Shown: positions 1-64,000 of the stretch, piece after piece
Layout of the letters: the number at the start of each line of letters is the position of its first letter
How positions within the stretch are numbered: position 1 is the first letter of the stretch
Assembly (NCBI GenBank): GCA_964538675.1
Contig: CAZIGM010000002.1
Location: forward strand, 2,870 to 66,869
Source of the DNA: an uncultured Bacillaceae bacterium
GTDB lineage: Bacteria; Bacillota; Bacilli; Tepidibacillales; Tepidibacillaceae
Reading direction: 5' to 3'
Length of the DNA stretch: 64,000 nucleotides
The notes under the pieces: generated by a model
The model's input: the letters and a program-made list of their open reading frames with translations, nothing else
Told to the model about the DNA's origin: nothing
The model's database searches: none
Translations under genes and position numbers: made by a program

Positions 1-1
1 C

Positions 2-748
2 TTATTTCTTTCTTGCTATATAGAAGATTCTTTCTGTTGTATCTGCGACTGGTTGGATTTGGAAATCACCATGAACATCCATAACCTCGAAGTCAACCTC
101 TTCCAACAGTCTCTTAATAACATCGACTTTATATGTTTTTTGATGGTGTGTTTCTTGGAATTTATCATAGCTGCCATTTTCCTTTTTCATAAAAAAAGTT
201 AAATCGTGCTCGACAGTTAATTCTGTTTCGTTTACCTCAGGTATCCAGATTACTGATACATCTTCATCATTCCAAGCATATATTTGTCCATTATAAATAT
301 CAGTCATTTTATATGGAGAATGGAGGTCGAATATAAAATAACCACCTATTTCTAGGTGTTTATGTATTCTAGTAAAGGTATTTTTTAATTCTTCTATATC
401 TGCTAGATAGTTAAAGGAATCACAATAACTTATTACTAGATTAGCAGTATCGTTTAACTCTAATTCTCTCATATCCTGCTCAATTAGAAGAAATGTAACA
501 TTATTTGCTAGCATTTTATGTTTTGCGATTGCAAGCATTTCACTAGATATATCTATGCCAATCATTTCATATCCTAGCTTGCTTAATGGAATAGAGATAT
601 TGCCTGTACCACAGCCGATATCAATTATTTTTTTTGGATTTATATTGTATTTATCAATAATAGCGTTGGTAAAATCAATCCACTCTTCATACGGTGCCTC
701 ATCCATTAATTGATCATATACATAGGCAAAATTATTATAGTTAATCAT
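2..748 (-). CDS. class I SAM-dependent methyltransferase (YqeM-like)
   Basis: 248-aa ORF with SAM-binding GxGxG motif IDIGCGTGNISIPL. It is the terminal gene of a yqeG-to-yqeM type cluster. Confidence 0.8.
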   Translation of the reverse strand: MINYNNFAYVYDQLMDEAPYEEWIDFTNAIIDKYNINPKKIIDIGCGTGNISIPLSKLGYEMIGIDISSEMLAIAKHKMLANNVTFLLIEQDMRELELNDTANLVISYCDSFNYLADIEELKNTFTRIHKHLEIGGYFIFDLHSPYKMTDIYNGQIYAWNDEDVSVIWIPEVNETELTVEHDLTFFMKKENGSYDKFQETHHQKTYKVDVIKRLLEEVDFEVMDVHGDFQIQPVADTTERIFYIARKK

Positions 749-1619
749 TTTTCATATAAGTCCATCCGTCCTTTTGATAGACTATTCCATCCTTCATTAA
801 TTTTCCTAACGCCCGCTTAAAGGCAGCTTTACTTAAATTAAATTTTTGCAATATTATATCTGCAGGAGTTTTATCCCAATAAGGCATTGCACCATTGCGC
901 TCTTTTAATATCTTCAATATCTTATCTGAATCTTCAATTCTGCTTATTTCCTTCAATGGCTTCATTGAAAGATTAATTCTGCTATCTTCACGAATATAAC
1001 TAAGCCGAACTTTAATCTTTTCACCTAATCTTAATTCATGTAAACGCTCAGTCTGGTGAAGAAAACCTACTCTGTTATATTCGGTTAAATAAATATGTGT
1101 ACCCATGCTCAAATTCTTGATAACGATACCTTCAAAGAAATTTTTTTTACTCTCTGGCAATTCTTCAATAGCTCGCTTCGACATAAAACTGTCTATTTCA
1201 CTTTCTTCTCTTACCAACTCAGCTAATAGCCTTCCTTGTTTATCATGAACAAGTTTTACTAATAAATAGTCACCATTAATAGGCCAAATTTTTTTATCTT
1301 CTGGTAACTCAGCTATCGGCAAAAGAACCTGCTTACTAATATAGTTTTCCATGAAAAAACCCATCGTCGGCTTAAAGTCTTTAACCTCTAAAAAATCTAT
1401 CTCACCCAAAACTAATTTTGGATGAACTAAAGTTGCAGCAGCTCTACCTTTATGATCGTTATATAAAAAAGCTTCTACAGTTTCGCCAATTTTAACTTCC
1501 TTATTATCAGTTTCAGAAAAATGCAATAGGACGTCTTCATACCCATCGCTAAGAAAATATCCAAAAGGAGAATCTCTTTCAATTTTTAAATTATGAAACA
1601 TTCCTGTTACTAAACTCAT
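741..1619 (-). CDS. cvfB: S1-like RNA-binding protein, CvfB/YitL family
   Basis: 292-aa ORF with repeated S1-like barrel segments and a C-terminal winged-helix-like tail (KAAFKRALGKLMKDGIV). It overlaps the downstream methyltransferase by 8 nt. Confidence 0.7.
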   Translation of the reverse strand: MSLVTGMFHNLKIERDSPFGYFLSDGYEDVLLHFSETDNKEVKIGETVEAFLYNDHKGRAAATLVHPKLVLGEIDFLEVKDFKPTMGFFMENYISKQVLLPIAELPEDKKIWPINGDYLLVKLVHDKQGRLLAELVREESEIDSFMSKRAIEELPESKKNFFEGIVIKNLSMGTHIYLTEYNRVGFLHQTERLHELRLGEKIKVRLSYIREDSRINLSMKPLKEISRIEDSDKILKILKERNGAMPYWDKTPADIILQKFNLSKAAFKRALGKLMKDGIVYQKDGWTYMKND

Positions 1620-1978
1620 TATACAATCTCCTTATAATCAACTCGAGGAGCGTCGCCCCATAGACGTTCAATATTATAGAAGGTCCTTTCTTCCTTATGA
1701 AAGATATGAATGACTACGTCTCCTAAGTCAATAAGTATCCATCTAGCTTGATTTAAACCTTCCATTCCCTTAATATCAATGTTTTTCTCATTCATTTTGC
1801 TTTTTATTTCATTAGCAATAGCTTGTACTTGAGTTTCCGAATTACCACTACATATTACAAAGTAGTCTGCTATTAATGATAGTTCCTTTATATCTAATAT
1901 TACTGTATTTATTGCTTTTTTGTCGTCAGCAATCTTTGCCGTTAATTGTGCTATTTCATTTATAGTCAAACTCATCAA
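1619..1978 (-). CDS. rsfS: ribosome silencing factor RsfS (YqeL/IojAP)
   Basis: 119 aa with an ADYFVICSGNSETQVQAI type core. Its position after yqeK matches Bacillus. Confidence 0.85.
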   Translation of the reverse strand: MMSLTINEIAQLTAKIADDKKAINTVILDIKELSLIADYFVICSGNSETQVQAIANEIKSKMNEKNIDIKGMEGLNQARWILIDLGDVVIHIFHKEERTFYNIERLWGDAPRVDYKEIV

Positions 1979-2568
1979 TTTTCCTCCTTTTGCATATTTT
2001 CAATATCATCAATTAAATAATTTCTTGCTTCTAATGTTAAATAATATATCTTCATTTTCTTTTCTAGTAAAAACATTATTGTCCCATCGAATGTTGCCAA
2101 CATTGCTTTGTCTAAATCTTTTTCTGCTAATATTCTAATCTTATCTACACCCTCAAATTGCCTATTTGGTTCAATATAATCTGCTAGACAGATTATTTTC
2201 TCAATTAGTGACATATTTTTTCTTCCTGAGGTATGAAATCTAATTGAGTTTATTATTTCTTCATCATAAATATTAAATTCATCTCGGATAATTATTGAGG
2301 CCACTGGACCATGCCATAATTCTTCATTATATTCTAATAAACCATTGGGTAAATCATTCTTTTCTTTAATAAATAAAGCTAACTTATTCTTATCCCAATC
2401 CTTGCAATAATCATGTAATATTCCTGCGATCTCTGCTTTTTTTGGATCAGCACCAAATCTAATAGCTAAAGTTCTTGCAATATCTGCAACATCTAATGAA
2501 TGGAGAAAGCGATTATGATTTACTTGTTTCTTTAATTCACTCTTAAAAAAATCAATCTCCATCATCAT
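1975..2568 (-). CDS. yqeK: HD-domain protein YqeK (bis(5'-nucleosyl)-tetraphosphatase family)
   Basis: HD motif ILHDYCK and RFHTSG. ATG at 2568 lies 10 nt after AAGGAG. The ORF-track start at 2598 lies deep inside nadD. Confidence 0.8.
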   Translation of the reverse strand: MMMEIDFFKSELKKQVNHNRFLHSLDVADIARTLAIRFGADPKKAEIAGILHDYCKDWDKNKLALFIKEKNDLPNGLLEYNEELWHGPVASIIIRDEFNIYDEEIINSIRFHTSGRKNMSLIEKIICLADYIEPNRQFEGVDKIRILAEKDLDKAMLATFDGTIMFLLEKKMKIYYLTLEARNYLIDDIENMQKEEN

Positions 2569-3151
2569 AAAGATTATTCTCCTTAATATATTTTTCAACA
2601 GATTCTGGAACTACATAACGTATCTCTCTACCTATTTTTACCCATTCTCTTATCAATGAAGAGGAAATTTCTAATTGAGGCATCGGTAACATTGTAACTT
2701 TACTTAATATTTTTTTCTCTTGTTCCGTCCGACTATCTTCAATATATCCAATACGTTTCAATCCTATGAATTGAACAAGTTCTACTAATTCCTCAATCCC
2801 ATACCATTTTGATAAGCTTTTAATCATATCCCCACCAATAACAAAATAAAAGCTATGCTGAGGATATCTTGTAATTAACTCTTTCATTGAATCTAAGGTA
2901 AAGGATGGACCATTTCGTTCCATTTCAATTGTACAGATTTTATACCGTGAGTCCAATTTTAATACCTTTTCAAGCATCTCAACTCGCTGCTTGAACGATG
3001 AAATATTCATATTAAGCTTATGTGGAGGTCTATATGCTGGCATAAACCAAACCTCATCTAGATTATGGTAGAATAAGACCTGATCAGCAGCGACAAGATG
3101 TCCCATATGTACTGGGTCAAATGTACCTCCGATTATACCTATTTTTTTCAT
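2552..3151 (-). CDS. nadD: nicotinate-nucleotide adenylyltransferase
   Basis: N-terminal GGTFDPVHMGHL (HxGH) motif and ISSSLIR (ISSTxxR-like) motif; 199 aa. Confidence 0.9.
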   Translation of the reverse strand: MKKIGIIGGTFDPVHMGHLVAADQVLFYHNLDEVWFMPAYRPPHKLNMNISSFKQRVEMLEKVLKLDSRYKICTIEMERNGPSFTLDSMKELITRYPQHSFYFVIGGDMIKSLSKWYGIEELVELVQFIGLKRIGYIEDSRTEQEKKILSKVTMLPMPQLEISSSLIREWVKIGREIRYVVPESVEKYIKENNLYDDGD

Positions 3152-3153
3152 TT

Positions 3154-3447
3154 TTACCTCGGTAATTTAATCTCTTTATTTTCTTTGGATTCTTTATACA
3201 AAACTATTGTATGTCCAATAATTTGAACTAGTTCAGCTTTTGTTCCTTTCGCGAGAGCTTGTGCGACATCATCTACATCCTCAGTACTATTATTAAGTAC
3301 TGATATTTTTAATAGCTCCCTTATTTCTAGTAATTCATCTATTTGCTTAATCATATTATCGTTTACTCCACCTTTACCAACCTGAAAAACTGGATCAAGA
3401 TGATGAGCGAGTGAACGAAGATATCTTTTTTGCTTTCCTATTAACAT
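3154..3447 (-). CDS. yhbY: YhbY/YqeI CRM-domain ribosome assembly RNA-binding protein
   Basis: 97 aa with FQVGKGGV motif. Conserved position between aroE and nadD. Confidence 0.8.
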   Translation of the reverse strand: MLIGKQKRYLRSLAHHLDPVFQVGKGGVNDNMIKQIDELLEIRELLKISVLNNSTEDVDDVAQALAKGTKAELVQIIGHTIVLYKESKENKEIKLPR

Positions 3448-3471
3448 ATAATTTAACCTACCTCACATTTT

Positions 3472-4320
3472 TTAATTGGAAATAAAAGAATCAATTACAG
3501 TATTTCTCATAAATATGGTATCTGGAAAAATACCTGTCCATTTTTTAAAAGCTATTGCGCCTTGATAAACAAACATTCCAAGCCCTGTATGTACTTTAGC
3601 TTCTTTTTCATCAGCTTCTTTTAACAATTTTGTAATTAAAGGATTATAAATAATATCACTTACTAGATGACAGGATTTTATCCATTCTTTATTAATTAGT
3701 GATTGATCTACGTTTGGATATAACCCAATTGATGTTGTGTTGATAATAACATCTACATTATCAATATACTCTTTGAGATTATCTATCTTAGCAGTTTTTG
3801 TATATACATTTCTATCTAATATTTCTTTTAAATTCTCAGCTTTTTCGATATTCCTATTTATAATTATGATAGAATCAAGGTTTTGTTTAGATATTGTATA
3901 GCCAATTGCTTTCGCAGCTCCACCTGCTCCTAAAAGCATAACTCTTTTTCCTTTCATACTAATACCAGTTTCATTGATTAATGATTGAACATATCCTTCT
4001 CCATCAGTATTATATCCGATTAATTTACCATTTTGATTAACAATTGTATTAACAGCCCCAATTCGTTTTGCCTCTTCAGAAATTTCATCTAAGAACTTTA
4101 TAACATCTACCTTATGAGGAATGGTAACATTAGCACCTCTAATATTCAATGCTCTAATGCCATCTATAGCACTTTCTAAATCATTTTGCTGAACATTAAA
4201 AGCTATATAGCGATAGTTCAACCCCAGTTTATCAAACATCATGTTATGCATTATAGGAGATTTTGAATGTTCAACTGGATTGCCAATTAAACCGATAAGT
4301 TGTGTTTCACTATTTATCAT
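3472..4320 (-). CDS. aroE: shikimate dehydrogenase
   Basis: Motifs SKSPIMHN, NVTIPHK and GAGGAAKA; 282 aa. Confidence 0.9.
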   Translation of the reverse strand: MINSETQLIGLIGNPVEHSKSPIMHNMMFDKLGLNYRYIAFNVQQNDLESAIDGIRALNIRGANVTIPHKVDVIKFLDEISEEAKRIGAVNTIVNQNGKLIGYNTDGEGYVQSLINETGISMKGKRVMLLGAGGAAKAIGYTISKQNLDSIIIINRNIEKAENLKEILDRNVYTKTAKIDNLKEYIDNVDVIINTTSIGLYPNVDQSLINKEWIKSCHLVSDIIYNPLITKLLKEADEKEAKVHTGLGMFVYQGAIAFKKWTGIFPDTIFMRNTVIDSFISN

Positions 4321-4334
4321 TATTTTACTCCCAT

Positions 4335-5441
4335 CTAAATTAATGCTTTTCTAATGTGCACTCCTATTCCTTTTGGAACATATACATCAATATTTGTTGG
4401 CTCACCATCAACTGTTACCCAACCCAAGCCTGATATTACAATATCAACTTTGTTTTTACCCAAGATATTAAATGAGTGTTTTGTTTGTTCAGGAAAGGTT
4501 TTTGCCTCTTCTTTTGTCGGAGGACATAAATATCCGCCAAGATGTTTTTCGTACATTTTATCCGCATTACTTAGTTTTGCTCGATGTATTAATATATCAT
4601 TTGATAGATAGCAAACAAAGGAATTTTTTGAGTCTCTTAATTGATCTATTCTTGCCAATCCTCCCCAGAACAATGTCTGCTTACCATGTAATTGATACAC
4701 TACTGGCTTAATTATTGCCCTAGGAGATATTTTTTTTAATGTGCTAGGTGATACATGTTCGCTAAAACGATTGCGATGAATTATTCCTGGAGTATCAATA
4801 ATAAAATGCTTATCTGTTAAAGGTATTTTTACTATATTTAGTGTTGTTCCTGGATATCTCGAAGTTGTAAGCTCAACATCATTTATCTCGTGTAAAATAC
4901 TTATCAATTTATTTATAAAGGTAGATTTCCCAACATTTGTTGCTCCAACAACATAAACATCTTTATCCTTTTGTTCCTCATCTATATAATTGATTATTTC
5001 CTCTAAGCAAATATTTTTATCGGTACTTGTGAGAAATATTTTTTCTGGTAATAGTCCTTGTTCCTTTACATGCTGTAACAACCACTGTTTTATCTTTTCG
5101 TGATTAATATTTTTAGAAAAGAGATCAATTTTATTTGCTACAAGAATAAAAGGATTATTACCGATAAACCTAGGCAATCCGTGAATTAAAGTGCCATCAA
5201 TATCAAATAAATCAACAATATGTACGACTAAGCAATCGGTAAATGAAATACCGTTTAATATCTGTAAAAAATCATCTCCATTAACTTCAATTGGTAAAAC
5301 CTCATTATAGTGTTTTATTCGATAACATCTTTGGCAAATAAATTGCTCTTTTTCTAGAGAAGCTTCAGGAATATAGCCTATATTATTAGGCAGTTCAGTT
5401 TGAAGCTCAATTCCACACCCCTCACAGTATTTATCAGACAT
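4335..5441 (-). CDS. yqeH: ribosome biogenesis GTPase YqeH
   Basis: N-terminal CxxC...CxRC zinc knuckle and circularly permuted GTPase motifs (NKIDL before GATNVGKST); 368 aa. Confidence 0.9.
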   Translation of the reverse strand: MSDKYCEGCGIELQTELPNNIGYIPEASLEKEQFICQRCYRIKHYNEVLPIEVNGDDFLQILNGISFTDCLVVHIVDLFDIDGTLIHGLPRFIGNNPFILVANKIDLFSKNINHEKIKQWLLQHVKEQGLLPEKIFLTSTDKNICLEEIINYIDEEQKDKDVYVVGATNVGKSTFINKLISILHEINDVELTTSRYPGTTLNIVKIPLTDKHFIIDTPGIIHRNRFSEHVSPSTLKKISPRAIIKPVVYQLHGKQTLFWGGLARIDQLRDSKNSFVCYLSNDILIHRAKLSNADKMYEKHLGGYLCPPTKEEAKTFPEQTKHSFNILGKNKVDIVISGLGWVTVDGEPTNIDVYVPKGIGVHIRKALI

Positions 5442-5444
5442 TAT

Positions 5445-5963
5445 TTAGTCCTCCCATATAAATAACCCACGTTTTTTTAGTAATGGTAAAATAATTCGTT
5501 CAATCTTACGATTTATCTTGGTACCTTTACTTTCTTTTGTAGATATTGGTGCTACTAAAATGGCATATAGTCCCATTCTTTTGCCTCCAAAAATATCTGT
5601 AAGAAGTTGATCTCCAATTACTACTGTTTCATTAATAGAAGAATTAAGTTTTTCTAAAGCCCTCTTATAAGGACTTTTTATTGGTTTCATAGCTTTATGA
5701 ATATATGGAACTGTTAAAGGTACTGCAAATTCAGATACCCTTGTTTTATTATTATTTGAAACAATGATTACTTTAAAACCTAGTTCTTGTAAATCATCAA
5801 GCCATTTCACAAGTTTTGGAGTATGTTCTGGTGAATTAGCTTCAACCAATGTATTATCTAAATCTGTGATAATAGAAGTAACTCCCGCTTCTTTAAGCGC
5901 TTGTAAATCGATATCATATATCGAATTAACATATAAGTCAGGTACAAAATCTTTTAATTTCAT
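5445..5963 (-). CDS. yqeG: YqeG-family HAD-IIIA phosphatase
   Basis: DLDNTL catalytic motif; 172 aa. First gene of the yqe cluster. Confidence 0.85.
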   Translation of the reverse strand: MKLKDFVPDLYVNSIYDIDLQALKEAGVTSIITDLDNTLVEANSPEHTPKLVKWLDDLQELGFKVIIVSNNNKTRVSEFAVPLTVPYIHKAMKPIKSPYKRALEKLNSSINETVVIGDQLLTDIFGGKRMGLYAILVAPISTKESKGTKINRKIERIILPLLKKRGLFIWED

Positions 5964-5978
5964 ATAACTTCTCCTCGT

Positions 5979-6264
5979 AAAGCCGAACTTTATTCAGATG
6001 GAGTTTGCGTAAATCAAGTTTTCTTTAACTCCACCTGAATTCTAGTAAGACTTATCCTAAATTCATTCTCCCCCACTTAACATAGCACGACTTAATGCTT
6101 TAGCATTATAGCGTGACTTGTGCTCTTGATTATTCTTCAATGATTAGCTTCGTTGTGTGCATAGCGAGACTTGTGCTCTTGATTATACTTCTGTGTTTAT
6201 CTTCGTTGTGTGCATAGCACGACTTAATGCTTGTGTAAGTAGGAGTCTTATCATATCTGGGTAA
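5979..6264 (+). repeat. dispersed modular intergenic repeat, copy 1 (longest; contains two 53-bp tandem subunits at 6108-6160 and 6161-6213)
   Basis: Starts AAAGCCGAACTTTATTCAGATGGAG and ends GGAGTCTTATCATATCTGGGTAA. The same ends recur at 16437, 41883 and 63077. Confidence 0.85.
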
Positions 6265-6356
6265 CTAAATCTTTATTTTAACTAATTTTTCTTTATTCGG
6301 CAATAACTATACCATATTTAACCGTAAAACTGCAAAAAAAATAGGGGGTAGATCCC

Positions 6357-7130
6357 CTAAGGTAATATTTGCGGTATCATTGTAATTGGATGTTTGATCA
6401 TTATCGGCCTTATATTATATACTTTTTCAATTTCATCTTCTTTTAAAACTTCTGCAACTGTACCAATTGCTTGAATATTACCTTGTTGGTTAATTAACAA
6501 TAAGCGATCACAATATTGTGCTGCCAAGTTGAGATCATGAAGTATCATTATAACAGTTAGATTTTTATCCCTTTGCCACCTTCGAACATAATGCATCAGT
6601 AATAGTTGATTACCTATATCAAGATATGTTGTTGGCTCATCTAAAAATAATATTTGTGGTTCTTGTACCATCGCCCTCGCTAAGGATACTAATTGTCTTT
6701 CACCACCAGATAACGTTTCTACAGACTGATTACGTTTATCCAATAAATCAAATACAACTAAAGCTTTTGTTATAATATCATAATCCTTTCTTGTAAGGTT
6801 AGCAAAAGGTCTCATCCATGGATAACGCCCCATAGCAACAACCTCTTCAACTGTAAATGAAAGTCGCGGTGTCCCTTCTTGTTCAACAACTGCAATATAT
6901 TTAGCTAAATCTTTTTTGCCATAGCTATTTAATGGTTCACCTTTTAAAACCACTTCCCCCTCTTTTATAGGTAAAATTCCTGTCAATTCTTTAAGAAGAG
7001 TAGTCTTTCCACAACCATTCGGACCAATTATGCCAAAACTTTCACCTTTTGTTATGTATAAAGATATATTGTCCAAAACTTTTTTCTTATCGTAGGAAAA
7101 GGATAGTTGATTGACCTCTAATATTTTCAT
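6357..7130 (-). CDS. ABC importer ATP-binding protein (BtuD/FecE type)
   Basis: Walker A GPNGCGKTT, signature LSGGERQ, Walker B LFLDEPT. Last gene of a riboswitch-led operon. Confidence 0.85.
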   Translation of the reverse strand: MKILEVNQLSFSYDKKKVLDNISLYITKGESFGIIGPNGCGKTTLLKELTGILPIKEGEVVLKGEPLNSYGKKDLAKYIAVVEQEGTPRLSFTVEEVVAMGRYPWMRPFANLTRKDYDIITKALVVFDLLDKRNQSVETLSGGERQLVSLARAMVQEPQILFLDEPTTYLDIGNQLLLMHYVRRWQRDKNLTVIMILHDLNLAAQYCDRLLLINQQGNIQAIGTVAEVLKEDEIEKVYNIRPIMIKHPITMIPQILP

Positions 7131-8161
7131 CAGTTCTTTCCCCTCAAACTTTTTCTTAGAAAATATGCAAAAATTGGGGCTCCTATAAAAGCTGTGAGTA
7201 CACCAATTGGAAGCTCTCTTGATGGTACAATTGTTCTAGCCAGAGTATCTGTCCATAATAAGAAAATCGCACCAGCAATAGTTGAAACCGGGATTAATAT
7301 GCGATGGTCAGGACCCGTTAACAATCTCATCAAATGAGGAATAATCAGACCGACAAATCCAATTATACCGACAATCGATACAGCTGTTGCTGCCATAAAA
7401 GATGCGACAATTAAAATAGTAATCTTTATTTTCTCAACATTCATTCCGAGATGAGTAGCGGCACCCTCTCCAAGAGCTATAACATTTAGCTCTCGTGATT
7501 GAGTATATAAATATATCATACCTAAAATGAAAACAGGTAACAAAACTAGAACATCAATCCAATCCTTATTCGCTAGACTACCCATCATCCAAAAAACAAT
7601 AGATTCCATTAAATCACCAGAGATAGTTATTAAAAATATTAATATTGCACCATTTAGCGATTGTAAAATAACTCCAGCTAGTATCAATGTCTGACTTCCT
7701 CTTTGATTGTTTATATTAGCTAAAAGAATTACAAAGCTTAATGAAATTACTGCACCTAACAATGCAAAGAGAGAAGTTGTAAAATAACCAATAATCGATT
7801 CCCCTACAAATAGCATAGAGCTTGCTGCTCCTATAGCTGCTCCTGACGAGACTCCAAGAATATATGGTTCAGCTAAAGGATTATGCAAAATACCTTGATA
7901 AGCAACACCTGCTATTGATAGAATAGCCCCTACAAGAATAGCCAAAAAGATTCTTGGTAATCGCAAATTCCATACAATATTCTCTTGTCCAGTTGTCCAT
8001 GTTTGTTCAATATCGACAAAAGGCAGATGATTACACAGTATTTTTACTACAGTATTAATTGGAATTTTAACTGAGCCTATCATATTTGTAACTACAATTG
8101 ATAAGAGGAGCAAGAGAAGAAGCCCCTCTATCCAATAAATTAATTTTCTTCTCTTATTCAT
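7130..8161 (-). CDS. FecCD/BtuC-family ABC importer permease
   Basis: Polytopic membrane protein with a FecCD-type C-terminal region (GVLTAFIGAPIFAYFL). The likely start MNKRRK at 8161 overlaps the SBP gene end. Confidence 0.8.
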   Translation of the reverse strand: MNKRRKLIYWIEGLLLLLLLSIVVTNMIGSVKIPINTVVKILCNHLPFVDIEQTWTTGQENIVWNLRLPRIFLAILVGAILSIAGVAYQGILHNPLAEPYILGVSSGAAIGAASSMLFVGESIIGYFTTSLFALLGAVISLSFVILLANINNQRGSQTLILAGVILQSLNGAILIFLITISGDLMESIVFWMMGSLANKDWIDVLVLLPVFILGMIYLYTQSRELNVIALGEGAATHLGMNVEKIKITILIVASFMAATAVSIVGIIGFVGLIIPHLMRLLTGPDHRILIPVSTIAGAIFLLWTDTLARTIVPSRELPIGVLTAFIGAPIFAYFLRKSLRGKN

Positions 8162-9119
8162 CTTCAAATAATTCTGGGTATAACGCTTTAGCAAGTTCCT
8201 CGAGAGCATCAATTATTCGTGGACCTGGGCGATTTACTAAATCACTATCAATATCATATACCTGATTATATTTAACTGCATCTACATCATGCCATCCCTC
8301 TCGAGTTAAAACATTAATTACAGCATTAGAATCATAGTAACCATAAGTAGTGAAAACAACCTCCGGGTTCTTTTCTATTACCTTTTCTTCACTATATTGA
8401 ACCCAACCCTCATTATCTACGATATTTATCCCACCAGCTTTTTCAATCAATTCATTCATAAATGTATTGGTACCACAAGTCCATAAATCAGATGATACTT
8501 CAACCCAAACCTTTTTTTTATTCTCATCATTAACATTTGATATTTTATTGTCTATTGCTTCTTCCTTCTCTTTCATATCAGCTAGTAATTGTTGAGCTTT
8601 TTCTTGAGAATTAGTTATTACTCCTAAATCCTCAATAGTTTGATAAGCCTCATTTATGCTTTGAGGATTATATTTAACTACTGATATATTTAAGTCTTCA
8701 TAAGATTTTATTAATTCATCATTGTGTGCACCGAAAATAATTAGGTCTGGATTCAAATTTAATGCTTGCTCAATATTTGGGTTTACACCATCTGTAAAAA
8801 CATATTCAACTTTTTCTTGTACATCTATTGGATAATTATCATTAATTGTTACTGCTATTACTTGGTCATCTAGATCTAATTCGTATAATATTTCAGTATT
8901 ACTTGGAAAAAAAGTAATAATTCTTTGTGGTTCAGTAGGAATCGTTACTTCTATATCTCTGTAATCTTTAATAGTTAAAGGATAGATAGTTGTAAGGGTA
9001 TCTTCTAATTGCTCATTATCTCCAACTTGATTTGTATTAGTTGGTGTAGATGTACAACCAGATAAAATACCAAATAATAAAATAATTATTGTTAACCATA
9101 TAAAACTTTTTCTCATCAT
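8154..9119 (-). CDS. BtuF/FhuD-type substrate-binding lipoprotein, probable cobalamin binding
   Basis: Signal peptide with LSGC lipobox. GAGGAG lies 8 nt before ATG 9119. It sits directly downstream of the cobalamin riboswitch. Confidence 0.75.
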   Translation of the reverse strand: MMRKSFIWLTIIILLFGILSGCTSTPTNTNQVGDNEQLEDTLTTIYPLTIKDYRDIEVTIPTEPQRIITFFPSNTEILYELDLDDQVIAVTINDNYPIDVQEKVEYVFTDGVNPNIEQALNLNPDLIIFGAHNDELIKSYEDLNISVVKYNPQSINEAYQTIEDLGVITNSQEKAQQLLADMKEKEEAIDNKISNVNDENKKKVWVEVSSDLWTCGTNTFMNELIEKAGGINIVDNEGWVQYSEEKVIEKNPEVVFTTYGYYDSNAVINVLTREGWHDVDAVKYNQVYDIDSDLVNRPGPRIIDALEELAKALYPELFEDE

Positions 9120-9212
9120 AATATACTCTCCTCGCATAATTCCTTTTTCAATTCAATAGATTTAATGTGCACTATTTACAAACTTAATAAGTGCGGCAAA
9201 CTAACCACTCCC

Positions 9213-9251
9213 AAAATAAAAACCTTCTTACCCTGAGGGATAAAAAGGTTT
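9213..9251 (-). terminator. intrinsic terminator of the riboswitch expression platform
   Basis: Minus strand reads AAACCTTTTTATCCCTCAGGGTAAGAAGGTTTTTATTTT, a stem followed by a T-run. Confidence 0.7.
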
Positions 9252-9295
9252 AATACACATACTTATACCAAATATAGACGTCACTCCTTTCCCTC

Positions 9296-9460
9296 GAAGA
9301 TCTAACATCTTATCATAAACAGGCAGGTCTCCTGACTCTTGGCAATGTATTTCCACGCCTTCCCGTCTTATTCTTAGACAGTGGCATAATGTGGAATACT
9401 TCCAATTACAGTGGCGGGACCGTGTTGGGTTTTCACCAAACTTCCCTTTTATCTTCTAGT
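9296..9460 (-). promoter_or_regulatory. cobalamin (B12) riboswitch aptamer
   Basis: Minus strand reads AGGGAAGTTTGGTGAAAACCCAACACGGTCCCGCCACTG, then GCCACTG, GGGAAGGCG and AGTCAGGAGACCTGCC (B12 box). Closing helix is GAAGAT/ATCTTC. Confidence 0.85.
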
Positions 9461-9552
9461 CACTTAAATACTAAAAGAACCTATTTATTAATTAAGTTAT
9501 GTAATTTTTTTATCATTATATATTATAGTTAAACAATTAACAAGTTTTTCAG

Positions 9553-10092
9553 TTACAAGTCAATGCCTTTAACTGCGGTAATTCCTTTATTATAATAATG
9601 TTTAATAGGATTTATTTCTGATACAAGATCGGCAATATCTATCAATTCCTGTTTGGCTCCTCTTCCTGTAATAACAAGATGAAGGTTATCGGGCTTTGTT
9701 TCTATCAATTCTATAACTTCAGACAAAGGCAATATATCGTCTATTGCAAAATTATTAATAGCTAAAGCACAATTTAATTCATCTAATACTATTAAATCAT
9801 ATTGACCTGACATAACCTTTTCTTTTGCAAACTTCCATGCATTTTTTAAAACTTCACGCTGTTTTTCTATTGTTTTTGTCCATGTAAAGCCAATTCCCAA
9901 CTGCTCTATTTCAACCCCTAATTTTTCTAATGCTTCTTGCTCACCAGAAAAGCCTTCCTTTGCCTTGATAAATTGAAAAAAACCTACTTTCATATTATTA
10001 CCTGCTGCTCTAACGGCCAAACCAATAGCTGATGATGTTTTACCTTTCCCATCTCCAGTATAAATAAGAGTAAGTCCTTTTTTAGTCTTCAT
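9553..10092 (-). CDS. cobO: cob(I)yrinic acid a,c-diamide / corrinoid adenosyltransferase (CobA/CobO/BtuR type)
   Basis: 179 aa with P-loop GDGKGKTSSAIG and LDELNCAL. Confidence 0.85.
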   Translation of the reverse strand: MKTKKGLTLIYTGDGKGKTSSAIGLAVRAAGNNMKVGFFQFIKAKEGFSGEQEALEKLGVEIEQLGIGFTWTKTIEKQREVLKNAWKFAKEKVMSGQYDLIVLDELNCALAINNFAIDDILPLSEVIELIETKPDNLHLVITGRGAKQELIDIADLVSEINPIKHYYNKGITAVKGIDL

Positions 10093-10108
10093 AAATATAT
10101 CCTCCAGT

Positions 10109-11668
10109 TCACTGCTGATTTAACTCATTTAATAATTCCTCAGCCTCTATAAAACTTGGATCAACCTTCAAAGCCATACTTAGAAGATTCATTGCTTGGT
10201 CATAATCTTCATTAAAAATATAGATCAAAGCAAGATTGTAATAAGCCTCTGGAAAATTCGGTTCGCGTTCTAGTGTTATCTCATATTGTTCAATGGCTTG
10301 GTCATAATCGCCTTCTGTTAATAATGTATTAGCATAATAAAAATTAAACATATACTGTTCTGGATATTCATCTACAAGAAAACTGAAAATTTCATGAGCC
10401 GTCTGTGTATTACCTTCTTCTAGTGCTTGTTGCCCTTTAATATAAATAGCTCCGCTTCCTTTAAGATCTTCAGAAATAACACCTAACCAAGTCATTCCAA
10501 CTATAGCTATAAGGACAACTATTGAAATAATACTGATTAGCCATTTTCTTTTCTTATCAGAAGGAAGGTGAATAATTGCTGCTATTATAAAACCACCAAA
10601 TAATCCTCCTATATGTGCATAAATATCTATACTAGATACTGTAAATCCAAACACTATGTTAATAGCAAGAATTGTAATTATATCTTTTCCAATCGTCTTA
10701 AAAAATAAGTCAGGATAAATATATCCAAAATAAAGCAGTGCCCCAAACAATCCAAATATTGCTCCTGATGCACCCGCTGCTACACTACTTGGCGCAAAGA
10801 GAAAGCTTATCAAATTTCCAATAATACCTGCTAACAGGTAGATGGCAATGAATCGAACAGAGCCATATATTTTTTCTGTTAATTTTCCTAAAAAATATAA
10901 TGCCAAATTATTAAAAGCAAAATGAACAAACCCAATATGTAAAAAAATCGGGGTGACAAAACGCCAATATTCACCATTCATTATTAAATATGATTCTTTA
11001 GCACCAAATCTTAATAACACTTCAGTATCGGTGCTCCCTCCACTAAAGGTCATTAATAAAAATATTATTGCGTTTATAATTATTAATGTATAAGTCAAAA
11101 TTGGTTTACCAAAATTAAAAATATTTATAATATTATTATAGCGATTTTCTTGTACATCACTTATTTCTTCAATCATTTTCTCAGCTTCATTTGGACTTTC
11201 TTCATGTATGTACTTAACAAATGGATCAACCTTTAATTTATCTTCGTCAAAGATATCATCAGGTATTCCAATCTTTCCACTCTCTAAATCAATATAACCA
11301 GAAAATATTTCTATTCCCTTATCTGTATTTCTTGAACTTTGTGAAATTATCTCATGAACTTCATTTGAAGGAGTAGAATTAAAAATATATAGATTAATAA
11401 ATCGTAAATGCTTTCCTTTTAATTGTTTAAGTATTTCTTTTGCTTTACTCTTTACTTGTAATAGATCGTTATTGATATGGTTAGGCCATACATAATCGAT
11501 TGGAATTAATCGTATATATATGTGTTCACCCTTTGAATTTTTAATTAAATTAATTGTTAGACCTTCACGGTTATCAATAGATGATTTCTCTCTTAAATTG
11601 AGCAAAGAAAATTCGTAATCTTTTACCAAATTATTTGCTACTGTCCATATATAATCTTTTAATAACAT
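10109..11668 (-). CDS. gluP: rhomboid intramembrane serine protease with C-terminal TPR repeats (GluP/YqgP-like)
   Basis: Catalytic Ser motif GASGAIFGL and His motif HIGGLFGG in a multi-TM core. TPR-like C-terminus (YYNLALIY...). Confidence 0.85.
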   Translation of the reverse strand: MLLKDYIWTVANNLVKDYEFSLLNLREKSSIDNREGLTINLIKNSKGEHIYIRLIPIDYVWPNHINNDLLQVKSKAKEILKQLKGKHLRFINLYIFNSTPSNEVHEIISQSSRNTDKGIEIFSGYIDLESGKIGIPDDIFDEDKLKVDPFVKYIHEESPNEAEKMIEEISDVQENRYNNIINIFNFGKPILTYTLIIINAIIFLLMTFSGGSTDTEVLLRFGAKESYLIMNGEYWRFVTPIFLHIGFVHFAFNNLALYFLGKLTEKIYGSVRFIAIYLLAGIIGNLISFLFAPSSVAAGASGAIFGLFGALLYFGYIYPDLFFKTIGKDIITILAINIVFGFTVSSIDIYAHIGGLFGGFIIAAIIHLPSDKKRKWLISIISIVVLIAIVGMTWLGVISEDLKGSGAIYIKGQQALEEGNTQTAHEIFSFLVDEYPEQYMFNFYYANTLLTEGDYDQAIEQYEITLEREPNFPEAYYNLALIYIFNEDYDQAMNLLSMALKVDPSFIEAEELLNELNQQ

Positions 11669-11764
11669 TATTATCTGATATCCTCCTAATCTAACTAATT
11701 ATTACTCTATTCTAACAGAAATAATTATATCTTCAAAATGTATTTTTTGAATAAGGCTAAACAT

Positions 11765-11789
11765 AAAAAAAAGCCCTTATATTAGGGCT
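11765..11789 (-). terminator. intrinsic terminator after the 11809-12456 gene
   Basis: Minus strand reads AGCCCTAATATAAGGGCT followed by TTTTTTT. Confidence 0.7.
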
Positions 11790-11808
11790 GCAACTTGTGA
11801 TTTTGAGG

Positions 11809-12456
11809 TTATTTTTTATTAAAATACATTTTCAGAATTAGCCATAATGCCAATAAAAAAGCGGCAATTATGCCAATCCATATTATGATTGATTTTGATG
11901 AGGACGGCTCAGGTTCGTCTACAAATTCATTATCCTCAGGTGGTTGAGGTATCTTTAAAGAGCTTTTATTAGTTTCTAAATAAAGCGGAATATCTTTGCT
12001 AATCCCTTTTGATAATTCAATTAAACCTTGTTCAATACTCTTTTTTTCTTTAACAATAGGAACAAAATACTTGTCAATCTCATTATTAAAAAACTCTACA
12101 TTTAAATCTTTTTTTTGTAATGCTTCACCTGTAGTTATGTATATTTTCTTTTCATCAGTAATAACTAGTATAAAAATAGTGTCCTGTGAAAAATTCCTGA
12201 AATTAAATAAAGATTCTGCCATTTCTTTAATATCTGTATTACTATTTATACTTGGAAGTATTAAATACCTATAAACCTCGGGTAATTGTTTAGCTGTTAT
12301 TTCAATATTTTGTATCTCTTCATCTGTAAAATACTTATATGAATCTTCAACAATTGGATACTTGTCATCTGAATTTGCCTCGACGACAATACTAGTACTT
12401 GTAAAGATACATAATAATAAAGAAAATACAATTAAACAAGCCATAACCCTTTTCAT
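11809..12456 (-). CDS. secreted/membrane-anchored protein, possibly TPM-domain
   Basis: 215 aa with an N-terminal signal peptide, a C-terminal TM helix and an acidic/Pro linker. The TPM assignment is only a resemblance. Confidence 0.4.
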   Translation of the reverse strand: MKRVMACLIVFSLLLCIFTSTSIVVEANSDDKYPIVEDSYKYFTDEEIQNIEITAKQLPEVYRYLILPSINSNTDIKEMAESLFNFRNFSQDTIFILVITDEKKIYITTGEALQKKDLNVEFFNNEIDKYFVPIVKEKKSIEQGLIELSKGISKDIPLYLETNKSSLKIPQPPEDNEFVDEPEPSSSKSIIIWIGIIAAFLLALWLILKMYFNKK

Positions 12457-12631
12457 TTATTCCAAGTCCCTTCAAATCACTTTATTGTGAAAAAATATAA
12501 CTAGGTAATAAACACTATTCATATATAACAAACTTTAAAATTAGTATAACATAGAACACTAGAAAATTCTTTAAACTATTTAAAAATGTAATAAAAAATA
12601 TACATATATGCATTCATACATCAAAATATAC

Positions 12632-12705
12632 AAAAATAAGCCTACATTTAGGCTGTTTATCATCATTATAATAAGCTTACTGCAAAGTAAGCTTATTATA
12701 ATGAT
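12632..12705 (-). terminator. double hairpin terminator region after the SleB-like gene
   Basis: A perfect 20-bp inverted repeat (12662-12681 / 12686-12705) is followed on the minus strand by AGCCTAAATGTAGGCT and a T-rich tract. Confidence 0.6.
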
Positions 12706-12715
12706 AACACATCTA

Positions 12716-13690
12716 TTATTTATAGAAACAATGATTCCCTATTTGAATGATTGGTTCCTTATTATTAAAATAAGTGCTAACTGAAATACTTGGATTATTA
12801 AAGAATAATGCCCCATTAGTAGGATCCACCCCAAGTAAAGCATCCTCAGCAGCTCTAAAGGAATCATTATCTGGATTTACATTGTATATCAATCCTGTTG
12901 TTACAGGTACAAATTGTGATTTTTGAAAAATAACATCATAGATTGTATTAGGAAAATACTTATCTTCAATTCTATTAAGTACTACTGCACCAACAGCAAC
13001 TAGTCCATCATATGGCTCGTCTCTTGCCTCTGTATAGATAATTTTAGCTAACCATTGAAGTTCTTCATCAGTATAACTGACTACAGCATTTGTTTTTAAA
13101 TCATCTAATGCCTTATATTGGATAGGTTCTAAATATAACTTGTCTCCAATCTGCAACATATCGCTACTTAAAGAATTCCACTCCATAATATAATCAATAC
13201 CTATACCAGTTTTCTGGCTAATTATATTTAAAGTATCACCCTCTTGAACTATATACGATGGTATTTCACTAATAAATACAGTCGATGTTTCTGATTCCCA
13301 TAATACTTTATGTCCATAGATTTCTGCAACAAATCTCACCGGCGCATAAGTGCGTCCATCAATAATTATTGCCCTTGAATCCATATATAATGTTTTATCA
13401 TTAAAGTATACTTTTTTACTATTTATATAAAATTTAGTTGTATCTATCCCATCAGTAATTATTGCCTCTCTTGCTTTACCATTCCAACTAACATAATATC
13501 CAAGCAATTCAGTAAAGGCTCTAACAGGAATATAAGTCCTACCATCAATTATTACTGCTTCCCCACTTTGGGCGAAATCTTGTCCATTAACTTTAATATT
13601 AATTGAAGATGCTCTTCCATCTATTGAAAATGATGATATCAAAAAAACAAATACTATAATCACAGTAAGGCATTTAATATATTTCTTCAT
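12716..13690 (-). CDS. spore cortex-lytic / cell wall hydrolase (SleB-CwlJ type) with two stalk domains and LysM
   Basis: Two copper-amine-oxidase-N-like repeats (DGRTY.PVR). LysM is YIVQEGDTLNIISQKTGI...GDKLYL. The C-terminal Hydrolase_2-like block is IIYTEARDEPYDGLVAVGAVVLNR. GAGGAG precedes ATG 13690. Confidence 0.8.
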   Translation of the reverse strand: MKKYIKCLTVIIVFVFLISSFSIDGRASSINIKVNGQDFAQSGEAVIIDGRTYIPVRAFTELLGYYVSWNGKAREAIITDGIDTTKFYINSKKVYFNDKTLYMDSRAIIIDGRTYAPVRFVAEIYGHKVLWESETSTVFISEIPSYIVQEGDTLNIISQKTGIGIDYIMEWNSLSSDMLQIGDKLYLEPIQYKALDDLKTNAVVSYTDEELQWLAKIIYTEARDEPYDGLVAVGAVVLNRIEDKYFPNTIYDVIFQKSQFVPVTTGLIYNVNPDNDSFRAAEDALLGVDPTNGALFFNNPSISVSTYFNNKEPIIQIGNHCFYK

Positions 13691-13802
13691 AGTCTCTCCT
13701 CTCAAAGCTTAATCTTTGAATGATGTTTAATTTATTCTAACATAGAAAAAGCTTATCTGAGAAGGTAATTTTTAGAACTAAAGTGAACAACTCCATCTGA
13801 TT

Positions 13803-13827
13803 AAAATAACCCACCTATAGAGGTGGG
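13803..13827 (-). terminator. intrinsic terminator
   Basis: Minus strand reads CCCACCTCTATAGGTGGG followed by TTATTTT. Confidence 0.6.
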
Positions 13828-13858
13828 CGTCTTAATCTAATTATAAAGCCGAACTTGA

Positions 13859-14968
13859 TTAATTTTGAAGTATCTTATTTGTAATCTTTGAATAACTAAT
13901 GATTTGATTTATTAATTCACTCTTTCTATTATTAATTGCTTCAAAATCCATAGCTTTAATATAATGTGCTTTTAGTTTATCATTAGCTTTTTTTGCCTCT
14001 TTTAAATAGTTTGTAGCTATTGTCATTTTAATTCGATATCTTGTTTCAATACTATTTAATTCTTTCTCATTTTCAATCTCCACTTTAGGATTAATACATA
14101 GAGCAAACATATCAATTATTTCATCATTTGCTCTACTCGGATTAATCACATGTGGTGCAGTACCATCAACAACTGCTATACTTAGTGAAGGAATTAGTAC
14201 CATATCAATACTATTAGGATCAAAACCACAAGGATAATATTCTACTGAAAGTCCCAATTTCTCTGCATGTTTACCGATTTTTTTCATCATAGTAGATTTA
14301 CCTGTTCCCGGTCTTCCTTTAATAATATATCTTTTTTTAATATTCTCCGTAATATTCTCAATATAATGAACATATCCTTCTGATGTAGCAGACCCGAAGA
14401 ATATATTTTTGCTAACTGGCTTGTGTTCTCTTTTTACTTCTTTACAAAAAATATCTTTTATAAATTCTTCAGTAATTTGATTAGCTTTATTAAAATTCAT
14501 TGAAGACAAATATATTTGCTCCCATTCATCATGAATGAGCTTTGCATCTGCAAATTGTTCATATGCTTGATTAGTTTTATCTTTAATATCATTTGTAAGC
14601 TTTACTATATGTAGGCGATTTTTTCTTATTATATTAGTATCCCAATATTCACCTAAATTAATTATCTCCTCAACAATTCCAGGATATTTTGGGGTTAACA
14701 GATGTGGCGTTGTTCCATCAATCACACCTAGTTTTATTGTCGGAATTATTACTCCATTTAAAGAATTTTTGTCTAATGAGCAATGGTAATAATCAACGTC
14801 GAATCCTTCGTTACTCATTAGTTCACCTATGTCTTTCATAATTGTTGATTTACCTGTTCCTGGCCCACCAATTAATATATATAGTCGTTCCAAACCCTTA
14901 ACTGCATCTTCAAACAGAGAATAAAACCCTAATGAGGTGTTTCCCTCTGCAAAGTAATTCTTAATCAT
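13859..14968 (-). CDS. uncharacterised ATPase with two P-loop modules
   Basis: 369 aa with duplicated Walker A motifs GGPGTGKST and GRPGTGKST, each followed by a similar VIDGT.PH block. Confidence 0.6.
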   Translation of the reverse strand: MIKNYFAEGNTSLGFYSLFEDAVKGLERLYILIGGPGTGKSTIMKDIGELMSNEGFDVDYYHCSLDKNSLNGVIIPTIKLGVIDGTTPHLLTPKYPGIVEEIINLGEYWDTNIIRKNRLHIVKLTNDIKDKTNQAYEQFADAKLIHDEWEQIYLSSMNFNKANQITEEFIKDIFCKEVKREHKPVSKNIFFGSATSEGYVHYIENITENIKKRYIIKGRPGTGKSTMMKKIGKHAEKLGLSVEYYPCGFDPNSIDMVLIPSLSIAVVDGTAPHVINPSRANDEIIDMFALCINPKVEIENEKELNSIETRYRIKMTIATNYLKEAKKANDKLKAHYIKAMDFEAINNRKSELINQIISYSKITNKILQN

Positions 14969-15061
14969 AATTTTTCCCCCTAGTTTAGCATTTAGTAATA
15001 TTGAAAAATAAACCCAATCATATTCTATGCATAGCCTATAAAAAAATTGTTACTTTCTTTG

Positions 15062-16417
15062 CTAGTCTGCTAGTCTTTTTTTTAAATTTAAGCTTAACTC
15101 TTCATATCCTTGCTTTCCTAATAGAGCAAACATATTTTTTTTGTATGCTTCAACTCCTTGTTGATCAAAAGGATTTACTCCCAATAAATAACCACTAATA
15201 GCACAGGCTTTTTCAAAGAAATATATCATCTTGCCTAAATAATATTCATTTAATCTTGGGATATTTATAACTATATTAGGAACACCTCCATCAACATGGG
15301 CAATTAATGTACCCTTATACGCCATTTCACTAATACCATTCATTGTTTTTTCAGATAAAAAATTCAGACCATCTAAATTATCAATATCCTCATTAATCTC
15401 CATATCTTTTCTTGGATATTTAATATTAAGAATTGTTTCAAATAAATCCTTTCGACCATCTTGCAAGTATTGACCAAGAGAATGAAGATCAGTAGTGAAT
15501 TTTAATGATGTTGGAAATATACCCTTACAATCCTTGCCTTCGCTTTCTCCAAATAACTGCTTCCACCATTCAGTAAAATAATGCATAGCTGGTTCATAAT
15601 TTGCTAATACCTCAATGCTTTTACCTTTCTTATATAAAATGTTTCTAATTGCCGCATATTGATAACATGGATTGTCTTCAATCACTTCAACACTATATGC
15701 TAATGATCCAGCTTGTGCACCTTCAAGTAACCTGTCTATATTTATTCCTGCAACAGCTATTGGTAACATACCTACAGGTGTCAAAACAGAATATCTTCCT
15801 CCCACATCATTTGGAATAACAAAAGTTTCATAACCTTCCTTTTCAGCTAATAATCTTAGAGCACCGGTGGATTTATCAGTCGTCACGACTATTCTATTCG
15901 TTGCTTCACTTTTACCATACTTGTTTTCCATATATTCCTTTAATACCCTAAATGCAATCGCCGGTTCAATTGTCGTACCTGATTTCGAGATAACATTTAT
16001 ACTAATGTCTTTATCTTTAATAACTTCCATTAATTCATTTAAATATGTTCCATTCAGATTATTTCCCGCAAAATATATCTGTGGAGAGTTCCTTTGTTCA
16101 TCTGACAAATTATTATAGAAAGAATGATTTAGAGCTTCAATAACAGCCCTTGCTCCAATATATGAACCACCAATCCCAATAGTTATAAAAGCTTGAGAAT
16201 TGCTTCTAACCCTATTGGCTACCTCTTTTAATCTTAAAAATTCTTCTTTATCATAATTAATTGGATAATCTAGCCATCCTAAATATTCCTTTCCCTGACC
16301 TGTCTTATCGTGAATCATATAATGGGCATCTATTATATATTTTTTTATGAACTCAATTTCATGCTCCTTTACAAAAGCATTAGTATAATCTAAGTTAATG
16401 TTATCCATCGTTGCCAC
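15062..16417 (-). CDS. pgi: glucose-6-phosphate isomerase
   Basis: 451 aa with typical PGI blocks ([24 protein letters not shown]). Confidence 0.9.
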
Positions 16418-16436
16418 CCCGATATCTTTTTATTAT

Positions 16437-16571
16437 AAAGCCGAACTTTATTCAGATGGAGTTTTTAAATTCATTTTCCCCCACTTAAACATAGCGAAAC
16501 TTGGGAACTCTGTTCCCTTAGTGAGACTTGCGCACTTTGTGTGGAAGTGGGAGTCTTATCATATCTGGATT
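16437..16571 (+). repeat. dispersed modular intergenic repeat, copy 2
   Basis: Has the same left end (AAAGCCGAACTTTATTCAGATGGAGTTT) and right end (GGGAGTCTTATCATATCTGGAT) as copy 1. Confidence 0.85.
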
Positions 16572-16584
16572 AAAACTATCTTAA

Positions 16585-17541
16585 CTAACTAGATAATTTA
16601 GACTTACAAAATATTGCTGCTCCAATAATCCCCGCTTCATTTCCTAACTTTGCAAAGACGATATCTCCTGCTGATATGGTTTTAATAAGTTTATTTTCCT
16701 TTACTTCAGTTTTTATTTTATCTAGTAAAAAGGGACCAGATTTAGAGAGACCGCCTCCAATTACAAAAATTTCTGGGTCAATAATATTTATTAAATTGAC
16801 AATACCAACACCTAGATACTTAACTAATCGATCTATTGATTTATTCGCAACGGTGTCACCTTTTAAAGCAGCTTCAAAGATTATCTGTCCATTTAAATTG
16901 TTAATATTTCCATTAATCATCTCGTTAACTAACGAAGTGTTTTTTTCTTGAAGAAGTTTTTTTGTATATTCTTTAAGTGCAGTTGCTGAAGCAAAGGTTT
17001 CAAAACAACCATTTTTACCACAATTACAATCATAAAAATTATTCCCTATTACCATATGTCCAATCTCTGAAGCTAATCCATGAAACCCATTATATATATT
17101 TCCGTCAATTATTATCCCTCCACCTATTCCAGTTCCTAATGTAAGCATTATTCCGCTATATGTATCTTTCATTGCTCCTACTTGATATTCAGCTAAAGCT
17201 GCCAAAGAAGCATCGTTATCTATAAATACTGGAATATTAATTTCTCTCTCCAAAATATCTCTTAAAGGAATGTCGTACCAATCTAAATTAACACATTGAA
17301 TAATATTTCCAGTTTTCTTATTAATAAACCCTGGAATTCCAATACCTACAGCTTTTACTTCTTTATTGTCTTTTACATATACTTCTATTGAGTTCGTTAT
17401 TAATTCAGCAATCTCTTTAATTATTTGAATAGGTTTTTTCTCTTTTTTTGTTGAAATTAATTTGCGGTATAAAATATTTGCATTCTCATCTACTATTCCT
17501 AAAGCAATTTTTGTGCCTCCTATATCTACACCTATATACAT
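16585..17541 (-). CDS. glcK: ROK-family glucokinase
   Basis: N-terminal IGVDIGGTK, a ROK Cys cluster (CNCGKNGCFE) and GGG motifs. Start MYIGV at 17541 follows GGAGGG. Confidence 0.85.
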   Translation of the reverse strand: MYIGVDIGGTKIALGIVDENANILYRKLISTKKEKKPIQIIKEIAELITNSIEVYVKDNKEVKAVGIGIPGFINKKTGNIIQCVNLDWYDIPLRDILEREINIPVFIDNDASLAALAEYQVGAMKDTYSGIMLTLGTGIGGGIIIDGNIYNGFHGLASEIGHMVIGNNFYDCNCGKNGCFETFASATALKEYTKKLLQEKNTSLVNEMINGNINNLNGQIIFEAALKGDTVANKSIDRLVKYLGVGIVNLINIIDPEIFVIGGGLSKSGPFLLDKIKTEVKENKLIKTISAGDIVFAKLGNEAGIIGAAIFCKSKLSS

Positions 17542-17655
17542 ATATCCCTCCAAAAACCCTAATATACTAGAAAAAGTCAAGGCTTTTTACCTTGACCCAA
17601 TAAATACTTTTTAATATATTCTTCCATTTATTATTATTCTTAAACATCCTATTTA

Positions 17656-18342
17656 TTATTTATTTGCTTTTTGTATTCGTTTACTTGCTATAGCATTTTC
17701 ATTAGGATAAAAAGCTGTGTCTTTTACATTCTCATACCATAATAAGTGATGTTCTTTCGCATAATTTACGTCTATATTTCCTTTTATTATTGATTTCAAT
17801 GCCCGCCTATAAGGCTCATAAAAATAAAAAATTACGTGTAAGGCAAAAAAGATTACAAATATTATTGTTGATATATTATGAAATAATAAACTTAGTTCAT
17901 TTACTCCAAAAATTAAAATAATTCCAGATATAGCAGATATTAATCCTACTATAATAACTAGAAGAAATGAAAATTTTTGAATAGCATTAAATTTGCCTTG
18001 TGGAACCTTTTTATTAGCTAGTAGTCCTCTAAACCATTTCCAATCTAATTCATTCCATTTAAAAATAAATAACCAGTTTCTTTTATTTTTATTCTTAATT
18101 AGATATAAAATTGGTGGAATAATGAATATTAGCCCACCTAATAGGTGAATCACCTTTTGCGGTGAACCGCTCCAAGATCCTACATAATACATAATAGCAC
18201 CTGTAATTAAAAGAATAATAAAGCCTAAAGTAAAAAACCAGTGTAGTCTTCTATCTGCTATAGTAAATCTTTTTATGAATTTTAAATTCGTCAATCCAAT
18301 TCCCATATAAATAATCTCTCCTACGACATATTTTGTTAGCAC
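17656..18342 (-). CDS. cytochrome b-like membrane protein (Ni/Fe-hydrogenase/formate dehydrogenase gamma-like)
   Basis: 228 aa with four predicted TM helices carrying conserved His positions (RRLHWFF, VIHLLGG, LFHN, ALHV). The family call is tentative. Confidence 0.45.
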   Translation of the reverse strand: MLTKYVVGEIIYMGIGLTNLKFIKRFTIADRRLHWFFTLGFIILLITGAIMYYVGSWSGSPQKVIHLLGGLIFIIPPILYLIKNKNKRNWLFIFKWNELDWKWFRGLLANKKVPQGKFNAIQKFSFLLVIIVGLISAISGIILIFGVNELSLLFHNISTIIFVIFFALHVIFYFYEPYRRALKSIIKGNIDVNYAKEHHLLWYENVKDTAFYPNENAIASKRIQKANK

Positions 18343-18533
18343 TCTTTATTATTATTTTGTCTATTATTTGTGAACAAATTCCTAATAAAATATTAAATAT
18401 ATATGACGTACAAAGAATCTTAATTAATTTTAAAACTAATAGCTTGCAAGAATACTGGTATATCAACATTCTTATAATAGAAAAAATGTGTAGTCCATTT
18501 TATTACATATATGTTTATTTATTGTATATATTA

Positions 18534-18561
18534 TTGAGTTTTCTAGTATTCATGATATAAT
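18534..18561 (+). promoter_or_regulatory. sigma-A-like promoter (TTGAGT-16 nt-TGaTATAAT)
   Basis: Extended -10 with a perfect TATAAT. The same architecture recurs at 19636-19663 and 20220-20247. Confidence 0.45.
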
Positions 18562-18567
18562 TTCATT

Positions 18568-18795
18568 AAAATTAATAGTTCTTTTGAACTATAAATTAAT
18601 AATACAATCATAGATTGTGCAGATGTAAAACAACCCTTTATTAGTGATTTTATACACTAAATACAGTAATGTTGTTATAAATACATCTGGTTTACTATCG
18701 TACTACCAACACTAGTGTATGTATGGGGTTTGCTCTGTACATAGACTTTTTTGTTTTTTTCTAAAATTCAATTTTTTAAAAGAGGGTGAAGATTT
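18568..18795 (+). promoter_or_regulatory. structured ~230-nt leader L1 of the receiver gene (unclassified)
   Basis: Homologous in blocks to leader L2 (20255-20482). Ends in a terminator hairpin at 18715-18760. Confidence 0.5.
18715..18760 (+). terminator. leader L1 intrinsic terminator
   Basis: GTGTATGTA-loop-TACATAGAC followed by TTTTTTGTTTTTTT, upstream of the receiver start codon. Confidence 0.6.
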
Positions 18796-19182
18796 ATGAA
18801 AAACTCCAAGATACTTATTATTGAAGATGAACACTCTATATCCGAAATCCTAACTTATAAATTAAAAAAAGAGAAATTTGAAGTAATGGGTGCGAAAACT
18901 GGACAAGAAGGTTTAATTGTAATACCTTACTTTAAACCAGACCTTATTTTACTAGATATTAAACTTCCTGATATTAGCGGATTTGATATCTGCAAAGAGA
19001 TAAAAGATAACTATCAAACTCCTATAATTATGTTAACAGCTAGAATCAATTTAAAGGATATAAGTTATGGATTAGCCCTTGGAGCAGAAGATTATATTAC
19101 AAAGCCTTTCGACATCAATGATGTTTTAGAAAGAATTAACTTAGTATTAGATAGAAGGAAAAATACTTCATGTTTTAACTAA
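18796..19182 (+). CDS. stand-alone response-regulator receiver domain protein (CheY/Spo0F-like)
   Basis: 128 aa with acidic pocket IIEDE, phospho-acceptor LILLDIKLPD, LTAR and KPF. No output domain. RBS is GAGGGTG. Confidence 0.85.
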   Translation: MKNSKILIIEDEHSISEILTYKLKKEKFEVMGAKTGQEGLIVIPYFKPDLILLDIKLPDISGFDICKEIKDNYQTPIIMLTARINLKDISYGLALGAEDYITKPFDINDVLERINLVLDRRKNTSCFN

Positions 19183-19207
19183 ACTAAATACTTAGAAATT
19201 AATAACT

Positions 19208-19549
19208 ATGAGAAAAAATATTATTTTTCATAAGGAGGTGATTCTTATAAATACATCCTTAACAAAGAAAATAAACCATAGCAAAAATAACTCTCAAAAA
19301 CAGAAGGTTGAGGATATTGAAAAAAATATTTATGAAGAAAAATTGAAAGAAGAATTTTTCAATAATATATCTCATGAAATAAAAACTCCTATTACAATAA
19401 TCTTAGGTTATGCTCAACTATTAAAGGAAGAATACTATAGCTGTAATGGAATTCACTCTATAGCAATAGATTATATAGAATCCGAAAGCAAAAAACTAAA
19501 TTCAATAGTAGATGAAATTATTGAAAAAGCCAGATATAGTAAATATTAA
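19208..19549 (+). CDS. DHp (HisKA) -only mini-protein, paralog 1
   Basis: H-box FFNNISHEIKTPITIILGYAQLLKEE. The ORF stops about 55 aa after the His with no ATP-binding domain. Start is uncertain because AAGGAGG at 19232 is followed by no canonical start codon. Confidence 0.6.
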   Translation: MRKNIIFHKEVILINTSLTKKINHSKNNSQKQKVEDIEKNIYEEKLKEEFFNNISHEIKTPITIILGYAQLLKEEYYSCNGIHSIAIDYIESESKKLNSIVDEIIEKARYSKY

Positions 19550-19554
19550 AAACC

Positions 19555-19588
19555 CAGGTATGCGGTTTTAAAAAACTGCATACCTTTG
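19555..19588 (+). terminator. hairpin terminator after DHp paralog 1
   Basis: AGGTATGC-14 nt loop-GCATACCT followed by TTGT. The T-run is weak. Confidence 0.45.
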
Positions 19589-19635
19589 TATATATGTAAG
19601 AAAATCTTTAAAATGGTAAATTAAATAATATATGT

Positions 19636-19663
19636 TTGCAATTTACCAATATAATGATATAAT
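19636..19663 (+). promoter_or_regulatory. sigma-A-like promoter (TTGCAA-16 nt-TGaTATAAT)
   Basis: Consensus-like elements upstream of DHp paralog 2. Confidence 0.45.
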
Positions 19664-19725
19664 TTTTTTTAGCTTTTTTAATAATAAAGATTAAAACTGA
19701 TATGTTCAATGAGGAGATAGAAATA

Positions 19726-20025
19726 GTGAATATAGCTAAAAAACATAAATTTGCAAAAACTAAAATTACTTCATTTAACAAGCCTATTAATAAAAAGAAA
19801 ATAATAGTTTCAGAAAACTATAAAAAAGAATTTTTTAATAACATATCTCATGAAATTAAGACCCCACTAACTATAATCTTAGGCTACGCACAACTTTTAA
19901 AAGAAGAGAATTTCAGCTCTGAAAGACTGTATTTAGAAGCTGTTGAAAATATAGAGCATGAAAGCATAAGATTAAATTCATTAATAAATAATCTTATAGA
20001 AAAAGCAAAACAAACTAAAAATTAA
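19726..20025 (+). CDS. DHp (HisKA) -only mini-protein, paralog 2
   Basis: H-box FFNNISHEIKTPLTIILGYAQLLKEE. GTG 19726 lies 9 nt after GAGGAG, whereas the ORF-track ATG 19702 lacks an RBS. A terminator follows. Confidence 0.65.
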   Translation: MNIAKKHKFAKTKITSFNKPINKKKIIVSENYKKEFFNNISHEIKTPLTIILGYAQLLKEENFSSERLYLEAVENIEHESIRLNSLINNLIEKAKQTKN

Positions 20026-20067
20026 AAGAAGATGATTACTGCATATCTCGCAGAATCATCTTCTTTT
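20026..20067 (+). terminator. intrinsic terminator after DHp paralog 2
   Basis: 12-bp stem AAGAAGATGATT / AATCATCTTCTT followed by TT. Confidence 0.6.
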
Positions 20068-20219
20068 GCATTTATTCTCACTCATTTTTTTCTCCTTCTT
20101 TCTTCCCCTATGCCATACACTTTGTCTTTCTGAAACGTAATGAAGAATCTTTTTTTCTTGATAGATTATTCGGAAAAGCCTCAGATTAACTTATTTATGG
20201 AAAAATACATAATTAATGT

Positions 20220-20247
20220 TTGCATTCACCTTATTAAATGGTATAAT
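20220..20247 (+). promoter_or_regulatory. sigma-A-like promoter (TTGCAT-16 nt-TGgTATAAT)
   Basis: Consensus-like elements at the head of leader L2. Confidence 0.45.
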
Positions 20248-20254
20248 TTTCTAA

Positions 20255-20482
20255 GGGAAATTAAAAAGTTGCCATGACCCTTGAGTGTTGGAAGCACTCA
20301 AAGGCTCATGCAGGTGAATTGGCACCTACACGTGAGACATATTGTCTCCACAGCAACGATGTTATTATATACTATATTTGGCATTTCCTCAATCAACAAT
20401 AACATTAGTGCATGTGTAGGGTTAAACCTGCGCATGCACTTTTTAATTTCCCTCCAAAAAAAATATTTGGAGGGAAATTTAT
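20255..20482 (+). promoter_or_regulatory. structured ~230-nt leader L2 (homolog of L1)
   Basis: Block homology to L1. Terminator at 20408-20445. An extra hairpin TTCCCTCCAAA/TTTGGAGGGAA (20448-20476) covers the SD. Confidence 0.5.
20408..20445 (+). terminator. leader L2 intrinsic terminator
   Basis: GTGCATGTG-loop-CGCATGCAC followed by TTTTT. Two stem positions co-vary with the L1 hairpin. Confidence 0.6.
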
Positions 20483-20594
20483 ATGCAACAAGCTAGAATA
20501 CTCGTCATTGAAGGACTACTTCACAAAACCTTTTGATATTAACGAATTACTAAAGATAATTAAAAAGACAGTAAAACAAAGTTGCTTATGCTAG
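20483..20594 (+). pseudogene. receiver-domain gene remnant with large internal out-of-frame deletion
   Basis: Starts MQQARILVIE (receiver N-terminus). One frame over it continues DYFTKPFDINELLKIIKK (receiver C-terminus). About 85 codons are missing in between. Confidence 0.7.
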
Positions 20595-20647
20595 TTCAAT
20601 TAATTGAAATATTATTTGTATAGGTTACTAGATTAGGAGATAAGAGA

Positions 20648-20890
20648 ATGTTTATTAATGAGAAAGATAATAAAATTATTATGGAAAAATATAAAGAGGA
20701 GTTTTTCAACATTCTAGCGCATGAACTCAAAACCCCACTTACAATAATTATAGGATATGCCCAGTTGTTAAAAGAAGAAGAATTTAGTTCAAAGGAAACT
20801 TATCTAAAAGCTGTTAGCAATATAGAATATGAAAGCAAGAAGCTTAACTCTATAATAGATGAGCTTATAAAGAAGGCAAAACAATTTTAA
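20648..20890 (+). CDS. DHp (HisKA) -only mini-protein, paralog 3
   Basis: 80 aa with H-box FFNILAHELKTPLTIIIGYAQLLKEE. AGGAG lies 8 nt upstream of the ATG. Confidence 0.7.
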   Translation: MFINEKDNKIIMEKYKEEFFNILAHELKTPLTIIIGYAQLLKEEEFSSKETYLKAVSNIEYESKKLNSIIDELIKKAKQF

Positions 20891-20980
20891 GATTAGAAAA
20901 ACAGACGCTTATAAATTATTTGAGTTGAATCAAATATTAATTCAAATATATTAACATTCGACAATTTAAGACAAATTTCG

Positions 20981-21184
20981 GGAGATACACGGTATCATTG
21001 CGAACAAAGTGAGCTTACCACTTTAGTCAGAAATCATGGATTAAGGCGCTGTCGCTATTTACGATTAGAAGGTGCAAAAATTCATATAACATTAGCAAAC
21101 ACAGCTTGCAACATAATAATGATGGTGAATTTGTTAAAATCAAAGGACCAACCTAGCTTTACTCTGCTAAGAAAAGCAGGCTAG
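20981..21184 (+). pseudogene. C-terminal remnant of an IS1182/IS5-type DDE transposase
   Basis: Translates to GDTRYHCEQSELTTLVRNHGLRRCRYLRLEGAKIHITLANTACNIIMMVNLL. The HGLRR.RY.GL.K pattern is typical of that transposase tail. No upstream catalytic part is present. Confidence 0.6.
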
Positions 21185-21799
21185 ACATGGATAATGGATA
21201 AATATTAGGTGAAATTCACCATATATTAAACTCCTCTATCTTTGATTTTATTATGAATATCAATTTCTATTAAAATGAATTAATTTAAATGAATATTTAT
21301 TCAATTTATAAGGAAACTGCGTAAAAAAAGCCCTTTTCTAAGCAGTTTCCCCGGTACCTTTGCGAATGGAAATGAGCTTGTTAGTCTTCATAATTTTATC
21401 CTTTTGATAGTTTTTTTAAAATAATTATCATTAATGATTAACAAAGACATTTAATTTAAGGTGTCTCCACATGGCTCCCGACGTTGATTTTGATGTCTTG
21501 AGCGTTTTTTTTACACAGTTCCGTACGTGGACACTTTTCTACGCTATTTTTCACATTTTGCTCGTTCGCAGAAACATGTCCACTATATATGCGTATTTAG
21601 GGAACAATTCATACAATATATTGAGTGTTCAATTTTGATGTTTTTCCGTAAGTAAAATGGCACAATAGGTTCACCTTGATGTCTTGATTGCAATTTGTTA
21701 TTATGCCGTTCTCGGCAAAATGTCCACAGTGCTATTGTGGTTAAGCCCGTTCTCGGAAACAAGTCAATAGTTGAATCCAACTGAGAACGGTAAGGTAGT

Positions 21800-23080
21800 T
21801 TAAAATCCAGGGGTGCACTTCAGGATATATTCTGCATCTGTAAGCCGTTGTTCTGCCTCTTCACATAGCGTATCGTATGTAGTTATTCTTATATCACTCC
21901 GATTATTAGTCAGTAACCGCCTCCATTGATATATTGGGATTGACGGTTTTTTGCCAATAATCAGATTTATTTCTGGCTCGTAATATTCAATTCCTTCATC
22001 TGCCAAAGTCCTTTTTACCTTATCTTGTTCCAATAAACGTTTGTAGTTCTTCACTTGCGTAATAGCGTCGTGGACAGCAGAAACAAACATAGGAACATCC
22101 GATACCGACTTAGTTAAATCAATATTGGAACGCTTTAACTCAAAGAGTTCCCAATCACCTATAATTGTATTTCTCATAAAAATATCTAACCTACGGTCCT
22201 TTTTCCCTATGTCTAAATCAGGGAATCTTAGCCATAACTGTGTTGAAATCCTATCATATTTTCCTCCAAATATTTCCTGGTAATGTTGCCGCAAGAATTC
22301 CTCTAAATGCCTTTCTTTTGCATCGCTAAAAATCAACTTATTGAATTCAACCAGAACATCATTAGCTGCGATAACCTTTTTGAGGGTAGGTTGAATCAGG
22401 GACATTGACTTTCTTGTCACGCCGGAAAATTCATTTTCAGCTATAAATCGAGATGTATGAATACCACTGTCCGAAAGACTGATACATATCCCGTCATCGT
22501 TTTCCGTTAAAAAATTGCGAAGATTGTTCCGCACAACCGCCTCGTTTTTTGCTGATGCTTTTATGAACGTGTTTATATTTCCAGCTCCAATTCGATATGT
22601 ACTGTTTGGTAACATAGAAGTTAGTTGTTTTTCATACAACGAAAGTAATTCTTCATCATCAATGCCCAATTTCTCAGTATCAAAGTTATTTATTGCATAT
22701 AAAGTGACACCGTCAACAGGAAGCCAAAGATCATACTTCCTTTTAGATATGTATTTTGACATCAAATCCCGCAACTCTGCCAAGTCAAGATTATCGGGTG
22801 TAAATTTCTCAAATACCGTACTAGGTGCATAACACATAAGAAATGCGTCTGAACTTTGGTAGAATCTCTCTGGCGGGCATTCAAAAATTCTATCATCAAT
22901 ATGGGATAACTTTTGAATTTTTCCACTATAAAGTTCAGACTCATTAAGAAGTCTTTGAAAAAACACCTCAAAAGCGTTCCTGTCAAATCTTCCGATAATC
23001 GATTTTATCAAACCATCATCCATTTTTACCTCCTGAATTATCCAATTCACCAACCAATCTTCGAAGTCGCTAAAATACAT
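21800..23080 (-). CDS. DUF4263 (Shedu SduA-type) PD-(D/E)xK nuclease-domain protein
   Basis: 426 aa. C-terminal blocks are HLEEFLRQH, RLDIFMR, WELFELKRS, AITQVKNY, NLIIGKK and ITTYDTL. The N-terminal ~270 aa is unassigned. Confidence 0.7.
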   Translation of the reverse strand: MYFSDFEDWLVNWIIQEVKMDDGLIKSIIGRFDRNAFEVFFQRLLNESELYSGKIQKLSHIDDRIFECPPERFYQSSDAFLMCYAPSTVFEKFTPDNLDLAELRDLMSKYISKRKYDLWLPVDGVTLYAINNFDTEKLGIDDEELLSLYEKQLTSMLPNSTYRIGAGNINTFIKASAKNEAVVRNNLRNFLTENDDGICISLSDSGIHTSRFIAENEFSGVTRKSMSLIQPTLKKVIAANDVLVEFNKLIFSDAKERHLEEFLRQHYQEIFGGKYDRISTQLWLRFPDLDIGKKDRRLDIFMRNTIIGDWELFELKRSNIDLTKSVSDVPMFVSAVHDAITQVKNYKRLLEQDKVKRTLADEGIEYYEPEINLIIGKKPSIPIYQWRRLLTNNRSDIRITTYDTLCEEAEQRLTDAEYILKCTPGF

Positions 23081-23171
23081 ATACTCGTACCCCTGATCAT
23101 TCTTTTAGTTGAATAAATTTGAATTCTGAATCTAAGGGTAAAACTAATTCTGATTCCATATTTCTTGGATA

Positions 23172-25031
23172 TCAATCTCTCTTTATCTGGTAATACTCCA
23201 ACACTTCACGCACATTCTTTTCCTGACAATGTTCAATATCTTCGTCTGCAAATCGGTTGCTCGCAATTATATCTTTTGCAACTTGCAATTGTTTCTCATC
23301 GAGAGCCGTAAATTTATCCCACCATTCGTTCACAAGATTACTTTCATCGTCATAATGACTTCGATATCTATCCGCAAGTCGAGTCCGAAGTTCTTCGTCA
23401 TACTTTCGGCGATATATAATAAATGCTTCTGGCATCCAAAGAATTTTATTATATTCATCAATATCTTTCCCAAACGCTTCTTCAAAAAATGCTTTGCCAC
23501 GTCCGATTTTACCTTTTGTAGCATTAAGTACAGCTTGTATTGCACGAATAAACTTACGGTTCCAGTTCTTTCCGATGTAATCACGATTGCGGAAATAAAT
23601 TGGGTCGTCAATCGGATGATACTTCATAGGAAATGAGTAAATTGTGACACCAAGTTCTTCACAAAGATCTATGTTAATCCTCATTCGATAATATAGTTCA
23701 TCCGGCTTGTCTTGATAGTTATAAAGTAGATAGTTTGAAAGGTTACTAATACCGTGTTTAGCTGCTGTTTTTATTGCCTTTATATAAATATTGCTCATAG
23801 AATAATGGTCAAATGCTATACGTAGCGGGCGAATATTAATTTCGGATAGTTTTGCCATTTTTGCATCCGTGACCAATCTTGCATCAATACCTTGATTAAA
23901 ATCAATATAGCGTGCACGTTTCACTTTTTTAAAAATTTTATCATACAATGGGCGAACAGTATCATCAAAAGCAAGGATACTATCTTTTGTTGCGGCTTCA
24001 GTGTATAGTAAATTTAACTTTTCCCGTTTGCGATAGAAGTTGCCAGCGTCTTCTTCGCTCATTTTTTTTGAAAGACGATCATATATTCCAATCATTTTTT
24101 TTCTATACGCTCTGATATTATAACTAGCTTTCAGATTATCTATAGTGAAGCTATACTCGCTTGGCGGCATATACATTGCACTTTTCGCAAATCCACATTC
24201 TTTAATTTCATCAATAATTATATCAAAACATTTTGATGCAAAAACGTTATTGTCCATTAAAAGCAGATCCTTTTGAGCACCAAAGCGTTCTTCTGTCTCC
24301 TTAATTTGTTGTTTTAGAGCTATATAATCATTATAGTCCGGTTCGAGTCTCGGCACAGCACAAAATTCACACTTATTTACACAGCCCCTTGTCATATAAC
24401 CAAAGTACGCATTATTTGCAGGATACTTGTAATCTATCTCATCAAGAATAGAATAATCTAACGGCAATTCATCAATAATATATTGATTGTCATTATCTAG
24501 AATTCCAGGTGTGTTTAACAAACCTTTATGAGGATCAATTCCCGTTTCTTTTTTAATTTCTTCTGGCAAAATGGTTGACGCAATACCTCCCACGAGCATT
24601 CTACCGTCGTCTTTGCAAAATTTCTTTGCATAGTTGACTGTTTCAATTGTTTTATTCCAATAAAAGCTAAACAGCGTAGTAATGCCTACTACGTCATATT
24701 TTGGAAAGTCCTCAGCCTTGTACCGTAATCGATACACTTTAATTTTATTTTCCAACTCACTATTTTGAAAGTCCGGGATAGCATCTAAGGGAGCATATTT
24801 CCCAGTCTTAATGTGTTCAATCAGTTTAGGAAAGTACTTACCAAGAGAAGCATCTCCAATTTCATCAAAAAACTCCTCACAGAGGAGCCTTGCAGCAAGC
24901 TCTTTTAGATTTCCCTTGAAAAATCTTACATCATCTTCAAGACGACGATAGTATGTGGCTAATTTCATTAGCCCCATAGGTGGATATTTGTTTTTATAAT
25001 CTGGCTCAATTAGCAACACTCTTCGATTCAT
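23172..25031 (-). CDS. radical SAM protein with N-terminal B12-binding-like domain (class B-like)
   Basis: 619 aa with CxxxCxxC motif TRGCVNKCEFCAV. The N-terminus LLIEPDYKNKYPPMGLMKLATY resembles class B radical SAM enzymes. The ATG overlaps the upstream stop (ATGA). Confidence 0.7.
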   Translation of the reverse strand: MNRRVLLIEPDYKNKYPPMGLMKLATYYRRLEDDVRFFKGNLKELAARLLCEEFFDEIGDASLGKYFPKLIEHIKTGKYAPLDAIPDFQNSELENKIKVYRLRYKAEDFPKYDVVGITTLFSFYWNKTIETVNYAKKFCKDDGRMLVGGIASTILPEEIKKETGIDPHKGLLNTPGILDNDNQYIIDELPLDYSILDEIDYKYPANNAYFGYMTRGCVNKCEFCAVPRLEPDYNDYIALKQQIKETEERFGAQKDLLLMDNNVFASKCFDIIIDEIKECGFAKSAMYMPPSEYSFTIDNLKASYNIRAYRKKMIGIYDRLSKKMSEEDAGNFYRKREKLNLLYTEAATKDSILAFDDTVRPLYDKIFKKVKRARYIDFNQGIDARLVTDAKMAKLSEINIRPLRIAFDHYSMSNIYIKAIKTAAKHGISNLSNYLLYNYQDKPDELYYRMRINIDLCEELGVTIYSFPMKYHPIDDPIYFRNRDYIGKNWNRKFIRAIQAVLNATKGKIGRGKAFFEEAFGKDIDEYNKILWMPEAFIIYRRKYDEELRTRLADRYRSHYDDESNLVNEWWDKFTALDEKQLQVAKDIIASNRFADEDIEHCQEKNVREVLEYYQIKRD

Positions 25032-26596
25032 TGTAGTTCGTCCTCGATCTTCTGTATTATGGTTTCAGCAGTCTCTTTGTTAGTAGATGAGACAATAATT
25101 CCAAATATTTTTGAAATAAGTTTCCGTTCTTTTTTACTATAGGTTGATAGCTTATCCGTTCTCCATGGAATTTTAGTATCCTTTGTAATGTTTGATTCAG
25201 GTGGTTTTACACTTGTCACTATAGGATTTTTTTGATTTCGCTCCGTTTCAATACGGTTAATTAAGCGCCCCATGACGTTATTATCATTTCCATCAGCTTT
25301 TTTCTTTTTCTTTTCGATATTTTTTTTTGCTTCTTCTGCCTTAGATTTTGCTTTCTTAATTTCTGCAAATTCGGCTTCTCTATGCGCGGTATCAACAAAT
25401 ACGCCTTTTGCTTCTTTTTCCTTGAACTCCGCTTCTTTCTTAGCCAAGAAATCTATCTTATTAAACGCACTATTAATGGCAGAACCGCTATAATATGTAC
25501 TTTTGAGTTCATCATTAAAATATTGTTTAAGTTCTCGTTCAAATTGATTGCGTGTTTCATTTTCATTAAAATAATCTCTCTGAGAATTCGGTATAAGGTT
25601 TTTCGCCACAGCAAAAACTTCACCGATAAAATAATGATGCCCCCTGTCTTCTTTGAATAGTTTTTGCAATGCGTTGTCGTCACCTATCTGAATATTTTCC
25701 TTACGCAGACGAAGGCCACGCATTTGGCAATCCTTATGAATAGCCGCCTTAAAAACAGATACTCCCCACCAAATCCACGCGAGAAGGTTACCATCTACAT
25801 CTCTAATATCTTTGAATTCAATAGAAAATATTTCATCATCACCTTTAGCATGAGTTTTATACTTTGTCTTATATTTTTTTACCACTGTTTCACCATTCAG
25901 AGTGATATCATATTCATCAATATTATACTTTATTTCATCGGCATGTTTATGAATCTCCTTTCGGAATATAAAAGTGTTTATATAAGGAACAGGAGCCACA
26001 AAAGATAGATATTCCTTTATTTGTGCAAAATCAAGCAAGTCAGTGTTTGCATCATTAATTCCAACAAGTTCAACCTTAAACCAATGTTCATTGGGATCCG
26101 CCTTGTCTTCTGTCGTAAATTCATTTATAGAACGAAGAACATCACTTGCAGTATATTTTTCACCCCTTCCATTCGCAACAATCATTTCACGCATTTTTTG
26201 AGCATTGCAACACATAGTTGAGATGATAGTTTCGCCTTTTGCAGTCGATGTAAAAACCAATTCTCTACAATAAGCAAGCCCACATAACCTACCAATTCCA
26301 CGAAAGCCCTTATCCTCACCTATTTTTTTATCAGAATCGGCAATGTTACCTAAAGTTTTCTGGAAATCAGCAGCCGGAATCCCTGTTGCATTATCTTCTA
26401 TACTGATAATTCGTTTATCAGAATCAAGCCAGATATGAATACGCCCCTCACCTTGAAGCAAGAGTCCTTCTCGTTCTGCTTTGTCAATTTGATCACATGC
26501 GTTCTGTATATATTCGCGATAAATAACTCTTGAATCTTGGTACATTCCTGTCGTAAGATTTTCTAATATATTTACACCAAAAACATATTTGTCCAT
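25028..26596 (-). CDS. GHKL (Bergerat-fold, HATPase_c_3/MORC-like) ATPase
   Basis: 522 aa with N box EYIQNACDQ, G1 IEDNATGI and G2 GFRGIGRLCG. A Lys/Glu-rich coiled coil lies toward the C-terminus. RBS is GAGAGGAG. Confidence 0.75.
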   Translation of the reverse strand: MDKYVFGVNILENLTTGMYQDSRVIYREYIQNACDQIDKAEREGLLLQGEGRIHIWLDSDKRIISIEDNATGIPAADFQKTLGNIADSDKKIGEDKGFRGIGRLCGLAYCRELVFTSTAKGETIISTMCCNAQKMREMIVANGRGEKYTASDVLRSINEFTTEDKADPNEHWFKVELVGINDANTDLLDFAQIKEYLSFVAPVPYINTFIFRKEIHKHADEIKYNIDEYDITLNGETVVKKYKTKYKTHAKGDDEIFSIEFKDIRDVDGNLLAWIWWGVSVFKAAIHKDCQMRGLRLRKENIQIGDDNALQKLFKEDRGHHYFIGEVFAVAKNLIPNSQRDYFNENETRNQFERELKQYFNDELKSTYYSGSAINSAFNKIDFLAKKEAEFKEKEAKGVFVDTAHREAEFAEIKKAKSKAEEAKKNIEKKKKKADGNDNNVMGRLINRIETERNQKNPIVTSVKPPESNITKDTKIPWRTDKLSTYSKKERKLISKIFGIIVSSTNKETAETIIQKIEDELQ

Positions 26597-26625
26597 TAAC
26601 TCACTCCTCTCACTTTAATTGTTTG

Positions 26626-28350
26626 TCAGTCTTTGAATTGCTTATATATTGGTTTTGGAAATTTGATTTTCAGTAAGGAGCGAAAAATTGGATTTTGAAT
26701 TAGATAATCCCCCTGTTCCAATCTGGTTAACATGTTTTTATATGTACTCGGTAAACTACCATAATCCTTAGTAGCAGTTTCAATAGAGTTTGTTCGACCA
26801 TATGCATGAGTGGAACAATTTCCAGTAACTCGCTGATGTATATTGGAACGGAACTGTTCCGCACCAAAAAGCACAATGCCCAGCGAGCGACCACGTTCTG
26901 TAACATCTAGAATTTCTCTCAAAATTGGCGATGTCTTTGGTGTCTCTTTCGAGGCGTATTTATTGAGTTCGTCAATGAATACAATGATTCTCGATGGTGG
27001 ATTAACACCATCTTCTCCGTCATATTCACCCAATTTTAAATTGTAAATTGTACGCACCGCATCACCAAATACAAATGCTTGTTTATCCTCTGGAAGTTTA
27101 GCAACATCAATAACACAAACCTCATTTTTACTTATATGTTTCAACGCATCTGCCAAACGGCATTCATGCTTGCTTGGGTCAGGACGGTTTGCAAACATAT
27201 CATCATTTTTAGTTGCTTTGTTGATAATACGTTTAAACTTTCTCCAACTGAGCACAGATATTTCATTAGAAACCCTTTGCTGACCTTTTGTTGAAGGTTG
27301 CGACCTTTGGGAAAGCTCGTTTACCTTATCTCTAAAGTCTTGCCATGTTACAATGTTTCCACCACCAAAATCAGGGTCCATATCATCAATAATTTTGCTG
27401 ATTATCGACTCCATTGTTTGTTGTGGGTCATCAACATCTGCAAACAGCATTTCAAGACTTTCTTTATCATCTTCATACGAATATTTGAACTTTTCAAGTT
27501 GTTGATAATCCATATATACCTTCACATCATCTACGCCAAGATAAGTACTTCTTTTTGCTGATGTATTGCTCGAAAACGGAATATAGTATTTGACGTTCTT
27601 AAACGGTTCTGTTGATAGTTTAAGAATTTCATAGTCAGCAAAAACCCTTTCTTTTTCGCCTGGTTTGTCGGCAATAAAGTCATTTGCTCTATCAATTGCC
27701 ATAAGATCTTTGCCTTTGACATTAAAAATAACAAATGCAACACTATCATCGGCATCATCAACTTTTATGTAATGGTCCTGAATAGCTTTCAACAGAAACA
27801 TAGCGTACGAAGTCTTTGATGCAAGTCCTGAAATACCTGAGATATTTAGATGTGCTCCCTCAGGACCCAATATGAATTTAGAGTTGAGATTCACCGGCAA
27901 TATAACCTCATCATTGGTTCCTTCATACATCTTCAGCGAACCACAAACAAGAGGATTCTGAACTTTATCAAGACCTAATGCCATAGTTATTTCTTCAGCT
28001 GTAGCAAGATATACTGGAGCATTATTATGAACAGGAGTATAAAGGTTTTTGTCGTTGAAAGATATTGCAGCTTCAGCATAGTTCATCCTTACACGTAAAG
28101 TCGATTCTTCTACATTAACATCCCCGAAGTCGCTGGAAATGAAATTTGTTAAAAAGCTCTGAGCATCGGTAATATGAGAGATATTTTCAATCACACCAAA
28201 TGAAAACGAGTTGTCAATATGCTTAACTTTAACAATGTCGAATGCATGAAGCTTCAAATCTGAGTCTGTCCAAAAATTAAACTTATCCATTGTAGTCGGC
28301 GTTTTTTCAATGGCAAGTACACGTCCTATAAGTTTGTTTTTACTATTCAT
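26626..28350 (-). CDS. HerA/FtsK-clade ATPase (HerA-like)
   Basis: 574 aa with an N-terminal HAS-barrel-like segment, a deviant P-loop NISGISGLASKTSY, Walker B IIVFIDELNKY and RGRSLGIVLFGAEQ. GGAGG RBS. Confidence 0.7.
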   Translation of the reverse strand: MNSKNKLIGRVLAIEKTPTTMDKFNFWTDSDLKLHAFDIVKVKHIDNSFSFGVIENISHITDAQSFLTNFISSDFGDVNVEESTLRVRMNYAEAAISFNDKNLYTPVHNNAPVYLATAEEITMALGLDKVQNPLVCGSLKMYEGTNDEVILPVNLNSKFILGPEGAHLNISGISGLASKTSYAMFLLKAIQDHYIKVDDADDSVAFVIFNVKGKDLMAIDRANDFIADKPGEKERVFADYEILKLSTEPFKNVKYYIPFSSNTSAKRSTYLGVDDVKVYMDYQQLEKFKYSYEDDKESLEMLFADVDDPQQTMESIISKIIDDMDPDFGGGNIVTWQDFRDKVNELSQRSQPSTKGQQRVSNEISVLSWRKFKRIINKATKNDDMFANRPDPSKHECRLADALKHISKNEVCVIDVAKLPEDKQAFVFGDAVRTIYNLKLGEYDGEDGVNPPSRIIVFIDELNKYASKETPKTSPILREILDVTERGRSLGIVLFGAEQFRSNIHQRVTGNCSTHAYGRTNSIETATKDYGSLPSTYKNMLTRLEQGDYLIQNPIFRSLLKIKFPKPIYKQFKD

Positions 28351-28365
28351 TATTTTTACTCCTCC

Positions 28366-29532
28366 TTAAAATAGATGCAGAAAACTTTCTGTACTCAAAT
28401 ATTTTGACTTCACAAAAGACTCAGTAAGATATATAGGATAGATGTGATTCGCCCAACGCAAATCCGAACCATAGCAAACCGGATTACGTTCGTTTATCAG
28501 GTACGCACTAAGCACATCTACAAGGTCACTATCTATGCCATTATCGACATCTTCTTGCGTCACAAGTATTTTTTCTACTTTCAATATTCCATCAAAAGGA
28601 GTTCGAGTCCGTTTCTTATCCCTAAGCCGAATGTACCACACCGCAAACTGGATATCATTACCCAAAAAATCACTAACAAAACAGGCCACAGGCGTACGGT
28701 GATACAGTGGTAAGTCAGCAATAAATCCAGGATTTGATTTCCCATTAATATCCAAACATGTTTCTGGGTTAAAATTCTTTGAGACCCCTAGTACCCAACT
28801 GTAATTGTTTTTGAACATCTGGTATTTCCTTTTATCGGCCTTGTCCTCTTTGGTTGGCTTATATTCAAGCGAACCATCTTTAACCAAATAGTTATTTTGG
28901 TTTAACTTGCCCTCACGAACAAGCTCGGCGACCAGTTCTTTTTCACGTTCTATCATACGGTCTTGGATACACGCAGTTCCCCTATCTTCAAACTTCTTGT
29001 CTGTATTTTTTGCTGTTTTATATGGCAATATCGTAGAAAACACTATACCTACCCGTTTTAACTCTGCACACTCATTTAGCTTTTTGGCTGTTGCATTAAA
29101 AAAACCCGGTATCCCATCGGCATCAGCAATATCTGGCAATGACAATACTATCTCTCGTTTGAACTTCTCTGGAATGACTGTTTTATTAACTCTACGACAA
29201 CAGCCAACTCCAATTTGTCCAGCGATTACAGGATAAATTACACTTCTGCCATTAGACACTTTATAGGCAATATCATCAACTTTAAACACCCTACGAGAAC
29301 CATCTAAAAAATAAGCGAGTAACTGCTCATCCCTTGCCGCAAGTTTTTTTCTTAAATCTTCAAGAGAAATATATTTGCGGTGTGGAGTGGTTTCAGCTGT
29401 CTTTTTCCAGATGATCGAATTATCTCCATAATCTATAAATGGGCGTTCAACGTAATCTAGTCCATATTTATGAGCCTTATAGCTTTTACCTCCAGTTTCT
29501 CTCGCCAAGACAGTCATTATTTTATCTGCCAT
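28366..29532 (-). CDS. NurA-like RNase-H-fold nuclease
   Basis: 388 aa from ATG 29532, with AGGAGG 6 nt upstream. The ORF-track start at 29619 has no RBS. Motifs are FLDGSRR, IEREKE and LVKDGSLEY. It sits immediately upstream of the HerA-like gene. Confidence 0.6.
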   Translation of the reverse strand: MADKIMTVLARETGGKSYKAHKYGLDYVERPFIDYGDNSIIWKKTAETTPHRKYISLEDLRKKLAARDEQLLAYFLDGSRRVFKVDDIAYKVSNGRSVIYPVIAGQIGVGCCRRVNKTVIPEKFKREIVLSLPDIADADGIPGFFNATAKKLNECAELKRVGIVFSTILPYKTAKNTDKKFEDRGTACIQDRMIEREKELVAELVREGKLNQNNYLVKDGSLEYKPTKEDKADKRKYQMFKNNYSWVLGVSKNFNPETCLDINGKSNPGFIADLPLYHRTPVACFVSDFLGNDIQFAVWYIRLRDKKRTRTPFDGILKVEKILVTQEDVDNGIDSDLVDVLSAYLINERNPVCYGSDLRWANHIYPIYLTESFVKSKYLSTESFLHLF

Positions 29533-29556
29533 GTATTTCCTCCTATGATTGACATA

Positions 29557-29585
29557 ATTATCATTTTTTGACGAATAGGTGTCGA
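29557..29585 (-). promoter_or_regulatory. candidate sigma-A promoter of the five-gene operon (TCGACA-17 nt-GATAAT)
   Basis: Read on the minus strand, about 25-50 nt upstream of the NurA-like start. A TG lies one nt before the -10. Confidence 0.35.
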
Positions 29586-30245
29586 GTAAAAAACTTACAT
29601 TTGTAAACCCGTACACCAATACTAATTAATTTATCAATTGTAGTGATTTTAGACATATCACTATTTCTTTTATCACCATGCTACCTATGTCATCGCTCAT
29701 GATGAATTCAATCATATTCACACTGCTATAATCCCCAGTTGTCCAAATATCATTTTTGCAATAATAACCTTACACTAACCGCAGTTAGAAATTATATAGC
29801 GAAACAAAGAAGCTTTCATACCGTCTGTAGCGCCGCACTCTTTCAACGACAAAATCTACGAATCAAGGAACAGCATCTAGGCGCATATTCCCCTCGCACT
29901 TCTAAAAATTTCATAATAGTAGGCGCCATGGACATATATAAAAAGGCATGATGGCCCTTGCATTCATTCAGTTTTTGCTTTCCATATTATCACCGCATCA
30001 AAGGTATCCTTCGAAATACTTGCTATTATACAATTTGGAAGGCAATTCTAACAATTAGTGTAAATATAACATATTTATTCACGATTATAAATTTAAAAAT
30101 TACGAAAACGCGAACATTATTTTAAAATAATCAAAAGACTAATAATACGCACCAATTTTACATCTATCCCATTTCCTCAAGATCATGCATGTTATCTAAT
30201 ATGCCAACTCAAACCCCACTTCATTTTACGGTCCTTTTTCTTTCC

Positions 30246-30557
30246 CTAGATATATTCTCTCAAACGAATTTTAGCACTTTGGGGAAAATAGACAAAATGA
30301 ATAAATCCAACAAACCAAATAAAATTAGGGCTAACTTTCTTTGTTTTAATCTCTAGTTTTTTTAGCACTAATAATTTATCTTTTATATTCTTTTTTTTTA
30401 TTATTGGATTTCCATTCTCGTATCTAACCCTATGATAAATATTCGTTATATTATTTAATTCATTTATTATTTGAATATGCTGTATATTTATCATTCCACT
30501 TATTTCATTAGACATATTTATATTATTAATTTCTATCTGTCTAGTTTTTTTTACCAT
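30246..30557 (-). pseudogene. fragment paralogous to the C-terminus of the DUF4129 protein (33155-34387)
   Basis: EINNINMSNEISGMINIQHIQIINELNNITNIYHRVRYENGNPIIKKK aligns with IDINNSVTSSDIRREINIKHPNVSNEINEITDIYQKIRYGNENPTISKK. The TM-rich N-terminal part is missing. Confidence 0.55.
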
Positions 30558-30842
30558 ATTTCCATTGTATACATAATTTAAATATCTATCTACGTTTTGA
30601 ATCTATTGATTCTACTTTTTGATAGAAGTCCACATAAAAAAATGTAAAATTAAGCTTAAATAATTTACTTTTTCTATTAAATTTGTCTTTATTTTATATT
30701 GTAGAAGTTATTCCAATATTTTTTATCTTAAGATTAAGATAATTATTCCATTTAATTATAACCCTCCAATTACTCCGTATGGATATTTAGTAATGAAAAT
30801 AATAAGTTATAAAAACATTCTAAAAAGAGAGGAGCCGATTTT

Positions 30843-31004
30843 ATGAGTGCACAAGTTAATTGTCCAAAATATATTGCTGGTGAATTAAAAAAATTCAAAT
30901 CTTTTAAAAGGGTAGCCAAATTCTACCCCGAGCTCAATTCTGAATTTGATAAAAGAACGAAGTGTTTTATAGATTGTAATTTCACTTTGACACATTTACT
31001 ATAA
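30843..31004 (+). CDS. small hypothetical ORF (53 aa)
   Basis: ATG lies 7 nt after AGAGAGGAG. It is Cys-containing and basic. There is no family recognition and it is below the ORF-track length cutoff. Confidence 0.25.
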   Translation: MSAQVNCPKYIAGELKKFKSFKRVAKFYPELNSEFDKRTKCFIDCNFTLTHLL

Positions 31005-31029
31005 TGCTTTATTTTTTTATTTAAGTACT

Positions 31030-31260
31030 CTAATCCACTGTAATATTCTTTAATTTCCCATCTTTCTTTTCATCTACTGGCTTCTTCTCTAAATATTCTC
31101 CTGATATAGTATGAATGGCTTTGATGAACTCGTCTTGATGTTCTTTTATATTTGTTCTAACAGGTTCAGGCATTTCTTCTAAGATAACATCTGCTATTCT
31201 TAATTTAATTCGAAGTAAATTGATTATCATTTCTTCATTTATCATTAGTTTTACCTCCAA
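31030..31260 (-). CDS. small hypothetical protein downstream of ArsA-like gene
   Basis: 76-aa ORF overlapping the ArsA-like stop. No recognisable motif. Confidence 0.4.
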   Translation of the reverse strand: MEVKLMINEEMIINLLRIKLRIADVILEEMPEPVRTNIKEHQDEFIKAIHTISGEYLEKKPVDEKKDGKLKNITVD

Positions 31261-32413
31261 ACCTTATTAATAACCTTTCATCCTCAAGCTTAGCACCTTT
31301 TATACTTAAGGAAGTTAATGTTCTTGGTAAGGAAATATTTCTTTTGACTTTACCTGCCTTAATAATTAACTCATCACCTTTTTGGTTTAAATCTAAATCT
31401 TCCTTACTAATAAATGGCATGTATAGTGAGAAGATATAATCTTCATTATCTTTAATCACTTCCTGAGTTCTTATATTATATTTAATCTCATTAGGATCTT
31501 CGTCTTTAAATATTTCATTCCCCATTTTTTGTAGCATCTTTATGCCTACAACTTCTTGTTCAAATAATGGAGCATAATATATTGGTAATGGTGAAAAGTT
31601 GTTTTTTATTGTCTCTATATATTCCTTTTGGATATCCTTCCATGCCTTAAAATAATCATCTGTTACACTATTAGGTAATACCTTATTTATAACTATTGCA
31701 TCAATATTGAAGTTATATATATTAAGATAAGTAAAGCTTCTCTGAGCCTCTTTAATTACCATTTTCTCTGGATTTACTACAATTCTTATACTAGCCACTT
31801 CTTTATTTGAAAAAAGATTTCTCATCTCGTCTAACTGTTGATAGATATTCTCTATTTCTCCCATAACACCATCAGAAGGCATTGGAATCCCAGTTAACGG
31901 TTGAATGACTGGTTTAATCAATTTAATTGCTTTTCTTTTCATCGGAAATAATTTTTCCATCCACCAGCGAAGCATATCTGGAAAACTTAGTAGTGCCAAT
32001 GTTTCCCCTGTTGGAGCTGAATCAATAATTATTACATCATATGTGTTTTCTTTATAGTACTTAAGTATTCTAATAAGACTTAATAAATCTTCTAAACCAG
32101 GAAACATCGTTAATTCTTCTGTTGTAATATCCTTAATAGTTTTTGATGTAAAAAGAGCTGTTAAGTATTCTTGTATTTTACCCCAACCTTTTTCTACTTC
32201 ATAAGTTGGATCTATTTCTTGTGCCCATAAGTTCTCTTTAATTTCTATTGGTTCAGCTGTCAATTTAAGATCAAAAGAATCACCTAAGCTATGAGCTGGA
32301 TCAGTGCTAACAATTAAAGTTTTTAACCCTTTCTTAGCACTTTGAACAGCAGATGCTGCTGCTATGCTTGTTTTACCAACTCCACCTTTACCTGTGTATA
32401 AAATAATTCTCAT
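31235..32413 (-). CDS. ArsA/GET3-family ATPase with C-terminal HSP20-like domain
   Basis: Deviant Walker A GKGGVGKTS, a DTAPTG-like IDSAPTGE, and a C-terminal beta-rich tail (DELIIKAGKVKRNISLP). Confidence 0.8.
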   Translation of the reverse strand: MRIILYTGKGGVGKTSIAAASAVQSAKKGLKTLIVSTDPAHSLGDSFDLKLTAEPIEIKENLWAQEIDPTYEVEKGWGKIQEYLTALFTSKTIKDITTEELTMFPGLEDLLSLIRILKYYKENTYDVIIIDSAPTGETLALLSFPDMLRWWMEKLFPMKRKAIKLIKPVIQPLTGIPMPSDGVMGEIENIYQQLDEMRNLFSNKEVASIRIVVNPEKMVIKEAQRSFTYLNIYNFNIDAIVINKVLPNSVTDDYFKAWKDIQKEYIETIKNNFSPLPIYYAPLFEQEVVGIKMLQKMGNEIFKDEDPNEIKYNIRTQEVIKDNEDYIFSLYMPFISKEDLDLNQKGDELIIKAGKVKRNISLPRTLTSLSIKGAKLEDERLLIRFGGKTNDK

Positions 32414-32520
32414 AAATTCTCCTCCTTTAATTTATCTTTCGTATATTACGACAGTCATAATATACGGTTAAATCTAAGCCCATCTTAGGATGGGCACTCG
32501 AGCTGTAAAATCTGAACGTT

Positions 32521-33012
32521 CTATTCTATATTAATTTTATTAATTTGTATCTTTTCTTCGTTTTTATTTTCTTCTGTTTTTTCTGAATTGATAACATTTA
32601 CTACCTTAATAAATATATTGATTAATGTTTTCTTTTCATCCTCTGTTAAAACGTTTTCAACCAGATTAATATATTTAAATATTTTATCTTTTATATCATT
32701 AATTAATAATGAACCTTCATCTGTAAGACTTATAACTACTATCCTTCTATCTATTTCGTGGCGCTCTCTTTTTAATAAGTCTTTTTTAACAAGTCTGTCA
32801 ATAATACTTGTAGCTGTGCTCATAGGAACATTAATATAGTCAGCGATTTGGCTCATTATTATTCCCTTATTACGATCAACCATCAACATAGCAATTAATT
32901 CAGATTTAGATAATTGCAAATCAATGTTTATCCACTCTTCCGGATATAAAATTTTTTTAGCATTTTCTAAGAAAAAATCAAAAAGATTATTATTAGACAT
33001 AAATTTCATCAC
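32521..33012 (-). CDS. MarR-family transcriptional regulator
   Basis: 163 aa with a winged HTH (MSQIADYINVPMSTATSIIDRLVKKDLLKRERHEIDRR). Confidence 0.8.
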   Translation of the reverse strand: MMKFMSNNNLFDFFLENAKKILYPEEWINIDLQLSKSELIAMLMVDRNKGIIMSQIADYINVPMSTATSIIDRLVKKDLLKRERHEIDRRIVVISLTDEGSLLINDIKDKIFKYINLVENVLTEDEKKTLINIFIKVVNVINSEKTEENKNEEKIQINKINIE

Positions 33013-33154
33013 CTGTATATTTCATGTTTCGTATTAATTATACAATACATTCTTTTGAATAAAATGTCAATCTTTATTCTTGTACCTATTGCTTTTATAA
33101 TTTTTAATGCTAGTGGATAAATATTCTCTTGTATATACTTGATTAACTTTTATT

Positions 33155-34387
33155 CTAATTTTTAATCTTTTTAACACTATTGATTAATTCCTTATATTCT
33201 TTTTTAGATATTGTTGGATTTTCGTTTCCGTATCTAATTTTCTGATAGATATCAGTTATTTCATTTATCTCATTGCTTACATTAGGGTGTTTTATATTAA
33301 TCTCTCTTCTTATATCACTAGAAGTGACTGAATTATTAATATCTATTTGTTTGGATTTCTTAAGCCAAAGTAAAAACCTTTGATAGCTTTTACGGTGAAA
33401 ATCAGAAGAAGTAAACCTTTTTCTTTTCTTCTTATCTTCTATTTCATAAGAATATTGAATAACTTCATTAATAGTTCCATTCTCATTTGTGGAATTAAAA
33501 TCAATTTTTTTAATAGATTTATATATTAAAAATACTGCAGCAATAATAACCAAACCGATTACTACTGTTTCTATATTCCTCCACATTTCCTCATTATATG
33601 TAGAGTTGATTAAATCATTATCTACATCTTGTTCCGTTGGTTCTATTTTTGATAAAAATTCACTTATATTATCCTCTGATTGTGGAAATTCTAGTTCCTT
33701 AAAACTAAAAATAAAATTACCTATTAAAATAAAAATATAGTATAAAACATCTTTGAAAAAGGAGAATAAGGCTAGAACACTATCCTTAATAAAGTTAAAC
33801 AAAAGTAGAAAAATAGCTAACCCAGATATAACAAATATAAAGATATATCTTAGGCTTTTTCTTAATTCTAAAGAGATAGTTGAGTCTTTTAGATATATAA
33901 ATAATCCACCAAATAAATATAAGCAAATAAGGATTACATATGAAATAAGCACCCAAGTATTATCAATTTGATAATTATTGAATGAATTAAAAAGAAAGAA
34001 CAAAAACGAAGCGACAAGATAAAAATATATTCTATATAAAAAAATATTATTGTTTATTAATCTTACTTCTTCTTCTTTTTTAAAAGTTAAAACTAAAAGT
34101 AAAAGAATTATCACCCAGGAAATTGGAGAATAGTTCAACGACCATACACCATAAATAGTAAGAACAGCAAGCAACAAATAAAAAAACTTGCTAGCATTTT
34201 CTTTAAAAATAATAAATGTTAGTGAGAAAAGAAAAAAAATTAACCATAAAAAATATACTGATAATGTAAAATAAGTTTTAAAGAAAATTGGGAAAGTTAA
34301 AGTCAAAATCATATAAATAATATAGCTGTCTATCATATATAAAATCCATCTAGGTAGCTGATTTATAGAGAACGCCCATATCTTCAT
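33155..34387 (-). CDS. polytopic membrane protein with C-terminal DUF4129-like domain
   Basis: 410 aa and TM-rich, with a C-terminal ...IYQKIRYGN... block. Third gene of the MoxR-DUF58 operon. Confidence 0.55.
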   Translation of the reverse strand: MKIWAFSINQLPRWILYMIDSYIIYMILTLTFPIFFKTYFTLSVYFLWLIFFLFSLTFIIFKENASKFFYLLLAVLTIYGVWSLNYSPISWVIILLLLVLTFKKEEEVRLINNNIFLYRIYFYLVASFLFFLFNSFNNYQIDNTWVLISYVILICLYLFGGLFIYLKDSTISLELRKSLRYIFIFVISGLAIFLLLFNFIKDSVLALFSFFKDVLYYIFILIGNFIFSFKELEFPQSEDNISEFLSKIEPTEQDVDNDLINSTYNEEMWRNIETVVIGLVIIAAVFLIYKSIKKIDFNSTNENGTINEVIQYSYEIEDKKKRKRFTSSDFHRKSYQRFLLWLKKSKQIDINNSVTSSDIRREINIKHPNVSNEINEITDIYQKIRYGNENPTISKKEYKELINSVKKIKN

Positions 34388-35543
34388 TGGCTTCTACCCC
34401 CTCGTTTAATGGATTTATATATATTACTTTATATCCCTCTCTTTTTAATAATGATATTTGTTGTTTTACTTCTTGTGACAGATAAGTACTTACCAAAATA
34501 ATTGTAGGCTTTGTTAAGCCAATATCTTTTTTTACATATTTTAAAGTATGAATATAGTTAACACTTATATAGCTTTTTAACTTTGCTAGTTGATAGAGAA
34601 CATTCTCCAAATCTTTTTTTCTCTTTGCCGATAATTTATATAGATTATTAGATCTTACCAATTTAGCATTCATTAATATATTATAGGAAATATTATTACT
34701 AGAGAATAAATATGCTAATGAAGCAGTTGCAGAAATTACTTGTTCCACTTCATCCTCATCTGTCCCCATCCATGTCTTATCATTAGTTTTTAGATTAGAT
34801 AATATCCACAATTCTTTGTGTGTGGTGAATTCATATTGTTTTGTAAACAATTTATTGTATTTGCCAGTTGCCTTCCAATCTATCTTAGTGAATGGATCTG
34901 ATTGTATATACTCTCTAGCTCCTTTTGGTAAAATTCTATCCTCTATAAGTGCTTTATTAGATTTTTTACTACCATATAATTGATTGAAAAATTGATTTAT
35001 ATTATTAATAGCATATATATTAGGATAGATGCCGATTTCTTTATATTTAACTTTATTAAATATTTTATTGTTTAAGTTAAATGGATCAGAAATATTAAGC
35101 TTTAAATCTCCTATAAAATAGTTTCCTCTTTTATTAGCTATACAATTAATTTTCTTAGTTATTCTTGTTTTTGGAGGAACACTGAAATTCAATTTATAAA
35201 AATTATAGTACCCTTCATTTCTGATAAGCTTTAATTCTTCTAGTATATTAATATTACGATGAAAAGAAACTATTAACTCAATGTTTGGATAAGGAAGTAT
35301 AGATTTATTTTCAATTGAATAAGTTATTTCAAAAGGTTTTTCCTTAAAACTAGCATTTCTTTTACTAGTCATCGTTACTGATAGATTTTTATACGCACTA
35401 TTAATCCATAAAATACTTATATATAAGATAACAATAATAAATAAACCTAGTCCCAATAGTATAGCTTCATTATAAAGAAAGCCTAAGATTAAAAATATTA
35501 TTCCTATAGGAAATAGTATATTATATCTCATATAATCACCCAA
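34350..35543 (-). CDS. DUF58 domain protein
   Basis: 397 aa with an N-terminal TM hairpin and a DPFxxIDWKATGK-like motif (SDPFTKIDWKATGKYNKLFTKQYE). Confidence 0.7.
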   Translation of the reverse strand: MGDYMRYNILFPIGIIFLILGFLYNEAILLGLGLFIIVILYISILWINSAYKNLSVTMTSKRNASFKEKPFEITYSIENKSILPYPNIELIVSFHRNINILEELKLIRNEGYYNFYKLNFSVPPKTRITKKINCIANKRGNYFIGDLKLNISDPFNLNNKIFNKVKYKEIGIYPNIYAINNINQFFNQLYGSKKSNKALIEDRILPKGAREYIQSDPFTKIDWKATGKYNKLFTKQYEFTTHKELWILSNLKTNDKTWMGTDEDEVEQVISATASLAYLFSSNNISYNILMNAKLVRSNNLYKLSAKRKKDLENVLYQLAKLKSYISVNYIHTLKYVKKDIGLTKPTIILVSTYLSQEVKQQISLLKREGYKVIYINPLNEGVEANEDMGVLYKSAT

Positions 35544-36480
35544 TATCCTCTAGTGGTACTGGTATTCCAGAAATAGTTTCATTTATTATATCTGCCCCTG
35601 TTTTTTGCAAAGAAATATCCATTGATAAAACAAGACGATGCTCTAAAACTGGAACAAAAGCTTCTTGTATGTCTTCAGGTATAACAAATGTGCGATTGCG
35701 TAAATATGCCAATGCTTGTACATAACGTACAATTGCTAATGTAGCTCTTGGGCTTGGACCAACTTCTATTTCTGAATGGTTTCTTAAAGAAGTAATTGTT
35801 TTTACTATATATTCAAGCAATTCTTTTTCAAGATGGATTCCTTTAACCTCTTCTTGAATTAAAATTATATCTTCAATATTCATAACTGCTATCAATTCTT
35901 CTAATGGATTATCTTCTTTATATCGATAAATCATATCCAATTCTTCTTCTTCAGTTGGATAACCTAAAGAAATTTTTATTAAAAATCTATCTAATTGAGC
36001 TTCTGGTAAAGGAAATGTTCCCTCTGTTTCGATAGGGTTCTGGGTAGCGATAACAAGAAAAGGAGATGGGAGCTTAATAGTCTCTCGATCAACTGTCACT
36101 TGTTTTTCTGCCATTCCTTCTAACAAAGCTGATTGACTTCTAGGAGTTGTTCGATTCAGTTCATCTGCTAAAACAATATTGGCATGGATTGGTCCAGCTC
36201 TCCAAACAAATTCCTGCTTTTTTTGGTTATAATAATTAATTCCGACAATATCATTTGGTAATAAATCAGGAGTAAATTGTATTCGAGAAAAATCCCCATT
36301 TAATGATTTGGCTAAGCTTTTTGCTAACATTGTTTTTCCTGTTCCAGGTACATCTTCTAATAAAACATGACCTTCCGCAAGGAATGCAGCAATGATTTGT
36401 TCGACCTGTTTTTCTTTACCTATAATGATTTTATTAAGATTGTTTTTTAATTCATTTAATTCTGCTTGTGACTTTTTCAA
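35536..36480 (-). CDS. MoxR-family AAA+ ATPase
   Basis: Walker A EDVPGTGKT, Walker B VLADELNR and a typical MoxR length of 314 aa. Confidence 0.9.
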   Translation of the reverse strand: MKKSQAELNELKNNLNKIIIGKEKQVEQIIAAFLAEGHVLLEDVPGTGKTMLAKSLAKSLNGDFSRIQFTPDLLPNDIVGINYYNQKKQEFVWRAGPIHANIVLADELNRTTPRSQSALLEGMAEKQVTVDRETIKLPSPFLVIATQNPIETEGTFPLPEAQLDRFLIKISLGYPTEEEELDMIYRYKEDNPLEELIAVMNIEDIILIQEEVKGIHLEKELLEYIVKTITSLRNHSEIEVGPSPRATLAIVRYVQALAYLRNRTFVIPEDIQEAFVPVLEHRLVLSMDISLQKTGADIINETISGIPVPLEDIG

Positions 36481-36608
36481 AAAAATTTCCTCCTAAAATT
36501 AGTTTATTACTTACCTTAAACTTCATATATTTCCACTTAAAGACTATTATATAATTTAGGAGCAATAATTGAAATGGAAAAACTTTTAAAGTTTTTGGAT
36601 TATAATCT

Positions 36609-37133
36609 TTAATCCAACAATATTGCCTTTAATCTTGCTATGTCCCTTTCATTCTTAGTTATTTTTTCATATGCTAATTCAATATCTGGTTGTTGTGTGA
36701 CTATCAACTCTAATTGTTTTTGAATATAAACCAATTTTTCAAAGTGTAATTCAATAGTATCTTTAAGCTGAGTTAATATCTTTTCGTTTTGTTCTAATCT
36801 ATCAGCCAAATAATCAAATCTTATATCCACTTGCTCAATTCTCTTTGCAATCTGGTTACATCTTACATTTACTTGGTCAATCTCTTTGTTTATTTGTTCA
36901 AATCTTATATCTGCTTGTTCAATCTCTTTGTTTATTTGTTCAAATCTTACATTTGCTTGGTCAATCTCTTTGTTTATTTGTTCAAATCTTATATCTGCTT
37001 GTTCAATTTTTTTATCAATCTGATTAAATCTTTCATTATATTGCTGCTCAAATATTTTTTCTATTTGGTCAAATTGATTGTTAATTTCATCACGAAAATT
37101 GAATATTATGCTTTTTATCTCATTATTAATCAA
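36609..37133 (-). CDS. coiled-coil repeat protein
   Basis: 174 aa with tandem 14-aa units A[DN][IV]RFEQINKEI[DE]Q. Confidence 0.5.
   Translation of the reverse strand: MINNEIKSIIFNFRDEINNQFDQIEKIFEQQYNERFNQIDKKIEQADIRFEQINKEIDQANVRFEQINKEIEQADIRFEQINKEIDQVNVRCNQIAKRIEQVDIRFDYLADRLEQNEKILTQLKDTIELHFEKLVYIQKQLELIVTQQPDIELAYEKITKNERDIARLKAILLD
36835..37044. repeat. about five tandem 42-bp repeats inside the coiled-coil gene
   Basis: The unit TCAATCTCTTTGTTTATTTGTTCAAATCTTATATCTGCTTGT is repeated near-perfectly at 36877, 36919 and 36961. Diverged copies flank these. Confidence 0.85.
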
Positions 37134-37269
37134 AAAATCACCTCACGAAAATAAATAACTAAGCTTTTATATCATATTTTTATATACATTTTTTTAGAAC
37201 TTTATTATAGAAACATAAAAAAGAGCAAAGAATTTTTGCTCTAAAGTGGTAACCTATTTTCAATTATCT

Positions 37270-37518
37270 TTACTTATCTATAATTTTGTTTAACTGTCTA
37301 ATAACTAAAGAGAAACCTATACCAACAACTGAAGCTAAATAAAGGATTGCAAATATCATGGTTGAGCTGTCTGAATTTGCTCCTAAGAATCCACAAAGAA
37401 TAAAACCAAAAATAAAGATTAATATTCCGTTAATCGCATGAATGATAAAATATTTCAATTGCATTCCCACCTTTTTTAAATATTTTTTCCTTAATTTTTT
37501 TAAAAAATATGTCGTCAA
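37270..37518 (-). CDS. small membrane protein
   Basis: 82 aa with two hydrophobic helices. Confidence 0.4.
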   Translation of the reverse strand: MTTYFLKKLRKKYLKKVGMQLKYFIIHAINGILIFIFGFILCGFLGANSDSSTMIFAILYLASVVGIGFSLVIRQLNKIIDK

Positions 37519-37592
37519 TTCCTTAAGTTAATTGTAACTTGTGATTGACGACATTTATTTTTCATTATTATTCACAATTATTTAAATCTTAA

Positions 37593-38468
37593 TTACTCAC
37601 TAACAATCTGTTCATTACGCTTAAGAAAATCAAAGAAAATGACTGTGTAATATACAACATTTATTGCTAATAATATCATAAAGATAATTTTGTCTAATAG
37701 GATAGATATGTTGCTTTCTCCAAAAGCTGCTCCGAAAATCAATTGGAACAACCATATTACAAGTATATCTACAGCAAAAATTCCAAAATATAAACCTAGC
37801 AAACGAAGACCTTTTTTTCCTTTTACTAACTCCCAACTCTTCCTAATACCCATAATGCCTCTTTCAAATATAATAAAGGCAAAATAAAAGCTCATTCTAG
37901 TCATTAAATATATAATTGTCGGTGTTATAAGTACGGCTAATAATGCGATTGGAATAATTCTCTGACTAAATCCCTCTATCAAAGCTAAACTTAAAGGTAC
38001 AAATGCAAGGAAGAATAGGATAAGAACTACAAAAAAGAAATAGGTAACACCACCACGAAATAAAGCCCAATACCTTAATAAAGCTCCTTTAATTGCTTTG
38101 CCAAAGGATACATTTTTACCTTCCTTAAGGCCACCTACTAATATTATTATTGAAGCAATAGCTAATGGTATAGCAACTAACTCTAATATAATTATACCTA
38201 TTATGAGTAAATTAGCTTCTAAGCTAGTCAAATTGGATAAATTCATACCTACATATTTCATCATAAAAAAACCATCGCTCATGTCTATAGCTCCAAAAGT
38301 AATCCCATAAATTGAAAATTTACCATAAACTTGAGTTATAAATACATAAAAAGGTCCTGTAAAAACAAGTACAAACAAAAAAAGTTTTATAAAGTTATTC
38401 TTAAAGATAGAAAAAGTTAATTTTATTATTTCAACAAAAGTAAGCGGTTTATCTGCCCAAGATACCAT
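37593..38468 (-). CDS. polytopic membrane protein, unknown function
   Basis: 291 aa with about 6 TM segments. Confidence 0.5.
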   Translation of the reverse strand: MVSWADKPLTFVEIIKLTFSIFKNNFIKLFLFVLVFTGPFYVFITQVYGKFSIYGITFGAIDMSDGFFMMKYVGMNLSNLTSLEANLLIIGIIILELVAIPLAIASIIILVGGLKEGKNVSFGKAIKGALLRYWALFRGGVTYFFFVVLILFFLAFVPLSLALIEGFSQRIIPIALLAVLITPTIIYLMTRMSFYFAFIIFERGIMGIRKSWELVKGKKGLRLLGLYFGIFAVDILVIWLFQLIFGAAFGESNISILLDKIIFMILLAINVVYYTVIFFDFLKRNEQIVSE

Positions 38469-38676
38469 TTCTAAAAATCTCCTCTCCTTTCAAATACTAA
38501 TCTTAATTAAATGTTTATGTATCTATTATTAAAAATTATGTTTATTTATATATTATATCAAATTTGTTTAATTACTCATAGTATGATAAATATTTCAAAG
38601 TATAATATTAGAAAGAAGAATAAAATAAATATAAGCATTTGTAAATTTGTGTATCTACAAATGCTTATTATAATTT

Positions 38677-39765
38677 TTATTCTCTAATTGTGTTTTTTAA
38701 TAAAGTATCTATCTCATCATCCGTCATTTGATAGTCAAAAAATAGATTAAAGAATTCTTTTGTTTCTTCTTTTATGTCAATTTGATATACATCTGGATAT
38801 AATAAATCCCCTAACCACTGTAATCCCATTATCCTTAACAATGTAGGTGGTTGACTAAACCAGTCATATGGACCATAAGGAATATCGTATACCTCTTTAT
38901 TCTTTACTGCAGCAATATTTTGCCAAGATACATCATTTAATATATCATCATATAATTCTTCATTATGACTCGAATTTGAACTAAGAATAATTAGTTCAGG
39001 ATCCCAATCTAATAATTGCTCCAATGAAACCTCTAATCTTCTTAAATTCTTATCAACGCCTGGATCGGCAATATTTAAACCGCCAACTAAATCTAGAACT
39101 TCAGTATTTATTGAGCCTTTTGGAATTGTTTCTAATCCATTAAGTCCTGCACCATAGTAAACTTCTTTTCTCTCATCTTCTTGAATTAATGCTGCTTTTT
39201 GGTTAATTTCATTAAATACTTCTCTACTATAGTCTGCTAATTCTTTAGCTCTATCTTCTACACCTAAAATATTTCCTAGGAATTCATATGAGTCCGCTTG
39301 ATTTGTAATACTTCCATCAACCATAATAACAGGAATATTTAACATCTCTTCAATCTCATTCGATTCAGCAATATACCCTTCATTTACGTCTCCCATATTA
39401 ATGATAATATCTGGTTCTACCGTTAATATTTCTTCTAAATTAGTAGAATTTGTACCTTTCCATCTTCCTAACACGGGTAAATCATAATATTCCGGTTTAA
39501 TAAATTGCTTTTCTGATTCAAGCTCAAAGTTCCAACCAGTCACCTTGTCTGGTGCCAATGTATACACAAATAAAGTACCAATAGAATGAGTTGCGTAAAC
39601 TTTATTAATCTCCGCTGGTATTGTTACCGTCCTTCCTGCCATATCAGTAATCGTTCTTGATGTCGGTTGATCTGCATTTTCCTGTTCTTGTTCTGAATTA
39701 CAGCCAATTAAACTTATTACTATAATTAAAGCTATTAATACAATAAATGTTTTTTTAATATACAT
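38677..39765 (-). CDS. ABC importer substrate-binding lipoprotein (siderophore/corrinoid/heme type)
   Basis: Signal peptide with LIGC lipobox and a periplasmic-binding-protein type 8 pattern. Confidence 0.75.
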   Translation of the reverse strand: MYIKKTFIVLIALIIVISLIGCNSEQEQENADQPTSRTITDMAGRTVTIPAEINKVYATHSIGTLFVYTLAPDKVTGWNFELESEKQFIKPEYYDLPVLGRWKGTNSTNLEEILTVEPDIIINMGDVNEGYIAESNEIEEMLNIPVIMVDGSITNQADSYEFLGNILGVEDRAKELADYSREVFNEINQKAALIQEDERKEVYYGAGLNGLETIPKGSINTEVLDLVGGLNIADPGVDKNLRRLEVSLEQLLDWDPELIILSSNSSHNEELYDDILNDVSWQNIAAVKNKEVYDIPYGPYDWFSQPPTLLRIMGLQWLGDLLYPDVYQIDIKEETKEFFNLFFDYQMTDDEIDTLLKNTIRE

Positions 39766-39806
39766 TGATACCCCTCCAACTTGCTTTCTGATTTATATTT
39801 TATTTA

Positions 39807-40586
39807 CTAAGATGCTGATACGCATACATTAATACTTTTATCATTAGATACTGAAGCATTAATTATTCTTACCCCTATACCATAAATATCTTCCATATTT
39901 TCTTCTGTTATTATCAAATTAGGTTCGCCAATTCTATTTATATTATTATCTTTCATTAAAGCTACTTTAGATGAATATTGCAAAGCATGATCGGGATAAT
40001 GTGTTGACATAATAATTGCTAATCCGCTTTTTGCTAGCTGCTTAATGTGCTGTAATACTTTTATTTGATTACCAAAATCCAAATTTGATGTTGGTTCATC
40101 CATTATTAATATCTGAGGCTTTTGGGCTAATGCTCTTGCTATTAAAACAAGTTGCCTTTCTCCACCGCTTATTTCTGTATAAATTTTATCTTTAAGATAT
40201 GAGATATTTAGAATATCCATAGATTCCATAGCTACCTCAAAATCATCCTTCGATGGTGAAGCATAAGATTTGAGGTGAGCAGTTCTTCCCATCAAAACAA
40301 CATCAATTACCTTAAAAGGAAAGGGAGGAGTATGGTGTTGTGGAACATAGCCGATATAATGTGCTATTTTGCTACGTGACCAATTCCTAATACTACTACC
40401 ATCTAGTAAAATATCCCCTTTTTCCGCATTATACAAACCTAATACAGCTTTAAATAATGTTGTTTTTCCTGTACCATTTGGACCAAGCAAGCTTAGTACT
40501 TCTCCTGAATCTATAGAGAAAGATACATCAGAAAACACTTTCTTTTTCTCATAGCTAAAGCTTAAATTTTTTACTTCTAATCTCAT
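39807..40586 (-). CDS. ABC importer ATP-binding protein
   Basis: Walker A GPNGTGKTT, signature ISGGERQ, Walker B LIMDEPT. ATG 40586 overlaps the permease stop (ATGA) and follows GGAGGGG. Confidence 0.85.
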   Translation of the reverse strand: MRLEVKNLSFSYEKKKVFSDVSFSIDSGEVLSLLGPNGTGKTTLFKAVLGLYNAEKGDILLDGSSIRNWSRSKIAHYIGYVPQHHTPPFPFKVIDVVLMGRTAHLKSYASPSKDDFEVAMESMDILNISYLKDKIYTEISGGERQLVLIARALAQKPQILIMDEPTSNLDFGNQIKVLQHIKQLAKSGLAIIMSTHYPDHALQYSSKVALMKDNNINRIGEPNLIITEENMEDIYGIGVRIINASVSNDKSINVCVSAS

Positions 40587-41611
40587 ACCCAACCCCTCCT
40601 AGAATATGCTAATAAATAGATAAAGACTGGTGCGCCTATTATTGAAGTAAGAATACCAAGTGGTATTTCCATTGGTAGAATAAGTCTAGCCAACGAATCA
40701 ACTAGCAACAGATAGATACTTCCTATTAATATTGAAGCAGGTAACAAAATCTTATAATTCGGACCTACAAGTAATCTAGCCAAATGAGGTACTAATAGCC
40801 CCACCCATCCAATAATACCGCTTATTGATACAACTGATGCAGTTAGTAAAGTTGAAGTTAATATAACAATAAATCGTATTTTCTTAGTATCAATACCTAA
40901 TGCTTGTGCTTCTTCATCGCCAAAAGCCATAATGTTTAAACGCCATTTAACTAAAAATAAAGGTATCATTCCAATCATCACTGGTATCATAATAAAGTAA
41001 ATATCCTCCATTGTTACCCTTGATAAACTACCCATCAGCCAAAATGTTATAGCGGGAAGTTTTTCATATGGATCGGCCACATATTTTAATAAAGATATAA
41101 AAGATGAAAATAATGTACCTATCAAAATTCCAGTTAAGATTAGTATTAAAGTAATATCCGATTTTTTAAATCTAGCACTAATTAAATAAGTAACAAAAAC
41201 AGCTACTAGTCCAAAAACAAAAGCCATAATTTGAATACCTAGATTATTTAATGACAATATAATTGCCAAAGCAGCACCAAAGCCTGCACCAGCCGAAGCT
41301 CCCAAAATATCTGGAGAAACTAATGGGTTTTTAAATATTCCTTGGTAAGCAGTACCAGATACTGATAACGCTGCTCCAACAATAATTGCTCCCAAAATTC
41401 TAGGTAATCGAATATTAAATATTACTGTGTCTAAGGTGGATGGTAAGGTATGCTCTAATGAAAATATTTTTGAATATAGAATAATACCAAGCTCATTTAA
41501 TGAAATAGGATATCTACCGATTGAAATAGACAATAATGATAGGAGTACTAATAACATTGTCAAAGAAATAAATATTGTTTTATTTGACTTAAAAATTTTT
41601 TGCTCTGTCAT
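40583..41611 (-). CDS. FecCD-family ABC importer permease
   Basis: Polytopic FecCD pattern. Start is uncertain: ATG 41611 lies about 14 nt after GAGAGGGG, and the ORF-track TTG 41635 is the alternative. Confidence 0.8.
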   Translation of the reverse strand: MTEQKIFKSNKTIFISLTMLLVLLSLLSISIGRYPISLNELGIILYSKIFSLEHTLPSTLDTVIFNIRLPRILGAIIVGAALSVSGTAYQGIFKNPLVSPDILGASAGAGFGAALAIILSLNNLGIQIMAFVFGLVAVFVTYLISARFKKSDITLILILTGILIGTLFSSFISLLKYVADPYEKLPAITFWLMGSLSRVTMEDIYFIMIPVMIGMIPLFLVKWRLNIMAFGDEEAQALGIDTKKIRFIVILTSTLLTASVVSISGIIGWVGLLVPHLARLLVGPNYKILLPASILIGSIYLLLVDSLARLILPMEIPLGILTSIIGAPVFIYLLAYSRRGWV

Positions 41612-41640
41612 AGTAGTTATTATTACCCCTCTCAATATAA

Positions 41641-41675
41641 AAAGTCCTAATATGTAAAAAACATACTAGGACTTT
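41641..41675 (-). terminator. intrinsic terminator within the leader of the second importer operon
   Basis: Minus strand reads AAAGTCCTAGTATGT-loop-ACATATTAGGACTTT followed by TTATATT. It lies just upstream of the RBS. Confidence 0.6.
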
Positions 41676-41830
41676 AAATTAAATTCAAAGCACTCAAGTA
41701 TCTCCTTTACAAAACAGGAAGGCATACACGTTTCCATGAATACCCCGCGGGATATAAATATCCCAGGTCAATTAACCGTAAACTTTATTGTCCTTAGGTA
41801 ATAATTGACTCGGAGATGATTATTTAATTA
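41676..41830 (-). promoter_or_regulatory. unclassified multi-hairpin leader RNA
   Basis: The closing helix ATCTCC/GGAGAT encloses hairpins GTCAATTA/TTAATTGAC, GGGATA/TATCCC and GGAA/TTCC. No known riboswitch core was recognised. Confidence 0.35.
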
Positions 41831-41882
41831 TTAATATAGATAAGCATATCAAAGATTTACAAAAAATCAATACTATTTTTAT

Positions 41883-41992
41883 AAAGCCGAACTTTATTCA
41901 GATGGAGTTTTAACTCCACCTGAATTTATGTGAGACTTATCCTAAATTCATTCTCCCCCACTTATGAAGTGGGGGTCTTATTATATCTGGAT
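41883..41992 (+). repeat. dispersed modular intergenic repeat, copy 3 (shortest complete form)
   Basis: Left end, hairpin CTCCACCTGAA, CCCCCACTT/AAGTGGGGG hairpin and right end TCTTATTATATCTGGAT. Confidence 0.85.
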
Positions 41993-42020
41993 AAAGCCGA
42001 ACTTTATTCAGATGGAGTTT
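41993..42020 (+). repeat. solo left end of the dispersed repeat
   Basis: AAAGCCGAACTTTATTCAGATGGAGTTT immediately follows copy 3 and abuts the stop codon at 42023. Confidence 0.8.
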
Positions 42021-42022
42021 TT

Positions 42023-42355
42023 CTAAAAAGTAACTATTTTGTCAGACCATTCGACCATTTCAATACAATCTATCATAGTTGATATTGGACAGACTTCGTT
42101 TCCATCCATGCTTCGAGATTTAAGACAGTTTCCACAAGCAAGAATATGACCACCTATATCGATAAAAGTATTCAGCTGGGTTGCAACATCAAATTTTTCA
42201 TGTTCTAAATTTTGACATTCGACTGCCTCTCCCATCAAAAAAACCTTAACATCATGACCACGTTTTCTAGCAGTTACTGCAAAACGAAACGCATTCCATG
42301 CCTTCTCATATTCCTTAGTCTCAATTATTATTCCAAGTTTCATTCCCAATTTCAA
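42023..42355 (-). CDS. DsrE/DsrF-like family protein
   Basis: About 106-110 aa with the pattern KLGIIIE...VKVFLMGEAV...ACGNCL. Confidence 0.55.
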   Translation of the reverse strand: MKLGMKLGIIIETKEYEKAWNAFRFAVTARKRGHDVKVFLMGEAVECQNLEHEKFDVATQLNTFIDIGGHILACGNCLKSRSMDGNEVCPISTMIDCIEMVEWSDKIVTF

Positions 42356-42493
42356 CTCCGTTAATATAATTCTTTACACTAAAAAATATTATTTTAGGTA
42401 TATTATCATATTTATTGGCATATGCCAAATATTTCGCAAAAAAATAATCCCTAAATAAATTTTTTGTTTTAATTTAGGGGGAATCATTGATTA

Positions 42494-43609
42494 CTATTTC
42501 AAATTTTCTGGATTAAGCGACTCCAATTCTGGAATAACGAATAATCCATCCTTACGAATTAATTCATCATCAAAGTATATCTCTCCACCACCATACTCAG
42601 GGCGTTGAATAAATACTAAATCCCAATGTATATTTGACTTGTTTCCATTATCTGCTTCGTCATATGCTCTTCCTGGGGTAAAATGAATAGAGCCTGAGAT
42701 TTTTTCATCAAATAATGTATCTTTCATTGGGCTTAGAATATAAGGGTTGACTCCTATTGCGAATTCTCCAACGTATCTAGCTCCTTCATCAGTATCAAAT
42801 ATTTTATTGATTCTTTCAGTATTATTAGCAGTTGCATTTATTATTTTTCCATCCTTAAACTCTAACCTAATATTTTCAAATGTAACACCCTCGTAAAGCG
42901 TTGGTGCATTATAGCTAATAACACCATTAACCGAATTTTTAACTGGTGCCGTAAATACTTCTCCATCAGGTATATTCATCTCACCAGCACATTTTATTGC
43001 AGGAATATTTTTTATGGAAAATTGAAGATCAGTTCCAGTACCTTTAATATGTACTCTGTCCGTCTTTTCCATTAATTCAACTAATGCATCCATTGCTTTG
43101 GACATCTTACTATAATCTAAATTACATACATTAAAATAAAAATCTTCAAAGGCTTCTGTACTCATACTTGCTAATTGAGCCATAGAAGATGTTGGATAAC
43201 GCAGAATCACCCATTTAGTGCGATTAACACGCTCTTCAAAGTGTACTGGTTTTACGAAAAGATCACTATACAATTTCATCTTCTCTTCTGGTACATCAGA
43301 TAATTCATTAACATTATTTCCTGCTCTAATACCTATGTAAGCATCTACTTCTTTCATTCTTGCTAATTCCCACTCTGCCATATCTTTTAACTGTTCTTCA
43401 CTTGCCTCTGTTAACAAAACCCGTGTTACTTCACTTCTCTTTAAAGTTATATACGGTATTCCGCCAACTACATTTACTTGCTTAACTAGTGCGTTAGCTA
43501 ATTCTGTTTCCTCTCCAATCATTTCGATTAGTATTTTTTCTCCTTTTTGTAGATTAACAGAATATTGCACTAATTGTTTTGCTAATTGGTCAATGCGAAT
43601 GTCTTTCAT
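42494..43609 (-). CDS. M29-family aminopeptidase (AmpS/PepS type)
   Basis: Blocks NIPDGEVFTAP, GEFAIGVN, SIHFTPG and HWDLV. ATG 43609 follows GGAG. Confidence 0.85.
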   Translation of the reverse strand: MKDIRIDQLAKQLVQYSVNLQKGEKILIEMIGEETELANALVKQVNVVGGIPYITLKRSEVTRVLLTEASEEQLKDMAEWELARMKEVDAYIGIRAGNNVNELSDVPEEKMKLYSDLFVKPVHFEERVNRTKWVILRYPTSSMAQLASMSTEAFEDFYFNVCNLDYSKMSKAMDALVELMEKTDRVHIKGTGTDLQFSIKNIPAIKCAGEMNIPDGEVFTAPVKNSVNGVISYNAPTLYEGVTFENIRLEFKDGKIINATANNTERINKIFDTDEGARYVGEFAIGVNPYILSPMKDTLFDEKISGSIHFTPGRAYDEADNGNKSNIHWDLVFIQRPEYGGGEIYFDDELIRKDGLFVIPELESLNPENLK

Positions 43610-43639
43610 AGTTAGTCTCCTTTTTATCAATATTTTATT

Positions 43640-45121
43640 TTATCTAGAATATATTATTAGTTGATCTTTTCCTTTATTCTTAGCTTCGTATAAGGCTTGA
43701 TCAGCTTTATGAACTAGTTTTAGGTAATCTATTTCTTTATCCTCTGCTTTCCAACTAGCTACACCACAAGAGATTGTTACTTTAGGATCCGTTTCTTCCC
43801 TTACCCGTTTTACAATTCTCTCACCTATTTTTACAGCTGCATTTTCGTCAGCTTTTGGTAAATATATAGCTAATTCTTCTCCACCCCATCTTGCAGCTAC
43901 ATCTTCTTCTCTAATATTACTCTTAAATATTTTGGCCACTAAAATAAGTATTTTGTCTCCTATATGATGCCCATAATTATCATTAACCCTCTTAAAATTA
44001 TCTAAATCAAAAAGAAGTAAGGTTCCACCCTTGTCTTCAAGCTGAGACTCTTTTATTTTTTCATCAAGATAAGAGCGATTAAAAAGATTAGTTAAATAAT
44101 CAGTTATAGCTAACTGCTGAATTTGATTCAACATAAATGAATTGGTTAAGGCTAAACTAAACTGTTGGGAAAGTAATTCTAAGAATTTAAGGTCATCATA
44201 AGAAAATTGATTATCTTCCTTAGAAGTTACAGCTAAAGCACCTGTTATTTCATTTCTTATAAATATAGGGGTAGCAATAATAGAATTACAACAGCTATTC
44301 CGATTGCAATAATTACCACCTAGCCCATAATCCTTCGTTCTATCACCAATAATTATTGCTTCTTTTCTCTTGTAAACTAGACCAATATATGTATCATCTA
44401 CTGGTATAAAATCAATCTCTTTTTCTGTATTATTCTTCACATTAATATATTTATTTTTCTCTTCATTTATTTCAGCATAAACAATAAATTGTGACTTATA
44501 TATATTAGTCAATTCAGAAATCACTACATTAACTACATCATCTTTATTTAAATTATTATTTATTTCTTTAGTTAATGAATTAATTGTCTCCAATCTTCTT
44601 ACCCAGCTATTCAATCGTTGATATAATTGAGAATTTTCGAATGCACTTCCAATGATTTCAACTATTTCATTAAGAAAATTAATTCTATTAAGACTGTTTT
44701 TAAAATTACTGCTTTTTAAATACACTACCCCATATATCGCTTGTTTTCCTTTGATTGGAATAGCAATTTCCTTAATATCTTGATCTATTATGTACTTACC
44801 TTCAATAAAAGCTTTATTTTTTATATCATTAATATTTTGTATCATATTCATAAGTTTAATAGGTACACTTGAAATCTTATAATCTTGAGATAACCAAAAT
44901 TCAAAACTATCTTCTGGAAATAATAGATTAATATAATTAATACCTTCTAATAGAATTTCATTTGTATCATAGTTAGAATAAAGATTTTTTTGTAAAAAAT
45001 ATAATAATTCCTCATCTTTTTTTTCTCTAAATTGTATCTCTTTATCCTCTTTAGTTTCTTCTCCTGATAATACTAGAGAATTTGCTACTTCTAAGTTAAT
45101 ATCTTTATTACTAGCAACCAT
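43640..45121 (-). CDS. GAF-domain diguanylate cyclase (GGDEF)
   Basis: C-terminal LLLFDLDNFKRVNDNYGH and RWGGEELAIY (GGEEL active-site variant). The N-terminal regions are GAF-like. ATG 45121 follows GAAGGAAGGGG. Confidence 0.85.
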   Translation of the reverse strand: MVASNKDINLEVANSLVLSGEETKEDKEIQFREKKDEELLYFLQKNLYSNYDTNEILLEGINYINLLFPEDSFEFWLSQDYKISSVPIKLMNMIQNINDIKNKAFIEGKYIIDQDIKEIAIPIKGKQAIYGVVYLKSSNFKNSLNRINFLNEIVEIIGSAFENSQLYQRLNSWVRRLETINSLTKEINNNLNKDDVVNVVISELTNIYKSQFIVYAEINEEKNKYINVKNNTEKEIDFIPVDDTYIGLVYKRKEAIIIGDRTKDYGLGGNYCNRNSCCNSIIATPIFIRNEITGALAVTSKEDNQFSYDDLKFLELLSQQFSLALTNSFMLNQIQQLAITDYLTNLFNRSYLDEKIKESQLEDKGGTLLLFDLDNFKRVNDNYGHHIGDKILILVAKIFKSNIREEDVAARWGGEELAIYLPKADENAAVKIGERIVKRVREETDPKVTISCGVASWKAEDKEIDYLKLVHKADQALYEAKNKGKDQLIIYSR

Positions 45122-45740
45122 TCTTACCCCTTCCTTCAATATGAGCTGCATCATTTATTTTAATAATTTTCCATTCAGATTTTTTATGATTATAAATAAT
45201 AGTAGATATACTCGTATTAAGCAATTTAAGATATCTTTTCGTTAGTTTATCCTGACTTATTTCTTGTAAAAGAGAATTGATAGCAGCACCATGACTCACA
45301 ATCAAAATACTATCATCTAAATGATTTTTGCTCAATTTTAATATTGAATTAAGTACTCTCGTTTTTAGAGAATCTAGCGTCTCAATTCCATAAGAATTCA
45401 ATTCTTTGCACATCAAAATATCAAAATCAGAGTACAATGATTTTACCTCATTAACCTCTAAACCTTCTAATTTACCAAATGACCTTTCTCTTAGATTATT
45501 ATCTATATTCACTTTTAAATTATATATATCAGCTATGGTTTCAGCAGTTGCTTTGGCACGTATTAAATCACTAGAATATATAGCATCTATTTTAGTTTTC
45601 TCATCATATAAGCGTTTTGCTAAATTTGTAGCTTGAAACTCACCATATCTATTTAGGGGTATATCAATTTGCCCTTGGAATCTTCTTTCTCTATTAGAAT
45701 CTGTCTCTCCATGTCTTACTAAGTATATTATAGTCTCCAT
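45111..45740 (-). CDS. histidine phosphatase (phosphoglycerate mutase-like) family protein
   Basis: LVRHGETDSN catalytic motif and SHGAAI; 209 aa. Confidence 0.8.
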   Translation of the reverse strand: METIIYLVRHGETDSNRERRFQGQIDIPLNRYGEFQATNLAKRLYDEKTKIDAIYSSDLIRAKATAETIADIYNLKVNIDNNLRERSFGKLEGLEVNEVKSLYSDFDILMCKELNSYGIETLDSLKTRVLNSILKLSKNHLDDSILIVSHGAAINSLLQEISQDKLTKRYLKLLNTSISTIIYNHKKSEWKIIKINDAAHIEGRGKNGC

Positions 45741-45750
45741 TATTATCCTC

Positions 45751-46950
45751 TCAATTATTACTCTCTAAGTTAATATTCTCATATTGTATTGGCACCATAT
45801 ATTGTTGGTTGCCATCCCATATATATTCTATCGTTTTTACAAAACTATTATTAGTATTATCAAAGATATCTACAACATAATATGTCAAGCCTCTATTATA
45901 ATATTCAATTAAATTAAGATCATAGTAATAGCTACTTTTAGCTTGTTCTATTGGTTCCCCAATGCTATTATATATGCCTTCAGAATTACCATACCACTGC
46001 ATTTTCCCTGTCATGTCCATATATATCCATTGATCAACTTGTCTGTAGAATAAATCTTCTTTTTCTAATGTATTCTTGTCATCAAGTGATATTGCAAGAA
46101 ACCCTTTTTTATTATATTTATTCCACTGGTCATATATAAAAGCAAATTCTCCATACAACCATCTATCAGCTTCTTTTACCTTGCCTTCTTCACTATTATT
46201 ATTAGTTAATTTATTTAAATCAATAGTAATTGTTTTATAATTACTTATCCCAGTTTGAAACTGATCAAAATAAAAAACAAATGTTAACCATTCAGTTTCT
46301 TTTGAAGAAGCAAATACCTCTGTATACACTAGAGAACTTGATTGATCATCAAGTAATATCTTCCAGACATCATCATTTTTTGATGTAGAAATAGTAAATA
46401 TTACATTTTCCTCATTTGTTTCTTCACTAAAGTACCAAAGACCCTGTTCAGTTTCATAAATAAATATGTTATTCCAATCTAATTTATTGGGAGGAATAGT
46501 TATTTCATATGCACTTTCAACTAATTCTTTGGCAAAAGCAAATTCCTTTGAATCTAGTATAAATTCATTATCTGGAATAAATATAGAAAAAACATTTTCA
46601 TCTGTTATTATATTGTTAATGTTAAGAATGTAACCACCTTTAATTTTATCATCATAATTAATAGAAGCTAAATAATTCCCATCACTATTAAAACCATATA
46701 GATATGATAATCTATTAGTTTTTACTTGTGTGATAAAGTTAGAGTTTTTAAATAGTTTATCAAGACTTATAACATTTGTTGAATCATATAAGGAATCAGA
46801 ATCGTATTTTGGACTGTTATCTACTTTATTCCATTCTTCTTCATTTGAATTATTATTTGAGTTGTTATATAAGGTGAAGAATATAAAGTATGAAATTATT
46901 AATAATATAAAAATTATAAATGCCTTAAATAAAAATTTTCGATTTCTCAA
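45751..46950 (-). CDS. membrane-anchored hypothetical protein
   Basis: 399 aa with an N-terminal TM anchor and an Asn-rich linker. No motif recognised. Confidence 0.5.
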   Translation of the reverse strand: MRNRKFLFKAFIIFILLIISYFIFFTLYNNSNNNSNEEEWNKVDNSPKYDSDSLYDSTNVISLDKLFKNSNFITQVKTNRLSYLYGFNSDGNYLASINYDDKIKGGYILNINNIITDENVFSIFIPDNEFILDSKEFAFAKELVESAYEITIPPNKLDWNNIFIYETEQGLWYFSEETNEENVIFTISTSKNDDVWKILLDDQSSSLVYTEVFASSKETEWLTFVFYFDQFQTGISNYKTITIDLNKLTNNNSEEGKVKEADRWLYGEFAFIYDQWNKYNKKGFLAISLDDKNTLEKEDLFYRQVDQWIYMDMTGKMQWYGNSEGIYNSIGEPIEQAKSSYYYDLNLIEYYNRGLTYYVVDIFDNTNNSFVKTIEYIWDGNQQYMVPIQYENINLESNN

Positions 46951-47307
46951 GTAGCCAGTCCACCTCCTCTATTACTCTATCATTTTAACATATTAATCTT
47001 TAATGTTCACTAATGAAACATTGATAATAATTCCTCTATTTAGAATTAACCAAAATATGTTATTCTCCTGCTTGTTATTTAATAAGTTTTTACTAATTAA
47101 TCCATTCTTACTTGACACTAAGCATATAAAAGCTTTATTATATAAAAAGTGAATATGGGAATATTATATCTTAGATGTGAACCCTCACTCATTTTGTCCT
47201 TATAGAGCGCGGCTGATTTATTTCTATAAGATAAGTATGTTGACAAAATTGAGCACATCAAATGCCCATAAAAATTTTTATTGTATATGAGAGGGGTTTT
47301 TTATTAA

Positions 47308-47907
47308 ATGTCACGTTATACAGGACCAAAACATAAGTTGAGTCGTCGTGTTGGTATCTCTTTGAGTGGTACAGGAAAAGAAATGAAACGTCCTTATCCT
47401 CCAGGTCAACATGGACAAAGTCAACGTAGAAAAGTAAGCGAGTATGGACTTCAATTAAATGAAAAACAAAAATTACGCCACATGTATGGCTTAAATGAAA
47501 AACAGTTTGTTAATCTTTTTGTTAAAGCTACCAAAATGCATGGTGTATCTGGTGAAAACTTTATGATTCTTTTGGAAAGTCGTTTAGATAACCTTGTTTA
47601 TCGTATGGGCTTATCTCATACTCGTCAAGGAGCTAGACAATTAGTAAATCATGGGCATGTTACTGTTAATGGAAAAAAGGTTGACATTGCTTCTTATCAA
47701 GTTAAACCTAATGATGTAATTGGTTTGCGTGAGAAGAGCCGTAACTTGAACATGATAAAAGAAGCATTAAAAGATCGCAACTATCTTCCTGATTATGTTA
47801 CTTTTGATGATAAGTCACTAGAAGGTAAATTTATTCGTTTACCAGAACGTTCTGAGTTACCTCAAGAAATTAACGAAAAACTTATCGTAGAGTACTATTC
47901 AAAATAA
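47308..47907 (+). CDS. rpsD: 30S ribosomal protein S4
   Basis: [14 protein letters not shown]... with an S4 domain ([11 protein letters not shown]...ARQLVNHGH). Confidence 0.95.
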
Positions 47908-47914
47908 TATTAAT

Positions 47915-47944
47915 AAGCATCCAAAATTGGATGCTTGTTTTTTT
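47915..47944 (+). terminator. rpsD intrinsic terminator
   Basis: AAGCATCC-AAAATT-GGATGCTT followed by GTTTTTTT. Confidence 0.8.
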
Positions 47945-48162
47945 GTAGAAAATGGTATTTGTAGTTTACAACGTGCTCACGATGTCCGTTACCTTTCTTT
48001 TAATGAGTAAAATACGGAAGAAAGGTAACTCCCAAAAGCCGCACTTATGTAAAGCTACAAAACTTTTAGGTATAATAATAATCGCAGGACCGAACTTACT
48101 TAACGTAAGTGAGTACCAGAGATTTAAGCTGTAACACTGAAATTTGGCGTTTTATACAGTCT
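47944..48162 (-). repeat. MITE-like element A (long form)
   Basis: Ends are TGTAGAAAATG and CGTTTTATACAGTCT. It aligns with the reverse complement of element B. It carries an internal perfect 12-bp-stem hairpin at 47988-48029. Confidence 0.7.
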
Positions 48163-48186
48163 GTGGATGCTTATTTTTTTATTTTT

Positions 48187-49446
48187 TTATCTAACTATAT
48201 TTATCTTTGCAAATTTCCTTTTACCGACTTGAATTATCATATCTTGTTTAATCTCTACTACATAATCAATATCATCTATTTTCTCTTCATCTATTTTTAC
48301 TGCGCCCTGTTCAATCATTCTACGTCCTTCTCCATTAGACGAAACTAGTCCTAGTGAAACAATAAGTTTTACAATCCACACTTTATCGTCTTTTAGTATA
48401 TCTTTCTCTATATCTACAACAGGAAGGTCATCAGGAAGGGCACCTTTTTGGAAAACAGTTCTAAAGTGATTCTCTGCGTTTTCAGCTGCCTGTTTACCAT
48501 GATACATTCTAACTAATGTGAATGCCATTTTCATCTTTGCATCTCTAGGATGAATACTTCCATCTTCAATCCCTTTAATCATTTCCTTAACCTCATCATG
48601 AGAAAGATCAGTAACTAATTTAAAGTATTTAATCATTAATTCGTCAGGAATGGACATTGCCTTACCATATATTTGATTAGCTTCTTCATCAACTCCAATA
48701 TAATTCCCTAAACTTTTGCTCATCTTTTGTACACCATCTAAGCCCTCAATTAGAGGTAACATTAATACTGCTTGTTGATTCTGACCATACTCTTTTTGAA
48801 GTTGTCTTCCCATTAATAAATTAAATTTTTGATCAGTTCCACCGATTTCTATATCTGTATTTAGAGCCACAGAATCATATCCTTGCATTAAAGGATAAAA
48901 GAATTCATGAACACTTATTGGTTGATTAGAACTAAATCTTTTCTCAAAGTCATCCCTTTCCAACATTCTTGCAACTGTTATCTTAGATGATAACGTTACA
49001 ACATCGGCAAAAGTAAGCGGAGAAAGCCACTTACTGTTATAGTGAACTTCTGTTTTCTCAGAGTCTAGAACTTTAAATAATTGGTCAACATATGTTTGAG
49101 CGTTTTCTTTTACCTGTTCTGGTGTTAATTGTCTTCTAGTTTCCGATTTACCTGAAGGATCCCCTATTTGTCCCGTAAAATCTCCTATAACGAGTTGAAC
49201 AATATGACCTAGTTTTTGAAATTGTCTTAATTTTTGCAATGGTACAGTATGTCCAATATGAATATCTGGTGCTGATGGGTCAAGCCCTAATTTTACTTTT
49301 AATGGTTTATTATTTTTTATAGAATAGATTAATTTCTTCTTGAACTCATCTTCAGGTATTATCTCTACTGCTCCCCTACTAAGTATACTCCATTGTTTAT
49401 CAAATTCTGTTTGCTGTTCTTTTGTTAATTCCAACTTATCGCTCAT
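48187..49446 (-). CDS. tyrS: tyrosine--tRNA ligase
   Basis: HIGH motif (DIHIGH), KMSKS motif and a C-terminal S4-like domain. ATG 49446 follows GGAGGG. Confidence 0.95.
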   Translation of the reverse strand: MSDKLELTKEQQTEFDKQWSILSRGAVEIIPEDEFKKKLIYSIKNNKPLKVKLGLDPSAPDIHIGHTVPLQKLRQFQKLGHIVQLVIGDFTGQIGDPSGKSETRRQLTPEQVKENAQTYVDQLFKVLDSEKTEVHYNSKWLSPLTFADVVTLSSKITVARMLERDDFEKRFSSNQPISVHEFFYPLMQGYDSVALNTDIEIGGTDQKFNLLMGRQLQKEYGQNQQAVLMLPLIEGLDGVQKMSKSLGNYIGVDEEANQIYGKAMSIPDELMIKYFKLVTDLSHDEVKEMIKGIEDGSIHPRDAKMKMAFTLVRMYHGKQAAENAENHFRTVFQKGALPDDLPVVDIEKDILKDDKVWIVKLIVSLGLVSSNGEGRRMIEQGAVKIDEEKIDDIDYVVEIKQDMIIQVGKRKFAKINIVR

Positions 49447-49700
49447 TATTTTCCCTCCATAAATAAAAAATAAAAAATAAAAACCACATCCCAAAAACAT
49501 AGGGACGTGGTTAAACGCGTTACCACCCTAATTAAGAGCATGCTTAAATTCTCTCATCTCATTTGCTTAACGGGTTACCGGAATAGTTTTATTTTCTATT
49601 CAGCTCTAGTATTGTAATTCGGTTAGATAATATTGTACTGACTTCCACCTTAATATCAGCTCTCTTAGAACAAATATTATCGCCTACTTAGAACTTTCAT
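49447..49700 (-). promoter_or_regulatory. T-box riboswitch leader (Tyr specifier)
   Basis: T-box sequence AGGGTGGTAACGCG at 49516-49529, terminator stem at 49484-49510 with a T-run, AGAGA motif, and a UAC codon at 49635-49637 followed by A in a specifier-loop-like context. Confidence 0.85.
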
Positions 49701-49770
49701 TGCTTTTATTTATAAGATTTTTATTAATTTTTAACATAATATCTTACAAAAGTCAATATTGCTCTTCTTA

Positions 49771-49890
49771 AGACTGTATAAAATGCCCTATTTCAGCGTT
49801 ACTGCTAAAATCTCTGGTACTCACTTACATTAAGTAATCTCCGTTCCTTCGATTTAAGCGTGCCTTGAACTAGAACATTTTCTACAGTCT
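49771..49890 (+). repeat. MITE-like element B (short form, 120 bp)
   Basis: 15-nt terminal inverted repeats AGACTGTATAAAATG / CATTTTCTACAGTCT with one mismatch. Confidence 0.7.
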
Positions 49891-50138
49891 GTACTTTGTC
49901 AATATAAAAAATAAGCATCCTCAGACTTTTTAAAATGTCCTATATTTTTTCCAATAGAAATTTACTAAATGATACATTATAATTATATTAATTTATTTTT
50001 TATTTTATTAAAATATGTTAATAATATTTAAAGCATAGCTATTTTAGTATATTTATTGAATTTTTGATGAGTTTAGACATTATTTTAAGACTAGTGTTTG
50101 GTATTTATGATATAATATCAATTTGGGAGGGAGATTTA

Positions 50139-53100
50139 ATGACTCAACAGAAGAAAACCAAAAATCAAAAAAAATTAAAAAATACATTTAAAATTACTAA
50201 ATATATTAAATTTTTCTTTATAGCGTTAGTTTTAGGTTGTTTTTTATTTACTGGTGTTCTCACAGGATTAGTAATATCTTATGTGAAAGATGAACCTATT
50301 AGAAGTGCTGAAGAAATACAAAATAAAATTTCGACAAATAACTTAACTGGATTTGCTTATTTTGTTAATACTGATGAAGAAGGCAATAATCAACTAATCG
50401 GTACTTTGAGAGCTGATGAAGATAGACGCTTAATTAAATACGATGAAATGCCGAAAGTTTTTATAGATGCTGTTGTTGCCATAGAAGACCGTGCGTTTTG
50501 GGATCATAATGGTGTAAATTTTGTATCTACAGGTAGAGCATTTTTTCAACAATTATTTAATCTTGAAGTACAAACTGGCGGAAGCACAATTACTCAACAA
50601 TTAGCTAAGAATTCCTTTCTATCTTTAGAAAAAACAAACGAAAGAAAAGTTAAAGAAATTTTCTTAGCATTACGAATAGATTTACTTATGTCTAAAGAGG
50701 AAATTTTTGCTGCGTATGTTAATAAAAATCCTTATGGAAAAGCGGCAAATCTAAATAATGTATACGGAATTCAAGCTGCGTCTAAAGGTTATTTTAATAA
50801 AGATGCTAAAGACTTGAATCTTGCAGAATCGGCTTATTTAGCAGGTCTTCCTCAACGACCTACTGCTTACTCTGCTTTTGATAGTAATGGCTTTAATGAA
50901 GATAAATACCAATTGGCTATCAGTAGACAACAACAAGTACTTAACAGCATGCTTGAAGAAGGATATATAAATGAAACTGAATATAATGAATCTTTGGCTT
51001 ATAATATAAAAGAAGCATTTGCATATGACACTGAGTCTTCACAAAAAGAAGCATACAATACTTACTCTTACCTTATGCTTGAAATTGAAGATAGAGCAAC
51101 AGAATTACTACTTGAAAGTTTGGATATTACTGCAGACACTGCCGATTATGATTTAACTTTTGAAAACGCCAAACAGGAATTATTAACCGGTGGATATAAG
51201 GTATACACAACAATTGATAAAGATATATATGAAGCAATGAATAGTGTTGCTAAAAATCCAGATAATTTTAGTAACCCGAGAACATATAATTTTGAATTAA
51301 CTAATGGAAATACCATAAAAATAGAAGATGCTCTAGAAGAAGTAGGAGCAACTCTAATTGAAAACAAAACAGGTGCAATATTAGGTTTTATCGGTGGTAG
51401 GGACTTTACACAATCCCAGGTTAATCATTCTAATTTTAGAGGAACTTCTGATAGACAACCTGGTTCTTCAATTAAACCTTTATTAGATTATGGACCTGCT
51501 CTAGAATTAGGGTACATTCAACCTGCCACACCTATAGATGATATTCCCTTAGGAACGGCATGGGAGCCAGAAAATTGGAACCACAAATATAATGGAAGAA
51601 TTCCTGCAAGGGAAGCACTAAATTGGTCATACAATATTCCTGCGGTTAAGGTTTATGGAATGGTTGGACCTGATACTGGCTATGAATATTATACAAAGCT
51701 TGGTCTTGAAGTTGACGAAACTTTCTTTAAACAAGCTGGTTTAACACCTGCTATTGGTTCAATTGAAACATCTCCAGAAAGAATGACAAGTGCATATACA
51801 ACTTTTGCTAATGGTGGAATATATGTTCATTCTTATATGATAGATAGAATTGTAGATAATAACGGAAATGTTGTTTATGAGCATAAATCGCAACCTGAGG
51901 TTGTATTTAGTGAGCAGACATCCTATTTAATGACTGATATGTTGCGAACTGTAATATCTAGTGGTACTGGTGGTACTGTTCGTAAATATGTGGGATACGA
52001 TTTAGATATCGCTGGAAAAACTGGAACTACTAATGATACCAAAGATGCATGGTTTATTGGTTATTCCCCTGAGGTTACTTTAGGAGTATGGGTTGGATAC
52101 GACTATCCTATTAAATTATGGGATCAATCGATTGCTTCAAAAACATGGGGAAGTATATTTGCTGAGGTTCTTAGCGTTAAACCAGATATATCACCTACTA
52201 AATCAACATTTAAAATGCCCGATGATTTAGTTAAAATGGAGGTTTCAAGTACATCAGGTAAATTACCATCTGATTTAACAAGAGAAGCTGGTTATTTAAC
52301 TACTGATTGGTTTAATAAACAATATATCCCTACTGAAATAGATGATTCTTTGGAAAGAGCAAGAGTAGTTTATTATAACGATGGACGATATTTTGCCAAA
52401 CCAGAAACTCCAGACGATATGGTACAAACAGGTATCTTCTTTAAACGTGAATCATATGTTGTGCCAGAATATGACCCAGATGATGAAGATGCTTTTGAAA
52501 AAAGTAACCCTGTTGATTTTGATAAGGAGTTACCTAATGAAGAAGATCCAAGAATCTCATTTGGTATGCCACCTGAACCACCTTCGTCAATAATATTAAA
52601 ATCTCAAGAAAATCAAAATATATTATCTTGGGATAAAAATACTGATTCAACTATAGTCGGTTATAGAATATATAAATATTCACTGCTTAGTATTGGTTTT
52701 AAATACGTTGGTACGACTTTGCAAAAGGACTTAAAGCCCGGGAGAATGTATTATGAAGATAAAGCAGGTAGTTGTATTTACTATATTGTAGCTGTAAATA
52801 GTAATGGTATGGAATCGAGTAAGTCAGAGTATATCGGTAATATGGATTTCAATCCTTTCGATAATGAAAATAATGATGACACAGGGAACAATGATTTTCC
52901 TTTAACAATTCCAAGCGCACCTAGTAATGTGAACTCTATTCATGTCGCATCTACTAATTATGTTACATTGACATGGTCTCAAAATGATTCTCAGGAATTC
53001 GTTATTAGATACAATATCTACTTTGGTAATGATATGAGCGGACCATTTACTTTAGTAGCTAACACACAAGATGTACTATATACTCATAACTTTGGAGAAC

Positions 53101-53183
53101 AGGAAGGCGAAATATATTACTATATTACAGCTGTCAACCAATTAGGAGAATCTCAACATTCAGAGATTATCGAAATAAAGTAA
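50139..53183 (+). CDS. class A penicillin-binding protein (glycosyltransferase + transpeptidase) with two C-terminal FN3-like repeats
   Basis: GT51 motifs EDRAFWDHNG and GGSTITQQL. Transpeptidase motifs SSIKP and KTGTT. ATG 50139 follows GGGAGGGAG. Confidence 0.9.
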   Translation: MTQQKKTKNQKKLKNTFKITKYIKFFFIALVLGCFLFTGVLTGLVISYVKDEPIRSAEEIQNKISTNNLTGFAYFVNTDEEGNNQLIGTLRADEDRRLIKYDEMPKVFIDAVVAIEDRAFWDHNGVNFVSTGRAFFQQLFNLEVQTGGSTITQQLAKNSFLSLEKTNERKVKEIFLALRIDLLMSKEEIFAAYVNKNPYGKAANLNNVYGIQAASKGYFNKDAKDLNLAESAYLAGLPQRPTAYSAFDSNGFNEDKYQLAISRQQQVLNSMLEEGYINETEYNESLAYNIKEAFAYDTESSQKEAYNTYSYLMLEIEDRATELLLESLDITADTADYDLTFENAKQELLTGGYKVYTTIDKDIYEAMNSVAKNPDNFSNPRTYNFELTNGNTIKIEDALEEVGATLIENKTGAILGFIGGRDFTQSQVNHSNFRGTSDRQPGSSIKPLLDYGPALELGYIQPATPIDDIPLGTAWEPENWNHKYNGRIPAREALNWSYNIPAVKVYGMVGPDTGYEYYTKLGLEVDETFFKQAGLTPAIGSIETSPERMTSAYTTFANGGIYVHSYMIDRIVDNNGNVVYEHKSQPEVVFSEQTSYLMTDMLRTVISSGTGGTVRKYVGYDLDIAGKTGTTNDTKDAWFIGYSPEVTLGVWVGYDYPIKLWDQSIASKTWGSIFAEVLSVKPDISPTKSTFKMPDDLVKMEVSSTSGKLPSDLTREAGYLTTDWFNKQYIPTEIDDSLERARVVYYNDGRYFAKPETPDDMVQTGIFFKRESYVVPEYDPDDEDAFEKSNPVDFDKELPNEEDPRISFGMPPEPPSSIILKSQENQNILSWDKNTDSTIVGYRIYKYSLLSIGFKYVGTTLQKDLKPGRMYYEDKAGSCIYYIVAVNSNGMESSKSEYIGNMDFNPFDNENNDDTGNNDFPLTIPSAPSNVNSIHVASTNYVTLTWSQNDSQEFVIRYNIYFGNDMSGPFTLVANTQDVLYTHNFGEQEGEIYYYITAVNQLGESQHSEIIEIK

Positions 53184-53213
53184 AGCTTATCTTTGTTTTC
53201 TATTAAAATTTAA

Positions 53214-53257
53214 GGGGGATACCATTAATAATATTATGGTCATCCCCCATTTTTTTA
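53214..53257. terminator. bidirectional terminator between PBP and mtnN
   Basis: GGGGGAT...ATCCCCC stem followed by ATTTTTTT. Confidence 0.7.
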
Positions 53258-53287
53258 TTATTCATTTAAAATTTATATACCCACTTA

Positions 53288-53977
53288 TTAGATATCTCTC
53301 AACATCTTATCTACTATTAAATAACTTCGATCAGCGGCAAATTTAGCAAATTCACTAAAATTCACATTAGCTGAATGGTCTGCCTTATCTGACATCGAAC
53401 GTACAATAACAAATGGAATATTATTCATATTACATACTTGGGCAACTGCTGCTCCTTCCATCTCCGTACACAGTCCTTTGAACTTTTCGTAAAGCTCTTT
53501 TGCCAAACCAACATCCGCTATAAATTGATCTCCCGACAATATTTTTCCAGAAATAATATTTACATCACTTACTTCTTCGCTTGCTTTAAGTGCTATATTT
53601 ATTAATTCATTATCTGCCTCAAAAATAGATTTCTCGGAATAAGGAATAAATCCCTTTTCAAAACCTAATGGACTAGCATCAATATCATATTGTTGTGCTA
53701 TCGTAGAAATTACAATGTCACCAATATTCAAATCTGGATGTAATGCTCCAGCAACACCTGTAAATATTATTTTATCAACTTGAAATTTATCTATTAAAAT
53801 CTGTGTGCAAACTGCAGAATTTACTTTTCCTACGCCCGATTTACAAAGCACTATTTGTTGCCCACTCATTAGTCCCTGATAAAATATAATTTTTGCAATT
53901 TTTGTTTCAGTAATATCTTCTATTTTCAGTTTATAACTTTCAATTTCTTCATCCATGGCACCAATAATACCTATCAA
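53288..53977 (-). CDS. mtnN: 5'-methylthioadenosine/S-adenosylhomocysteine nucleosidase
   Basis: MIGIIGAMDEE N-terminus, TEMEGAAVAQV and VRSMSD blocks. Confidence 0.9.
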   Translation of the reverse strand: MIGIIGAMDEEIESYKLKIEDITETKIAKIIFYQGLMSGQQIVLCKSGVGKVNSAVCTQILIDKFQVDKIIFTGVAGALHPDLNIGDIVISTIAQQYDIDASPLGFEKGFIPYSEKSIFEADNELINIALKASEEVSDVNIISGKILSGDQFIADVGLAKELYEKFKGLCTEMEGAAVAQVCNMNNIPFVIVRSMSDKADHSANVNFSEFAKFAADRSYLIVDKMLRDI

Positions 53978-54124
53978 TTATAACCCTCCTTGAATTAATC
54001 AAAAAACTACTACAAAGGTTATCACGTCCTTTCTTCACTTTCAGAAAGTCCTGATTTACATGTTCTTGAGCAGTTTCTTTCAAATTTCATTTTTTCTAAT
54101 TTCATTAAATTTACCTTACGTATT

Positions 54125-54913
54125 TTACTGATTATTACTTAAAGCATTTTCTAGATTCTCAGCTTTATATTCATCATAATTTTTATCTAAGATTACTATA
54201 ACTACTCGACGGTTTTTCATTCTTCCCTCTGAAGTTTTATTCGTGTCTAAAGGTATCGTATCAGCAAAACCAGATATTTTAAACCTATCTCCTGGTATTA
54301 AATGCTCTTTTATAAAATAATTTGCCACATTAGCCGCTCTATCCCCGGATAAATTCCAATTTGAAACATATTGAGAAGGTTGAATAATTCTTTGACTATC
54401 AGTATGTCCTTCTATTTCTACTAAATTAGGTATTGTTTTTAAAAGGTCAGCAACAGTATCTAAAAAAGGTTTAGCTTGTTGTTTTACAACAGCTTGTCCC
54501 GAATCAAATAATACATCTTCTTGTAAAACTAATTCAACACCCCGTTCTTCTCTTGTAGCAGTTATAACACCTTCTAAATCATGTTCCACTAAATAATTTT
54601 TAACTTCAGCCAGTAACTCATCTAATTGTTTTTGATTTTCATCTTTTTCACCAGTATCTAAACTTTTTTCCATATCAACTGGTGGGAAATCCAAATCAAT
54701 AGGACTTGTTGGAGGGTTATCTAGAATAAATTCAGAACTCTCATCAAAAACTCCTTTAAAAGAGTTAGCTATCATTCGAAACTTATTAGCATCTATTTCA
54801 GAAAAAGAAAACAATAAAATAAAAAAAACTAATAATAATGTCATTAAGTCCGAAAAGGTTGCCATCCATGGCGGAGAGCCCTTTTTTACTTTTTTCTCTT
54901 TCTTAGAGCTCAT
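54125..54913 (-). CDS. motB: flagellar stator protein MotB/MotS family (OmpA-like C-terminus)
   Basis: N-terminal PWMATFSDLMTLLLVFF with the conserved Asp. The C-terminal peptidoglycan-binding domain is NWNLSGDRA...NRRV. Location next to ccpA mirrors Bacillus motPS. Confidence 0.85.
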   Translation of the reverse strand: MSSKKEKKVKKGSPPWMATFSDLMTLLLVFFILLFSFSEIDANKFRMIANSFKGVFDESSEFILDNPPTSPIDLDFPPVDMEKSLDTGEKDENQKQLDELLAEVKNYLVEHDLEGVITATREERGVELVLQEDVLFDSGQAVVKQQAKPFLDTVADLLKTIPNLVEIEGHTDSQRIIQPSQYVSNWNLSGDRAANVANYFIKEHLIPGDRFKISGFADTIPLDTNKTSEGRMKNRRVVIVILDKNYDEYKAENLENALSNNQ

Positions 54914-55728
54914 TAGTAAGCCACCTCTTCAGTATTTGAGACAAGCTCTTCAGCAGCTGGTTCCTTTTTCTTTTTATCAATAAAAACATCTAATTTCTCT
55001 TTTAATAATTTTGGGTTTTGACCCGATTGAACACCCAATACGCCTTCAATCATTATTTGCTTTACATAGACTTCGAAATCTGTACGAATCTGAATTTTTC
55101 CTGCTAAAGGAATGAAAAATAAATTAGCTAGTACTGAGCCATAAAATGTTGTAATCAAAGCTAACGCCATTGTTGGACCAATTGCACTTGCGTCACTTAA
55201 ATTTAAAAGCATTAAAATTAGACCAATGAGCGTACCTATCATTCCCCATGCTGGTGCTAATTCTCCTGCTTTTTCAATTACGCTAATACCTGTGTTTTTT
55301 CTTTCCTCTAATGCTACAATCTCTGCTGAAAGAATCTCTCTAATTTGTTCAGCTTCTAGTCCATCAACTGTTAAAAGAATTCCCTTTTTTATAAAATCAT
55401 CCTCTAACTCTTCTACCTTGTTATCCAGTGCCAATAGTCCTTCTCTTCTCGCAATTGTAGAGAGTTCTATAAATAATTCTACTAATTCCGCAATATCTTT
55501 TTTTTCTTGATAAAAGGCTTCCTTTATAGCATCGCGTGCCAATTTAAATTCATCAGATGAGAAATTAACCAATAACGCTGCAGTTAATCCTCCAAAGACC
55601 GTTATCATTGAAGAAATACTAATAAATATTTTTGCCCCAATTAACCCACCAGTTAGTAGAATAGCTAAAGCAATTAATATAATACCCAAAATCATGCCTA
55701 TTGGTGTCATAACATCAAATTTTCTCAT
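54913..55728 (-). CDS. motA: flagellar stator protein MotA/MotP family
   Basis: 271 aa with 4 TM segments. The APAWGMIGTLIGL and TTFYGSVLANL blocks are typical of MotA. Confidence 0.85.
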   Translation of the reverse strand: MRKFDVMTPIGMILGIILIALAILLTGGLIGAKIFISISSMITVFGGLTAALLVNFSSDEFKLARDAIKEAFYQEKKDIAELVELFIELSTIARREGLLALDNKVEELEDDFIKKGILLTVDGLEAEQIREILSAEIVALEERKNTGISVIEKAGELAPAWGMIGTLIGLILMLLNLSDASAIGPTMALALITTFYGSVLANLFFIPLAGKIQIRTDFEVYVKQIMIEGVLGVQSGQNPKLLKEKLDVFIDKKKKEPAAEELVSNTEEVAY

Positions 55729-55751
55729 ACGACTCTCCCGCTACATATATT

Positions 55752-55800
55752 AAAGTCAAACTTTATTCCGATGGAGCTTTACTCCGACTATATTCTAGTA
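55752..55800 (+). repeat. degenerate copy of the dispersed-repeat left module
   Basis: AAAGTCAAACTTTATTCCGATGGAGCTTTACTCCGAC versus the consensus AAAGCCGAACTTTATTCAGATGGAGTTTTAACTCCAC. Confidence 0.6.
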
Positions 55801-55838
55801 CTTAAAGAATACAAGTTACGCTAGGACAAATTCTATTT

Positions 55839-56843
55839 CTACATCTTTTTTGTAGATTGTCTGTCTATCAATTTATGTTGAAGTACAACAATTTGATCTT
55901 GAATAGGTTCGTTATTCATATGTTTAGTTAAAAATCTCATGGCAACTGCTCCAATATCATATTGTGGTTGAGAAACGGTTGATAGTAATGGACGTACCAT
56001 TGATGATATCGAAGTATCATCAAAACCTCTTACTTCAATATCAATCGGAACATTCAAACCTTTTTCTTGAATCACATGAATAGCTCCAACCGCCATTTCA
56101 TCACTTGAAGCAAATATTGCAGTTGGCCTTTCTTTTAACGTTAAAAAAAACTTCATTGCTTCCATACCTGATTCATAATAATAATTACCTACTCTTATAT
56201 ATTCCTCTTTAAAGGGAATGTTTGCTTCCTTAAGTGCATCTTTATAGCCTGAAAATCTCTCATAACCAGACAGTGGATCACTTAAAGGACCAGATATATA
56301 CCCTATTTTAGTATGTCCACTATCAATAAACGCCTTTACCGCATCTTTAGCTGCTAAAAAATGATTAATATCAACCGAAGGGAAAATCCTGTCTGAATCT
56401 TTAGTAGTAGCTAAAACAACCGGTACATAGGCGGTTTGGAAAATATTAAGATGGACATCAGTTACTTTCCCTCCCATAAATAGTAAACCGTCAACCTGTT
56501 TTTCAAATAATGTATTTATTAAAGTTATTTCCTTATCAATACTTCTATCAGAGTTGCACAGAATAATATTGTAATTATACATGCTAGCTATATCTTCTAT
56601 TCCCCTAACAACCTCGGCGAAGAAAGAATTAGAAATATCAGGAATAATTACTCCAACTGTTGTTGTTTTTTTACTTGCCAGTCCTCTAGCAACAGCATTT
56701 GGTCTATATCCTAAACGTTCTACTACTTCTAATACTTTTTTTCTAGTTGCTGGTTTAACTTGTGTGCTACCGTTAATTACTCTCGACACGGTTGCCATAG
56801 AAAAACCTGATTCACGTGCAACATCATAGATTGTCACTGGCAT
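55839..56843 (-). CDS. ccpA: LacI-family catabolite control protein A
   Basis: N-terminal HTH VTIYDVARESGFSMATVSRVING. The aroA(G)-ccpA-motPS synteny matches Bacillus. ATG 56843 follows GGAGAG. Confidence 0.8.
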   Translation of the reverse strand: MPVTIYDVARESGFSMATVSRVINGSTQVKPATRKKVLEVVERLGYRPNAVARGLASKKTTTVGVIIPDISNSFFAEVVRGIEDIASMYNYNIILCNSDRSIDKEITLINTLFEKQVDGLLFMGGKVTDVHLNIFQTAYVPVVLATTKDSDRIFPSVDINHFLAAKDAVKAFIDSGHTKIGYISGPLSDPLSGYERFSGYKDALKEANIPFKEEYIRVGNYYYESGMEAMKFFLTLKERPTAIFASSDEMAVGAIHVIQEKGLNVPIDIEVRGFDDTSISSMVRPLLSTVSQPQYDIGAVAMRFLTKHMNNEPIQDQIVVLQHKLIDRQSTKKM

Positions 56844-56975
56844 ATACAACTCTCCATTTTTTGAAGGTATATCCCTTCATTTATTTTATCGACATTATTA
56901 TATAATTTTTCAATACTTAATCATAATTTTTTTCGACAATTTTTTAATTAATCCTTCATACTATTTTACTATTTG

Positions 56976-58046
56976 TTATTGGATGAATTTAGCTTCCCTT
57001 AATGAAGAAAGTAATTCTCTGAATTGGTTTACATTTAATTGCTGATTAGCATCAGATAATGCAACCTCTGGATCTGGGTGAACTTCAACCATAATTCCAT
57101 CAGCACCTGCTGCAAGTGCTGCTTTAGCTGTGGGTATTACAATATCCTTTCGACCAGAAGAATGGCTTATATCTACAATTACAGGCAAATGAGTTTCCTG
57201 TTTTAAAATCGGAACAGCTAGTATATCCAAAGTATTACGTGTCCATTTTTCATAAGTCCTTATTCCCCGTTCAACTAGTACTACTTGACTATTACCTTTA
57301 GAAACTATATATTCAGCAGCAAATATTAATTCCTCAATCGTAGCGGCTATACCTCTTTTCAAAAGTACAGGTGTTTTAACTTCCCCTGCAGCTTTAAGTA
57401 ATTCAAAATTCTGCATATTTCTAGCACCGATTTGAATAACATCTACGTATTCTGTAGCTGTTTCTATATCAGCCGGATTAACAATTTCACTTACTACTTT
57501 TAGTTCATATTTATCTGCTACCTTTCGAAGAATCTTTAGACCATCTATGCCTAATCCTTGAAAATCATATGGAGATGTTCTAGGCTTAAATGCTCCAGCA
57601 CGTAATAACGTTAATCCTTGCTTCACAAGCTCTTTTGCAACTATATCCATCTGTTCTTCATTTTCTACTGAACAAGGTCCAGCAATGACAACCGGTTTTT
57701 CACCTATTGTAGTGTTACCAATGTTAACTATTGTATTCTCTGCTTGCTTTTCTCTACTTACTAAAAGCTTCCTATTGTTTTCTTCTTGTTGCAAATCTAA
57801 TGAAGCTTTAAATATTTGCTTAAACAAATATCTTATTGTATTATCATCAAATGGTCCTTCGTTATGTTCAATTATTTTATTAATCATTGCCCGTTCTCGA
57901 ATTGGATCAAATCTTGGCAACCCTTGTTTTGTTTTTATATTCCCAATATCTTGAATTATTTCTGCTCTTTTGTTAATAAGGTATAATAATTCAAGATTAA
58001 TATCATCTACTATACCTCTTAATCGTTCTAATTCCTTGTTGCTCAT
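56976..58046 (-). CDS. aroA: bifunctional chorismate mutase / 3-deoxy-7-phosphoheptulonate synthase AroA(G)
   Basis: N-terminal chorismate mutase helix bundle ([19 protein letters not shown]) fused to a KDO8PS-like DAHP synthase (GPCSVE, KPRTSPY). Confidence 0.9.
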
Positions 58047-58170
58047 AATTTCCTCCTAGATTAAAATATTTATTAAAATAGATTATACCTTCTTTAAGCA
58101 TGAATGCAAATAAAAAAGGAATCTTTACTAAGAAAATAGAATATAGTTTAACGTAAAAATAAATAAAGAG

Positions 58171-60330
58171 GTGTCCATTGTGAAAGAAAAAACACCAATC
58201 TTTGCCCTAGATATAGGTACAAGAAGCATTATTGGGGTAATTATCGAGCCTTTAAATGAAGGCAAATTCCATATTAAAGATATAAAAATAATTGAACATG
58301 AAGATCGTTCTATGCTAGATGGACAAATACATGATATTTTAGCAGTTTCTAAAACTATCAAGATGGTTAAACTACATCTAGAATCTAACAATGGTCCTTT
58401 AAGACATGTTGCGGTAGCTGCTGCGGGTCGTTCTTTAAAAACTTTGTCTGTTACTGTAGATACAAGCATAGAAAGCCAACCTCTATTAACAAAAGAGGAT
58501 ATTAGGGCTTTAGAATTATCTGCCGTTCAAGAGGCTCAAAAAAAGCTTCTTGATAATGAAGAGCAAGAAGATTTAGCACATTATCATTGTGTTGGTTACA
58601 GCGTTGTAAATTACTTTTTAGATGACCAAATTATTTGGAGTTTAATAGATCAGCGAGGTAAAAAAGCTACAGTAGAAATAATTGCTACTTTTTTACCTGG
58701 AATAGTTGTAGATTCATTAATTTCTTCTCTTCATAGAGCAGATTTGGAAATGCAAGCACTAACTTTGGAACCAATTGCTGCCATTAATGTTTTAATCCCG
58801 CCTTCAATGAGAAAATTAAATATTGCCTTTGTTGATATTGGAGCAGGTACGTCAGATATTGCCATTACAGCTGATAGTACAATAATTGCCTATGGAATGG
58901 TACCTTATGCAGGAGATGAAATCACTGAAGCTATATGCGAAAATTTTTTATTAGACTTTCATGTTGCTGAAGATATCAAAAGAAAAATAATTTCTTATGA
59001 TGAAATAAGTTTTACTGATATATTAGGAGTAAGTCAAACAATTCCTAGCGATGAATTTATTAATCAAATAGATAAAGATATAAATATTCTCGCAAAACAT
59101 ATTTCCGAAAAAATTATTGAATTAAATGGCAAACCTCCAAAAGCTGTAATGCTTGTAGGTGGTGGAAGCCAAACCGCAAAATTAACAGAAAAAGTTGCAA
59201 TTAACCTTGGTATTCCCTCACATAGAGTAGCAGTAAGAGGAGCGGATGCAATAGAATATGAAATTAAATGGCCTGAAAATACTGATAAAGGTCCTGATTT
59301 AATAACACCTATTGGTATTGCCATATCCTCTAAAGAAAATCCAGTAAATTACACAACTGTTTTGGTAAATAACGAAATTGTACGCCTTTTTGAAATGAAA
59401 ACATTAACTATTGGTGATGCACTTATTGCTGCTGGTATACCAATCAAAAAAATGCTTGGCAAGCCAGGTTTAGCAATGACTATTAACATTAATGGAACAT
59501 TTAAAATTATTCCGGGTGAACGTGGAACAATGCCTGAGATTTTATTAAATGATAATCCAGCAACTATGGAAACAAAAATTAAAAATACTGATAAAATAAA
59601 CGTCAAACCTGGTATTAATGGCAAAAATGCTACACTAACTGCTGAAGAGTCTTTAAAATATTCACCAATTAAACCATTAAATATAACCATAAATAATAAA
59701 CAACATAGCCTTCTACCTTTATTAAAAATAAATAATATAGATGCCGGATATTCTGTACCGATACGCGACCGTGATTCTCTATTATTTGAACACGTAAAAA
59801 ATATAGAAGAGGCATTAGTTTTGGCAGAATATTCAACGGAACCTTTTTCAAAAACAATATTTCATCTGAATGTTATGAACGTCTCAAAAGCAATTCCTTT
59901 TGTTCCAAAAAAATTATATAAAAATGGTAAGGTTGCGGATTTACATGAGCCTATATATGATAGAGATATAATTACATTTGATAATTTTACTAAACCTTTT
60001 CCAACTATAAAAAGCTTATTAAAGGATGATATTAATCCGAGTTGCCAAATTGGTGTTACTTTTAATGGTCAACAAATAAAAATGGAACCTGAATCCCTGC
60101 AAATACTAATGAATAAGAAAACAGTAGACTTAAATACTCAGGTAGAACCTAATTGCGTTATAGATATTAAATGGAGAGACAATGAAAAAATTACTTTTAG
60201 GGATATATTTCGATATGTAGAATTAGATACTTCTAGAGGAAGGAAATATTCAATGCTTGTAAATGGAGAAAATGTAGAATTCACTACACCTATTAATAAT
60301 GGCGATATCTTACAACTAATATGGAAGTAA
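58171..60330 (+). CDS. large actin-fold ATPase domain protein (FtsA/PilM/EutJ-like N-terminal half)
   Basis: FALDIGTRSIIGV and VDIGAGTSDI phosphate-binding motifs plus LVGGGSQ. The C-terminal ~330 aa is unassigned. Start may be GTG 58180. Confidence 0.55.
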   Translation: MSIVKEKTPIFALDIGTRSIIGVIIEPLNEGKFHIKDIKIIEHEDRSMLDGQIHDILAVSKTIKMVKLHLESNNGPLRHVAVAAAGRSLKTLSVTVDTSIESQPLLTKEDIRALELSAVQEAQKKLLDNEEQEDLAHYHCVGYSVVNYFLDDQIIWSLIDQRGKKATVEIIATFLPGIVVDSLISSLHRADLEMQALTLEPIAAINVLIPPSMRKLNIAFVDIGAGTSDIAITADSTIIAYGMVPYAGDEITEAICENFLLDFHVAEDIKRKIISYDEISFTDILGVSQTIPSDEFINQIDKDINILAKHISEKIIELNGKPPKAVMLVGGGSQTAKLTEKVAINLGIPSHRVAVRGADAIEYEIKWPENTDKGPDLITPIGIAISSKENPVNYTTVLVNNEIVRLFEMKTLTIGDALIAAGIPIKKMLGKPGLAMTININGTFKIIPGERGTMPEILLNDNPATMETKIKNTDKINVKPGINGKNATLTAEESLKYSPIKPLNITINNKQHSLLPLLKINNIDAGYSVPIRDRDSLLFEHVKNIEEALVLAEYSTEPFSKTIFHLNVMNVSKAIPFVPKKLYKNGKVADLHEPIYDRDIITFDNFTKPFPTIKSLLKDDINPSCQIGVTFNGQQIKMEPESLQILMNKKTVDLNTQVEPNCVIDIKWRDNEKITFRDIFRYVELDTSRGRKYSMLVNGENVEFTTPINNGDILQLIWK

Positions 60331-60365
60331 TCTTTGAATTAAATATGTGAGGTGTTTTATGATTT

Positions 60366-60707
60366 ATGACTTACAATAATCCATATAATATTGAAATAAA
60401 ATATTTCCCTATAGGTAAAGATAATTTTTTTCTTATTACAGGCGGAACAGCACATATTGGTGCCACAGCAACCGCTTATTGGGATAATAAACAATTGCAT
60501 ATTTCTTTAAAAGAATTGCCTCATCACAAAGAAGGAGAGCTAGCCAAGGAATGTGCAGAGTTAGCTGCTAAAGCACTTAATAGCACATGTTCCGTAATCA
60601 TGGGAATTCATATAGATAATGCATCAAAGGAAGATATAGATAATATAATTAGCTTTGTAAAAAAAGAAATGAGCAATAAACTAAATGTACTTTTAAAGGA
60701 TAAATAA
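60366..60707 (+). CDS. hypothetical protein
   Basis: 113-aa ORF co-directional with and 35 nt after the previous gene. A terminator follows. Confidence 0.5.
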   Translation: MTYNNPYNIEIKYFPIGKDNFFLITGGTAHIGATATAYWDNKQLHISLKELPHHKEGELAKECAELAAKALNSTCSVIMGIHIDNASKEDIDNIISFVKKEMSNKLNVLLKDK

Positions 60708-60746
60708 AAAAAAGCTATTGAATTTAACCCAAATAGCTTTTTTTAT
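60706..60746. terminator. bidirectional terminator
   Basis: A-run, AGCTATT...AATAGCT stem, then T-run, between convergent genes. Confidence 0.7.
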
Positions 60747-60754
60747 TTATATAT

Positions 60755-61183
60755 TTATTTACAACTATGCTTTTGTTGGCATTTTTTACATATCCCATAT
60801 ACTTCAAATTTGTGATTCTCTATTTTAAAATCCTCTTCATAATCTTCGAGAAAAAACTCCATAGGACATTTCTTCGTTATTGTAATATCACCACAAATAC
60901 TACATATCAAATGATGATGATGACCCTCAACACATGGTGCTTTAAATCTAGTTTCACCATCAAATTGCTTTTCCTCTACTAATCCCAAATCGACTAAAGT
61001 ATTTAAGTTACGGTAAATAGTATCAAAGCTGACACATGGGTATTTCTTCTGTACATTATTTAATATGTCCTTTGCTGAAACATATTTATTGTTCTTATAT
61101 ATCGATTCAACAATTGCTTTTCGTTGTTCAGTTAATTTATAACCTTGTTCTTTTAAAGTGTTCATTACTTCGTTAATTGTCAT
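60755..61183 (-). CDS. Fur-family metalloregulator (PerR/Zur-like)
   Basis: 142 aa with a winged helix, an HHHH cluster and two CxxC pairs (CSICG, CKKC). Confidence 0.85.
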   Translation of the reverse strand: MTINEVMNTLKEQGYKLTEQRKAIVESIYKNNKYVSAKDILNNVQKKYPCVSFDTIYRNLNTLVDLGLVEEKQFDGETRFKAPCVEGHHHHLICSICGDITITKKCPMEFFLEDYEEDFKIENHKFEVYGICKKCQQKHSCK

Positions 61184-61323
61184 CTATGTCCACCCCTAGC
61201 CGAACATTATCTATTGTTTTTATGATAAGAAAGTATGTCATGTTTGTCAAATTATATTAATACAATTTACTTCTAATATATGTTATTATTATCTTTTATA
61301 ACGAACAGTTTTGGGGTGTAATT

Positions 61324-63078
61324 ATGAAACATTTTATTGCTTTAAAAGATTTTTTTATAGAAAATAAACGAAAATATATTATAGGCATACTCTGGCTAAT
61401 TGGAGTAGATGTCTTACAATTACTTATTCCAAAAATATTAGGTGTATACACTGATGCTTTAAAAACAGGTACTCTTACCTCGAAAAATATGTTGTTTTAT
61501 GGATTTCTAATCATTATTATTGCTTTTTTTATGTTCCTTTTTAGATATCTCTGGCGAATATATATTATGGGAACAGCGCGTTTACTAGAATATAAATTAA
61601 GAAATGATTTATATACGCATTTTCAAAAGTTATCTACCAATTATTTTAATAATCACAAAACTGGGGACTTAATGGCTCATGCAACTAATGACATTAACGC
61701 AGTTCGAATGGCTGCTGGTCCAGGGATTATTATGATATTTGATGCCACAATTTTATTAACTGCTTCTATCTTTATGATGGCACAAACAATTTCTTTAAAG
61801 TTGACAATTATAGCTCTTATACCTTTGCCCTTTATGGCTCTTATAACTGGTAAATTCGGAACTATAATTCATCATCGTTTTCGTAAAGCACAAGAATCTT
61901 TTTCAAATTTAACAGAGAAAGTTCAGGAAAATTTTTCAGGCATACGTGTAGTTAAATCCTTTGTCCAAGAAAATGAAGAGATTAATAAATTCACAGATGC
62001 TAATCAAGATTATGTGAATAAAAACATGAGATTAGTTAAAATTCATGCATTATTTCATCCGATTGTGCAATTAATTTCAGGCTTAAGTTTATTAATCGTA
62101 CTTACATATGGTGGCATTCTAGTTATTAATAGAGAGATTTCCCTAGGTGATTTCGTTGCTTTTAACAGTTACCTAGGATTATTAACTTGGCCAATGATGG
62201 CAATCGGCTGGGTAGTAAATATCTTGCAAAGAGGTTCTGCCTCAATGGCTCGCCTTAATGAAATATTCAGAACAAAACCGGAAATATATGATTTACCTAA
62301 TATAGTAAACAAGGATTTGAATGTGATTGCTGGAGATATAGACATTACAAATCTATCCTATGCTTACCCCGAAACAACATATAATGTTCTTAAAGATATT
62401 AACATTCATATTCCCCAAGGTAATACCTTAGCGATAGTTGGGAAAACAGGTAGTGGTAAGACTACTTTAGTAAATTTACTGCTAAGACTTTTTGATATTG
62501 AAACGGGAAAAATTAAAATTGATGGTAACGATATAAAAGAATTTCCATTAGAAATATTACGTCAAAACATAGGTTATGTTCCACAAGACAATTTTTTATT
62601 TTCTACAACTATTAAGGATAATATAGGTTTTGGAGTGGACTATTACAATGATGAAGAAATTGAAGAAGCTGCTAAAATTGCACAAATATTTGATAACATC
62701 ATAGATTTCCCAAATAAATTCAAAACAATTGTTGGAGAGCGAGGGGTTTCTCTATCTGGAGGACAGAAACAGAGAATTTCGATTGCTAGAGCATTAATAA
62801 AAAATCCAAGTATTTTAATCTTAGATGATAGTTTATCTGCAGTGGACACAAAAACCGAGGAGGCTATTTTGAAAAGATTAAAAGACTCAATGAAGAACAA
62901 AACAGCTATAATAATATCGCATCGAATATCCACAATTAAAGATGCTGATGAAATAATTATGTTAGAGGATGGAGTAATAATTGAGCGAGGAACACATGAA
63001 AAGCTAGTAAATTCCCAAGGAACCTACTATGAGCTATATCAAAAACAGCTTTTAGAAGAAATGATTGCTAACCAGTAA
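61324..63078 (+). CDS. ABC exporter fused permease/ATPase subunit
   Basis: Six-TM exporter domain plus Walker A GKTGSGKTT, LSGGQKQR and ILILDDS. Confidence 0.9.
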   Translation: MKHFIALKDFFIENKRKYIIGILWLIGVDVLQLLIPKILGVYTDALKTGTLTSKNMLFYGFLIIIIAFFMFLFRYLWRIYIMGTARLLEYKLRNDLYTHFQKLSTNYFNNHKTGDLMAHATNDINAVRMAAGPGIIMIFDATILLTASIFMMAQTISLKLTIIALIPLPFMALITGKFGTIIHHRFRKAQESFSNLTEKVQENFSGIRVVKSFVQENEEINKFTDANQDYVNKNMRLVKIHALFHPIVQLISGLSLLIVLTYGGILVINREISLGDFVAFNSYLGLLTWPMMAIGWVVNILQRGSASMARLNEIFRTKPEIYDLPNIVNKDLNVIAGDIDITNLSYAYPETTYNVLKDINIHIPQGNTLAIVGKTGSGKTTLVNLLLRLFDIETGKIKIDGNDIKEFPLEILRQNIGYVPQDNFLFSTTIKDNIGFGVDYYNDEEIEEAAKIAQIFDNIIDFPNKFKTIVGERGVSLSGGQKQRISIARALIKNPSILILDDSLSAVDTKTEEAILKRLKDSMKNKTAIIISHRISTIKDADEIIMLEDGVIIERGTHEKLVNSQGTYYELYQKQLLEEMIANQ

Positions 63079-63216
63079 AGCCGAACTTATATCGTGTTTT
63101 CTGCGATATTAGCGAGACTTATCCTAAATTCATTCTTACCCACTTAACTTTGCGTGATTAAGAGACATAACCTTTTCACCTTGTATAGAAGTGGACATCC
63201 TATCATATCTGGGTAA
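63077..63216 (+). repeat. dispersed modular intergenic repeat, copy between the two ABC exporter genes
   Basis: Starts AAAGCCGAACTT inside the stop codon region. It contains GAGACTTATCCTAAATTCATTCT and ends CCTATCATATCTGGGTAA. Confidence 0.8.
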
Positions 63217-63230
63217 AGGAAGTGAGCTAT

Positions 63231-64000
63231 ATGAGTACAGAATTTCATGAGGAAGATGCCTTAGGTAAAGCTTATGATTATCGCCTAATGAAGCGTCTAT
63301 TAAAATACACAAAACCTTACAAATTGTTAATTACATTTTCCATTTTTCTTTTATTAATAATTACAGCTTTAGAGCTTGCACAACCTTATCTAATTAAGAT
63401 AGCAATTGATGATCATATTAATGGAATACATGACCCAATGGTTATTTATGAGCCTGGAGAAGCTCCAACAGAGGGTGTTGTTTTTAGAGGAGAAGAATAT
63501 GTAAGGCTAAAAAAACTTGATATCAATTCTGAGAACTTAGAAATATATCAAATAATTGAAAAAGACGATGTTTTTTATTTGATAGATGGTACTATATCTA
63601 AAACCACTAAGTATGAAATTATTTATAAAGATAATAAACCAATTATTAAAACTGATGAACAGACCTTTAAAACAATAGAATTAACAGAAGAAGAAATAAG
63701 ACAATTTAGAGAAAAAGATATTTTAGCATTATATAAAATAGGTATAATTTTTTTAATGATTCTTTTATTAATATTTATTCTTAACTACATTCAGACATAT
63801 ATCCTTCAATATACTGGACAAAAGGTTATATTTACAATAAGACAAAAATTATTTTCACATCTACAAAAATTATCTTTAAGATTTTTTGACAAAAATCCAG
63901 TAGGTAGATTGGTAACTAGGGTAACTAATGACGTTGAAACATTAAATGAAATGTATACAAATGTTTTAGTTAATTTATTTAAAGATGTATTTATACTAAT
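63231..64000 (+). CDS. ABC exporter fused permease/ATPase subunit, partner (partial, runs off window)
   Basis: ATG 63231 lies 8 nt after GGAAGTGAG. The translation MSTEFHEEDALGKAYDYRLMKRLLKY...FFDKNPVGRLVTRVTNDVE is typical of the exporter TMD. No stop before the window end. Confidence 0.85.
   Translation, partial: MSTEFHEEDALGKAYDYRLMKRLLKYTKPYKLLITFSIFLLLIITALELAQPYLIKIAIDDHINGIHDPMVIYEPGEAPTEGVVFRGEEYVRLKKLDINSENLEIYQIIEKDDVFYLIDGTISKTTKYEIIYKDNKPIIKTDEQTFKTIELTEEEIRQFREKDILALYKIGIIFLMILLLIFILNYIQTYILQYTGQKVIFTIRQKLFSHLQKLSLRFFDKNPVGRLVTRVTNDVETLNEMYTNVLVNLFKDVFIL

Follow-up and report, generated by a model that had tools for sequence, protein, structure and literature searches.

A horizontally mobile operon of NurA-like, HerA, GHKL and radical SAM genes as a candidate anti-phage system

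Several described systems share parts with the locus analysed here. PD-lambda-5 is an experimentally validated prophage defence system that consists of a ParB/HEPN protein and a DNA methyltransferase and is described as a compacted RM+Abi (Vassallo et al. 2022, PMC9519451). HerA and NurA form an end-resection complex in Deinococcus radiodurans (PDB 7F6D) and in archaea, and the complex acts from DNA ends. In the defence systems Sir2-HerA and DUF4297-HerA, HerA is the scaffold or activator of an effector. DndB- and DpdB-type proteins belong to modification-based immunity (Dnd phosphorothioation and Dpd 7-deazaguanine), Menshen consists of NsnABC (PMC12065111), and TsrM, MgmA and OxsB are class B, i.e. 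cobalamin-dependent, radical SAM (rSAM) enzymes. In a 64,000-nucleotide stretch of DNA from an uncultured Bacillaceae bacterium (hereafter the window), we found an operon that combines a NurA-like nuclease (gene A), a HerA ATPase (gene B), a GHKL ATPase (gene C) and an rSAM enzyme (gene D). No description of it was found in PADLOC or in the literature searched.

Organisation of the operon and its four products

The initial annotation reported a GHKL ATPase gene overlapping a large rSAM gene, and this observation is confirmed. The 619-aa protein contains TRGCVNKCEFCAV, and its N-terminal segment LLIEPDYKNKYPPMGLMKLATY is present and nearly invariant. The genomic context that had been claimed also holds, as the window has a cobalamin riboswitch, ABC_tran/FecCD/Peripla_BP_2 genes and CobO (Table 1). 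The interpretation, however, is only partly supported. The pair is not a stand-alone module here but the distal half of a four-gene operon, since two more co-transcribed genes lie upstream at 29532-26626. The four genes are co-directional with gaps of 15, 29 and -4 nt, and a single promoter-like site and RBS lie upstream. The overlap had been taken to imply tight stoichiometric coupling, but it is a common operon junction: among 83 homologous loci it is -4 in 26, -1 in 8, -26 in 3 and +1 to +7 in 41, so it says little about stoichiometry.

Table 1. Positions of the operon, its parts and the neighbouring features in the window
Feature	Position	Strand	Description
Operon with promoter-like site	29585-23172	-	Genes A-D occupy 29532-23172
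DNA shared with Desulfosporosinus	23133/23157-29655		90% nucleotide identity
Island	21.5-29.9 kb		GC 34-39%, against 24-31% outside
Promoter-like site	29557-29585	-	TCGACA-17-GATAAT, followed by RBS AGGAGG and an ATG at 29532
Gene A	28366-29532	-	NurA-like nuclease, 388 aa; starts at M30 of the 417-aa mechanical ORF 29619..28366
Gene B	26626-28350	-	HerA-type hexameric ATPase/translocase, 574 aa
Walker A of B	27808-27837	-	GISGLASKT
Walker B of B	26968-26973	-	D460-E461
Gene C	25028-26596	-	GHKL (Bergerat-fold) ATPase, 522 aa
ATP-binding domain of C	26177-26596	-	Roughly residues 1-140
Linker of C		-	Residues 381-480, variable and K/E-rich, followed by a conserved C-terminal tail
C/D overlap	25028-25031	-	ATGA, stop of C and start of D
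Gene D	23172-25031	-	Radical SAM enzyme, 619 aa
Rossmann/B12-binding-like domain of D (predicted)	24522-25031	-	About residues 1-170, helical insert at 40-110
rSAM barrel of D (predicted)	23622-24419	-	About residues 205-470, helical insert at 291-370
CX3CX2C of D	24360-24383	-	C217, C221, C224; predicted ligands of the radical SAM [4Fe-4S] cluster
C-terminal region of D		-	Residues 471-619, helical
Shedu gene	21800-23080		SduA
Cobalamin riboswitch	9305-9499		
ABC_tran/FecCD/Peripla_BP_2 genes	6357-9137		
CobO	9553-10092		

For gene A, the start was assigned because homologues align from residue about 30 and a strong RBS precedes the ATG. The promoter-like site is a consensus match only, but it lies within the DNA shared with the Desulfosporosinus copies, so this region travels with the cassette. 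A profile built from a diverse alignment of A has one significant PDB hit, NurA of the D. radiodurans HerA-NurA complex (7f6d_H, E=4e-5). The support is weak, as only one of 25 members hits Pfam NurA (PF09376, 1.9e-4) and a narrower profile found nothing; a homologue from Heliomicrobium (78% identical) is named 'NurA domain-containing' in UniRef. D77 and D219 (both in DGS motifs), H363 and E371 are invariant in the diverse alignment, while E127 is invariant only among close homologues. The AF2 model of A is unusable (pLDDT 51), which leaves the RNase H-like fold undecided, and the assignment of these residues as catalytic is inference. For gene B, the profile matches HerA of the same complex (7f6d_B) at E=4.6e-48 in two stretches, residues 4-257 and 403-561, and K179, T180, D460 and E461 are invariant. 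PADLOC gives mad8 at 1.6e-9 and HerA at only 2.6e-3. B is the most conserved of the four genes.

Gene C matches Pfam HATPase_c_3 (PF13589) above threshold (37 bits against 25; 4e-9), and E28, N32, D35, D68, G72 and G97-G102, which include the ExxxN, DxGxG and G-rich lid motifs, are invariant. It is the fastest-evolving gene of the four. The protein had been called MORC-like, but this is not shown. By sequence the GHKL domain is nearest to HtpG/Hsp90: all 60 listed of the 136 PDB matches of the profile are HtpG/Hsp90/TRAP1/Grp94 N-domains, and they cover residues 14-90 only, while the best NCBIfam hits are HtpG and HSP90, then Top6B. MORC and paraMORC have a GHKL domain plus an S5-fold transducer, with sequence affinity to MORC or MutL rather than Hsp90. 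No structure of C was modelled, and membership of this group is neither supported nor excluded by these matches. The neighbouring Shedu gene scores 35.5 bits against 27 for PF14082/DUF4263 and matches five PADLOC SduA models. It is a separate system, present near the cassette in only 2 of 85 loci in our first set and lying outside the DNA shared with Desulfosporosinus.

The three cysteines of the CX3CX2C motif of D are invariant in 41 homologues. The AF2 model is confident (pLDDT 89.7, pTM 0.86) and has a Rossmann-like domain (strands 4-9, 34-39, 112-119 and 139-149 with flanking helices) followed by an rSAM barrel. All 14 PDB fold matches found with Foldseek at E<=1e-3 are rSAM enzymes, the nearest being TsrM (1e-7), MgmA, AprD4, OxsB and MiaB, with RimO also among them, and Foldseek against BFVD returned phage 'Radical SAM' and 'B12-binding_like' proteins. 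Nevertheless, D is a divergent member of the superfamily: Pfam Radical_SAM (PF04055) scores 20.9 bits against a cut-off of 29.5, although a few homologues do carry a precomputed PF04055 hit, and reductive cleavage of SAM was not measured. A failure of the N-terminal domain to fold as a B12- or Rossmann-like domain had been set in advance as grounds for rejecting the idea of the initial annotation, and the predicted fold does not fail in this way. Cobalamin dependence is nevertheless not established. Pfam B12-binding scores 18.1 against 32.1 bits, and AprD4 and MiaB/RimO, which do not use cobalamin, match comparably; the fold evidence is compatible with either case. There is no universal sequence motif for cobalamin binding, the coordinates of the model were not inspected, and neither bound cobalamin nor methyl transfer (SAH plus 5'-dA) was assayed.

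Assignment to a well-characterised housekeeping rSAM family had likewise been named as an outcome that would defeat the idea, and D was found to belong to none. The methylthiotransferases (MiaB/RimO/MtaB) have three conserved Cys in the N-terminal domain for an auxiliary cluster and a C-terminal TRAM domain, but only C51 and C139 are near-invariant in that domain of D and there is no TRAM hit. Prokaryotic viperins are rSAM enzymes of roughly 300-350 aa. D has an extra N-terminal domain, gives no PADLOC hit of any kind, and has no viperin among its fold matches.

Distribution, mobility and partners of the radical SAM family

Linkage of the two genes in other genomes was the remaining condition posed by the initial annotation, and they are linked almost without exception. 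Among species-representative genome loci that have room upstream, 64 of 68 carry colinear A-B-C-D, and 60 of 62 metagenome loci anchored on B carry C and D. These loci span more than ten phyla of anaerobes, including an archaeon. (Homologous loci are denoted by L and a number.) The four exceptions are a decayed or truncated A/B (L007, L026), an insertion between B and C (L073) and a missing C (L085). The order is kept in IMG/VR contigs where A is 32%, B 43%, C 32% and D 38-40% identical to the window. In total, 27 IMG/VR contigs encode relatives of D and about 13 of them carry the full four-gene cassette. A pattern-limited scan of 185,579 species representatives confirmed 224 relatives of D, so the distribution is patchy.

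The 6.5-kb cassette is shared with two Desulfosporosinus genomes in which the flanks are unrelated, and it sits in a GC-distinct island. Its neighbours include Shedu, both here and in L047, L076 and L158, an integrase plus Mob_Pre, prophage or ICE genes, and an HD dGTPase-like gene.

Relatives of this rSAM also pair with other DNA-associated partners. DndB-like, rSAM and GHKL triads occur on alphaproteobacterial plasmids, of Rhizobium, Novosphingobium, Bradyrhizobium and Roseomonas. On the Rhizobium and Novosphingobium plasmids the order is reversed, i.e. rSAM followed by GHKL, and that GHKL is 31% identical to the window's (E=6e-58). In Marinitoga camini virus 1, a prophage, NurA-HerA plus a short rSAM lies between a resolvase/ParE-like toxin and a LexA-like repressor. 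L108 carries a DpdB/DndB-like protein plus rSAM, and at least one locus (L106) has GHKL plus rSAM without recognisable A or B.

In L101 and L103-L105, the gene directly upstream of the rSAM is a ParB/HEPN protein, and that of L105 matches PADLOC PD-Lambda-5_A at 8.4e-72. In L207 (Alkaliphilus, apparent Tn7-like cargo) a 42%-identical homologue sits in the same position. Homologues of that ParB/HEPN protein are followed 4 nt later by a D12-class DNA adenine methyltransferase in L206 and L208, whereas in other loci the same position holds this rSAM family instead (38% identical to the window's D, E=9e-91). No conventional methyltransferase was found among the neighbouring genes scanned.

A possible restriction-modification-like function and its rivals

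Our best reading is that the cassette is an anti-phage or anti-plasmid system of the restriction-modification type, to which we give a probability of about 0.45. In this view, D would work with the ATP-gated C, which clamps or senses DNA, and together they would place a covalent mark on resident DNA. HerA and the NurA-like nuclease would form the destructive arm, which threads and degrades DNA that lacks the mark or is otherwise flagged by C. The operon structure, the identities of the four proteins, their near-obligate co-inheritance, the mobility of the cassette and the alternative partnerships of the rSAM family come directly from our computations, while the defence function, DNA as the rSAM substrate, the nature of the mark (methylation if the enzyme is truly class B) and the division of labour between C and A-B are inferences. 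The occurrence of rSAM relatives in the methyltransferase slot gives independent support to the self-marking idea raised by the initial annotation, but this argument rests on paralogues 35-40% identical to D and not on the window's own cassette. No experiment bears on this family. No radical SAM enzyme is known to install a protective mark on duplex DNA, and these enzymes are slow and oxygen-labile, which makes genome-wide marking demanding. The cassette shows no obvious sequence-specificity subunit and, given that HerA-NurA acts from ends, it is not clear how unmarked DNA would be recognised. In this clade D was never seen as an orphan, which differs from classical R-M, where orphan methylases are common, although D-anchored loci with decayed A/B (L007, L026) or decayed or missing C (L009, L018, L085) do exist.

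Among the alternatives, a possible but less likely one is an infection-triggered effector system without self-marking, where C senses an invader cue, D damages DNA by radical hydrogen abstraction or drains SAM, and HerA-NurA then degrades the DNA, giving abortive infection or direct destruction of the invader. This agrees with the role of HerA in known defence systems, with C being the fastest-evolving gene, as expected of a sensor, with the variants in which a GHKL copy takes the place of the Menshen sensor, and with the mutually obligate genes. On the other hand, D-family paralogues replace a methyltransferase, which is a protective component and not a toxic one, and D persists intact where A/B or C have decayed, which is not expected of a dangerous effector. 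A repair or maintenance module borne on a mobile element seems unlikely. In it, HerA-NurA would resect ends as in Deinococcus and archaea, D would reverse or process a lesion as does spore photoproduct lyase, the one rSAM known to act on duplex DNA, and C would act like MutL or Hsp90. The homology of A and B to the D. radiodurans pair is in its favour, but the patchy distribution, transfer as a unit between unrelated flanks, neighbouring defence genes and integrases, and substitution for a methyltransferase in a validated defence system are not.

Equally unlikely is an antiviral small-molecule synthase, in which D converts a nucleotide into a chain terminator or another inhibitor in the manner of viperin (ddhNTPs) or OxsB (oxetanocin A), with the other proteins regulating it or acting in parallel. 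The initial annotation raised a small-molecule product as an option, OxsB is among the significant fold matches (5ul2, 1.6e-5), and one Desulfosporosinus locus has an HD/HD_assoc gene downstream, but nothing else supports this reading. No kinase or phosphohydrolase is conserved in the cassette, and every conserved partner of the family is a DNA-binding or DNA-processing protein (NurA, HerA, GHKL, DndB/ParB). Least likely is the stand-alone two-gene module. The GHKL-rSAM pair is indeed the conserved core shared by the cassette and the DndB triads, and L106 has the pair without recognisable A or B, but the high frequency of complete cassettes in the window's own clade is against it.

If our main reading is right, it adds an unrecognised, phylogenetically broad defence system: one search returned more than 6,000 protein clusters homologous to D, and the closest 80 of the 224 species-representative loci come from more than ten phyla. 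It would also reveal a new type of enzymatic DNA modification made by radical chemistry, with possible uses as an orthogonal epigenetic mark, and would give a function to a large 'hypothetical' branch of the B12-binding-like radical SAM enzymes. The cassette also shows the bacterial HerA-NurA pair recruited outside DNA repair. The most far-reaching version, which we consider doubtful but possible, is that the window encodes the first radical SAM enzyme, possibly cobalamin-dependent, that chemically marks DNA as 'self', coupled through a GHKL clamp to a HerA-NurA motor-nuclease that destroys unmarked DNA. This would be a new chemistry for restriction-modification-type immunity, widespread in anaerobic bacteria and present in at least one archaeon, with sister systems using ParB/HEPN, DndB or PIN-type partners. 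Even if the modification idea is wrong, the cassette is a well-delimited four-gene unit that can be cloned and tested directly.

Comparison with described systems

When compared with the HerA-NurA end-resection complex, A and B match the two partners of the same solved structure and are adjacent in the order nurA-herA, but here the pair is fused into an operon with a GHKL ATPase and an rSAM enzyme, and it is patchily distributed and mobile and not a chromosomal repair locus. With Sir2-HerA and DUF4297-HerA the cassette shares a HerA-family ATPase paired with an effector in a mobile defence context. The effector here is NurA-like, no Sir2 or DUF4297 domain was found in any of the four proteins, and two further enzymes are obligatory. 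A sub-clade of the cassette carries NsnB-like (1e-67) and NsnC-like (2e-11) genes of Menshen after a GHKL copy; this is absent from the window, and in those variants a GHKL replaces the ParB-DUF262 sensor NsnA.

With TsrM, MgmA and OxsB, D shares the predicted N-terminal Rossmann-like domain followed by the CX3CX2C barrel, and its N-terminal PPxGL-type segment, pointed out by the initial annotation as resembling class B enzymes, is nearly invariant in the family. There is no sequence-level match to any solved member, and D has large helical inserts and a 150-aa helical C-terminal region. As for modification-based immunity, paralogous rSAM-GHKL pairs are preceded by DndB-like (DGQHR) proteins and the partner in L108 matches PADLOC DpdB at 2.4e-24, but no DndACDE or DpdA/C genes are present and the chemistry would be radical SAM based. 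Finally, relatives of the window's rSAM sit immediately downstream of PD-lambda-5_A homologues, exactly where the D12-class methyltransferase sits in PD-lambda-5-like loci, and both types are found beside integrase or recombinase genes in prophage or transposon contexts. The relationship is indirect, through paralogues of D: PADLOC PD-Lambda-5 models do not match any window protein, and the window has no ParB/HEPN gene and no conventional methyltransferase, its partners being GHKL, HerA and NurA-like proteins.

Gene content of the operon

The overlapping gene pair singled out in the initial annotation was confirmed, since the 522-aa and 619-aa ORFs on the minus strand do share an ATGA. However, this overlap itself is unremarkable. 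Among 83 homologous loci the junction is -4 in 26, -1 in 8, -26 in 3 and +1 to +7 in 41, and the inference of tight stoichiometric coupling drawn from it was overstated. The real unit is a four-gene operon, because two more ORFs lie directly upstream on the same strand. We call the genes A, B, C and D in order of transcription, and the intergenic gaps are 15, 29 and -4 nt. The first ORF was delimited mechanically at 417 aa, but its true start is an internal ATG giving 388 aa, as supported by an AGGAGG RBS, a promoter-like site upstream, and homologues that align from residue about 30. All coordinates are collected in the table.

Features of the operon and of the surrounding window
Feature	Position	Strand	Remarks
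Promoter-like site	29585-29557	minus	TCGACA-17-GATAAT
Gene A, NurA-like	29532..28366	minus	388 aa; mechanical ORF 29619..28366, 417 aa
Gene B, HerA	28350..26626	minus	574 aa
Gene C, GHKL ATPase	26596..25028	minus	522 aa
Overlap of genes C and D	25028-25031	minus	ATGA
Gene D, radical SAM	25031..23172	minus	619 aa
C217, C221 and C224 of D	24360-24383	minus	three Cys
DNA shared with two Desulfosporosinus genomes	23133/23157-29655		90% nucleotide identity
Compositional island	21500-29900		GC 34-39% against 24-31% on both sides
Shedu SduA homologue	21800-23080	minus	91 nt downstream of the cassette
Two-component-like locus	18796-20898	plus
Receiver-domain ORF	18796-19182	plus	stand-alone
HisKA-only small ORFs	19208-19549, 19702-20025, 20648-20890	plus	three paralogues
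Receiver-like fragment	20412-20594
Cobalamin riboswitch	9305-9499	minus	118 bits
BtuFCD-type transporter	6357-9137	minus	Peripla_BP_2/FecCD/ABC_tran genes
CobO	9553-10092	minus	ATP:corrinoid adenosyltransferase
ArsA-type ATPase	31235-32413	minus	C-terminal HSP20-like domain
Moco (molybdenum/tungsten cofactor) riboswitch and T-box leader	41686-41827 and 49498-49709	minus	both above the Rfam gathering scores

Gene B is a HerA. A profile of 26 homologues matches HerA of the Deinococcus radiodurans HerA-NurA complex (7f6d_B) at E=4.6e-48, in an N-terminal and a C-terminal stretch, and the Walker A residues (K179/T180) and Walker B residues (D460/E461) are invariant. Gene A is NurA-like, although here the evidence is thinner. 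A narrow profile found nothing in PDB, and the AF2 model had a pLDDT of only 51, so that no fold search was run on it. A more diverse 14-sequence profile has one significant PDB hit, which is NurA from the same 7F6D complex (E=4e-5). In addition, one of 25 members hits Pfam NurA, and UniRef labels a 78%-identical Heliomicrobium homologue as 'NurA domain-containing'. Residues D77 and D219 (both in DGS motifs), H363 and E371 are invariant. Gene C matches Pfam HATPase_c_3 above threshold and has intact Bergerat motifs (E28, N32, D68, G72, G97-G102), but by sequence it is nearest to HtpG/Hsp90 N-domains and not to MORC, so the earlier description of this protein as MORC-like was overstated.

The product of gene D carries TRGCVNKCEFCAV. 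Its three Cys are invariant in 41 homologues that are 65-91% identical, and so is most of the N-terminal LLIEPxYKNKYPPMGLMK segment. Pfam recognizes Radical_SAM (20.9 bits) and B12-binding (18.1 bits) only below their thresholds, and searches against PDB, both with the single sequence and with a profile, found nothing. On the other hand, the AF2 model is confident (pLDDT 89.7, pTM 0.86), and it consists of a four-stranded Rossmann-like domain with a helical insert, a radical SAM (rSAM) barrel with a second helical insert, and a helical C-terminal region. The best PDB folds are TsrM, MgmA, AprD4, OxsB and MiaB/RimO, while the best viral folds are uncharacterised phage 'Radical SAM' and 'B12-binding_like' proteins. 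These matches include cobalamin-dependent enzymes (TsrM, OxsB), but also AprD4, which uses no cobalamin, and MiaB, which uses an auxiliary Fe-S cluster. The predicted fold therefore confirms the class-B-like architecture but not cobalamin use, and the cobalamin dependence suggested in the initial annotation is left undecided. We also considered an MTTase-like auxiliary cluster in the N-terminal domain and rejected it, because no Cys triad is conserved there.

Linkage, mobility and genomic context

Gene D has more than 6,400 homologous protein clusters, all unnamed or 'hypothetical', and this figure is a lower bound. A pattern-limited scan of 185,579 species-representative genomes confirmed 224 relatives. 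The 80 kept come from Bacillota, Bacteroidota, Chlorobi, Chloroflexi, Planctomycetota, Synergistota, Cloacimonadota, Endomicrobia, Desulfobulbus, Coriobacteriia, Melainabacteria and a Methanomicrobiales archaeon, and by their names and sources they look essentially all anaerobic. Of 68 loci with enough upstream sequence, 64 carry colinear A-B-C-D, and the four exceptions are decayed or interrupted copies. When gene B was used as the anchor instead, 60 of 62 metagenome loci with room downstream carry C and D. It should be noted that both scans keep the closest 80 relatives. The order survives in IMG/VR contigs where A, B, C and D are only 32, 43, 32 and 38-40% identical to the window. Gene C evolves fastest (53% mean identity, with residues 381-480 the most variable), and gene B evolves slowest (70%).

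The two Desulfosporosinus genomes share exactly the interval in the table and nothing beyond it. The 6.5-kb cassette, including its promoter-like site, is therefore the transferred unit. It lies within the GC-distinct island, but no att-like direct repeats bound the island and there is no tRNA in the window. The Shedu SduA homologue downstream (PF14082 at 35.5 bits, with matches to five PADLOC SduA models) is inside the same island. We considered it as a fifth component and rejected this, since it lies outside the shared DNA and a 47-49% identical Shedu gene recurs near the cassette in only a few loci (L047, L076 and L158). It is a defence-island neighbour. Elsewhere the cassette sits beside DUF429 plus an SNF2 helicase and an HD dGTPase-like gene, beside an integrase plus Mob_Pre, or beside prophage or ICE genes. 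A total of 27 IMG/VR viral contigs encode relatives of D, and about 13 of them carry the full four-gene cassette.

The initial annotation was also correct in placing a B12 riboswitch, a BtuFCD-type importer and cobO in the window, and the riboswitch lies upstream of the transporter genes. We considered these corrinoid salvage genes as functionally linked to the cassette and rejected this, because they lie 13 kb away, outside the island, and are ordinary housekeeping genes. On the other side, the ArsA-type ATPase lies just beyond the AT-rich gap upstream of the island. In the two-component-like locus, the receiver-domain ORF is followed by three small ORFs consisting of little more than a HisKA dimerisation domain, which correspond to a 216-nt repeat in three copies at 69-72% identity to the reference copy. 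This is either a decayed two-component locus or an unusual set of HisKA-only proteins.

Partners of the radical SAM family

The comparison of what the rSAM family keeps company with is the most informative result. On plasmids of Rhizobium, Novosphingobium, Bradyrhizobium and Roseomonas, a 543-aa paralogue (36-41% identical) lies between a DndB-like DGQHR protein and a GHKL ATPase, and this GHKL is a clear homologue of C (31% identity, E=6e-58). The triad is conserved in plasmid loci L086 (Rhizobium pR132505), L087 (Novosphingobium pNL1), L090 and L091. It often lies beside a PIN_8 nuclease plus second GHKL pair and a ParB-N plus SNF2 helicase pair, and pNL1 also has a DndB-HEPN(Swt1-like) fusion. 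PADLOC gave no hit for the rSAM, its GHKL partner or PIN_8, and only a marginal TmtA hit for the second GHKL, while the DndB-like protein was not scanned. In the temperate phage Marinitoga camini virus 1 (KP836355, 6902-10728), homologues of A (E=5e-17) and B (E=6e-89) lie convergent with a 360-aa rSAM of this family, and there is no GHKL gene there. A ParE-like toxin and a resolvase lie on one side and a LexA-like repressor further along on the other. In locus L108, a DpdB/DndB-like protein precedes a 411-aa rSAM next to an integrase.

In loci L101 and L103-L105, and in locus L207 (Alkaliphilus hydrothermalis, JAFBEE010000026, 1-7345), the gene immediately upstream of a roughly 540-550-aa rSAM (38% identical to D, E=9e-91) is a ParB-N-like protein with NPDNAR and DGNRR motifs. 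The L105 copy matches PADLOC PD-Lambda-5_A at E=8.4e-72, and the L207 copy (P0435) is its 42%-identical homologue. UniRef labels the L207 protein 'Organic radical activating enzyme', apparently a mis-transferred name. The L207 pair sits directly after TniB/TniQ-TnsD/TnsE_C genes, and so it looks like cargo of a Tn7-like transposon. PD-lambda-5 was validated experimentally as a ParB/HEPN plus methyltransferase system and is described as a compacted RM+Abi (PMC9519451). More distant homologues of the same ParB/HEPN protein (27% identity over 98% of its length) are followed 4 nt later by a D12-class DNA adenine methyltransferase in loci L206 and L208. In contrast, the rSAM-linked loci show no conventional methyltransferase among the neighbouring genes scanned, and they abut integrases or recombinases. 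A scan of viral contigs with the ParB/HEPN alignment recovered only the four loci already in our set, and tblastn of phages and plasmids with it gave no informative neighbours.

A sub-clade of the four-gene cassette inserts NsnB-like and NsnC-like genes after a duplicated GHKL, which is where Menshen has its ParB-DUF262 sensor NsnA (PMC12065111). In metagenome loci L183, L185, L198, L167, L180 and L189, these Menshen-like NsnB (PADLOC 1e-67) and NsnC (2e-11) genes are inserted between two GHKL paralogues or between HerA and GHKL, and some copies also have a small protein with a sub-threshold HEPN_RiboL-PSP match. In metagenome locus L196, a second GHKL and a 329-aa unknown protein are inserted instead. 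Across all these contexts the rSAM is the common denominator, and its partners fall into two types, namely NTP-dependent DNA clamps or sensors (GHKL, ParB/DndB) and nuclease modules (NurA-HerA, PIN_8, HEPN, NsnC).

Proposed mechanism and comparison with known systems

The simplest account is a restriction-modification-like system. In this view D, working with and probably bound to C, would install a covalent mark on resident DNA, and the HerA-NurA motor-nuclease would degrade DNA that lacks the mark. The C-D gene pair is the conserved core, and the two genes abut or overlap. If D is a true class B enzyme, the mark would be a methyl group on a carbon that ordinary SAM methyltransferases cannot reach. 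Our data demonstrate the gene structure, the protein identities, the co-inheritance, the mobility and the swapping of partners, while the defence function, DNA as the substrate, and the roles of C and of A-B are inferred. The account has several weak points. There is no experimental precedent for an rSAM enzyme writing a protective DNA mark, no specificity determinant is visible, HerA-NurA acts from DNA ends, there are no orphan D genes in this clade, and the methyltransferase-slot argument comes from paralogues. We hold this reading only tentatively, with a probability of about 0.45, although we regard the weaker statement that this is a four-gene mobile conflict system as very likely.

Among the alternatives, a trigger-activated effector system without marking is the strongest, yet it is less likely than the marking account. 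An antiviral small-molecule synthase and an element-borne DNA repair module are both improbable and to about the same degree, and the stand-alone two-gene module proposed in the initial annotation is the least probable of all. The interpretation in that annotation as a whole is partly supported by our analysis. It had been staked on the two genes being linked in other genomes, on a B12-like fold of the N-terminal domain, and on the enzyme not falling into a housekeeping family, and on these three points it held, while the idea of self-marking gains support. It is nevertheless incomplete, as half of the operon was missed.

When compared with catalogued systems, PADLOC gave no match for A, C or D, nor for the plasmid or IMG/VR paralogues, and the cassette is therefore not a catalogued system in that 2023 release. 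Full-text literature searches on combinations of the families concerned (radical SAM, HerA, NurA, GHKL, MORC, DndB, DGQHR and ParB) found no description of this gene combination, and the hits examined were irrelevant. The cassette is not a member of Sir2-HerA or DUF4297-HerA, of viperin, of Dnd/Dpd, of PD-lambda-5, of Menshen or of Shedu, since for each of them a defining component is absent or the models do not match. Its parts are known families and its likely logic, to mark self and destroy non-self, is also known, but the combination of the parts is new, and the chemistry would be new if confirmed.
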